Origin: Anaeramoeba ignava BMAN
Taxonomy: Eukaryota > Protista > Anaeramoebae
NCBI GenBank assembly: GCA_028826165.1
Contig: JAPDFW010000068.1
Span: 124,001-188,000, forward strand
Direction of reading: 5' to 3'
Length of the DNA stretch: 64,000 nt
Every line of letters starts with the position of its first letter. Position 1 is the stretch's first letter. Shown in pieces: positions 1 to 64,000 of the stretch. Below the pieces are notes generated by a model, which was not told where the DNA came from, ran no database searches, and worked only from the letters and a program-made list of their open reading frames with translations. The translations under genes and the position numbers were made by a program.

Positions 1-68
1 GAAAGTTGATATTCAATTATCAAAAAATAATTGGATTAAAAAAAAATTGAAACAGATCAAGAGAAAAA

Positions 69-2425
69 TTAATCTTTTTTAGGAGAATAACTTGGAGTTC
101 TTAAGTTTCTTGGAGCAGGACTTTGTGATCTGTTTAAAGGAGAAGCAGATCTTGAATTTGGAGCAGCTCTTTGAGGAGAAGGAGTATTAGAACCAGATTT
201 ACGAGGAGGAGATCTTGAATTATGATTTAATGAACCATCTCTAACTGGTGATCTTGAAGGTGATCTTGATGGTGTTCTTGGTTTTCTTTCCATTGATGGT
301 GTTCTTGATTTTCTTTCTCTTGATAATGATCTTGATGGTGTTCTTGGTTTTCTTTCTCTTGATGGTGTTCTTGATCTTCTTCTTCTTGGTGGTGATCTAG
401 ATCTTCTTGGTGGTGATCTTGATCTTCTTGGTGGTGATCTAGATCTTCTTCTTCTTGGTGGTGATCTTGATCTTCTTCTTGGTGGTGATCTAGATCTAAA
501 TAATTTATTATATTTGATTTATATTATTTAATTTATAATATTTAATTTATATTATTTAATTTATAATATTTGATTTATAATATTTGATTTATAATATTTA
601 ATTTATAATATTTAATTTATATTATTTAATTTATAATATTTAATTTATAATATTTAATTTATAATATTTAATTTATATTATTTAATTTATAATATTTAAT
701 TTATAATATTTAATTTATAATATTTAATTTATAATATTTAATTTATATTATTTAATTTTATATATTTAATTTATATTATTTAATTTATAATATTTAATTT
801 ATAATATTTAATTTATAATATTTAATTTATAATATTTAATTTATATTATTTAATTTATAATATTTGATTTATAATATTTGATTTATAATATTTAATTTAT
901 AATATTTAATTTATAATATTTAATTTATAATATTTAATTTATATTATTTAATTTATAATATTTAATTTATAATATTTAATTTATAATATTTAATTTATAA
1001 TATTTGATTTATAATATTTGATTTAAAATATTTAATATATAATATTTGATTTATAATTTTTAATTTATATTATTTAATTTATAATACCTAAATGAACCTC
1101 TTCCTCTTGGTGGGAATCGACTTTTTCTTTCAAGACCTTCATCATAATCTAATTTAAGTCTTCTTCCTTCAAAAGAATATCCTTGAAATCTATGATAAGC
1201 ATCTTCTGCATCTCTTTTATCCACAAATGTAACAAAACCCCAACCTTTATTTAAAAAATGAAATTAATTTTTTTTTTGACAAAACAATAAAATAAAAAAT
1301 TATTCAAAAAAAGAAGGAGTAACTTACCTCTACTTCTTCCTGTTCTAAAATCTTTTCCAATCATTACACGTTGAAGTTCTCCACATTTTAAAAATAAATG
1401 TTCTAAATCTTTTTCATCAACAAAGAAAGGAAGATTGCCAACATATAAGCATCTTGAAGGTTCTTTTTCCCTGATTAATATTTTACAGTTAAATTATTCA
1501 AAATCAAAAATCAAAGAAAATCAAAAAAAAGTTTTTTTGTAAAATGAATATATTTATAAATTTATGAAGTCAAAATCAATTTAAAATCGAATTAAAAATT
1601 AAATCAAAATCAAATCAATCTAAAATCAAATCAAGTCAAAATCAATTTAAATCAAGTCAAAATCAATTTAAATCAAGTCAAATTCAAGTCAAATCAAAAC
1701 CAAGTCAAAATTAATTAGAATCAATTTAAATTAAAATCAAGTCAAAATCAAATAGAATCAGCAAATCAAATGACAACCAAAAAAAAAAGAAAATCAAAAG
1801 AAATCAAAAAATTCATCTTGCATTTAAGCAAATAAATTTCAAGACAAAGAGCATAAAGATAAAGGATCATAAAAAAAAGGTTTTTGATTTGTTAATTAAG
1901 TATATCAACATGAATTGAATAAAAATAATCAATCCAATCAAAACCAAAACCAAAACCAAAATCAAAACCAAAACCAAAACCAAAATTAAAATATCAATCC
2001 AGTTAATCCGAACCAATTAAATTTTTTATCAATATCTTTTTATCAATATCTTTTTATCAATATCTTTTTATCAATATCTTTTTATCAATATCTTTTTATC
2101 AATATCTTTTTATCAATATCTTTTTATCAATATTATGAATTTAAATTTGAAATAAACGTGATAAAAATCCCAACAAATAATAATAATAATATTATTAATA
2201 TTAATATATTTTTTTGTTTTTGTTTTTGTTTTTGTTTTTGTTTTTGTTTGACAACTCTCAATTATGTTATTAAAATAAAATATCTTCATTTATCTTCATT
2301 TATTATTTATTTTTATTTTTATTTTTATTTTTATTTTTATTTTTTATTTTTTACCATCTTCTGTTTCTTCCTCTATAAGGTTTAGGTGAACGTTCATTTG
2401 AACGAGAACGTGATCGATAAGACAT
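69..2425 (-). CDS. SR-like splicing factor (RRM + RS/RSP-rich C-terminus), 4 exons
   Basis: Manual splice with GT-AG introns 2354-1471, 1327-1245 and 1087-496 gives MSYRSRSRSNERSPKP..., RNP2 LYVGNLPF, RNP1 RGWGFVTF, then RSRSPPRR repeats. Confidence 0.85.
500..1086. repeat. 14-bp minisatellite (TTTAATTTATAATA) filling intron 3 of the SR gene
   Basis: Visible tandem unit lying between the splice sites. Confidence 0.9.
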
Positions 2426-2585
2426 TTTTTATTTATAAAAAGTTTTTTTTGTTTTTTAAAAATTAAAAAGAAAAAAATGAAAAAAAAAAATAAAAAAAAA
2501 AAAATTTTTTTGAATTATGTTATTTTTTATAAAAATTAATCATTTTTTTTCATTTTTTTTTTCTTTTTTTTAAAATAAAAATAAA

Positions 2586-3919
2586 ATGAATCAAAATTAT
2601 CAAATTCAAACACAAATTGATCAAGAAATTGCAATTTTAGAAACAGTTTTAATAAGTTTACAAAATTTATTAAATAATTTAAATTCTATAATTTTACAAA
2701 ATTCAAATCAAATAAACTGGAGTATTCAAGAAGAAATCAAAGAAATAAAACAAAAAATGGCTAAAACAAACAGAAGAAAAATAATGCTTTTACAATTTCT
2801 TGAATTTGTATGTCCAATTGGGGTTTTGGAATATGATTTTGAAGGAAAGGAATCTGGAGAGCTCAAAGTTAAAGAAGGAGATACAGTTAAAGTATTAAAA
2901 GAATATGAAAATGGTTGGTGTGATGCCTTAATTGTTGATATTAAAAATGATCCAAAATCCAAAAATCAAAATCAAAATCAAAACCAAAATCAAAATCAAA
3001 ATCAAATTGATCATCAAATTGGTTTATTTGGGAATGTTCCTATTAAATATCTTTCTTTATCTCAACAATTACCTATTTATTTAACTGAATTTGAAAATTA
3101 TCTTAAATTTATTGCTAATACTGAGTTTCAAAATATTCCTCCAAATAATCTTTGTTTTGCGAAATTCTGTTTTCAAGCTTCACAATATGATGAAATTGAT
3201 ATTGAACAAAATGATTTATGTATTATGCTTTTAGATAAGGAAGATGGTTGGTGTGAAATTTATCATTTAAAATCATGTACAATGAGTGAAGCATATAATA
3301 ATAATTAAATATTAAATATTAAAAATAATAAATAAATATTAAATATTAAATATTAAATATTAAATATTAAATATTAAATATTAAATATTAATTAAATAAT
3401 AAATAAATAATAAATATTAAATATTAATTAAATATTAATTATTAATTAAATATTAAATATTCTTCAGCTAATCAAGGAGTAGTCCCATTGAATTACCTAG
3501 ACTTTTATCAAACAAATGATAAAGTTGAATATGGAGTCTTGATTGGTGACTACACATCACAAACAGATGAAGAGTTAACACTTAAAAGAGGAGATCTTGT
3601 TGAAATCATCCAAACATTAGATCAAGGATGGCTTCTTGTTCGTTTAGATGATTCTTCTGGTTTTATTCCAAGAAGAAAAGTTAGCTTTTTAAAATCAAAC
3701 ACAGAAGATACAAAACGAAAAATCATTTCAAAAAGATACAGCAAATTAAATCCAAAGCAAATGGAAGATAGTTTTAAACAATTTCAAGATATTCAAAATG
3801 AACTATCTGATTCTTATTCAAATTTTCAATCAAAATTTTCTGAATTTCTTCAATCATCTGAAAATAGTCTTTCAATTTTTCGTTCTTTAATTAAACAAAA
3901 CAAAAACGAAAATAATTGA
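2586..3919 (+). CDS. Coiled-coil + three SH3 domain adaptor protein, 2 exons
   Basis: YDFEGKESGELKVKEGD..GW, FCFQASQYDEID..DGW..GVVPLNYL and DYTSQTDEELTLKRGD..GW..GFIP motifs. A phase-1 intron at ~3277-3467 joins the ORFs. Confidence 0.85.
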
Positions 3920-4070
3920 AGTAATTCAGAAAATTATCCAAAAATTGGTTTTTGGTTTTTGGTTTTTGTTTTTTCAATGTTTGATTGATTTATTTTAAAA
4001 TAAAAAAAATTTTTTTTCCAAATCTTTGAAATTATTTTTTTCCATTTTTATTATTTTGTTTTTCCTTTAA

Positions 4071-5457
4071 ATGTCACTTAAAATGAGAGCAAGTCTTAAT
4101 AAAAATAAATACATTTCAGGAGAAACTTTGAAATGCCAAATTGAAATGGATAATTCTTCACAAAATGAAAATAACAAAATTTCCTTTTTAACAATTCAAT
4201 TAATCGGAAGAATTTCCCCAAGAAAAAAATACAAACCACAATTTGAAGAATGGATTAACGCAAGGAAGCTAGAAGAAAATCAATCAAATCGGATATTCCT
4301 GAAAAACTCAACTTCACTTAAATTAACTCAACCTGAAGATGCTTGGTTTATTATTTATGAATCAAATCCAGTAATAATTGCGACCGATATTGAAATGAAA
4401 GGGAATTTAACATGTAAATCTAATCTGTTTGAATTCTTCTTCTTTTTTATTTTTTTGGATTTAATCTTTTGGACTCATTTCCATTTCTTCTTCAAAATTG
4501 TTTAGTTCAACAAGAAATTCAAATTCCTTGGGAATTACCAACTTCATTTCAAGGGAATTTTGCCCAAATAACTTACTTTGTCAAAATATCAATTCAGAAA
4601 CAATTTGAGCAAATCAATTCATTAAAGTTACCTCTTTCGATCTTCAACTATTTTTCTTGTAACCATTTGATTTTCTAAAAAAGAAAAAGAAGGAAAAACA
4701 AATTAAAAAATTAAAGCTAAAAGGAATTGTTTGCTTATTTTTGGTTGAATAAATTAATTATTCAAATAATAATAGTGTTTGAACGGATTAAAATTCCAAA
4801 TATTTTGCAAACGTTTTATCCTTCAAATTCAAGTTCACTCACAAAAATAGAATCAAAAAAAATGGAACAAAAAAAATCCATTTATTTTAATTCAGTTTGG
4901 AATTTACTTGAACCAGCAGATTTTTTAATAGATAAAAACGGGAAAGAAGTGCTTAAAATACAAATTCCAAAAAGAAAATTTTATTTAGGAGAAAGTGTTG
5001 TTGGATTTTTTAATTTCTATCAAACAGAAAATTTTCTTTGTCAAGAGGTTGCAATAACATTAGAAACTGAAGAGACTCTTCAATTATTTGGAAAGAGTGA
5101 ATCAAAATCATTACAAAATCTTAGTATTCAGAAAGGTTTATTCTGAATATTTAGAAAATGTTGAATCAATCAAAAAAACTCAATTCTGTTTGAATATTCC
5201 AAGAGAAGGATTTTGTCAATTCCAAACAGAAATAAGTAAATAATTTAATTCAAATAAACTTTTTCCTTTTTTTTTTTTTCTTTTTTATTAATTTTTTTTT
5301 ATTTGATCTTTGATTAGTTAGTTTAAATTGGTTTCTTTTTATTGATATCTTTTTCAAAAAAATTGAAGAAAATCAAACGAATGAATCAAATTTTAGTTCT
5401 AAAAAAGAGAAAACAACTTTTAAAATACCCCTTTTTATTGAATTTGATCAAAACTAA
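4071..5457 (+). CDS. Rgp1-like (Ric1-Rgp1 Rab6 GEF subunit)/arrestin-fold protein, 4 exons, one apparent frameshift at ~5133
   Basis: Y(I)SGETLKCQI N-terminus, ELPTSFQGNFAQITY, FYLGESVVGFFNF and FQTEIISLNWFLFI motifs. Three GT-AG introns restore the frame. Confidence 0.6.
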
Positions 5458-5531
5458 AATAAAAAATAATAAACAAAAATTTTTTCATTTATATTTTTAT
5501 TTTTCTTTTTCTTTCTCTTTTTTTTTACTTA

Positions 5532-11353
<5,822 letters not shown>

Positions 11354-11557
11354 TTGATTTCTTTTAAGAATTTAGGAATTATTGATTGTTTTTGTTTTTG
11401 TTTTTGTTTTTTTCTTTCTTTTTTCATTTCAAATTTCAAATTTCAAATTCCAGAAAAAAACAAACAAACAAACAAACAAACAAACAAATTAAAAAAGGAA
11501 AATTCGTTTTAATTTAATTTCTTTTATTTCTTATTAAAAAAAAAATTTAATTTCGTT

Positions 11558-12328
11558 TCATTTTTCATCAATATCCATTTTTGAGTTGAATTCAATTTCC
11601 AAATCTTTTACAATATTTTCAAAAATATTATCAATAATTTGATGAATACGAGGATCTGCTTTTCTAATTTTTTGATTTTTTTGGATTTCTTGATTTTTAT
11701 TTTCATTTTCATTTTCATTTCCATTTTCATTTTGAATTTGATTTTGATTTTCATTTTGATTTTGATTTTGATTTTGATTTTGATTTTGATTTTGATTTTG
11801 ATTTTGATTTTGATTTTGATTTTGATTTTCTTTTTCTTTTGATTTGAAAAATTCCACCACCATTGATTTCCTGTTTCAAGTGAATATTTAATTTGATTTT
11901 GTGATTCTTGATAAGCGAATTGTAAATGATGAAGAGATCGTAATAATTTTGAAGTAACTAAATTTGACAATGTTGGACATTCATGAACTTCTCCTTCAAA
12001 AATATAATAAGCTCCATGTAATGTAATTTCAGGAGATTCTTCTCTATTTCTGTTTGTTACAACATTTCGTGTTTGATCTTGTATTACATATGTGTCTGGA
12101 TGGCGTGAACGCACTATATAGTGTTTTCCATACATTTTTCTTAATTAAAAAAATTTAATTTTTTTAATTTTAATTTTAAATTTTAATTTTTTTTTACTCA
12201 AGTCTTGATGAATCAAATTGTTGCATTTTACAAAATTCATTATTACAATGTGGATCATAAAATGGTGTTTGTGAAAAGAAATCTATAACTTCATCATCAT
12301 TTGTAAATGGTGCTTGTTCTCTTTCCAT
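11558..12328 (-). CDS. MED6: Mediator subunit 6, 2 exons, apparent frameshift at ~11835
   Basis: VIDFFSQTPFYDPHCNNE, YVIQDQ and AYYIFEGEVHECPTLSNLVTSKLLRSLHHL motifs. Intron at ~12197-12141. Confidence 0.8.
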
Positions 12329-12391
12329 TTGAAAAGAAAAAAATGAAAAAAATTAAATTTCATTTTTTTTCTTTTTTATTTATTTTTTAAA
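12329..12391. promoter_or_regulatory. 63-bp bidirectional promoter with back-to-back TCATTT initiator-like motifs
   Basis: AAATGAAAAA (minus-strand TTTTTCATTT) lies next to the MED6 ATG, and TTTCATTTTT next to the BTB-TLDc ATG. Confidence 0.55.
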
Positions 12392-13879
12392 ATGGAAAAT
12401 TATTTAAATTTAGAAAAACTTTCAAATGATTTAAAAAATTTATTTCAAAATCAAAATCAAAATCAAAATCAAAATCAAAATGAAAAAGAAAAAGAAAGTT
12501 ATTTTGATTTTGAAATAATTTGTGAACAAAATAAAACTTCATTTAAAACTCATAAATCAATTCTTTCTTCAAGAAGTCATTATTTTAAATCACTTTTCAG
12601 TTCAAAAATGAAAGAATATCAAGAAAATAAATTAATTCTAAAAGATGTTTCAAGTTCAATTCTATTCTCAATTTTGAATTATCTTTATTCAGGAAAAATT
12701 GAAATTGATTTAGAAAATGCAATTCAAATTTTAGTTTTTTCATCAAAATATTTAATTGATGAATTAATTGATTTTTCTTTCAATTTTATCAAAAAGAATT
12801 TACAATTTGAAACTATTGTTGATATTCTTAAATTATCAGAATCAATGAACTTAAATCAATTATTGGATTATTCTTATCAATTTATTTTGGAAAATTTTAA
12901 TGAATTTATCAAAACTTCATTTTTTCTTGAACTTGAAGAAAATCATTTAAATTTTATTTTATTAAATGATCGAATTTTAACAAGTGAGTTTGAAATTTTA
13001 CAAACAATAATCAAATGGGGAAAACATAAATCAAATATTAATCAAGTAAAGAAAGAAAAAGAAAAAGAAAAAGAAAAATTAAGAATTCAAATTTCAAATA
13101 TCATTCAAAAAATCAGATTTATTGATTTTACAAAAAAAGAACTTGAAGATACTTTGAAAGAAGATTTAATTCCAAATCAAATTTCTGAAAAATTAATTCT
13201 ATTCCAAAAACTTCAAAATCAAAATGATAATGAAAAAGAACTAAATCAATTTATTGAACAAGAAAATTCATTCATTTTCAAATCAAGATTTAAATTTGAA
13301 TCATCAATTATTCGAGAGAAAGAACATTTCAAGAAATTAAAAGAATGGACAAACGATGATGAATTCTTTTCCAAAATAAAATTAGGATTTTCAGCCAAAA
13401 GAGATGGATTTGATTGTAAAAAATGGCATGAAAAATGTGATGAAAAAGGAAAAACATTAGTTATCATCAAAACAAAAGATAATTTTATTTTTGGAGGATT
13501 TACTCAAGTTGGATGGACAAATGATCAATCAAAATGGAGTTTGATTTGGAAAAATCCTGATAGAGGATGGATTTCTGATCCAAATGCATTTATTTTTTCA
13601 TTAAGAAATGATAAACATAATAGAAAACCAGAGAAATTTCCGATTAAGACATCACAAGAAAGATTTGCAATTAAGTATCATTCAAATTATGGACCTGAAT
13701 TTGGAAATTATCATGCAGATTTTTATATAAATTGTGACTTAAAAACTGGACATTCAAATATAGGAAATAGTTACAATATGCCTAATGGAATTACTTACAA
13801 TACAAATGAATCTAAAAGATATTTAACTGGTTCTTATGCTAAGTGGGTTATTGATGAACTTGAAACTTACTTCATTTAA
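12392..13879 (+). CDS. BTB-BACK-TLDc domain protein (intronless)
   Basis: BTB motifs FKTHKSILSSRSHYFKSLF..MKE and LNYLYSG. TLDc motifs FSAKRDGF..WHEKCD.KGKTLVIIKT..FIFGGFT and GPEFG. Confidence 0.9.
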   Translation: MENYLNLEKLSNDLKNLFQNQNQNQNQNQNEKEKESYFDFEIICEQNKTSFKTHKSILSSRSHYFKSLFSSKMKEYQENKLILKDVSSSILFSILNYLYSGKIEIDLENAIQILVFSSKYLIDELIDFSFNFIKKNLQFETIVDILKLSESMNLNQLLDYSYQFILENFNEFIKTSFFLELEENHLNFILLNDRILTSEFEILQTIIKWGKHKSNINQVKKEKEKEKEKLRIQISNIIQKIRFIDFTKKELEDTLKEDLIPNQISEKLILFQKLQNQNDNEKELNQFIEQENSFIFKSRFKFESSIIREKEHFKKLKEWTNDDEFFSKIKLGFSAKRDGFDCKKWHEKCDEKGKTLVIIKTKDNFIFGGFTQVGWTNDQSKWSLIWKNPDRGWISDPNAFIFSLRNDKHNRKPEKFPIKTSQERFAIKYHSNYGPEFGNYHADFYINCDLKTGHSNIGNSYNMPNGITYNTNESKRYLTGSYAKWVIDELETYFI

Positions 13880-13925
13880 AAAATTTTTTTTCTTTTTTTT
13901 TTTTTCATTTTTTTTCTTTTTAAAA

Positions 13926-15690
13926 ATGAATGAAATTTTATTTTTTGGTGCAAATCAATCACCAATTCTTTTCAAAAATGAACCAAATCAAATAACAAAA
14001 CCAATTCAATTTAAATTTGAAAATGAAAATGAAAAACAAATTAAACAAATTTTATCATCAAATTATTCAGTTTTTTTCCTTTTTGAAAATGGAAAAACAA
14101 TCAAATATTCAGAAGATTCAAATCAAAATCCTGAAAAAGAAGAAATCCAAATTGAAAATATTCAAAAAGTAACTGTTGGTAATGAAAATGAAGCTATTTT
14201 AACAATAGAAGGAAATGTATTTGCCAAAGGAGAAGATATTAATCCAAAAAATCCAAAAGAATTTATCAATATTTCATCATTAATTGAAGATTCAAAATGA
14301 TAGAATAATTCAAGATATTGTCTCTGGATCTTTTTCTATTTACTTATTAACTTCAAATCAAAATGTTTACGGAATTGGTTCAAATGATTATGGTCAACTT
14401 GGTTTTGATTCTAAAACACTTGAAATTATAGAAAAACCAATTTTAATGATGAAAAATGTTTCTAAAATATTTTCAGGAAATTCTTCAAATTGTGTTTTTC
14501 TTTTAAATTCAAACCAAGAATTATTTGGATGTGGTGATAATGAATATGGTCAACTTGGATTAGGAGAATCAATAAAAGAAAGAAGAATCAATAAATTAAT
14601 CAAAATCCAAAATATTCCAAAAGGCAAAATAATTGATATTCAATGTGGATATTTTCATTCAGTAATGTTGATTGAAAATCAAAATCAAAATCCAAAAAGA
14701 AAACTTTATTCATGTGGATTTTCTCTATATAATGGACTTGGCAAAAATGAAAATGTAGATAATTATGAATTTACTGAAATCAAATCATCTTTATTTGAAA
14801 ATGAAAATGATGATATTCTTGATTTTTCTGTTGGAAATGATCATACTTTGATTTTAACATCCAATTCAAAATTAATTGGATTTGGGAATAATTCTAATGG
14901 TCAATTAGGAACTGGAAATACAGATAAACAATTAATTCCAATTCAAATTGAACTTCCTAAATTAAGATTTAATGAAGAAATTTCCAATTATCATATTTAT
15001 TCTGGTATTAGTCATTCATTTCTTTATTATTTTCCTTCTTTTTCCAATCTTGAAGAAGATTTGATAAAATTATTTAGAAAAGAAAAGAATTTTGTAATAT
15101 TTCATTTAAAACCAGAAAATGGAGAAATAATCAAAGCTCATAAATTAATATTGAAATATAGATTAAATCAAAATCAAAATGAAATTGAAAAACTTCAAGA
15201 AATTATTTCAAAAATCAATTAAAGAATCAAATGAAATATTTGAAATGATTTATTCAAACAGAATAATAAATCCAAAATTATATTCTGAAATTAAAGAAAT
15301 TATAAATTCAAATGAAAAAATTGAAGAAACAATGAAAAGAATTTATTTAAATGAAAATGAAAAAGATTTTATAATTGAAAGAAAAGAAAAACAATATAAA
15401 TTCCCTAAATTAATATTAATAATGAGAAGTGAATTATATCGAGGAATGTTTTTATATGTAACTGAAGATAAATCAAATAAAGTTACAGATTATAGTGAAT
15501 TAAGTAATAAATCATTTCAAATATTTGAATATTGGATTTATTCAAATCAAATTTATTCAAATCAAAGAAGGAATTAGAAATTACACAAGAAATAATTGAT
15601 GAATTAGAAACTGGAATTGATTATTTAAAATTAAAAATCAAAACAAATCCAAAATTTATTTGATTTATTAATTAACAAATTTAAAATAAT
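13926..15690 (+). CDS. RCC1-repeat + tandem degenerate BTB protein, copy 1 (several frameshifts; pseudogene or assembly error)
   Basis: GSNDYGQLG and VGNDHTLIL RCC1 repeats. IKAHKLILKYR and KLILIMRSELYRGMF BTB motifs. Colinear with copies 2 and 3. Confidence 0.8.
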
Positions 15691-15924
15691 CAAAATTCAA
15701 AATTAAAAAAATTAAAATTAAAATTAAAATTAAAATTAAAATTAAAATCAAAATTAAAATTCAAAATCAAAATCAAAATCAAAATTAAAAATCAAAAGTC
15801 ATTTTTGGAATTTTCAAAAATCAAAAATTAAAAAGGAAAAAATCATTTTTTTTGATTCTCAAATTTAATTTTGATTAAAAAATCAAAAATTAAAAAGAAA
15901 AAAAGAAAAATCAAAGGAAAAAAT

Positions 15925-17650
15925 TGAAGGAAAAAGTAGAAAAAAAATCAAAGTAATAAACGAAAACGCAATCAAGAAAAATAAAAATGAAGAAGGAAAT
16001 AAATTAGATCTTTCATTTAATGAAATTTTTGAAATAAATCATTTAGTTGGATTAAAAAGAATAAAAGAATTAAATTTGGATAATAATAAAATTAGAAAAA
16101 TAAGTGGATTGGATGAATTACCTCAATTAACATCATTGAATCTTTCTTTTAATCAAATAAAAGAAATAGATAATTTGCAAAAATTAACTCAACTTGAAAA
16201 ATTATGTTTGAGTCACAACCAAATTTCTAAAATTCAAGGATTAAATTCTTGTAGAAAAACATTGAAAATTTTCTCAATTAGTGACAATTTAATTCAAAAT
16301 GATCTTCAGGAAATTCTTTGTTATCTAAGAAAATTCACAAGTTTAAAATCATTGAATTTAAAAGGAAATTTAATTGAAAAACTTCCTCAATTTAAATCTT
16401 ATGTTTTGGCTTATTTGAACCAACTAAGTTTTTTGGATTTTAAATTGTTGAAAAAACAAGAAGTAAAAAAAGAAGGAAAAAAAAAATTCTCAAAATAATC
16501 TAATTATAACTTCTTTTTGGTTTTAATGTTAATTTAGTTTATTCAAGCAAGGAAGCAATTTGAAGATGAAATTTTCCAAATTGAGGAACAAGAAAGAATT
16601 TTTGAAAACAAAAAAATCAAGAATAAAGAAACAAAAAAAGAAGTTCAAAAATTAAATCAATTTAATTCAAATATCTCAGAACTATTATTAAATTTAATTG
16701 AAATCCAAGAAGAAATTTTAGATTTTAATTCTCAAAAAGGAATGATTGGAATTTTTAAGGAAAAACTAAATTTAATCAATAATTCTTTTATTCACAAAAT
16801 GATGAAATTGAATTTAGAAAGAAATGAAAAAATGGAACAATTTGAATCAAAAATTCAAGAATTAGGAAAAAATTTTGAGCAAAAAATGAAAAAAATGATT
16901 CAAGAAAAAAAGAAAGAAAATGTTAAAGAAATCCAAAATTCTTTATTAATTTTAGAATTGGATAGAAATTTAAATCAACAAAATTATCAACAAATTCTCT
17001 CAAAAGAAATTAATGAAATTTCAAAAGAAATTGAAAATGTGATTCAATCAATGTAAGAAAAGGAATTAAAAAAAATTAATTTCTTAAAGAAAAAAATATA
17101 TAACTTAAAATATTTATTTTAAATCACAAATAGTTTTTTGGATTTTCTCAATTTTCTCAATGATTTTCAAAATCAAAATCAAAATCAAAATCAAAATCAA
17201 AATCAAAATCAAAATCAAATTCAAAATCAAAATCAAAATCAAAATCAAAATCAAAATCAAAATCAAATTCAAAATCAAAATCAAATTCAAAATCAAAATC
17301 AAATTCAAATTCAAAATCAAAATCAAATTCAAAATCAAAATCAAAATCAAAATGGAAATCAAAATCAAAATCAAAATCAAAATCAAAATCAAATTCAAAA
17401 TCAAATTCAAAATCAAAATCAAATTCAAAATCAAATTCAAATTCAAAATCAAATTCAAAATCAAATTCAAAATCAAATTCAAATTTCAAAAAGTAAACAA
17501 ATTTTGGAAATTGAAAAAACAAAAAAAATATTGATTGAAAAAGAGAAAGAAAAAATGGAAAATATAATCAAAACAATCAAAAAACAGGAAAGGAAAAGAA
17601 ATCGAGGAAATTTAATTTTCATTTTGAATTTGGAACAATTCAAAAAATAA
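15925..17650 (+). CDS. DRC3: Dynein regulatory complex subunit 3-like LRR + coiled-coil protein (start not resolved), 3 exons
   Basis: [52 protein letters not shown] matches the LRRC48/DRC3 pattern. Introns at ~16463-16537 and ~17052-17133. Confidence 0.65.
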
Positions 17651-17697
17651 ATTCCAAAAATTAAAAAATTATTTTTTCATTTTTTTCTTTTTCAAAA

Positions 17698-19475
17698 ATG
17701 AATGAAATTTTATTTTTTGGTGCAAATCAATCACCAAAACTTTTCAAAAATGAACCAAATATAATAACAAAACCAATTCAATTTAAATTTGAAAATGAAA
17801 ATGAAAATGAAAATGAAAAACAAATTAAAAAAATTTCATCAGGAACTTATTCAACAATTTTCCTTTTTAAAAATGGAAAAGCAATAGAATATTTAAATGA
17901 AAATGATTCAAAACAAAATCCTCAAAAAATCCAAATTGAAGAAAATATTCAAAAAGTAACTGTTGGTTTTGAAAATGAAGCTATTTTAACAAAAGAAGGA
18001 AATGTATTTGCCAAAGGAGAAGATATTAATCCAAATAATCCAAATGAATTTATCAATATTTCATCATTAATTGAAGATAAAAATGATAGAATAATTCAAG
18101 ATATTGTTTCTGGAGCTAGTTCAATTTACTTATTAACTTCAAATCAAAATGTTTACGGAATTGGTTCAAATGATTATGGTCAATTTGGTGTTGATTCTAA
18201 AACACTTGAAATTATAAAAAAACCAATTTTAATGATGAAAAATGTTTCTAAAATATTTTCAGGAAATTCTTCAAATTGTGTTTTTCTTTTAAATTCAAAT
18301 CAAGAATTATTTGGATGTGGTGATAATTATTCTGCCCAACTTGGATTAGGAAAATCAAGAAAAGAAGAAACAGAAATGAATGAATTAACCAAAATCCAAA
18401 ATATTCCAAAAGGCAAAATAATTGATATTCAATGTGGAAATTTTTATTCAATAATGTTGATTGAAAATGAAAATGAAAATCCAAAAAGAAAACTTTATTC
18501 ATGTGGAGATTATCGATTTAATGGACTTGGCAAAGAAAAAGAAAAAGAAAATACTTATGAATTTACTGAAATTAAATCATCTTTATTTGAAAATGAAAAT
18601 GATAATATTATTGATTTTTCTGTTGGTGTTTATCATACTTTGATTTTAACATCCAATTCAAAATTAATAGTATTTGGAAATAATTCTAATGGTCAATTAG
18701 GAACTGGAGATATAAATAATCAATTAATTCCAATTCAAATTGAACTTCCTAAATTAAGATTTAATGAAGATATTTCCAATTATCATATTTCTTGTGGAGA
18801 TGACAAATTATTTCTTTATTATTCTCCTTTTTTTCCAATCTTGAAGAAGATTTGATAAAATTATTTAGAAGAAAAGAATTTTGTAATATTTCATTTAAAA
18901 CCGAAAATGGAGAAATAATTGAAGCTCATAAATTAATATTGAAATATAGATTAAATCAAATTGAAAATGAAATTGAAAAACTTAAAGAAATTATTTCAAA
19001 AAAATCAATTAAAGAATCAAATCAAATATTTGAAATGATTTATTCAAACAATTCCAAAATAAATCCAAAATTATATTTTGAAATTAAAGAAATTATAAAT
19101 TCAAATGAAAAAATAGAAGAAACAATGAAAAGAATTTATTTAAATGAAAATGAAAAAGATTTTATAATTGAAAGAAAAGAAAAACAATATAAATTCCCAA
19201 AATTAATATTAATAATGAGAAGTGAATTATATCGAGGAATGTTTTTATCTGTAACAAATGATACTTCTAATAAAGTTACAGATTATAGTGAATTAAGTAA
19301 TAAATCATTTCAAATATTTGAATATTGGATTTATTCAAATCAAATCAAAGAAGGAATTCAAATTACACAAGAAATAATTGATGAATTAGAAACTGGAATT
19401 GATTATTTTCAATTAAATCAAACAAATCCAAATTTATTTGATTTATTAATTAAAAAATTTAATAATCAAAATTAA
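17698..19475 (+). CDS. RCC1-repeat + BTB protein, copy 2 (one frameshift at ~18830 in a poly-T run)
   Basis: ORFs 17698-18855 and 18852-19475 together are colinear with intact copy 3. Confidence 0.85.
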
Positions 19476-19875
19476 AATCAAAATTAAAATCAAAATTAAA
19501 ATTTTTATTGTTTTTAAAAAGAAAAGAAAAAAAAATCTTTTCTTCATAATTAAATCATCTTCTTTCATCATAAATAAAATTCAAATTTGTTATTTTCCTT
19601 TTTTTTTTAATAAAAAATTTCTCAAGTTTTCTATTCATTTTTTTTTTTTGGAATTTTTTTAAATGAAAAAAATAAAAGCATTTCAATAAGGAAATTGACG
19701 TTTCATAATTTAATTTTTTTTAAATTTTGTTCGTTCTCTAAATTTTGTTATTTCATTTTGGAAATCATTAAAAAAAAAAAAAAAGTTTTTCCTTTATTAT
19801 CAACTTTCGAATTAAAATTTTGAAAAGAAAAATGAAAAAATTTAAAAATTGAAATTCATTTTTTCATTTTCAAAA

Positions 19876-21663
19876 ATGAATGAAATTATATTTTTTGGTC
19901 AAAATGTATCTCCAAAACTTTTAAAAAATGAACCAAATATAATAGCAAAACCAATTCAATTTGAAAATGAAAATGAAAATGAAAATGAAAATGAAAAACA
20001 AATTAAACAAATTTTATCATCAAATTATTCAATACTTTTCCTTTTTGAAAATGGGGAATTAATTGAATTTTTAGAAGATGAAGATGATTCAAATCAAAAT
20101 CCTGAAAAGATCGAAATCCAAATTGAAGAAAATATTCAAAAAGTAACTGTTGGTTTTGAAAATGAAGCTATTTTAACAAAAGAAGGAAATGTATTTACCA
20201 AAATTTTTGATATTAATCCAAATAATTCAAAAGAATTTATCAATATTTCATCATTAATTGAAGATAAAAATGATAGAATAATTCAAGATATTGTTTCTGG
20301 ATACAATTCAATTTACTTATTAACTTCAAATCAAAATGCTTATGAATTTAGACCAAATAAAGATGGACAATTTGTTTTTGATTCTAATACACTTAAAGAA
20401 GCAGAAAAACCAATTTTAATGATGAAAAATGTTTCTAAAATATTTTCAGGAAATTCTTCAGATTATGTTTTTCTTTTAAATTCAAATCAAGAATTATTTG
20501 GATCTGGATATAATAATCAAGGCCAACTTGGATTAGGAGAATCAAGAAAAGAAGAAACAAAAATCTATGAATTAACCAAAATCCAAAATATTCCAAAAGG
20601 CAAAATAATTGATATTCAATCTGGATATTTTCATTCAATAATTTTGATTGAAGATCAAAATGAAAATCAAAATCCAAAAAGAAAACTTTATTCATGTGGA
20701 GATTATCGATATAATGGACTTGGCAAAGAAAATGAAAATAATTATGAATTTACTGAAATCAAATCATCTTTATTTGAAAATGATGATAATATTATTGATT
20801 TTTCTGTTGGATATAATCACACTTTGATTTTAACATCCAATTCAAAATTAATAGGATTTGGAGATGATTTATATGGCCAATTAGGAACTGGAGATGCAAA
20901 AAATCAATTAATTCCAATTCAAATTGAACTTCCTAAATTAAGATTTAATGAAGAAATTTCCAATTATCATCTTTATTGTGGTGCTTATCATTCATTTCTT
21001 TATTATTCTCCTCCTTCTTTTTCCAATCTTGAAGAAGATTTGATAAAATTATTTGAAAGAAAAGAATTTTGCAATATTTCATTTAAAACCGAAAATGGAG
21101 AAATAATCAAAGCTCATAAATTAATATTGAAATATAGATTAAATCAAAATCAAAATCAAATTGAAAAACTTCAAGAAATTATTTCAAAAAAATCAATTAA
21201 AGAATCAAATCAAATATTTGAAATGATTTATTCAAACAATCCCAAAATAAATCCAAAATTATATTTTGAAATTAAAGAAATTATAAATTCAAATGAAAAA
21301 ATTGAAGAAACAATGAAAAGAATTTATTTAAATGAAAATGAAAATGAAAAAGATTTTATAATTGAAAGAAAAGAAAAACAATATAAATTTCCCAAATTAA
21401 TATTAATAATGAGAAGTGAATTATATCGAGGAATGTTTTTATCTGTTACAGAAGATAAATCTAATAAAGTTACAGATTATAGTGAATTAAGTAATAAATC
21501 ATTTCAAATATTTGAATATTGGATTTATTCAAATCAAATTAAAGAAGAAATTCAAATTACACAAGAAATAATTGATGAATTAGAAACTGGAATTGATTAT
21601 TTTCAATTAAATCAAACAAATCCAAATTTATTTGATTTATTAATTAACAAATTTAATAATTAA
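19876..21663 (+). CDS. RCC1-repeat + BTB protein, copy 3 (intact, intronless)
   Basis: Single ORF with RCC1 repeats followed by BTB motifs. Confidence 0.9.
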   Translation: MNEIIFFGQNVSPKLLKNEPNIIAKPIQFENENENENENEKQIKQILSSNYSILFLFENGELIEFLEDEDDSNQNPEKIEIQIEENIQKVTVGFENEAILTKEGNVFTKIFDINPNNSKEFINISSLIEDKNDRIIQDIVSGYNSIYLLTSNQNAYEFRPNKDGQFVFDSNTLKEAEKPILMMKNVSKIFSGNSSDYVFLLNSNQELFGSGYNNQGQLGLGESRKEETKIYELTKIQNIPKGKIIDIQSGYFHSIILIEDQNENQNPKRKLYSCGDYRYNGLGKENENNYEFTEIKSSLFENDDNIIDFSVGYNHTLILTSNSKLIGFGDDLYGQLGTGDAKNQLIPIQIELPKLRFNEEISNYHLYCGAYHSFLYYSPPSFSNLEEDLIKLFERKEFCNISFKTENGEIIKAHKLILKYRLNQNQNQIEKLQEIISKKSIKESNQIFEMIYSNNPKINPKLYFEIKEIINSNEKIEETMKRIYLNENENEKDFIIERKEKQYKFPKLILIMRSELYRGMFLSVTEDKSNKVTDYSELSNKSFQIFEYWIYSNQIKEEIQITQEIIDELETGIDYFQLNQTNPNLFDLLINKFNN

Positions 21664-21929
21664 AATTAAAATTAAAATTAAAATTAAAATTAAAATTAAA
21701 TTCAAAATTAAATTTAATAATTAAATTTAAAATTAAAATTAAAATCAAAATTAAAATTAAAATTAAAATTAAAATTAAAATTTAAATTAAAATTAAAATT
21801 AAAATTAAAATTAAAATTAAAATCAAAATCAAAATTAAAATCAAAATTAATATCAAAATTAAAATTAAAATTAAAATTAAAATTAAAAAAATAAAAAAAT
21901 AAAAAATCATTTTTTCATTTTCTAATCAA

Positions 21930-24025
21930 ATGTTCCCCGTTGCATTATTGAGTTTAAAACTACCAGAAAACCCAACAAAATTCAGCAATCATTTTTCAAA
22001 TTTAGTTGAAATTTATTCAGCAGTTGGATTAACAACTAAAATTTTTGTTTCAGTTGAAATAAACTCAAAATTCCCGTTTTCACTTATTCAAAAAATTATC
22101 AGTTTATATTATAATACAGCCTCTTATGCAAATCAACATATGAATGCAATTATTACTCCAATAAGATCTGATCTTGAAATTTTATCTAATGGTGATTCAA
22201 CTTTTCCTAATTTTAAAAATTATTATTTTTAAATCAAAAATTTTTTAAATTTTAAATTTTACAATTAAAATCAAATTAGAAAAAGAAATTGCAGTTTTTT
22301 ATGTTCAAGATCAAACATCAGAAAAAAATGGTAAAAATTATCTTTTCTTAATTCAATTTAATTTTATTTCCTTTTTTTTAATTATTTTTTAGTTGAACTT
22401 TTGAATAAAGTGAATGAAACTAGAAAACAAAATTCATTTCCTTTAGTTTCTTTTCGAAAATTAGATTTAATTAAATTAAGTTATACTATTTATTCTATTC
22501 AAAAAAAAATGTGGGAGGAATGCAAATTTACTGATGAATTCAGTAATTAAAAATCAAAATTAAAATCAAAATCAAAAAAATCAAAATCAAAATTCAAAAT
22601 CAATTAAAATTAAAATTCAAAATTAAAATCAAAATCAAAATTAAAATCAATATTAAAATTAAAATTAATATTAAAATTAAAATCAATATTAAAATCAAAA
22701 TCAAAATCAAAATCAAAATCAAAATTAAAATCAAAATTAAAATCAAAATTAAAATCAAAATCAAAATTAAAATTAAAATTAAAATTAAAATTAAAATTAA
22801 ATTAAAATCAAAATCAAAATCAAAATTAAAATTAAAATTAAAATTAAAATTAAAATTAAAATTAAAATTAAAATTAAAATTAAAATCAAAATCAAAATTA
22901 AAATTAAAATTAAAATTAAAATTAAAATTAAAATTAAAATTAAAACCAAAATTAAAATTAAAATAAAAATTAAAATTAAAATTAAAATCAAAATTAAAAT
23001 TAAAATTAAAATTAAAATTAATATTCAAAATCAAAATCAAAATTAAAATCAAAATTAAAATCAAAATCAAAATTAAAATTTAAAATTAAAATTAAAACCA
23101 AAATTAAAATTAAAATAGTTCCTCCAAATTCTCTTTCAGGTATTGTTATTGGGGGAACATTTGATAGACTTCATACAGGACATCGTGCTTTATTAACAAT
23201 GGCTTGCTATTTATCAAGTGAACATATTTTAATTGGTTTAACCAGTAAAGAATTAATTAGATTAATTAGATTAATTAGATTAATTAGATTAAAAATTATT
23301 TCTTTTATTTTTTAAGCTTGGAAATTGATAGAAAAGAAAGAATTCTCAAGCTTTATTGAACCATATGAAACAAGATCTGAAAATCTTTTGAAATTTATAT
23401 ACAGTGTTTCTCCAAAATTAAAACCAGAAGTAGGATTTGAAAAATTGATTATTAAATTTATTATTAAATTTATTATTAAAATTATTATTAAATTTATTAT
23501 TAAATTTATTATTAAAATTATTATTAAAATTATTATTAAAATTATTATTAAAATTATTATTAAAATTATTATTAAATTTATTATTAAATTTATTATTAAA
23601 TTTATTATTAAAATTATTATTAAATTGATTATTAAAATTATTATTAAATTTATTATTAAATTTATTATTAAAATTGTTATTAAAATTGATTTGATTTTAA
23701 ATAGATTGTTCCTTTAGAAGACCCATTTGGACCATCTATTACATCAGATAATATTCAAGGAATTATAGTTAGTGAAGAAACTCAAAAAGGTGCAGAAGAA
23801 ATTAATAGAATACGCAAAGAAAAGAATTTAAAAATACTTGAAATTTTCGTAATAGATTTTGTTTTACAACTTGGAGGTCAAAATCGTAAAACAAAACTAA
23901 GTTCAAGTACTTTAAGAAAAGAAGAATGGAAACGATCTTTTAGTTCATTAACTGAAAATCCATTTTCTTTTAGTTCAATAGGAGAAAATCCATTTACAAA
24001 TTTAACTCAAAATCAAAATAATTAA
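21930..24025 (+). CDS. Phosphopantetheine adenylyltransferase (eukaryotic/archaeal-type PPAT, CAB4-like), 6 exons
   Basis: GGTFDRLHTGH (HxGH), PLEDPFGPSIT, IIVSEETQKGAEEINRIR and KLSSSTLR motifs. Five GT-AG introns keep the frame. Confidence 0.88.
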
Positions 24026-24070
24026 AATTTAAAATTAAAATTAAAATTAAAATTAAAATTAAAATTATTT

Positions 24071-26455
24071 TTAATTTTCTTTTAATTTTTCTTGTTGAAT
24101 TTGATTTAGCAAACTTTCTGCTGTCAAAATTTCTGTTGTTCCATAAATTAAATTTTGAGTAATTTTTTTAATTTCATCAAATTCAATTAATGTTCCACCT
24201 CCAACAATAAAAACAATAAATTCTTGATATTCAGTTAATTTTGGATTGAAATCTTCAAAATGGAAAACATCAAAACAATTTGGAATATCTTCTCTTGCTT
24301 TTTCAGATTCAATAATTGATGATATTAGTTTTGAAACATAAGATTTCAAGTTATTTTTCTTGATATTTTTTGATCTTTGTTGGATTTTTTGGAAAGTATT
24401 ATTTGGATCAAGAATTGAGTATTTTTTCTTTTTAAAGGATTCAGTAAAATGCTTTATAAAACTTAAATCATCTTGTTGATTGTCGATTTTTTTAAGAAAG
24501 ATTTGTAAGTTATCCAAATTTGTTTGTTTTTTAGCGAAAAAATGAATGAGAATCAGTCGAATTTTATCTATTCTTTTTATTTCTTGAGATTCTAATAACT
24601 TCATAATTTCTTCATCTTCTGTTTGTGTTTGTTTTTCTGAGCTCATGATCATATTTTCAAGTTCGTAAAATTCATCGAGTTTTCTTGATTGAATTTGTGA
24701 CATAATTGAAGTGCAAATATTCGAGTGTTTATCAAGCTCTTTTTTATTCTTTTGGAGATTTGGAAGTTCCTGAATTGTGTTTGTTAATTCTTTTGTTGTT
24801 TCAAAGAAATTGACTTGCGATAAATTTGCAAGTTTATCTCTTTTATTTTTATAATTTTGAGTTTTTTCTTCGATTTTGTTCACAATTTCTGGAAACGGTA
24901 AATCATTATTAGCTTTCCAAAAATCATCGTCTTCATGAAGACGATATTGCAATGTTTTGAATTTGCTATCTGAATTTTGTGCTTGATTTGAATTGCTATT
25001 AAATAATTCATCTTTCATGTCTTTTTCTTCTTTTTCAATTTTTAAATTCACAATATTATCATTCACTTTTAATGTATCATAAACAAGTGCATTATAAATC
25101 CAAGAATGATGAAGAATTAAATTAAAATCCACAAATCTATCCAATATTAACAATAATGATTTCTGGTTATTTTTCATTATGTTTTCTTTTAATAGTTTGA
25201 ATTCCTTTGATTTTTTTAAATTTTCTTGAATTCTTTGATTCAATTGATTTCCAATAACACTTGCTGCACTTTCTCGTGAGCATAGTATTACAGGTGTTGT
25301 GTTTAGTAAAGAAACTACTGAGAAAAGTCCATCTATAATTGAATCAATTGTTTTTTTTGTTTTTTCAGTGTTTGATGTGTTTAGATATATTTTTGAATAT
25401 GAATTTTTAATATCAAGTGTGAAAATTTTTTCTTCAATTGAAATGAATTTTAAATAATGTTCGTAAATTTTGTTCATTTTATCACTTTGATTTGTTTCAT
25501 ATATTCCTTTTGCAAAATGATAAAGTAATTTTTGTGGGATGTATGGAATAAAATTTAGATAATATTGATCGTATAAGCCTAATGAGATATCCTATAATTT
25601 TATAAATAATTTTATAAATAATTTTATAAATAATTTTATAAATAATTTTATAAATAATTTTATATTTAACTTTATAAATAATTTTATAAATAATTTTATA
25701 AATAATTTTATAAATAATATTATAATTAATTTTATATATAATTTTATAAATAATTTTATAAATAATTTTATAATTAATTTTATAAATAATTTTATAATTA
25801 ATTTTATAATTAATTTTATAATTAATTTTATAAATAATTTTATATATAATTTTATAAATAATTTTATAATTAATTTTATAAATAATTTTATAATTAATTT
25901 TATAAATAATTTTATAAATAATTTTATAATTAATTTTATAAATAATTTTATATATAATTTTATAAATAATTTTATAAATAATTTTATAAATAATTTTATA
26001 AATAATTTTATAAATAATTTTATAATTAATTTTATATTTAATTTTATAAATAATTTTATAATTAATTTTATAAATAATTATATAATTAATTTTATAAATA
26101 ATTTTATAAATAATTTTATAAATAATTTTATAAATAATTTTATAAATAAAGCTTGATTTACTTTTGTTATTATTTCAATATTTTTTAATGAAGATTTGCA
26201 AATATAAATTGCTGGTGAATCTGGAATTGATTCACGAGGTTGATTAATTTGTAATTGTAAAATAATCCCTAATTCTTTTAAATCTTTTATATTAAACAAT
26301 ATTGAAAGAATTTTATGAGTAAATTTATCATAAATTAAAATTTTCCAAATTTCATTCCATCTTTCATTTTCTTGATTTTCTGTTTGATTTAATTCTTTAT
26401 TCAAATTAAAAATTTTTAATAATGCTTTTTTTTGTAAATTTTGTAAAGAAAACAT
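24071..26455 (-). CDS. SLY1: Sec1/Munc18 family protein, Sly1-like, 2 exons
   Basis: WKILIYDK, RESIPDSPAIY, LLILDRFVDF..LHHSWIYNALVYD, LDKHSNI and FIVGGGTLIE motifs. Intron 26161-25592. Confidence 0.85.
25594..26148. repeat. 12-bp minisatellite (ATAATTTTATAA) filling the SLY1 intron
   Basis: Visible tandem unit. Confidence 0.9.
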
Positions 26456-26787
26456 TTATAAAGAAAAAAATGAAAAAATGAAAAAATGAAAAATGAAAAA
26501 ATTTTTTTTGATTTGATTCATTGATTTAATTTGATTTTGATTTTTGATTTTGATTTTAATTTTGATTTTAAATTTGATTTTTGATTTTGATTTTGATTTT
26601 GATTTTGTTTTTAATTTTAATTTTGATTTTGATTTTGATTTTGATTTTGATTTTTATTTTGATTTTAATTTTGATTTTGATTTTGATTTTTATTTTGATT
26701 TAAATTTAATTTTGATTTTGATTTTGATTTGATTTTGATTTTGATTTTGATTTTGATTTTGGATTTGATTTTAATTTTGATTTTGAT

Positions 26788-29700
26788 TTAAATTGCATTT
26801 TCTCCAAAAATTTTTTTAACTATTAATTCAACACCTCTTCTTTGATCAATTTTAACTTGCAAATTCTCTTTAAATTCTGCGATTCTTTTCAATAAATTTT
26901 CTTTTTTAGTTTGAATTTGTGTTCTAAGTTCAATATTCTCAGCGAGCATAATTTTCAATGAATCCATTTCAGTTAAAGCCTTTCTATATGAATTATTTTC
27001 ATTAGCTTCAGCTTGAGGAACATAATCTTTAACAATTTCAATATAATTATAAGGAACAAGTCCGATTTCCTTTGTTTTTAAAGATTTTACTTTCCACCAT
27101 CCTCCTTTTTCTTGTTCATTTTCATTGCTTTCGGTTTCATCATTTGTTTCAAATTTTGTTATTATTTCTACATAATCTCCTTGAATAAGTGAAAGATCTT
27201 CTTCATGAGTTCCTTCAAAATCATAGATTGCAACTGCATATTCTTTTTCTGAAAAGTTTTTTTCAATCATCTAGTCATTTTGAATATTGATTTTAATATT
27301 GATTTTGATATTAATTTTATAAATGAATTTTGATATTAATTTTATAAATGAATTTTATAAATGAATTTTATAAATGAATTTTATAAATGAATTTTATAAA
27401 TGAATTTTATAAATGAATTTTATAAATGAATTTTATAAATGAATTTTATAAATGAATTTTATAAATGAATTTTAATTTTAATTTTAATTTTAATTTTATA
27501 AATAAATTTTAATTTTAATATTAATTTTAATATTGATTTTAATTTTAATTTTAATTTTATAAATGAATTTTGATTTTAATTTTATAAATGAATTTTGATT
27601 TTAATTTTATAAATGAATTTTGATTTTAATTTTATAAATGAATTTTGATTTTAATTTTATAAATGAATTTTATAAATGAATTTTATAAATGAATTTTATA
27701 AATGAATTTTAATTTTATAAATGAATTTTAATTTTATATTCGCTTCAATGTTTGTACTCCAAAAATATATTCATATTCATCTATCAAAGCTTGACAACAA
27801 GAATAAATATGAAGAAGATTTCTACTCTGATTATTATCAAGATCATTATGTGATTTTGTAAGTAATGAAACTGTCGAACGTCTAATTAAACTTGATTTTG
27901 AATCTCTTGGATCTTTCAAAAGTAAAGAACCAAAAACAATTGATAAATTTTTTGAATTCATATTATTTTGTTGTGAATGTTTTGAAACTTTGTTTAAATG
28001 TTGACAAATTAATAATAAAGTTTTATAATTTGATTTTGGAATTGATGACACAATTGTTCGAAATTTTTTCATTTTTAACCAAATTTCTTGAATTTCTATT
28101 TAATAAATATATATAATAATTTATATATCAAAAATATAAAAGAAATTTGAATTGGCAAAAAAATCTGTTTTTGTTTTTGTTTTTTGTTTTTGTTTTTCAC
28201 CATCAGAACTAATAAAAGAATCATAAAATTTCCAAGGAATTAATGGTTCAGGTAATTCATTCAAATATAATTTTAATAAACTTGCAACATCATGAGGTGA
28301 TTTTGTAATTTCTTCAATTTGAATATCATCAGCTTTTATAATATTTTTATTATCAAAAAATTTTTTAATTATATAATTTGAATATAAAAATTATTTATAA
28401 TAAGATCATTTAAATTTACATTTATCAAAAAGTTCTTTTAAATCTTCAATTTTGCTTAAAACTCCAGTTTTTCCATAAATACCATATATATCAATTCCTT
28501 GATTAAAATGAATATATTTTAAAATCAATTCATTAATTTAGTTTTTGAATTTAAATTTTTTGAATTTAATTTTTTGAATTATTTAAATTTTTGAATTTAA
28601 TTTTTTGAATTTAATTTTTTGAATTATTTAAATTTTTGAATACCTTTAACTTCAATAAAACTACAAATTTTTTCAATAACAACAGGAACTTCTCTTTTTC
28701 CTCTTTGAATTGCATTATCAAGATAATATCCAAATATTGGTTTCAACTTAAATTTTCAATTTTGATTTTAATTTTGATTTAATTTAATTTTGATTTTAAT
28801 TTTAATTTTAATTTTAAATTTTAATTTTAATTTAAATTGATTTAATTTGTACTCCAACATTCATTTCTCCTGATCTTTGGAAAATAAGTCCTGTTTTTCT
28901 TTTTAATTTAAAAATTGCTGCTCCAATATTTTTTATTTCTAATTCTAAAAGGGTTTTTGTTCTATCAAGTAAATCTTAAGAATAAAAAGAAAAATATTTT
29001 TTTTTGATAATAAATCATTTTGTTTTGAAAATAAATCAATTTGAAAATAAATACTTTCAGAAACAAATAAATCAAATTCAGTATAATTTTCTGTTAATCC
29101 AAATTCTTTTATTATATGTTTAATTTGTTTAGAAACAGCTTCTTCTTCATTCATTTCAATTAGTTTTGTTTCAGCTCCATAATTTATATTAACTTTCTTA
29201 ATTCTTTTTTTCTTAAATTCAATACTTTCCTGAAATTTTGATTTTGATTTTGATTTGATTTTGATTTTAATTTTGATTTTAATTTTAATTTTAATTTTAA
29301 TTTTAATTATAATTTTAATTTTAATTTTAAATTTTAATTTTAATTTTAATTTTAATTTTAATTTTAATTTTAAATTTGATTTTAATTTTAATTTTAATTT
29401 TATTTTAAATTTTAATTTTAATTTTATAAATGAATTTTGATTTTAATTTTGAATTTTGATTTTAATTTTAATTTTGATTTTAATTTTAAATTTAATTTTA
29501 AATTTAATTTTAATTTTAGTTTTAATTTTAATTTTTAATTTTAATTTTAAATTTAATTTTAATTTTATAAATGAATTTTAATTTTATAAATGAATTTTAA
29601 TTTTAAATTTAATTTTAATTTTTAATTTGAATTTGAATATTAATATTAATTTTAAATTTTAATTTTAAATTTTGATTTTGATTTTAATTTTAATTTTAAT

Positions 29701-30215
29701 TTTAATTTTAATTTTAATTTTGATTTTGATTTCGATTTTGATTTTAATTTTAATTTTAATTTTAATTTTAATTTTAATTTTAATTTTAATTTTAATTTTA
29801 ATTTTAATTTTAATTTTGATTTTAATTTTGATTTTAATTTTAAATTTAATTTTAATTTTAATTTTAATTTTGATTTTAATTTTAATTTAATTTTAATTTT
29901 AATTTTAATTTTAATTTTGAATTGGATTTGAATTTGAATTTGAATTTGAATTTGAATTTGAATTTTCATTTTGAATTTTAAATTGGATTTGAATACTTGT
30001 CTCCAAATTTCATATGAAATTAATGTTTGATTTTCATTCATCCAAAACCCATTTCCACTTGTGCAATAAAGACCATATTCAAATGAATTTGTTATTTGTT
30101 CTGCTTCACAAACCATTTCTTTTAATTCTTTAACTGTTTTTATAGGAGATGTACCAAAAATTTTAGTAGTTTGTTCATAAGGAAAAACTACTTTAACCCA
30201 AAGTGTAACAGCCAT
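26788..30215 (-). CDS. Ubiquitin-like/FERM-like N-terminus + RhoGAP + SH3 + coiled coil protein, 8 exons
   Basis: The spliced product contains VPVVIEKICSFIEVKGIDIYGIYGKTG, HDVASLLKLYLNELPEPLIP, NNMNSKNLSIVFG and the SH3 motif AIYDFEG..DLSL..WW..GLVPYNYI. Confidence 0.82.
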
Positions 30216-31021
30216 TAATAAAAAGAAAATACAAAAATGAAAAAAATGAAAAATGAAAAAAATGAAAAATGAAAAAAATGAAAAATGAAAAAAATGAAAA
30301 ATGAAAAAAGCAAAAAAATTTTTCTTTTTCTTTTGAAAATGGATTTTAATTTTGAATTTTGATTTAAATTTTAATTTGAATTTTGAATTTTAATTTTAAT
30401 TTTAATTTTAATTTTAATTTTAATTTTAATTTTAATTTTAATTTTAATTTTAATTTTGATTTTAATTTTAATTTTAAATTTTAATTTTAATTTTGATTTT
30501 AATATTAATATTAATTTTAATTTTAATTTTAATTTTAATTTTGATTTTAATTTTAATTTTAATTTTAATTTTAATTTTGAATTTTAATTTTGAATTTAAT
30601 TTTTAATTTTAATTTTAATTTTGATTTTGAATTTTAATATTAATTTTAATTTTAATTTTAATTTTGATTTTAATTTTAAATTTAAATTTAAATTTGATTT
30701 TGGATTTAATATTAATTTTAATTTTATTTTTAATTTTAATTTTAATTTTAATTTTGATTTTAATTTTAAATTTTAATTTTAATTTTAATTTTAATTTTGA
30801 TTTTAATTTTGATTTTAATTTTGATTTTAATTTTGATTTTAATTTTAATTTTAATTTTTAATTTTAATTTTAATTTTAATTTTGAATATTAATTTTAATT
30901 TTGATTTTTAATTTAAATTCCATTTTTTTGTTTTTCATTTTTTTGTTGGTTTTTGAATTTGGTTTTTTAATTTTGAATTTGACTTTGATTTTTCATTTAA
31001 ATTTTCATTTGCATTTTGATT

Positions 31022-32935
31022 TTAATTTTGATAAATAAACCAATTTGGATTTGGAGTTAATCCTTTAGCAACTCCACAAACAGCAATTCTTCCATTTCCT
31101 CCTTTTCCACCTGAAGAATTAATTCCTGGATGAGATGAAAGAGGATAACCAATTCCTTTTTCACCACCTTTAGCTTCAATTGTTCCGTTATTGAAAATTA
31201 ATTTTGAAATAAATAAAATACTTCCTCCACTTCCTCCTCCTCCTCCTGAACCAAATGTTCCATTAATTCCATCTTCACCTTTTTCTCCATTACAATAAAT
31301 TTCACCATTATTAATAATAGTATTTGCTTCTAATAATAAAGCTCCTCCTCCATTTCCTCCTTTTCCCTTTGTTTGTCCATTACTATATGGATGACCAGAA
31401 CCACCACCTGATCCTAAATAAAGTTGTGTTATTTTTTCATCTCCATAAATTTCTCCTCCTTTTCCTCCTGGATGATTTCCTCCTTGCCATCTATTTGGTT
31501 CAGAATCTTCACCTTTAGTTCCATATCCTCCTCCACCTCCTCCAATACTTCCAAAACTACTACAACCCAAACCAGCTCCACCACCTCCTTTATTTGCATC
31601 TTGAAGATCTCCTCCTCTTCCATTGAATGATTCTCCTTGTTTTGCTTTTCCATTTGTGCATTGTGGAACTGCATCACCACCTCGATATCCTTTTCCTGAT
31701 AAATCAATTTTACCTCCTTTTTCAATAATTATCATTGATTTTGCTTTGATTTTCAATACTCCTCCTGAATTTCCATCCCATGCTTTAACTGTAAGAACTC
31801 CTCCATTTCTTATTATTAAATTATTACAATTAATTTCTCCATTCATTTCTTGTGTGTTTGTGATTTCAATTGTATCTTGTTGTTTCAAAATTGAATCAAG
31901 ATCTTGAAAAAATTTGTAAAAAAAATCAATATCTTCATCTTTAATTTCCATTCCTGATATTTTTTGGATAACAGAAAATTTTTTTTTTTCATTTTCAATT
32001 TCAATTTTCTTTTCATTTTCAAGTTTTTCTTGAAATATTTTCTTTTCATTTTCCACTTTTTCAATTTCAATTTTCTTTTCATTTTCAAGTTTTTCAATTT
32101 CAATTTTCTTTTCATTTTCAAGTTTTTCTTGTAATTTTTTCATTTCATCAACTTTATCACTTTCTTTCTTTGAAATTTGAAAAAGGAAATGAGTAGGAAG
32201 ATATTCTAATTCTTGAATTTTTTTGAAATCTTCTTTTTTAAAAATATCAATATTAATTTTAGAAAGAAATTGATTAAATAATTGTTTTAATTTTTGATTT
32301 TTGATTTTTTCATCAACATTTTGAATTCTTTGATTTAAATATTTATGAAGAACATCAAAAAATTCAATTCCAATATTTTCTTGATTTTTGGATTTATTTG
32401 AAATAATTTGAATAATTTGTTGTTGAGATAAATGAAGAAATTCAGATTTTTTGATTAAATTTTCGAAGTTTTGTTCAATAAATTCCAAACAAGAATCATT
32501 TAATTTTAATGAATTTATTGATTTATTATCTGAAAGAATTTGGAAAACATTTTCTTCATTGATTTTTTGAATGATTTGGTTTTCAAGAAAATTAGATAAT
32601 AAATCAAGTTGAAATAAAATTGAAGCTTTGAAAAATTGAAGTAAATCTTGATCATTGAATTGAATTTGACTTGAATAAATATAAAGAAGAATATTTGAGA
32701 TTGTTTGATTATTAAATTCAAAAAAAGAGATTTCATTTGATTCATTTTCTTTAAAAAAATTAGTAAAATAAGGAGAACGAAAACTTAAAATTGATTTATG
32801 AGAAGGAAATTGATAAGAATCAGTTTTAATAATAAAATCAGGAAAATTATGAGAAGATTTTAATAAATTTGTAAATTGTTGAATTAAATTTTGTGTGAAT
32901 TGATTGTTGTTATTATTATTATTATTTTCTTCCAT
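31022..32935 (-). CDS. BTB-BACK + coiled coil + glycine-rich domain protein, copy A (intronless)
   Basis: BTB motif FPSHKSILSFRSPYF. C-terminal TVKAWDGNSGGVL..IDLSGKGYRGG and GGGGG blocks. Confidence 0.88.
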   Translation of the reverse strand: MEENNNNNNNNQFTQNLIQQFTNLLKSSHNFPDFIIKTDSYQFPSHKSILSFRSPYFTNFFKENESNEISFFEFNNQTISNILLYIYSSQIQFNDQDLLQFFKASILFQLDLLSNFLENQIIQKINEENVFQILSDNKSINSLKLNDSCLEFIEQNFENLIKKSEFLHLSQQQIIQIISNKSKNQENIGIEFFDVLHKYLNQRIQNVDEKIKNQKLKQLFNQFLSKINIDIFKKEDFKKIQELEYLPTHFLFQISKKESDKVDEMKKLQEKLENEKKIEIEKLENEKKIEIEKVENEKKIFQEKLENEKKIEIENEKKKFSVIQKISGMEIKDEDIDFFYKFFQDLDSILKQQDTIEITNTQEMNGEINCNNLIIRNGGVLTVKAWDGNSGGVLKIKAKSMIIIEKGGKIDLSGKGYRGGDAVPQCTNGKAKQGESFNGRGGDLQDANKGGGGAGLGCSSFGSIGGGGGGYGTKGEDSEPNRWQGGNHPGGKGGEIYGDEKITQLYLGSGGGSGHPYSNGQTKGKGGNGGGALLLEANTIINNGEIYCNGEKGEDGINGTFGSGGGGGSGGSILFISKLIFNNGTIEAKGGEKGIGYPLSSHPGINSSGGKGGNGRIAVCGVAKGLTPNPNWFIYQN

Positions 32936-33099
32936 AATAATAAAAGAAAAAAAATGAAAAAAAAAAGCAAAAAAAAAAAATTTTTTTTTTAATTAAAAAA
33001 AAATAAATAAGAAAAGTGGATTTTAAATTAATTAACAATTTTCTTTCATTTATTATTTTTTTTTTGATTTTAATTTTGATTTTAATTTTGATTTTAATT

Positions 33100-36000
33100 T
33101 TAATTTTGATTTTTTGTTTTTTTGGATTGGGAAGTAATCTGATCAAATAATTTTTCCATTTCAAATTCAGAAAGAACAAAACAATCATTAATCAAATGAT
33201 TAATTTGTTGATTATATTCAATTTCAGTATATTTAACACATTGAAATTTTGAAATATTGTTTGAAACATGATGAAATCTTCTCCTTTTTGCCCAATTAAT
33301 AAGATGATTTTCTTTTGTAAAATTAGGAAGACCTCTAATATTTGAAAGATCTGAAAGAAATACAACAATATAAGGAATTGCAGGCAAATCAATTTGACTA
33401 AATTCTTTACGCAAAATTTCATAATTTCGTTTTGGATCCAATTTTTGATCCAATTCATGATATTTTGCAAGTATATTTTTGGGTACTTTTTTCCATGTTT
33501 CGGATAAATATTCAATTTTCATACTTTGGAAACTTGAAATAAAACAAAAGGAGTCATTCAAGTTTCTCATTTTAAAAAGAACCAAAGCAGTCTTGATAAA
33601 TTTAGTGAGAATTTTTGCTCTTGTTGTTAAATCCTTTTGAATCAAAATTTGTGTGCAAATCCAATCAGAAAGAAAATTAAACCATCGAGAAAAGGCATTA
33701 GTTGCTTGAGTTTCAACTTTTTCGTTGATGTCTCGAGTAGCAAAAGTAAGATTCAACAAATCTTTCGTTGTGATTTGGGAAAATTTTTCATAAGTGATTC
33801 TCGTAATTTGTTTTGCCAGTTCAACACAAGAAACAAATAATAGTGGCGGTTTTTTTTGACTGTTTTTTGCTAGATCAAATTTTTTCTTATCTGTACATAA
33901 ACCACACAAAATAATGCAGTTATCGGAAGTATTAATTTTGGATAAAGAGTCTTCTTTTTCTGGTCTTTTCTCTTCAGTCACGTTTTGTTTTTCTAAAGAA
34001 AGCATGCTCTTCAAAGTTTCTCCTTTGTTCCGTATTTTCTTTTCTGGATATTTCATAAGATAACTTTCTGTGAATTTAATAATCATTTCTTTCACTTCAT
34101 TTGGAATATTTTTAGAATGGAATTGTGCGATTCGAATTAAAATATCAACAACCATAACTTGTATTTCTTCTCGTGCTTCTTTTTCAATTATTTCCCTTGT
34201 TTTTGGATCCTTTTTAGGAACAAGAAACCGATCAAACAAGTTGATCGCCAGTTTGTAATGTGTTGAATAACTTGGAAGTACATTTAACAAGAAATCCACA
34301 AAATCATATGAATAGCCTTCTTTTGTTGTTAAAATTTCTAATGCTTTATTGAGTGTTGTTGATTTTATTTTCAGATATTCATTTACATTTTCATTTTGAT
34401 TATTTTGATTTTCATAAACAATATTTTTCATTTGAATTACACTTTCTTCCCAAAAAAGGAGATGATCTAAAATATTTCAAAATCAAAATCAAAATTAAAT
34501 TAAAATTAAAATTAAAATCAAAATCAAAATTTACTAAATGATAATTCTTCTTCATTTTCTTCATTTTCTTCATTTTCATTTTCTTCAAAATTGTTTTTTT
34601 GAATATCAACTAATTCAAGTTGCGAATTATCTTCAATTTTTTGTTCTAAAAAATTCTGATCCAAATCTAACAAATAATTTTGTTCCAGTTTATTATTCTG
34701 TTGATTTTGCTTTTTTTCTTCATAATTATGACTTAATTTTTTAAAAATAAGTTTATTAGGATTTCCAATTTGATAAAAGTTGCAAATATTAAAAATCAAT
34801 TTGCCAACTTTGATCCAAGGATTCAAAACAATCCGAAGAACACAATCCACAACTTGAGTTTTTGTAACTTTATCAGAAATTGAGTAATTAATGGAAATCC
34901 TTATTGGGCGAGGTTGAAATACAAGGAACATAAAAGCATTGATACTCTATAAATAATTTTAATTTATATATAAATTTGAATATAAATATATATATTTATA
35001 TATATATTTTTTTTTCTTTTGGTGATGATAAAAAATTATATACATAATTGCTTGGGAAATGATTGTAAATTTGCGTATTTGAATAAACATTCAAATATTT
35101 CCCAAATACTTCATTTGCTTCTTCGTTTTGTTTTTGGAAATCATCTAATGGACAAAAAACACCAATTTCTAAATTATGATTATTAACTGATTTTTGAATT
35201 TGTCGAGAGTCTATCCTTAGAAACAGCCCAAATCTTTTTGAATTATTTACAACTTCTTTCATCTGTTTCAAAATTGATGAAATTTTCGTATCAGTTGTAA
35301 TTTTCTTCCATTTAAAACTTGTAAATTTTTCATTGTTTGGGTAAATAATATAAATTTGTTGAGGCGGTTTTTTGCGAATTTGAACAATATATCCAGAGAA
35401 TTTATCCAAAAAGACATCATCTTCAATAAATTGCCCTTGATATATTGAATTTACATCCAAATTCTGGTTTTTTTGGAACGGAATTTCTGTTGAAAAAAGT
35501 TGGAAATCTTCGTTTTCAAGTGAAAAATATTTGGCAAATTCCATCACCATTTCTTTTGCTCTATATTTTTTATCAACAACAAAGCGTGTTTTAATTCCAT
35601 CAGGATCATAAATATAATTTTTATTTTCTTCGAAATATATGTTTTTGATCGATATTTTTTCTTTCAAATTTAATCGAGAACTTTTTTTTTGTGTTTTCTC
35701 TTCCATTTTTGTGTTTAAATTTTGCTTATTTTCAATTAAAGATGAAAAGTTTGAAATGATATTTAAAATATTCTCACTTTTGGTAAGTGTTTTTAGATTG
35801 AATCTATCTGCAATTTGTTGGTTATTCTGTGGGAAAATTTGTGATATAATATTTGTTGGGATTTGATCAAAAATTTCTTGTAATTTTGTTTGCAATCTTG
35901 AATAAGATATTTCAATATCTTGGGTTATTTCTTCAATTATTAGATTTATTAATATAATTGATAAACTGCGCATTTTAGCAGATATTGATTCATCTTCTAG

Positions 36001-36775
36001 TAATTCAATAATTGTTGTTAAATCAATTTGCTTTTTATCAAATTGAGAGAATTTTTTTTTAATTGATTTTTGTGAGAAATTGATTAAAATATCTTGTAAA
36101 CAAATTGGAATAACTAAAGGAATAAAAAAAGCACTTTTTGGACAATTAAGTTGATTAATTTGATTTTTTTCTGTAAATGGGGAATTTTTTGATTGAACAA
36201 AAAAAACAAAAAATTGGAGAATAATTCTTAAAGATTTTTCTTCATTAAATAAATTTACACGATGTGTCATTTCTCTATTTTTTTTTTATTGAAAAATAAA
36301 AATATTTAAAAAAAAAAATTTAAATAAGATTTTTAAATAAGATTTTGGGGTATTTTTTTTACTTGTTATAATCAACATTTAATAAGTCTTTCATTACATA
36401 ATCTAATTCAAATATAGCAAAATCTCCAATTTTAAAAAAAATCTTTTTGATACAAAATTCAGAAAAAAAATAACTTAAATTTTCAATTGACAGAAGTAAA
36501 TTGACTAAATATTTCTCATAAACATAATTTCTATTTAAATTTAAGTTTGCTTTTTTATTCAAAATTAACCAATTTCTTGAATATTTTTCAAAGTTTAAAA
36601 TTAATTCAAATTTTTCTTTTTCAGAAAAAGGCAAATGATCATTTATTGAAAATGTTATTGGTTCACTTCTTGGAATAAGTTTAAAACTTTGCCCTCTTCT
36701 TGTTTTAATTGGAAGTTGTTTTGGATCATTTTTAAAGAAATGAAATGTCTCAAAAGAAATAGAGCTTCTTCTCAT
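33100..36775 (-). CDS. RasGEF (REM + CDC25 domain) protein, 4 exons
   Basis: ELAKQIT, FNFLSDWICTQIL, RAKILTKFIKTA, PAIPYIVVFLSDL and LINWAKRR motifs. Introns at ~36362-36275, 35043-34947 and 34534-34467 restore the frame. Confidence 0.85.
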
Positions 36776-36968
36776 ATTTAAAAATAAAAAAATAAAAAAA
36801 TGAAAAAAAAAAAAAAATTTTTCTTTAAAATCCAAAAATCTAAATTTTTTTTTATTTATTATTGGCGGAATACATTTGAAGTTTACAAGTTTTTAAAAAC
36901 AAAAATAAAAATAAAAACAAAATTTCATTTTTCATTTTTCATTTTTTCATTTTTTCATTTAATTTTTA

Positions 36969-39900
36969 ATGACTTCTATAAGAGCTTCAAATAGAATTAA
37001 ATATCCTTCTTGGCTTTTTATAACAATTAAAAGAGCAATTGATTTAACAACAGAAGCAAATAGTAAAAAATAATTTTATAATTTTTATAATTAAAACAAT
37101 TTTTATTTTTATTTTATTTTTCTTAATTAGTTCTTAAAGATTGTTATTGTATTTTATGGCTTGAAGATCAAGAATTTAAATCAAAAACAGTTTTTCAAAC
37201 AAATTCACCAATTTTTAATGAGGTTTTATTTTATTTTTCAATTAATTAATAAACAAAACAAAACAAAACAAAACATAAAACAAAATAAAACAAATTTATA
37301 AACAAATCAAAACAAATAGACATTTAGATTTGGAGTTTTAAATCCAGAAATTCCAGTTAAAATTGATTTTTATGATTTTGAATCATTTACAAAGTATTTA
37401 ATTTTAATTTTAATTTTATTTTAATTTTAATTTTAATTTTAATTTAATTTTAATTTTAATTTTAATTTTAAAATGAATTTTTTTGAAAATAAGTGATCAT
37501 CGTTTTGGATTTATTGAAGTTTCTTATTCTGATTTAGAAGATGGAAAAAGTTATGAAAAGATTTATAAACTTCAAGTAAAATTTGAATTTTAATTTTTAA
37601 ATATAAATTTGAATTTTAATTTTTAAATATATATTTTTTAATAAAAAAGGGTTCAGATTCAAATTCAGCAATGGTTCATGTAGTTATTACAAAAGCAATT
37701 TTTGATAGTTCATTATTTCAAGATGTATTTAAAATTTTTTTTTAATTAATCCAATTTTTTTTAATTAATTCAATTTTTTTTAGAATGTCAATTTATCTCC
37801 TCAAACCAAAAGAAATGATATTATCGATAGAATTCATATTATAAATGAAGCTCATCAAGTAATACCTAATATTGAAACTCAACAAAAAGAACAACAAATT
37901 AAAGTTGATTCAAGTGAAAAAAATATTGAAAAAAATATTGAAAAAAATGAAATTGAAGAAAAAAATTATTCAACTATTGAAATTCCACAAAATTTAATGA
38001 AATCATCAGAAAATCAACCAATTGAATTGGAGTTTGTTTATGGATATAAGGCAACAAATTCAAGAAACAATTTACATTTTACTTCAAGTGGTGAAATTAT
38101 TTATTTTGCTGCTGCTATTCCAATTATTTATAATCTCAAAACAAAAACTCAAAAATTTTTTTATGGTCATTCTTCAGAAATTATTTGGTAAATTTATTTT
38201 ATATTTGAAAATTTAGAACTTAAAATTTTAAAAATGAAAATTGAATTTAAACTAAATCAATTAAAAATTCAACATTTAATTAAACTTAAAATTTGAAAAA
38301 TGAAAAATGAATTTAAATCAAATCAATTAATAATTCAACATTTAATTAAACTTAAAAATTTAAAAATGAAAAATGAATTTAAATCAAATCAATTTAAAAT
38401 TCAACATTTAATTAAACTTAAAATTTGAAAAATGAAAAATTTAAATTAAATCAATTTAAAATTCAACATTTAATTAAACTTAAAATTTAAAAAATGAAAA
38501 ATGAATTTAAATTAAATCGATTAATAATTCAACATTTATTTTATATTTGAAAATTTGAAAATGAAAAATGAATTTAAATCAAATCAATTTAAAATTCAAC
38601 ATTTAATTAAACTTAAAATGAATTTAATGAATAGTAATGCAATTCATCCAAGTCGTCAAATTTTTGCAACAGGAGATTCTTCAGAAAAACCACTTTTATG
38701 TGTTTGGGGAATTGGTAATAGCAGGCCAATAAGTTATTTTTCACCACCACATGATAGTGGTATTTATGCAGTAACATTTTCAAAAGATGGGACACTTCTT
38801 GCATCAGTTGGACTTGATGATAATCATACAATTTGTATTTGGGATTGGGAAAACAATAAATTAATATGTTCAAAATCAGGTCATCCAAATAAAGTTTTAT
38901 GTTTAGAATGTGATCCAAAGAATAATTCTAAATTTGTTACTTGTGGAATTAGTCATATTCGTTCTTGGGAACTTTCTAATGATAATCTTTCTTTTATTGA
39001 GGGTTCTTTTGGTGATAAAGAAATACCGATGTTGTTATCTTTAGCTGTTTCAAAAAATAATGAAGCTTGTGTTGGCACTCCCACTGGTGAAATTTTAGTT
39101 TGGGATATGAAAAATAATCAACTTACAAATTCTTTTAGAGCTCATACTGTACTTTTATTAATTCAATTTAATTTAATATTCAATTCAATATTCAATTTAA
39201 TATTCAATATTTAATTCAATTTTCAATATTCAATATTCAATTCAATTCAATTCAATATTAAATTAAATTTAATTCAATTCAATATTCAATTCAATTTAAT
39301 TCAATTCAATTTAATATTCAATTCAATTCAATCCAATTCAATTCAATTCAATTCAATTCAATTTAATCCAATTCAATTTAATTCAATTCAATTCAATATT
39401 TTCAATTTCAATTCAATTTAATATTCAATTCAATTCAATTCAATTCAATTCAATTCAATTCAATTCAATTCAATTCAATTCAATTCAATTCTGATTCATT
39501 CAATATTCATTCAATTTTAATTTAATTCAATTTAATATTCAATTCAATTCAATTCAATTCAATTCAATTCAATTCAATTCAATTTAATTCAATTCAATTC
39601 AATTCAATTCAAATCAATATTCAACCAATTATATTCAAATTCAAATCCAATAATTCAATATTTAATTCAATTCAATTTAATTTAATTCAATATTTAATTT
39701 AATATTTAATTCAATTCAATTCAATATTTAATTCAATTCAAATAAAAATTAAAATTTAAAAAGGGACCTTGTATTGTTATTAGATATACATCTGATGAAA
39801 GTTTTCTTCTTTCAGGTGGAAAAGATGGAAAAGTTGTTTTATGGGATTCAAAAACAAAAGAAAGAAAACAAACGATTTCTTCAATTGTCGGAGGTCCAAT

Positions 39901-41739
39901 AAGAGCTGTTGATTATTATCAAGGAAAAATTATTACAGGATCTGCTAAACATATTATTTGGGAAACTGATTTATCAACAGGAAATTCAACTAAAATTTTA
40001 ATTGTATCTTTCGAAACTTAGTTTTACATTAAAATCAAAATTAAAATTAAAATTAAAATTAAAATTAAAATTAAAATTAAAATTCATTTATAAAATTAAA
40101 ATTTAAATTAAAATTAAAATTCATTTATAAAATTAAAATTAAAATTAAAATTAAAATTAATATTAAAATTAAAGTTGAAATTAAAATTAATATTAAAATT
40201 AAAATTATAATTAAAATTAAAATTAAAATTAAAATTAAAATTAATATTAAAATTAAATTTAAAATTAAAATTAAAATTAATATTAAAATTAAAATTAAAA
40301 TTAAAATTAAAATTAAAATTAAAATTAAAATTAAAATTAAAATTAAAATTAAAATTAAAATTAATATTAAAATTAAAATTAAAATTAAAATTAAAATTAA
40401 AATTAATATTAAAATTAAAATTATAATTAAAATTCATTTATAAAATTAAAACAGAGTCATTCAAATGAAGTTTGGGGATTAGCAAGCCATCCAAAAAAGC
40501 AAGAATTTGTAACAGCCTGTGATGATCGAAGTGTACAAAGTTGGGATGCAATTAATCACAAACCATTATCAACAAAACGGATCAACGGACAAGCGCGATA
40601 TGTAAATTACTCACCAGATGGAGAACTTTTAGGAATAGGACTTCGTGATGGTGAGCTTTTAGTTGTTAGAAGTGATAATTATCGTCAAGTTTCTAATAGA
40701 AAAGATATGACAACTCGTATTGTTTATATGAAATTCTCTTTAAATTTACAAAATCTTGTTATTGCTTATGAAGATGGTTCAATTGATCTTTATGTTTCTT
40801 ATCGTCGTTCTTTTACTTTTCATATTCCTCTTCCAAAAGGTTGCTAGAACTTTTCCAATTCAATTTAAAATTAAAATCAAATTTAAAATTAAAATTATAA
40901 TTAAAAATTAAAATTAATTTATAAAATTAAAATTAAAATTAGAATTAAAATTAATTTATAAAATTAAAATTAAAATTAAAATTAAAATTAAAATTAAAAT
41001 TAAAATTAAAATTAAATTTAAAATTAATATTATAATTAAAATTAAATTTAAAATTAAAATTAAAATTAAAATTAAAATTAAAATTAAAATTAAAAAATTT
41101 AAAATTAAAATTAAAATTAAAATTAAAATTAAAATTAAAATTAAAATTAAAATTAAAATTAAAATTAAAATTTAAATTTAAAATTAAAATTAAAATTAAA
41201 ATTAAAATTAAAATTAAAATTAAAATTAAAATTAAAAATTAAAAATTAGATGGAATAGATTTAAAATTTAAAATTAAAATTAAAATTAAAATTATAAATT
41301 AAAATTAAAAATTAAAAAATTAGATGGAATGATTTCTGTAATTGATTTCTCAAAAGATCAAAAAAAAATACAAGTTTTAACAAATTTTGAGAAAAGATTT
41401 TTCTTTGATCTTGAAACGAATCAGATGATAACAACAGATACAGTTTCAGGATTAGAAGAACCACAAACATGGGAAATTAATGATTGTTTAATTCCACAAA
41501 ATCTATCAGGATTTACAAGCATTGATCAATATAAAATATCATCACAAAGACTTTTAATTGCATACACTGATAACACAAAATCATTTACTTTAATTGATTC
41601 AATTTCAGGAAATATTAAGAAATTTGATATTCAAGGTCACAGTTCAAATGTTGTTAATGTGAAATTTTTACATCCTTCAAAATTAATTTCTATTGGTGGA
41701 GAAGACCATTGTATTTTTCAATGGAAAATTCTCAATTAA
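36969..41739 (+). CDS. C2 domain + EML (HELP/WD40 TAPE) protein, 10 exons
   Basis: N-terminal C2-like motifs (ITIKRAIDL, DCYC, NSPIFNETFRF, IDFYD). HELP motif LEFVYGYKATNSRNNLHF..GEIIYFAA. WD40 motifs SVGLDDNHTICIWDW, HSNEVWGLASHP and ISIGGEDHCIFQW. Confidence 0.82.
38230..38625. repeat. ~58-bp degenerate tandem repeat in an EML intron
   Basis: AAAATGAAAAATGAATTTAAATCAAATCAATTTAAAATTCAACATTTAATTAAACTT recurs about 6 times. Confidence 0.8.
39160..39740. repeat. (AATTC)n microsatellite in an EML intron
   Basis: Visible pentamer array. Confidence 0.9.
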
Positions 41740-42091
41740 TTTTTTTTTTTCCACTTTTTTAATTTTTGTTCCACTTTTTTTAATTTTTTCTTTTTTTTTC
41801 AAAATTCAAAAACAAAACAAACAACAAGAAACAAAAATTAAAATTAAAATTTATTCTTTTTTAATTATTTTTATCATTCAAAAAAACTTAAATCAAATTT
41901 TTATTCTTTTTTTCTTTTTTTTTCATTCTTCTTTTTCTTTTAAAAATGAAACTAAAAATTTGTAAAATAAAAAACAAAAACCAAAAAACAAAAACAAAAA
42001 CCAAAAACCAAAAAACAAAAACAACTACAACACAAATTCATTATTCCAAAAAAAAAACATTTTTTTCCAATAAATTCATTTAAATTTTATA

Positions 42092-45000
42092 TCATTTTTC
42101 TTTTTCATTTTCTTGATTTTGTTTTATATTTTGATTTTCAATTTGATTTTGATTTTGTTTTTGATTTTGATTTTGTTTTTGATTTATATTTTGTTTTTGT
42201 TTTTGATTTATATTTTGTTTTTGATTTTGTTTTTGTTTTTGATTTTGATTTGGTTTTATATTTTGTTTTTGTTTTTCAATTTGATTTATATTTTGATTTA
42301 TATATTCAATTTGTTTTTCAATTTGATTTATATATTCAATTTGATTTTCAATTTGATTTATATATTCAATTTGTTTTTCAATTTGATTTTGATTTTGAAT
42401 TTGAATTTGATTTTGATTTTGATTTATATTTTGAATTTGATTTTGATTTTGAATTTGTTTTTGAATTTGAATTTGATTTTGTTTTTCGATTTGATTTATA
42501 TTTTGTTTTTGTTTTTCAATTTGATTTATATTTTGATTTATATTTTGATTTTGATTTTCAATTTGATTTATATTTTGTTTTTGTTTTTGATTTTGTTTTT
42601 CGATTTGATTTATATTTTGTTTTTGATTTTGATTTTGATTTTGATTTTGATTTTGATTTTGATTTTGATTTTGATTTTGATTTTGATTTATATTTTGATT
42701 TTGTTTTTGATTTTATTTTTTGATTTTGATTTTGATTTTGATTTTCAATTTGTTTTTCAATTTGTTTTTCAATTTGTTTTTCAATTTGATTTTGATTTTC
42801 AATTTGATTTTGATTTTCAATTTGATTATTTTCAGTTTCATTTCCATTTTGAATTTGAAGAAATTTTCGATTATAATTTGGATTATTATGATAAAATTGA
42901 TTGATATTTTTTTCAAATTGAGATAAAAGAGGTTCATTTATAAATTGAGGAGCGAAAAAAAGGAAAGAATCACAAGAAACAGAACTATTATCTGAACAAA
43001 TTTCTTCTTGGAAAAAATTATTTGAGTCTAAAATCGGATTTTGAATATTTTCTTCCAATTCCTAAAAAAAACGGAAAACAATTTTTTTGAATATAAAATT
43101 TTAAATATAAAAAAAAGGAATTTCTTTTTTTAAGTTTTACTTCAATCACTGGAATAAATTGAGGTTTATTATTTTTTTGAATAACATCATCCCAATTGAT
43201 TCCATGAAAATATGTATGATTTTTAATTTGAAGTATTCCTCCATTTCCAGCTCCCAATCGAAATTGTGGATCTTTAGTTAATAACTTTAAATCATTGATT
43301 AAATTATTAAGTTAAAAATTAAATAAATTTTTTAAAAGGAAAAATTTAGTGTGTTTTTTTTTAAATTTAAGAAAATTTTAATTTAAATAATTCTAGTTAC
43401 TCCACGAATAAATAATTCAAGAAGTAATGGTGTATTTGGGGGAAATTCTGGGAAGGATTGGAATATTTTGCCATAAAGTAAGTTCAAATTACTTGAATGA
43501 AATGGTGGCTAAATTTTTGATTTTTTTAATTTATTTTTTTAATTTTTTGGATTTAATTAATTTGGAAAATAGTTTTCTACCATTCCTGTTAACATTTCAA
43601 ATAAAACAATTCCTAAACTCCAATAATCTACTTCTTTTCCAAAACTTTCACAACGAATAACTTCAGGTGCTATTAATTTTAATTTATATTTTAATTTTGA
43701 ATTTTTGATTTTGATTTTTAATTTTATTTTGATTTTGATTTATATTTTGATTTATATTTTGATTTTGATTTTGATTTTAATTTTGATTTTGATTTTGAAT
43801 TTTAATTTTGATTTTGATTTTGATTTTGATTTTGAATTTGAATTTGAATTTGAATTTGATTTTGATTTTGATTTTGAATTTATATTTTGATTTTGATTTT
43901 GATTTTGATTTATATTTTAATTTTGATTTTTATTTTTATTTTGATTTTGATTTTGATTTTGATTTATATTTTGGTTTTGATTTTGATTTTGATTTTGATT
44001 TATATTTTGATTTTGATTTTGATTTTAATTTTGATTTATATTTTAATTTTGATTTTTATTTTTATTTTGATTTTGATTTTGATTTTAATTTATTTTTTAA
44101 TTTTGATTTTGAATTTTTGATTTTGATTTTAATTTTGATTTTGATTTTGATTTATATTTTGATTTATATTTTGATTTTGATTTAGATTTTGATTTTGATT
44201 TTGATTTTGATTTTGATTTTGATTTATATTTTGATTTTGATTTATATTTTGATTTTTAATTTTAATTTTGATTTTGATTTTGATTTTGATTTTTAAATTA
44301 TACCTAAATAATCTGGTTTTCCACCATAATAATATCTTTCATGAGGTTCAGGTAATTTTAATAAACCAAAATTCCTTAATTTTATATGTCCTATTGTTTT
44401 AATTTTTAATTTTTAATTTTTAATTTTATAATTTTATGATTAAATATTTTTTAGAATGATTAAGATCAAAAATTTTTTTTTTTTGATTTTAAATTTGATC
44501 AGAATTATTTTCATTAAACCAATAAATAAATAAATAAAAAAAACAAAATTTAATTAAAATTTAATTAAAAAAATGTACTTGATCTGAAAAAAAAATAATT
44601 GTAAAATTTGTTTAATAAATTTTTTAATAAATTTTTTAAATTATTTTTAAAGTTTTTTTTAATTGGATCAAATTCAATTTAAATTAAAATAAATTAAAAT
44701 TCAAAATTTTTCAATTAAAATAAATTAAATTGGAATTAAATCAGTAAAAATGTTTAATGATCAAAATCAAATAAAAAAGGAATATTTTTTAAATTAAGAA
44801 TTATTAAAACTTACCAGTATTATCAATAATAATATTTTCAGGGATTAAATGACTTTTTTTTTTAAAAATAATTTTTAGTTTTGTTTTGTTTGTAAAAAGA
44901 GTTTTTTGTTTTGTTTTTTTTTTTTAAAATAAAAAAATAAGTTGAATAAATGAAAAAAAAAATATAAAATGAAAAATTGTATCCCAAAACAAAAAAAGGT

Positions 45001-45855
45001 GATCAATAAATCAAATTCATAATCATAATCATAATCATAATCATAATCAAATTTAAAATTAAAATTAAAATTAAAATTAAAATTAAAATTAAAATTAAAA
45101 TTAAAATTAAAATTAAAATTAAAATTAAAATTAAAATTCAAATTAATATTAAATTAAAATTAAAATTCAAAAATTAAAATTAAAATTAAAATTAAAATTA
45201 AATTTAAAATTAAAATTAAAATTAAAATTAAAATTAAAATTAAAATTAAAATTAAATTTAATAAAATTAAAATTAAAATTAAAATTAAAATTAAAATTAA
45301 AATTAAAATTAAAATTAAAATTAAAATTAAAATTAAAATTAAAATTAAAATTAAAATTAAAATTAAAATTAAAATTAAAATTATATTTTGAAATTAAAAT
45401 TACAAATAAAGTAAAGAATTAGAATGAATATATTCTAAAGCAGAAACTAATTGAGCAGCATATTCTCTAATACAAGAATGAGAAAAAACTTTTGGATTAT
45501 CATTAAGTAAAGAAAGTAAAGAAACACCAGGAATAAATTCAGAAACATAATTAATAAATCCATTTTCACAAAATTTAGTAACAGATTTTCCTAAAAAAGG
45601 ATTTGTTGATGGAAAATCAAAAATTATATTTTGATTCTCTTTTTTTCTGTTTTTGAACCGTTTTAAATAATATAATTCTTCTTTTTTTTTATTGAAAATT
45701 ATATATATTGATTCTTCATTGTTTTCTAGTTTCTTTATTATCAATATATCTTTGTAACTTAATTTCTTCTCTTCGTTTTTATTTTCTTTTGTTATTGTTT
45801 GTGTGATTTTCATTGCTTTTTTTGCGTTTTTTAATTTTGTTAATGCAAATCCCAT
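42092..45855 (-). CDS. AGC-family protein kinase-like (probable pseudokinase) with N/Q-rich tail, 7 exons; 3' end uncertain
   Basis: The spliced product reads [94 protein letters not shown]. Confidence 0.8.
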
Positions 45856-46615
45856 TTTTTTATTTATTTTTATTTCGTTTTTGATTTTTTTTTTGATTAA
45901 AAAATCAAATTATTTTTGTTTTAATAATAATAATAAAAATTATAAAAAATAATTATTAAATTTAAAGTTGAATAAAATAGAAAAATTAATTAAAAAATTT
46001 ATTATAAAAAAATTGAAAAAAATGAAAATGAAAAAAATAGAAAAAAATTTTTTATTAATTTTATTTAAATATTTTTTTCTTTTTATTATTTGTTTTTATT
46101 TTTATTTTTGTTTTGGATCCTTTCTTTTTCTTTTTAATTAAAAAATAAATAAAAAAAAAATTGATCTTTTAAAATAAAAAAAATTGATCTTTTTAAATAA
46201 ATAAAAAAATTAAAAATTTAAATTTAAAATTCAAGTGTTAAATAATTTAATAAATCAATTCAAAATAAAAAGAATAAGAAAAATAAAAATAAAAATTGGA
46301 AAGCAAAAATTATTTATAATTATTTATAATTATTTATTATTTTTATTTTATTTTTGACATTATGAAATATTTTTTAATTAAATAAAATAAACAAAATTCC
46401 TTTTAAAATTGTTTATTTATTTTTTTTTTTTTAATAGATCCAAATTAAAAAATAAAAAATAAAAATAAAAATTGTTTTATTTAATTGTTTTTAAATTAAA
46501 ATCTTTATTTAATTTAGGGGTAAATTTCTCAAGATTTTATTAAGATTCAAAAAAATTTTTTTTTTTTTGATTTTGTTTTTGATTTTTTGGAATTTCTTAA
46601 ATTTAATCAAGTAAA

Positions 46616-49591
46616 TCAACAACAACCACCATTTTTTGCTTTAATTTCAGGTTTTTTTTCAATTGAAATAGTTTGTTGATTATTATTTTCTTCAATAGAG
46701 ATTTCAACTTCTTGATTATTTTGAGAAATTAATAAAGATGTAAAATCATAAAATGCTTTTTCAACTCCTTCTCCTGTTTTTGCTGATGTTAGAAAGTGTC
46801 TTACTTGTAATTTTTTAGAAGATTCCTCAATCTAATTAAATTAAAAATTAAATTAAAAATTAAATTAAATATTAAATTAATTAAATATTAAATATTAAAT
46901 TAAATATTAACTTCTTCTTGAGTAACTTCATGATCTTCAAGATCAATTTTGTTTCCTATAACTCCAATTTGTGCATTTTCTCCTGCATTTTCTTTTATTA
47001 AATTTAACCAAAATTCAATTTTTTCAAATGATTGTTTATCACAAACATCAAAAACTATCAAAACACCTGATGAATTTCGAAAAATGCTAAATATGATAAT
47101 TTGAAATAAATTGGATATAAATTGGAAATAAATTGGAAATAAATTGGATATAATTTGAAATAAATTGGATATGAATTGGATATAAATTGGAAATAAATTG
47201 GAAATAAATTGGAAATAAATTGGAAATAAATTGAATATAAATTGGATATAAATTGAATATAAATTGGAAATAAATTGGAAATAAATTGGATATAAATTGG
47301 ATATAAATTGGATATAAATTGGAAATAAATTGAATATAAATTGGATATAAATTGGAAATAAATTGGTTATAAATTGGAAATAAATTGGAAATAAATTGGA
47401 AATAAATTGAATATAAATTGGATATAAATTGAATATAAATTGGAAATAAATTGGAAATAAATTGGATATAAATTGGATATAAATTGGAAATAAATTGGAA
47501 ATAAATTGGAAATAAATTGGAAATAAATTGGATATAAATTGGAAATAAATTGGAAATAAATTGGATATAAATTGGAAATAAATTGGAAATAAATTGGAAA
47601 TAAATTGGAAATAAATGTTGGAATAAATTGGAAATAAATTGGAAATTGGATATAAATTGGAAATAAATTGAATATAAATTGGAAATAAATTGGAAATAAA
47701 AATAAATTGGATATAAATTGGATATAAATTGGAAATAAATTGGAAATAAATTGGAAATAAATTGGAAATAAATTGGAAATAAATTGGAAATAAATTGGAA
47801 ATAAATTGGAAATAAATTGGAAATAAATTGGAAATAAATTGGAAATAAATTGAATATAAATTGGATATAAATTGGAAATAAATTGGAAATAAATTGAATA
47901 TAAATTGGAAATAAATTGGATATAAATTGGAAATAAATTGGATATAAATTGGAAATAAATTGGAAATAAATTGGATATAAATTGGATATAAATTGGAAAT
48001 AAATTGGAAATAAATTGGATATAAATTGGAAATAAATTGGATATAAATTGAATATAAATTGGATATAAATTAGATATAAATTGGATATAAATTGGATATA
48101 AATTGGATATAAATTGAATATAAATTGGAAATAAATTGGAAATAAATTGGAAATAAATTGGAAATAAATTGGATATAAATTGAATATAAATTGGATATAA
48201 ATTGGATATAAATTGGATATAAATTGGATATAAATTGGATATAAATTGGATATAAATTGGATATAAATTGGAAATAAATTGGAAATAAATTGGAAATAAA
48301 TTGGAAATAAATTGGATATAAATTGGATATAAATTGGATATAAATTGGATATAAATTGGAAATAAATTGGAAATAAATTGGATATAAATTGGATATAAAT
48401 TGAATATAAATTGGATATAAATTGGATATAAATTGGATATAAATTAGATATAAATTGGATATAAATTGGATATAAATTGAATATAAATTGGAAATAAATT
48501 GGAAATAAATTGGAAATAAATTGGAAATAAATTGGAAATAAATTGAATATAAATTGGAAATAAATTGGATATAAATTGGATATAAATTGGAAATAAATTA
48601 GATATAAATTGAAAATAAATTGGAAATAAATTGGAAATAAATTGGATATAAATTGGATATAAATTGGATATAAATTGGAAATAAATTGGAAATAAATTAG
48701 ATATAAATTGGATATAAATTGGAAATAAATTGGAAATAAATTGGAAATAAATTGGAAATAAATTGGAAATAAATTGGAAATAAATTGAATATAAATTGAA
48801 TATAAATTGAATATAAATTGAATATAAATTGGATATAAATTGAATATAAATTGAATATAAATTGGATATAAATTGGATATAAATTGGATATAAATTGGAT
48901 ATAAATTGGATATAAATTGAATATAAATTGGAAATAAATTGAATATAAATTGAATATAAATTGAAAATAAATTGAATATAAATTGGAAATAAATTGAAAT
49001 TTTAAAAGATTTTATTAAGAAAATTCATTTACACTTGTGGATTTGAATTAAATCTTTCTTGTCCTGCTGTATCCTATTTAAATAATAAAATATTAAAATC
49101 AAAATTAAAATGTAAATTAAAATCAAAATTAAAATCAAAATTAAAATGTAAATTAAAATGTAAATTGATTTTAATGTAAATATATTAAATGGTTTATAAA
49201 TAAAAAGAACTATACCCATATTTGAAGATTAACACGAGATCCATCAACTTCAAGAATCTTATTTTTCATATCAAATCCAACAGTAGTCATTGATTCATCT
49301 TTAAATTCATTATCAACATATTTACGAATTAAATTTGTTTTTCCAACAGAAGCATCTCCTTTTTAATAATATTAATTATAATTTTAATTATAAATTGAAT
49401 TATAAATTGAATTATAAATTGAATTATAAATTGAATTATAATATTAATTTTAATTATAAATTGAATTATAAATTGAATTATAAATTGAATTATAAATTGA
49501 ATTATAAATTGAATTATAAATTGAATTTTGTTGTAAAAATACCAATTAATGCAATTTTGAAAATTGAATCATAACCAATATCATCTGCCAT
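46616..49591 (-). CDS. Rab-family small GTPase (divergent), 5 exons
   Basis: GDASVGKT, TTVGFDM, IWDTAGQERF, GNKID, TSAK and C-terminal GGCC-stop after splicing four GT-AG introns. Confidence 0.9.
47100..48998. repeat. 11-bp minisatellite (AAATTGGAWAT variants), ~1.9 kb, filling Rab intron 3
   Basis: Visible tandem unit with variants GGAAAT/GGATAT/GAATAT. Confidence 0.95.
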
Positions 49592-49957
49592 TTAAATTGA
49601 TATATAAAAATGTATTAAAAAAAATGAAAAAAATGAAAAAATGAAAAAATGAAAAAAATGGAAAATGAAAAAAATGGAAAATGCATTGTTGGAATTTACA
49701 CTTTCTTAATAAAGAATTTCAAATCAAAATCAAAATCAAAATCAAAAATTAAAATCAAAAATTAAAATTAAAATTCAAATTAAAATCAAAATCAAAAATT
49801 TAAAAATCAAAATTAAAATTAAAAATCAAATTAAAATCAAAAATCAAAAATTAAAATTAAAATTAAAATTAAAATTAAAATCAAAATCAAAATCAAAATT
49901 AAAAAGTGGAATAAAATTAAAATTTAATCAAAATCGTTTTTTTTTTGTTAATTCAAT

Positions 49958-52900
49958 TTATTTTTTAATCTCTCTTGAATATAAAGAAGTAAACTTATTA
50001 GGAACAGCAACAAAATATTTAGCAATAGAAATATCAAATCTTGATTTATATTCTTTAGGGGAAATTATAGTAGGAATTTTCCCTTTACCACCTCCAACTA
50101 AACCAGTTCTTTTAACCCAGGATTCTAAATGTTTATCCCAAGTATATTGACGCAAATAATCAATAATCCCAATGATAATTTCATTGCTTTTTTCATCAAT
50201 TCCAACAAGAAGTGAATAATCCATGATTTTTAATGAAGATAAAAAAGCTGAATCATTGAGTATCGCAACCATCATCGAATTCTTCGATTCAACATCACAA
50301 AAAAATGGTGTTCCATAAATAAAATCTTTTAGATTTTCATCTTGAAAAAATAGTTGATTTGGAAATTGTTCTCTTTGAGTAAATGATTTCTTTTTTGAAT
50401 TAATTTTGATTTGTTCATTTGAATTTTCATTTGAATTTTCGTTTGAGTTTTCATTGGAATTTTCATTAATTATTTTTTGATGTTTTCGATTTGGAATATT
50501 TTGAGGTTCAGTTTTTTCAAAATTTTCAGAATTTTGAGAATTTTCAATAAAATCAAGCGATTCAAAAGATTCAGAATATTGCTCGTTTGTCTTAATAAGT
50601 TGGTTATGAGGAATCTCAATATAACGGCTTCTTTTAGAGCCTTTTAAATCAAAAATCCTTGATACATTGCGTCCATAAAAGAGATTTTCCATGAGAACTA
50701 ATGTTTGTGAATTTTCCTTAATATTAGGTGTTGATACAGTGATTTTAAAAAGACCGAGGATTTTAACCAAAACTGAAGGTAATTTTTGGAACAAATTTTT
50801 CTCGGCATATTGGAAATAACTTGGTGCAAGTAAATTCAATGATTCGAATTCTGTTTTGGATATTTTTTTGAAAATAAAACGATCATCCAAAGTTTTGACA
50901 AATAATGATCCAGATTTTCCACCTTTTGTTTTCCATCTTTTGCATCTTGAGATTGACTGGAAAAAATACTGATCACTCAAATAGGGATCAATGCAACAAT
51001 ATCTTCGGAGAGCTTCAAATTGCTTTGGATAATAAATAGTGCAGGAAAATTCGCTTTTCAATTCGGGATAAGCATCTGAAATGGTAATGTGATTTTGATC
51101 CAAATCTTGAAGAACCAAAGAAATGAGTTTTGGATCGTTAACTTGTGACAAATTCGGTGCTGGATTCCCGAGACTGCGAAGCTGCTTGTAGTATTCTACC
51201 GATGACAGAACGCTTCCAATGATTGTGCTTGGTTCGTCATCGTAAATGCAGTATAATCGATTATTTAGACTTTCAGGAACAAATATCCATGAACGAGATT
51301 CGTGAAAAATTTCATCTTCAAAGTTTTTTTGATTTTCGGGAAAATCTTTAATTTCGGGAATTTTTGGATCGTTTTTATTTTGTGGACTTTTCGACTCGCA
51401 AACAGGCGATTTACTTTGATTAGAAAGTGGAACGCTACGTGGTGTTTTAACAATTGGACTTGAGGATAGTGCCATTTGGATGTTGGTTTCTAGTGGCTCC
51501 TCAATGCTTTGTTTGTTGTGAGTCTCAAAGGAATGGTGAGAAGAGTTTGTTTTGGGAATGATTTTCAAGTTCAACTTGTCGTCAAACATTATGGATTCGA
51601 TCTGTGAGTGATCTTGAGCCATTAAAAAAAATTGAGCATGAATAAATTTAATGCGAATTTTTGGAGTAGGTATGGTATTGGCAACTGGTGTTACATTAGT
51701 ATTCAAATTTTGATTTGTATTTTGATTTGTATTTAAATTTGTATTTAAATTTGTGTTTGTATTTGTATTTGTATTTGAAATATCCAATGCTTCTTTTTCA
51801 GATGGATTTTCGTTTGATTTCAAAATGGATGTTGATTGCGATATCACTATTTTCTTGATCTTCTCTACAAATCCTGTAAGTAAAATATACCACTGCATGA
51901 CTTTTTTGAACAATTCTTGCTTTTGTCTATTTAACTGAAAAATATCTAATTTTTGAATCTCAAATTTTCTTAGTTTTTCTGGGAAAGTTGTTTCTTCTTG
52001 GATGACTTTATTCAGTTGAGAAACTGCCTCATTAAGCAATTCTTCTGTGCTCTTATTGATTTTGCGTTCTTTGCCAGTTTTTAGGAATTGGGCTTGGATT
52101 TGCATGTTTATAAAATTGATAAAATGATCCAATATATATCTCACATATTCAAATACATTTGAAGACATTTTGATGAGGATGTTGCGAATTTTCTCAAGAA
52201 AAGCAAATGTGTTACTCTTTTTGAATTGGGTTGTGTTTCCAAGACAAACTATTCTCATTGAGTTAATATCGTTATATTCAAAACAAGCAATCATTTTTCC
52301 AAAAGCAAAATATCTAAAAAAATTTGAATGCATAAGATGATTGCACAAGGGTTTTGAAGAAATATCCGCGCGAACCGCCACGTTGCGCTGATAAAACCAC
52401 AGCTCAAGAAATTTGGAAAATGAATAAAATTGCGAAAATTGGGTGAGTTCTCTTGATCCTGTTACTTTTTGACAAATTGGACAATAAGCCCAAGTTTGGA
52501 TCGAATTTTCAGCTCCAGGAATCCATGTCTGTGGAGTCTGTAATTGAACGGAAATTGTTAGGCATCCGTTGTTGTGGATGTAGTTGCGAAATATTAATCC
52601 ATGCAAATAGGATTTTTCATTTAAATTTCGTGTATTTTGTGTGTTGATTTGTCCTGTCAATTTTAATTCTTGTTTTTTTGAGAAGCATTCTTTCATCAAG
52701 AACTCACCCAATGTTATATCCCGATTCCCATAGAACTGAACACTGCGAGTATTCAACTCGATTCTTTTGAACTGGTATTTGCGGGAGTCGATAATAACAG
52801 CCATAAAATTAAGAAGAGAATAAACATTTTTTTTGTGGCGAATTCTTAATAGATATTCTTGAGTTGATAATTTTTCAAGTTCCTTTTGTGTTTCTTGTTG

Positions 52901-55900
52901 AATGATTTTTTGGGTCTGTTGCTCTTCCTTTTGCTCTTCAAATTCCTCTGCGATTTTGTTGGGTTTGAAATGCATGTTTGTGATTTCCAAAAAATCATTT
53001 TCTGCAATTTGAGTTTCATTTATAATATTTGATTTGGATTGATTTTGCTGATTTAAAAATTCATTTTGATTTGAGTCACAAAAAGCGGAATTTTCACAGA
53101 AATTAACATTTGGCGAGATTGATAGGATTTTTTTCTTTGCAGATTCTTTGTCGATATTTTCATTGTTATCTTCATTGAAAAGAACCAAAGCTTGGAGATC
53201 GTGGAGAGTATGCGATTCAAATCGAGAATTCCACAATGAAAAAACAGCTAATTGGAAAATCCTTTTCAATTCGGTGAGTTTTGCCTTGGTTTCTCCTCTT
53301 ATTATAATTGAAATTAATGACAAAGGGTTTGTTTCGTCTTGTATTGATTTGATCTTGATAATTGTTCTTTTTCTGAGTTTGATTGGTTGATCTTCCTTTT
53401 GATCAAGGAAGTATTTCTGGTTAATTTCATTGACTTCATTTTCAACTGAATCCTCCTCAATATGATTGATTTCTGCGGAAAATTCCTTGCAGATTCCAAG
53501 GTTGATTTGGTTTTTGTCTTCATCAAATTCGTCAATAATTTCAGCACCTGTTATTTTGGATATTTTTTTCAAAACACTCGATTTGACATTTGAAACAATT
53601 GCGATTCCGTGGTTGTGAATTTTTTCCTGAACAGATCGTGAAACGGAACCGCTGACTAAAATTACATTTGGTTTCAAACTTATTATTTTTTTTAAAAAGG
53701 GTTCTAGTGATTTCTGCTCGTTATTAATTGCAGAAATAAGCGAATAAATACGAAATTTATTGTCTGTTTTTTTCTTTCTTTTTTCGTATTGATTATTTTG
53801 ATATTGCTTCTGTTTTTGGTGAAATTTGACATTTAAAAAATCAATGTTTCCTTGAATCAATAGAATTTTTGCATTTTTAATAAGTTTTTCTGTGCTTCTG
53901 TGATTGAAATTTCTTGAGAAAATGATTCCTTCAACCAATTCGGAAAAATTACTATTTTTTCCTGGAATTTTTTTGATTTTAATGCATCTAAGAATATTTT
54001 TAGGGATTTCATTAGATTTTATTTGCATTGATTGTGCTTGTTGTTTTCTATTGAATAAAAAATCACTTAATAAATCACATGTTTTTTCTGCAAGAGATAT
54101 TAAACGTGGTGTCCATTTTTCAACATCTATTGATTTAGCTTTCATTAATTGCTCAATTACTGAAACTATATGCAATTTTGTTATTTGCTGAATTTGTTTA
54201 AGATGATTGTTTTCCAAATCGAGAGTATTTTGTGTGATTTTATCAGGATGAATATAATTTGGAACCTGAATAAACGCTATTAATTGATAAATAATAATTT
54301 AAAAATATATATAAATATATAAATATTTTTTTTTTGATATATATGATATTTTTGTTTACTTCGATTTTTTTGATTTTGTAATTTAAGTGACAAAGGTAAA
54401 AAATAGCGAAATCTGGAAGTCTGAATTTTTTCAATATGTATATCTTTTTCTTGTTTGATTTTGAATAATTTTAGTTGATTTTTGAGATCCAATAACGAAG
54501 AATTTTGTATTTCCTTTTCAATTTCGTTTTGAATTTTATTTTGAATAAATTCATTTTGAATAATTTCCCTTTCAAGTTCTTTTTCAATTTCCTTTTCAAT
54601 TTCTTTTTCTTGAGATTTATTTTTTTTCCATTTGAATTTGAATTTTGATTTTGATTTTGATTTTGATTCTCTTAATTTTTTGCGACAAAAAGAACAAACA
54701 TAAAGATGGTAATCAAAATTATATTTTTTTGGAGATAAAATTTTCAAACAATTTGTGCAATAATGTTTATGACAAATATGGCAAAGTTTTAATGAAGAAA
54801 TATTTTGGAATTGTTTTTTACATTTTGAACAGTAAAATTTCTTCTGTTTTTGGAAAAATTTTTTGGAAAGATGAGATCTTTCGTAATTTGAGATGAGATC
54901 TACAATTGATTGGAAAGAATGTATGTTTGAAATTTTCACTGAAGAAGATTGATTTTCTGATTCAGATAATGTTTTTTCTTCAACAAAAGGAAGAAAGTGG
55001 TGAGTTGATTTTTGAATTTTTTTAGATAATTCTGTGAATTTATATAATTTTTCATTTTCTTTTAAATTTGAATTTTGATTTTGATTTATATTTTGATTTT
55101 TATTTTTATTTTGATTATTTTTATTATTTTGATTTATATTTTGATTTTTATTTTTATTTTTATTTTGATTTTCATTTTGATTTTTATTTTGATTTTTATT
55201 TTTATTTTTATTTTTATTTTTATTTTTTATTTTGATTATTTTGGTTATTTTGATTTTGATTTTGATTTTGATTTTGATTTTGATTTTGATTTTGATTTTG
55301 ATTTTGATTATTTTGATTTATATTTTGATTTATATTTTGATTTTGATTTTGATTATTTTGGTTTTGATTTATATTTTCATTTATTATTTTGATTATTTTG
55401 ATTATTTTGATTATTTTGGTTATTTTGGTTATTTTGGTTATTTTGATTATTTTGGTTATTTTGATTATTTTGATTTATATTTTGATTATTTTGATTATTT
55501 TGATTATTTTCATTTTGATTATTTTGATTATTTTGATTATTTTGGTTATTTTGGTTTTCATTTTCATTTTCATTTTCATTTATATTTTGATTATTTTCAT
55601 TTATATTTTGATTATTTTTATTTTGGTTATTTTGATTATTTTGATTTATATTTTGATTTATATTTTGATTTATATTTTGATTTTTATTTTTATTTTGGCT
55701 TTTATTTTGATTATTTTCATTTTGATTATTTTGATTATTTTGGTTTTGATTTATATTTTGATTTATATTTTGATTTTGGTTTATATTTTGATTTATATTT
55801 TGATTTTGGTTTTGATTCTGATTTATATTTTGGTTATTTTGGTTATTTTGGTTATTTTGGTTATTTTGATTATTTTGATTTTGATTTATATTTTGATTTT

Positions 55901-56880
55901 GATTTTGATTTTGATTATTTTGGTTATTTTGGTTATTTTGGTTATTTTGGCTTATATTTTGATTTATATTTTGATTTATATTTTGATTTATATTTTGATT
56001 TATATTTTGATTTATATTTTGATTTTGATTTTGATTTTGATTTTGATTTTGATTTTGATTTATATTTTGATTTATATTTTGATTATTTTGATTATTATGA
56101 TTTTGATTATTTTGATTATTTTGGTTATTTTGGCTTATATTTTGATTATTTTGATTTTGATTTTGATTATTTTGATTTTGATTTATATTTTGATTTTGAT
56201 TTTGATTTTGATTTTGATTTTGATTTATATTTTGATTTTGATTATTTTGATTTTGATTATTTTGATTGAATTTGAATTTGAATTTGATTTTGATTTTGAT
56301 TTTGATTTATATTTTGATTTTGATTTTGATTTATATTTTGGCTTTGATTTTGATTATTTTGATTTTGATTTTGATTTTGATTTTGATTTTCATTTTGATT
56401 TTCATTTTCATTTTGATATGTATTTTGATTTTGATTTATATTTATATTTTGGTTATTTTGGTTATTTTGGTTATTTTGATTTTTATTTTGAATTTGATTT
56501 ATATTTTGATTTTGATTTTGATTTATATTTTGATTTATATTTTGATTTTGATTTATATTTTGATTTTGATTTTGATTTTGATTTTGATTTTGATTTATAT
56601 TTTGGTTTTGATTTATATTTTGATTTATATTTTGATTTATATTTTTATTTTTATTTTGATTTATATTTTGATTTATATTTTGATTTATATTTTGATTTTG
56701 ATTTATATTTTGATTTTGATTTATATTTTGATTTATATTTTGATTTATATTTTGATTTGAATTGGAATTTGGATATAAATCTAAAATATCAGATAAACGT
56801 AAATATCTTTCTTTCTTTTGTATTTTTAAATTTTTTTTGTTTTTAATTTTAGATTTTTTTAAAGCTGGAAAATCAGCCAT
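49958..56880 (-). CDS. FAB1: PIKfyve/Fab1 1-phosphatidylinositol-3-phosphate 5-kinase (N/Q-rich N-terminus, FYVE-like finger, CCT-like domain, PIPK domain), 2 exons
   Basis: IKIKKIPG, YSFSKFLE, DDEPSTII, GGKSGSLFVKTLDDRFIFK, FDLKGS, MDYSLLVG and IIDYLRQYTWDKHLESWVK motifs. Intron at ~54359-54277. Apparent frameshift(s) in the repeat near 56260. Confidence 0.88.
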
Positions 56881-57257
56881 TTTTTTTTTCTTTTTAATAA
56901 AATAAACTAACAATAAAATAATGTGAAAAAAAAACACTAAAAAACAAAAAAGGAAAAGAAAAAAAATGAATTTTAAAAAAATGAAAAAAATTTTCCAAAT
57001 TAAATTTTGATTTTAATTTCTAATTTTAATTTTAATTTTAATTTTAATTTTAAATTGAATTTTAATTTTATTTTTAATTTTAATTTTAATTTTAATTTTA
57101 ATTTTAATTTTTAAATTTTAATTTTAATTTTAATTTTTGATTTTGATTTTGATTTTAAATTGAATTTTGATTTCAATTTTAATTTTAATTTTAATTTTTA
57201 TTTTAATTTTAAATCTAAAAATCAAAATCGGAAAAAAATAGAATTTTATCAACTTTT

Positions 57258-58270
57258 TTATTTCAATTCGTTTTCAAGATATTGATAATCAAATTGAAAA
57301 GAATCCAAAGATTTTTCTTTCCAATCATCTTTAAAATCAAAATGAACATAAGCACCTCTTTCATAAGTTTCAGTAGTTTGTTCTGGAAATTCCTTACGAT
57401 GGAACCAAGTAGAGAGCTGAGTATGGAAGCTCCAACCGTTTTGCTTAAGACGTTTAGCCGCTAAATATTGTTGATAAGTTCCTGGTTCAAAATAAAAAAT
57501 ATAAAACAGTGTCTCAAGATCAAGCTTATTTATTATGTTTGCTGGATACTGGCAGTCCCGTAATGCCTTTTCATCCTTTTCGAGGAAAATGTTCTCCCTG
57601 AGATTACGTGCTTGCTTCTGGATCTCAGGTGTGCTCTTCATGCTACGATCTAACATTTTTAATATGTTTTCTTCTTCTTCATTAAATTTTTTTGTTTCGA
57701 TTTCTTTTTCTGTTGGTTTTGTTGTTTCGTTAATTGTTGTTTTTTCGTTTTTTTCTTCTCTTGGTTTTGTTTGTGTTGTTTCATTTGGTGTTTCTGTTTT
57801 TGTTGGTGCTAAATTTTATATGAATTTTAATTTTAATTTTTAATTTTATAAATGAATTTTAATTTTGATTTTGATTTTATAAATGAATTTTAATTTTAAT
57901 TTTAAATTTTAATTTTAATTTGAATTTTAAATTTTAATTTTGATTTTAATTTCATTTTTAATTTTATAAATGAATTTTAATTTTAATTTTAATTTTAATT
58001 TTAATTTTAATTTTAATTTTAATTTTAATTTTAATTTTAATTTTAATTTTAATTTGAATTTTAATTTTAATTGAATTTACTTTGAGGTGTTTGTGGTGAT
58101 TTTTTATTTCCATGCTTTCGTTGATTTGTTTTTGGTCGATTTGTTGGTGACTTAGATTTATTATTTGGTGAATTTGGTTGTTTTGGTGAAGTTGGTGTTC
58201 TTTTTATAAATTGATCCTCTTTTGTTTTTTTTGTTGGATGTTTATTATCTTTTTTTTGATTGTGAGACAT
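57258..58270 (-). CDS. CCR4-NOT NOT2/NOT3/NOT5 (NOT-box) protein, 2 exons
   Basis: KLDLETLFYIFYF.PGTYQQYLAAKRLKQNGWSFH..WF..GAYVHFDF motif. Intron 58080-57809. Confidence 0.85.
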
Positions 58271-58505
58271 TTTTTAATAATATTAATAATAAAATTTAAT
58301 TTGAATTTTATTTTAAAAAGAAAGAAAAAAATGAAAAAAAAATGAAAATAAAAAAATTTGGTTTTGAAAAGATTTTATCAATTATGTTTTTTTTTTATCT
58401 TTTTGTTGTTTTGGAAATGAAAAAAAAAAAGAAGATGAAAGAAAGAAAGAAAGAAAAAAAAATCAATAAAAGATTTCCCAATTTATTTTTAATTGATTGA
58501 TTAAC

Positions 58506-59847
58506 TCATTTCTTCTTTTGAGCAGCTTTTGTAAGTTTGGCTTCTCCTGTTTTTCTTTCGATTGTTTTGATAACACCAACAGCAACAGTTTGACGCATAT
58601 CTCTGACAGCAAATCTTCCAAGAGGTGGATAATCAGAATAACTTTCAACACACATTGGTTTAGAAGGAATCATTTCAACCATAGAAGCATCACCAGTCTT
58701 AATTTCTTCTGGATTTTCTTCCAAAACTTTTCCTGAACGTCTATCCATTTTACTGAGTAATTTATTGAATTTGCAAGCAATATGAGCAGTGTGACAATCA
58801 AGAACAGGTTGATAACCAGCCTTGATTTTTCCAGGATGATGAAGAACAATGACTTGAGCAGTGAAAGGATGAAACTTCAGCTGGAGGATCGGTTTTAGCA
58901 TCTCCACAAACATATCCTCTTCTCAAATCCTTAACAGCAACACCTTTGATATTGAAACCAACGTTATCACCAGGAAGAGCTTCAGGAAGAGATTCGTGAT
59001 GCATTTCAATTGATTTGACTTCAGTTGTGATCATGCAGGGGGCAAAAGTAACAATTTGTTGGGGGCGCATGATTCCAGTTTCAACTCTTCCGACTGGGAC
59101 TGTTCCGATACCGCCAATCTTGTAGATATCTTGAAGAGGAAGTCTGAGAGGTTTATCAGTTGGGCGTTTTGGAGGTTCGACTGAATCAAGAACTTCAAGA
59201 AGAGTAGGTCCTTTCCACCAAGGCAAGTTGGAACTTTTTTCAATCATGTTATCTCCCATCCATCCACTGACTGGAACAAATGGAACCTTCTTGATATCAT
59301 AACCGACTCTTTTGATATATGAAGAAACTTCCTTCTGGATTTCGTTGAATCGTGCTTCAGAATATTTGACTGATTTATCATCCATCTTGTTGACAACAAC
59401 AATCATTTGTCTGACACCAAGTGTATAAGCTAAAAGTGCATGTTCTCTTGTTTGTCCGTCTTTTGAGATTCCGGTTTCAAATCCTCCCTTTGTTGAATCA
59501 ACTACCAAAATGGCAACATCTGCTTGTGATGTTCCTGTGATCATGTTCTTGATAAAATCTCTATGTCCGGGGGCATCAATGATTGTGAAGTAATATTTGG
59601 ATGTTTCAAATTTCCAAAGTGAAATATCAATGGTGATTCCTCTTTCTCTTTCTGCCTTCAATTTGTCAAGAACCCATGCATATTTGAATGAACTTTTTCC
59701 AATATCTTGTGCTTCTTTTTCATATTTCTCAATGGTTCTTTTATCAATTCCTCCACATTTGTAGATTAAATGTCCAGTAGTTGTTGATTTTCCTGAATCA
59801 ACGTGACCAATAACAACAATATTAATATGTGTTTTTTCTTTTCCCAT
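58506..59847 (-). CDS. EEF1A: Translation elongation factor 1-alpha (single extra T at ~58865, likely assembly error)
   Basis: [21 protein letters not shown] and [10 protein letters not shown] motifs. Two overlapping ORFs join by removing one base. Confidence 0.97.
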
Positions 59848-60663
59848 TTTTTTTTTTTTGATTTAAAAACAAACTTCTATTCTAATTTCTATTATTATTT
59901 AAAAATATAATTTAATTAGTATTTATGATTTTAAACAAAACAATTTTTTTTTAAATTAATTTACTTTTTTCGTTTTGTTTAACGAAAAATGAGTTTTATT
60001 TTTTTAATTAATTGATCTTTTTAAAGTCCCAAAAAAAAAAAAAAAAATTAAATTAAAAAAAAAAATTTTTTTTTAATTTAATTTTTAATTTAATTTTATT
60101 ATAAAAAAAAAGAATTGATCCAAAAAAATTTATCAATTTTTAAAAGGAAGTTAATTAATTTAAAAAGAGTCGTGATAAGTAAATATCTTTTTTATTTAAA
60201 TTTAAATTAATTTTTTTTTTCTTTTTTTTTCCCTAAAATAAAAAAAATTAATTAAAGAAAAAAAAAAATTTTTTTTTTATTAAATTTCTTTCAAAAAATA
60301 TAATTATTTAAGACAAAAAGAAATCAATAAATCTTCATAGAATTTTATTAGAAAGTCATATGACGTCATTTAACTAAATTTTCTAATTAATTTATTTTTT
60401 TAAATTTAAATAAAAGTTTTTTTTTATTTATGATCTCTTTTTAATTAAAAAAATAAAAAAAAAAAAAAGCAAAAATGAAAAATTTCTTTATTTTTAATTT
60501 TAAATAATATTTTTATTATTAATTTATTATTTATTTATTTTTAAATAAGAAGAAAAATTGAAATTATTAATTTTTTAATTTAAATGACTAAATTTTATTT
60601 TTTTTAATTAATTTAAAATCCACTTTTTTTTTTTATTTTTTTCATTTTTTTTCTTTTATTATT

Positions 60664-62631
60664 ATGGAAGAAAATAATAATAACAATAACAATAACAATA
60701 ATAACAATAATCAATTCACACAAAATTTAATTCAACAATTTACAAATTTATTAAAATCTTCTCATAATTTTCCTGATTTTATTATTAAAACTGATTCTTA
60801 TCAATTTCCTTCTCATAAATCAATTTTAAGTTTTCGTTCTCCTTATTTTACTAATTTTTTTAAAGAAAATGAATCAAATGAAATCTCTTTTTTTGAATTT
60901 AATAATCAAACAATCTCAAATATTCTTCTTTATATTTATTCAAGTCAAATCCAATTCAATGATCAAGATTTACTTCAATTTTTCAAAGCTTCAATTTTAT
61001 TTCAACTTGATTTATTATCTAATTTTCTTGAAAACCAAATTATTCAAAAAATCAATGAAGAAAATGTTTTCCAAATTCTTTCAGATAATAAATCAATAAA
61101 TTCATCAAAATTAAATGATTCTTGTTTGGAATTTATTGAACAAAACTTCGAAAATTTAATCAAAAAATCTGAATTTCTTCATTTATCTCAACAACAAATT
61201 ATTCAAATTATTTCAAATAAATCCAAAAATCAAGAAAATATTGGAATTGAATTTTTTGATGTTCTTCATAAATATTTAAATCAAAAAATTCAAAATGTTG
61301 ATGAAAAAATCAAAAATCAAAAATTAAAACAATTATTTAATCAATTTCTTTCTAAAATTAATATTGATATTTTTAAAAAAGAAGATTTCAAAAAAATTCA
61401 AGAATTAGAATATCTTCCTACTCATTTCCTTTTTCAAATTTCAAAGAAAGAAAGTGATAAAGTTGATGAAATGAAAAAATTACAAGAAAAACTTGAAAAT
61501 GAAAAGAAGATTGAAATTGAAAAAGTTGAAAATGAAAAGAAAATTGAAATTGAAAAAATGGAAAATGAAAAAAAAATATTTCAAGAAAAACTTGAAAATG
61601 AAAAGAAAATTGAAATTGAAAAAGTTGAAAATGAAAAGAAAATTGAAATTGAAAAAATGGAAAATGAAAAAAAAAAATTTGAGAATATTTTGATCCAAAA
61701 AATGACATCTAATCAAAACAATGATCAAAGCTTCTCTGTTTTCTCCAATTTATTCCAAGAATTTTATTTATCCAATGAAGATACAATTGAAATCACAAAC
61801 ACACAAGAAATGAATGGAGAAATTAATTGTAATAATTTAATAATAAGAAATGGAGGAGTTCTTACAGTTAAAGCATGGGATGGAAATTCAGGAGGAGTAT
61901 TGAAAATCAAAGCAAAATCAATGATAATTATTGAAAAAGGAGGTAAAATTGATTTATCAGGAAAAGGATATCGAGGTGGTGATGCAGTTCCACAATGCTT
62001 AAATGGAAAAGCAAAACAAGGAGAATCATTCAATGGAAGAGGAGGAGATCTTCAAGATACAAATAAAGGAGGTGGTGGAGCTGGTTTGGGTTCAGGTAAT
62101 TTTGGAGGTATTGGAGGAGGTGGAGGAGGATATGGAACTAAAGGTGAAGATTCTGAACCAAATAGATATCGAGGAGGAAATCGTCCAGGAGGAAAAGGAG
62201 GAGAAATTTATGGAGATGAAAAAATAACACAACTTTATTTAGGATCAGGTGGTGGTTCTGGTCATCCATATTATAATGGACAAACAAAGGGAAAAGGAGG
62301 AAATGGAGGAGGAGCTTTATTATTAGAAGCAAATACTATTATTAATAATGGTGAAATTTATTGTAATGGAGAAAAAGGTGAAGATGGAATTAATGGAACA
62401 TATGGTTCAGGAGGAGGAGGAGGAAGTGGAGGAAGTATTTTATTTATTTCAAAATTAATTTTCAATAACGGAACAATTGAAGCTAAAGGTGGTGAAAAAG
62501 GAATTGGTCTCCATTCATCTGATCCAGGAGCTAATTCTTCAGGTGGAAAAGGAGGAAATGGAAGAATTGCTGTTTGTGGAGTTGCTAAAGGATTAACTCC
62601 AAATCCAAATTGGTTTATTTATCAAAATTAA
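60664..62631 (+). CDS. BTB-BACK + coiled coil + glycine-rich domain protein, copy B (inverted paralog of 31022-32935)
   Basis: Near-identical N-terminal half and flanks to copy A. Confidence 0.88.
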   Translation: MEENNNNNNNNNNNNNQFTQNLIQQFTNLLKSSHNFPDFIIKTDSYQFPSHKSILSFRSPYFTNFFKENESNEISFFEFNNQTISNILLYIYSSQIQFNDQDLLQFFKASILFQLDLLSNFLENQIIQKINEENVFQILSDNKSINSSKLNDSCLEFIEQNFENLIKKSEFLHLSQQQIIQIISNKSKNQENIGIEFFDVLHKYLNQKIQNVDEKIKNQKLKQLFNQFLSKINIDIFKKEDFKKIQELEYLPTHFLFQISKKESDKVDEMKKLQEKLENEKKIEIEKVENEKKIEIEKMENEKKIFQEKLENEKKIEIEKVENEKKIEIEKMENEKKKFENILIQKMTSNQNNDQSFSVFSNLFQEFYLSNEDTIEITNTQEMNGEINCNNLIIRNGGVLTVKAWDGNSGGVLKIKAKSMIIIEKGGKIDLSGKGYRGGDAVPQCLNGKAKQGESFNGRGGDLQDTNKGGGGAGLGSGNFGGIGGGGGGYGTKGEDSEPNRYRGGNRPGGKGGEIYGDEKITQLYLGSGGGSGHPYYNGQTKGKGGNGGGALLLEANTIINNGEIYCNGEKGEDGINGTYGSGGGGGSGGSILFISKLIFNNGTIEAKGGEKGIGLHSSDPGANSSGGKGGNGRIAVCGVAKGLTPNPNWFIYQN

Positions 62632-63364
62632 AATCAAAATGCAAATGAAAATTTAAATGAAAAATCAAAGTCAAATTCAAAAATAAAAAACCAAATTCAA
62701 AAACCAACAAAAAAATGAAAAACAAAAAAATGGAATTTAAAATTTAAAATTAAAATTAAAATTAAAATCAAAATTAAAATCATATTTAAGATTAAAATTA
62801 AAATCAAAATTAAAATTAAAATTAAAATCAAAATTAAAATCAAAATTAAAATTAAAATCAAAATTAAAATTAAAATTAAAATTAAAATTAAAATTAAAAT
62901 TAAAATCAATATTAAAATCGAAATCAAAATCAAATTCAAATTTAAAATTTAAAATAAAAATTTAAATGAAAATTAAAATTAAAATTAAAATTAAAATCAA
63001 AATCAAAATAAACTCAATTTTAAAAGAAAAAGAAAATCGGATAAAAATTTTTTAATTAGAAAATTAAAACAAAAAAACATTAAAAAACGTCATTCATTTT
63101 CTAATTAAAAAATAAAAGGATTTATGACGTCATTCAATAAGGAAAAAAAAAGGAAAATAAAAAGAAAAAAAATAAAAAAAAGAATTTCCATTTTTCTTTC
63201 TTTTTTTTTCAACTTCTTCTTTTTTTGAGCTTTCTGTAATTAATTTAAATTTAAATCTTAATCTTGATTTTAATCTTAAATTAATTTTAATTTTAATTTT
63301 AATTTTAATTTTGATTTTAATTTTAATTTTTAATTTTATTTGAAAAAAAAGAAAATAATCTAAA

Positions 63365-64000
63365 ATGGCTTTTCGAGCTCAATTTCAAAACAGTTCAGAT
63401 ATTGGAGTATTTACAAGACTAACAAACAAATATTGCCTTATTGGATTAGGAGGAAGTGAGAACTTTTATTCAATTTTTGAAGGGGAACTTAGCGATCACA
63501 TACCAGTAATTCATTCAACAATAGCCGGAACAAAAATCATAGGAAGGATGACAACAGGGAACAAAAACGGATTACTTCTTCCGAGCCCAACAACCGATCA
63601 GGAACTACAACTGATAAGAAACTCACTTCCGGATGAAATCGTGGTAAAAAGAATAGATGAGAGAATGACGGCTTTGGGGAACTGCATAGCTTGCAATGAC
63701 TATGTAGCATTGGTACACCCTGAAATCGAGAAGGAAACAGAAGAACTCATTGCAGATACACTTCAAGTGGAGGTATTTCGGCAAACAATCTCAGGAGAAG
63801 CTCTTGTGGGAACTTATTGTTCTTTTACAAATCAGGGGGGACTTGTCCATACAAAGACTAATGTCGAAGAACAAGATGAACTCTCCTCTTTATTACAAAT
63901 ACCCTTGGTTTCTGGAACTGTTAATAAAGGTAGTGATCTTATCTCAGCTGGTCTTTGTGTTAATGACTGGATTGCCTTCTGTGGTATTGATACTACTAGT
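63365..64000 (+). CDS. EIF6: Eukaryotic translation initiation factor 6 (runs off the window end)
   Basis: [59 protein letters not shown]. Confidence 0.96.

Follow-up and report, generated by a model that had tools for sequence, protein, structure and literature searches.

RCC1-BTB-BTB genes of Anaeramoeba ignava: a large recombining family with variation concentrated on one propeller face, and a candidate germline recognition repertoire

Introduction

In the symbiont-bearing anaerobic protist Anaeramoeba ignava BMAN, three genes coding for an RCC1-type propeller followed by two BTB domains lie close together and differ most in short propeller loops. The locus raises the question of whether these loops belong to a diversified set of recognition proteins and, if so, how the diversity is maintained and what the constant part of the protein would do with a bound target. 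The original prediction, made from this stretch of DNA, was of an antibody/VLR-like repertoire of Cullin-3 (Cul3) substrate receptors shaped by segmental exchange and positive selection. A description of this RCC1-BTB family was not found in the literature searched; RCC1, BTB and cullin are not mentioned in the main text of the genome paper (PMC11550330), and in the supplements searched such names occur in tables only.

Materials and methods

The window analysed was a stretch of 64,000 nucleotides (assembly GCA_028826165.1, contig JAPDFW010000068.1, positions 124,001 to 188,000, forward strand). Positions are given within the window and residue numbers are those of copy 3. The assembly consists of 42,843,398 bases in 147 contigs, in which family members were located using a BTB 26-mer and an RCC1 propeller 20-mer.

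Protein comparisons were based on 110 sequences and DNA tests on 43 open copies, both samples being biased towards the copies most like copy 3. Selection tests were performed on the 43 open reading frames with top-face codons defined by motif. The BTB tail was unfolded in the first full-length model and was refolded with divergent relatives. The phi-x-E motif was read in the register that the conserved Met sets in KLHL3 (PMC3616122).

Results

The locus

Three RCC1-BTB-BTB copies were located in the 64 kb window, starting at 13926, 17698 and 19876; no further copies were found within it. The features are as follows.

12392-13879, + strand: BTB-BACK-TLDc gene adjoining copy 1 upstream
13880-13925, + strand: 46-base gap from the BTB-BACK-TLDc stop to the copy 1 ATG, with a T-rich TCATT leader
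13926-15693, + strand: copy 1, RCC1-BTB-BTB, broken as assembled
15694-15790, + strand: (AAAATY)n simple-repeat tail 3' of copy 1
15989-17650 (approximate), + strand: unrelated LRR/coiled-coil gene between copies 1 and 2, apparently intron-containing, DRC3/LRRC48-like by a search with the LRR exon only
17651-17697, + strand: 47-base gap with TCATT leader, from the DRC3-like gene to copy 2
17698-19475, + strand: copy 2, RCC1-BTB-BTB, one frameshift
19876-21663, + strand: copy 3, intact intronless ORF of 595 residues, RCC1 propeller and two BTB domains
19876-21009, + strand: copy 3 RCC1-like seven-blade propeller, residues 1-378
Residues 50, 94-95, 143-144, 194-196, 251-252, 313-314 and 370-371: copy 3 hypervariable A-B loops
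Residues 9-12, 111, 160-163, 212-215, 276-279 and 330-333: copy 3 hypervariable C-D loops
21010-21660, + strand: copy 3 tandem BTB-BTB tail, residues 379-595, near-invariant, a single-chain BTB dimer in the model, with no 3-box after BTB2
21427-21471, + strand: BTB2 alpha3-beta4 loop, residues 518-532, site of the Cul3-binding phi-x-E motif, non-canonical in copy 3
21664-21885, + strand: (AAAATY)n tail 3' of copy 3

Only copy 3 is intact. Copy 1 carries about ten frameshifts (the first near 14294, others at 15078, 15114 and 15210, and six at 15554-15683) and no nonsense substitutions, and its divergence from the consensus (0.061, or 6.1%, versus 0.059 +/- 0.009) is like that of intact copies. 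Because nonsense codons are lacking and the divergence is ordinary, its lesions are taken to be either young or long-read errors. In copy 2 a loss of four bases in a T run at about 18828 splits the propeller from the BTB tail, and is either a real lesion or a long-read error. The locus had been described as an array of three copies; three are present in the sequence, but two are frameshifted and the DRC3-like gene interrupts the series between copies 1 and 2.

The BTB-BACK-TLDc gene belongs to a second family of at least 341 copies, members of which lie directly upstream of several RCC1-BTB copies; the neighbouring protein has both the canonical M-K-E motif and the BACK domain. The TCATT leader is common to RCC1-BTB copies and several other genes, and AAAATY runs follow most RCC1-BTB copies, yet occupy 6% of the window generally. 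Both were considered as family-specific signals and rejected, since both are found at other genes.

Family size and relatives

The family was found at 1,354 places in the genome with the BTB 26-mer and at 1,147 with the propeller 20-mer (control hits, 0). By number these amount to about 8-9% of the genes, and by length to 2.1-2.4 Mb, or about 5-6% of the DNA; the genome has 14,837 genes with 2.13 introns per gene (PMC11550330 Table S1). The family behind the predicted repertoire is real, and its scale, at more than 1,100 copies genome-wide, had been underestimated. The copies stand head to tail in small arrays dispersed over many contigs; in each gene unit an ORF free of introns is preceded by about 30 bases of T-rich leader and followed by an (AAAATY)n run. 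Contig 1 served as a sample: of its first 30 copies, 15 have an open frame over the part visible, 13 are disrupted, almost exclusively by indels, and two are BTB-only fragments; with the 1,147-1,354 places, these figures describe a lineage-specific expansion with birth and death.

Pairwise protein identity within the family is 83.7 +/- 1.5% (110 proteins), and copies differ by about 8% in DNA, with different flanks on many contigs. All close protein matches are from A. ignava, as are all ten full-length relatives checked from a search of 1.8 billion proteins. The organism also has RCC1-BTB-BTB genes that are older and divergent, with 30-40% identity in the tail, as well as ARM-RCC1-BTB fusions and Ras/Roc-BTB-BTB proteins with the same tail. 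Among the matches listed, no transcriptome-derived EukProt entry belongs to the homogenized family and two are divergent relatives. The missing entries may reflect expression that is low or inducible, or near-identical transcripts that failed to assemble.

Distribution of variation

The propeller was assigned as a seven-blade RCC1 fold from Pfam (RCC1/WD40_RLD) and from its model (pLDDT mostly 80-95 over residues 1-378), for which the best Foldseek matches were RCC1, HERC2 and RPGR (E about 1e-22). Among the three copies, amino-acid differences occur at 25 of 34 (74%) motif-defined top-face loop positions, compared with 56 of 281 (20%) other propeller positions and 12 of 188 (6%) BTB positions. 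This bears out the reported clustering of differences in the blade loops and the near-identity of the BTB halves; the listed loop variants are present in the sequence.

The same distribution holds across the 110 proteins, in which all 26 sites with an entropy of at least 2.5 bits fall in residues 1-378 and none in the BTB tail. Of these, 22 lie in A-B turns or C-D loops of the blades, at places that correspond in alignment to GWRHT and GW of UVR8, where these positions line one face. Placement by this alignment supports the proposal that the hypervariable loops sit on one face of the propeller. The B-C turns of the opposite face, also exposed, have a mean entropy of 0.41 bits versus 2.54. Variable sites contain 18% Tyr, 7.5% Phe and 1.4% Trp, with Ile and Leu together at only 5%, and 108 of the 110 proteins have distinct loop signatures.

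Exchange between copies

Multi-base alleles are unlikely to recur by chance. All four gametes were observed in 43 of 45 pairs of such alleles, and at separations above about 25 bases r2 is at the level of independence (0.025-0.03). Because linkage is already lost at such distances, PHI-like tests came out no more than marginal (p = 0.05 for framework sites, 0.002 for all sites). Trees of three gene segments were star-like and 72-80 of 80 apart in RF distance; AU tests mutually rejected them, although such tests favour overfitted trees. Neighbours in the same array are closer (0.054 versus 0.084) and differ in blocks, and the differences between close pairs fall in tracts across the whole gene, not in the loops alone. 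The copies act as a single recombining pool in which exchange is further increased locally; segmental exchange had been anticipated and is supported.

Local exchange is visible within the trio. Its p-distances are 0.060-0.077 internally and 0.081-0.093 to the family, and informative sites fall into 78 runs versus 95 expected (p = 0.002). Copies 1 and 2 have 17 rare alleles in common against a background of about five. The mosaic sharing on which the original prediction was built is real, and several of its motifs are rare among the 110 family proteins (KQILSSNYS, VYGIGSNDYGQ and NCVF in one each, GNNSNGQ in none, VGFENE in three), which argues for local exchange among the three. GYFHS and CGDYR, present in 13 and 10 of the 110, are commoner alleles and their sharing is weaker evidence.

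Selection on the loops

Top-face codons gave a pN of 0.47 and a pS of 0.23, a ratio of 2.10 (CI 1.69-2.68), with pS five times the gene-wide value. The ratio was 0.85 in the strands and 0.34 in the BTB part, and the tail is under purifying selection. In a custom composite-likelihood site model with one synonymous rate, omega>1 improved lnL by about 80-87 and was assigned to 33-37 codons, none of them in BTB. With synonymous rates free per site the gain was 1.3-1.7 and omega>1 was not significant, nor was it with rates free per group; the pooled likelihood gave an omega of 1.1-1.2 and a raised synonymous rate at the loops. Given these values, the free-rate model cannot tell selection apart from neutral variation that is deeper or faster in places. 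In the loops and next to them, synonymous diversity is 2-3 times higher.

Neutral simulations were performed at about the observed amino-acid heterozygosity (0.73). The Ile plus Leu fraction was about 0.13-0.33 in these runs versus 0.05 observed, and same-residue synonymous differences were about 0.10-0.21 versus 0.055 observed; the latter figure was reproduced by a simulation at omega = 5. The GC content is 26% at codon positions 1-2 and 8% at position 3. As the neutral simulations miss the observed loop composition, selection on residue identity is needed, of which diversifying selection is the likeliest form. The predicted positive selection is thus backed by the pN/pS of 2.1, the constant-rate model and the simulations, but loses significance under free synonymous rates.

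The BTB-BTB tail and Cullin-3

The two BTB stretches and the tail model place the protein in the RCBTB-type architecture, an RLD followed by two BTB domains. The tail model (pLDDT 90) has as its best fold matches the tethered POZ heterodimers Miz1-BCL6 and Miz1-Nac1, which suggests an intramolecular, single-chain BTB pseudo-dimer. Such a pseudo-dimer would keep a thousand paralogues from cross-dimerizing.

The BTB2 loop, which in alignment falls on the Cul3 loop of KBTBD4, is nearly invariant, eight variants covering 108 of the 110 proteins. In the strict register its phi-x-E motif reads T-E-D, with the Asp invariant; a shift by one gives V-T-E in 76 of 110. A Cul3 loop is absent from BTB1, and no 3-box or BACK was found after BTB2, the model helices being read as ending at BTB helices 5-6 with no BACK match. 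About 9% of family members end in a CLIF-like CaaX box. Roughly 7-8 cullin loci are present in the genome. RCBTB1 and IBTK, which share this domain order, have been described as substrate adaptors of Cul3 (PMC4974088, PMC4447969), and IBTK lacking its 3-box retains weak Cul3 binding (PMC4447969). By analogy of architecture Cul3 use is plausible, and it is the weakest link of our reading; the claim of Cullin-3 recruitment was stronger than BTB1, the T-E-D motif and the missing 3-box allow, and is not established.

Discussion

The explanation that we consider probable is a germline repertoire of intracellular recognition proteins. A compact unit of leader, intronless ORF and repeat tail has been amplified into hundreds of small dispersed arrays. 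Exchange between the copies, probably by short-tract gene conversion and unequal exchange, would homogenize the scaffold and the BTB tail while reshuffling loop alleles. Diversifying selection would hold about 35 codons of one face variable and rich in Tyr, Asp, Glu, Ser and Phe, as the selection results largely indicate. By analogy with RCC1-family structures, each protein may bind a target on this face. The target could then be handed on through the constant BTB pseudo-dimer, for which ubiquitination by a cullin-RING ligase is the most likely route and is slightly favoured. The likeliest targets, for which the balance is about even, would be foreign proteins, whether viral or from symbionts or intracellular bacteria. 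Weighing against the germline repertoire are the loss of significance under free synonymous rates, the non-canonical motif and missing 3-box, the lack of EukProt entries of the homogenized family among the matches listed and the broken state of about half the sampled copies. A bolder version seems to us unlikely, namely an intracellular adaptive-like immunity in which gene conversion would reshuffle more than 1,000 intact and broken RCC1-BTB genes within the time scale of a culture, only some copies would be expressed or induced at any one time, and viral, intracellular-bacterial or sulfate-reducing symbiont proteins would be marked for ubiquitination.

The same binding repertoire might act with a tail that does not recruit Cul3, through another effector or by sequestering the target, some members being directed to membranes by the CaaX box. 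The lack of a 3-box, the strict-register T-E-D, the Miz1-type heterodimer matches, the Ras/Roc-BTB-BTB proteins with this tail and, for the membrane variant, the CLIF-like ends of some 9% of members all point this way; the near-invariant loop that aligns with that of KBTBD4 and the residual binding of IBTK minus its 3-box (PMC4447969) point back to Cul3, and we regard the alternative as doubtful but worth keeping in view. Amplification could also be selfish or driven by drift, through AAAATY slippage and recombination or through retroposition, with relaxed selection on exposed loops and mostly silent copies. An intronless family in a genome averaging 2.13 introns per gene, the short leader and simple-repeat tail, the reverse transcriptases in the genome, the many broken copies, the lack of EukProt entries among the matches listed and the ambiguity of the site models would all fit. 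This reading is quite unlikely in view of the purifying selection on the BTB tail (0.34), opposite-face turns that are exposed but not variable (0.41 versus 2.54 bits), a loop composition several SD off AT-driven neutrality and the absence of any poly-A tail seen.

A targeted mutator, acting by DGR-like adenine mutagenesis or by programmed conversion of cassettes into a small number of expressed loci, would make the family an adaptive-type system. The raised synonymous diversity in and beside the loops speaks for it, and broken but undiverged copies form a large pool that could serve as donors. However, A and T replace each other freely at third positions, GAA, CAA, AGA and AAA all being common, which is not the AAY-to-NNY pattern of DGRs; GC3 is 8-9% at the loops versus 6% elsewhere, close pairs differ in whole-gene tracts and the window holds no template copy or adjacent RT. 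DGR-type adenine mutagenesis was rejected on the codon spectra at variable sites, and no RT locus on the contig was among those listed; a targeted mutator of either kind is very improbable. That family size and mosaicism are assembly artefacts, from uncollapsed haplotypes or chimeric polishing, is scarcely credible: indel-only breakage is typical of long-read error, but copies about 8% apart in DNA lie in differing surroundings on many contigs, 108 of the 110 proteins have a loop signature of their own and the variation tracks the protein structure.

For the favoured germline repertoire, the closest precedent, by analogy, appears to be the F-box and MATH-BTB families of Caenorhabditis; membership of the A. 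ignava family among Cul3 adaptors is not established. According to the summary in PMC4334554, these large cullin-adaptor families have fast birth and death, show positive selection in the domain that binds substrates but not in the one that binds the cullin, and have been proposed to act by degrading foreign proteins. The A. ignava family differs in its recognition fold, in belonging to a free-living protist and in a cullin link that is only predicted; it is a single, star-like, freely recombining family of about 84% identical proteins making up 8-9% of genes. RCBTB1/RCBTB2 (RLD-BTB-BTB) and IBTK/S. pombe Btb1 share its order of an RCC1-like propeller and two BTB domains, but are one or two conserved genes as against more than 1,100, and IBTK has a 3-box after BTB2 where the A. 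ignava proteins end. UVR8, HERC2 RLD2 and RCC1 have the fold of the A. ignava propeller, whose variable positions align with GWRHT/GW of UVR8; their surfaces are conserved for one partner, whereas the A. ignava counterpart is the most variable part.

Antibodies, VLRs, trypanosome VSG and diversity-generating retroelements combine a constant scaffold, clustered Tyr-rich variable loops and segment exchange between copies. The A. ignava family resembles them in all three, and the label 'antibody/VLR-like' holds for this pattern of variation; it does not extend to mechanism, as neither a mutator nor somatic assembly is in evidence in the family, and no sign of a template repeat or an expression site was found. 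The observed diversity is of the germline kind and consistent with selection together with conversion.

New in this analysis are the state of the three copies, the selection caveat with its simulations, the four-gamete test, the pseudo-dimer tail without a 3-box and the missing transcriptome entries. In a symbiont-bearing anaerobic protist, about 8-9% of the genes and about 5-6% of the DNA belong to a single recognition-type family, a putative natural library of RCC1-propeller binders. The defined gene set would make non-self recognition inside a free-living protist cell testable. If the reading is true, diversified ubiquitin-adaptor immunity, a feature of nematodes and plants, would also exist in a deep-branching metamonad and would there use a new scaffold.

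Neighbouring genes and BTB-BACK families

Other genes of the window are listed below, ordinary neighbours of the RCC1-BTB copies first.

10063-11353, papain-family protease
24071-25477, Sec1 family
33100-34431, RasGEF
49958-54217, Fab1/PIKfyve-like kinase
58798-59847, EF-1 alpha
12392-13879, + strand, BTB-BACK-TLDc gene
31022-32935, - strand, BTB-BACK gene with glycine-rich C-terminal domain
60664-62631, + strand, BTB-BACK gene with glycine-rich C-terminal domain

The BTB-BACK-TLDc gene, whose protein contains a canonical phi-x-E motif, belongs to a second large family of at least 341 copies (70-78% identity between members), and a member of this family lies immediately upstream of several RCC1-BTB copies. 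The BTB-BACK genes with glycine-rich domains form an inverted pair, these domains being 95% identical; seven copies of this gene are present in the A. ignava genome. About eight long reverse-transcriptase ORFs were found genome-wide, none of them, among the matches listed, on the contig of the window.

A TCATT-plus-T-run motif, presumably akin to the Trichomonas initiator element, immediately precedes many ATGs. It occurs within 13880-13925, 17651-17697 and 19850-19875, and also upstream of 2586, 12392 and 32935.

Variation within the RCC1-BTB family

Three neighbouring genomic copies (L042-L044; G000:C1:667394-673827) each carry several deletions of 16-53 bases and are possibly a truly decaying array; indels in the other copies are of 1-2 bases. 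The fragments L046 and L053 consist of BTB2 only, without the propeller.

Among relatives with other architectures, armadillo-type repeats precede a fused RCC1-BTB-BTB module in some genes (P0121, P0123, P0125 and P0130), and in others (P0393-P0396) a Ras/Roc GTPase domain is followed by the same BTB-BTB tail.

The intact copy of the window lacks a CaaX-like C-terminal box. Such a box (CLIF, CSIF, CFIF) is present in approximately 9% of family members (P0001-P0120) and suggests that these members may be prenylated.
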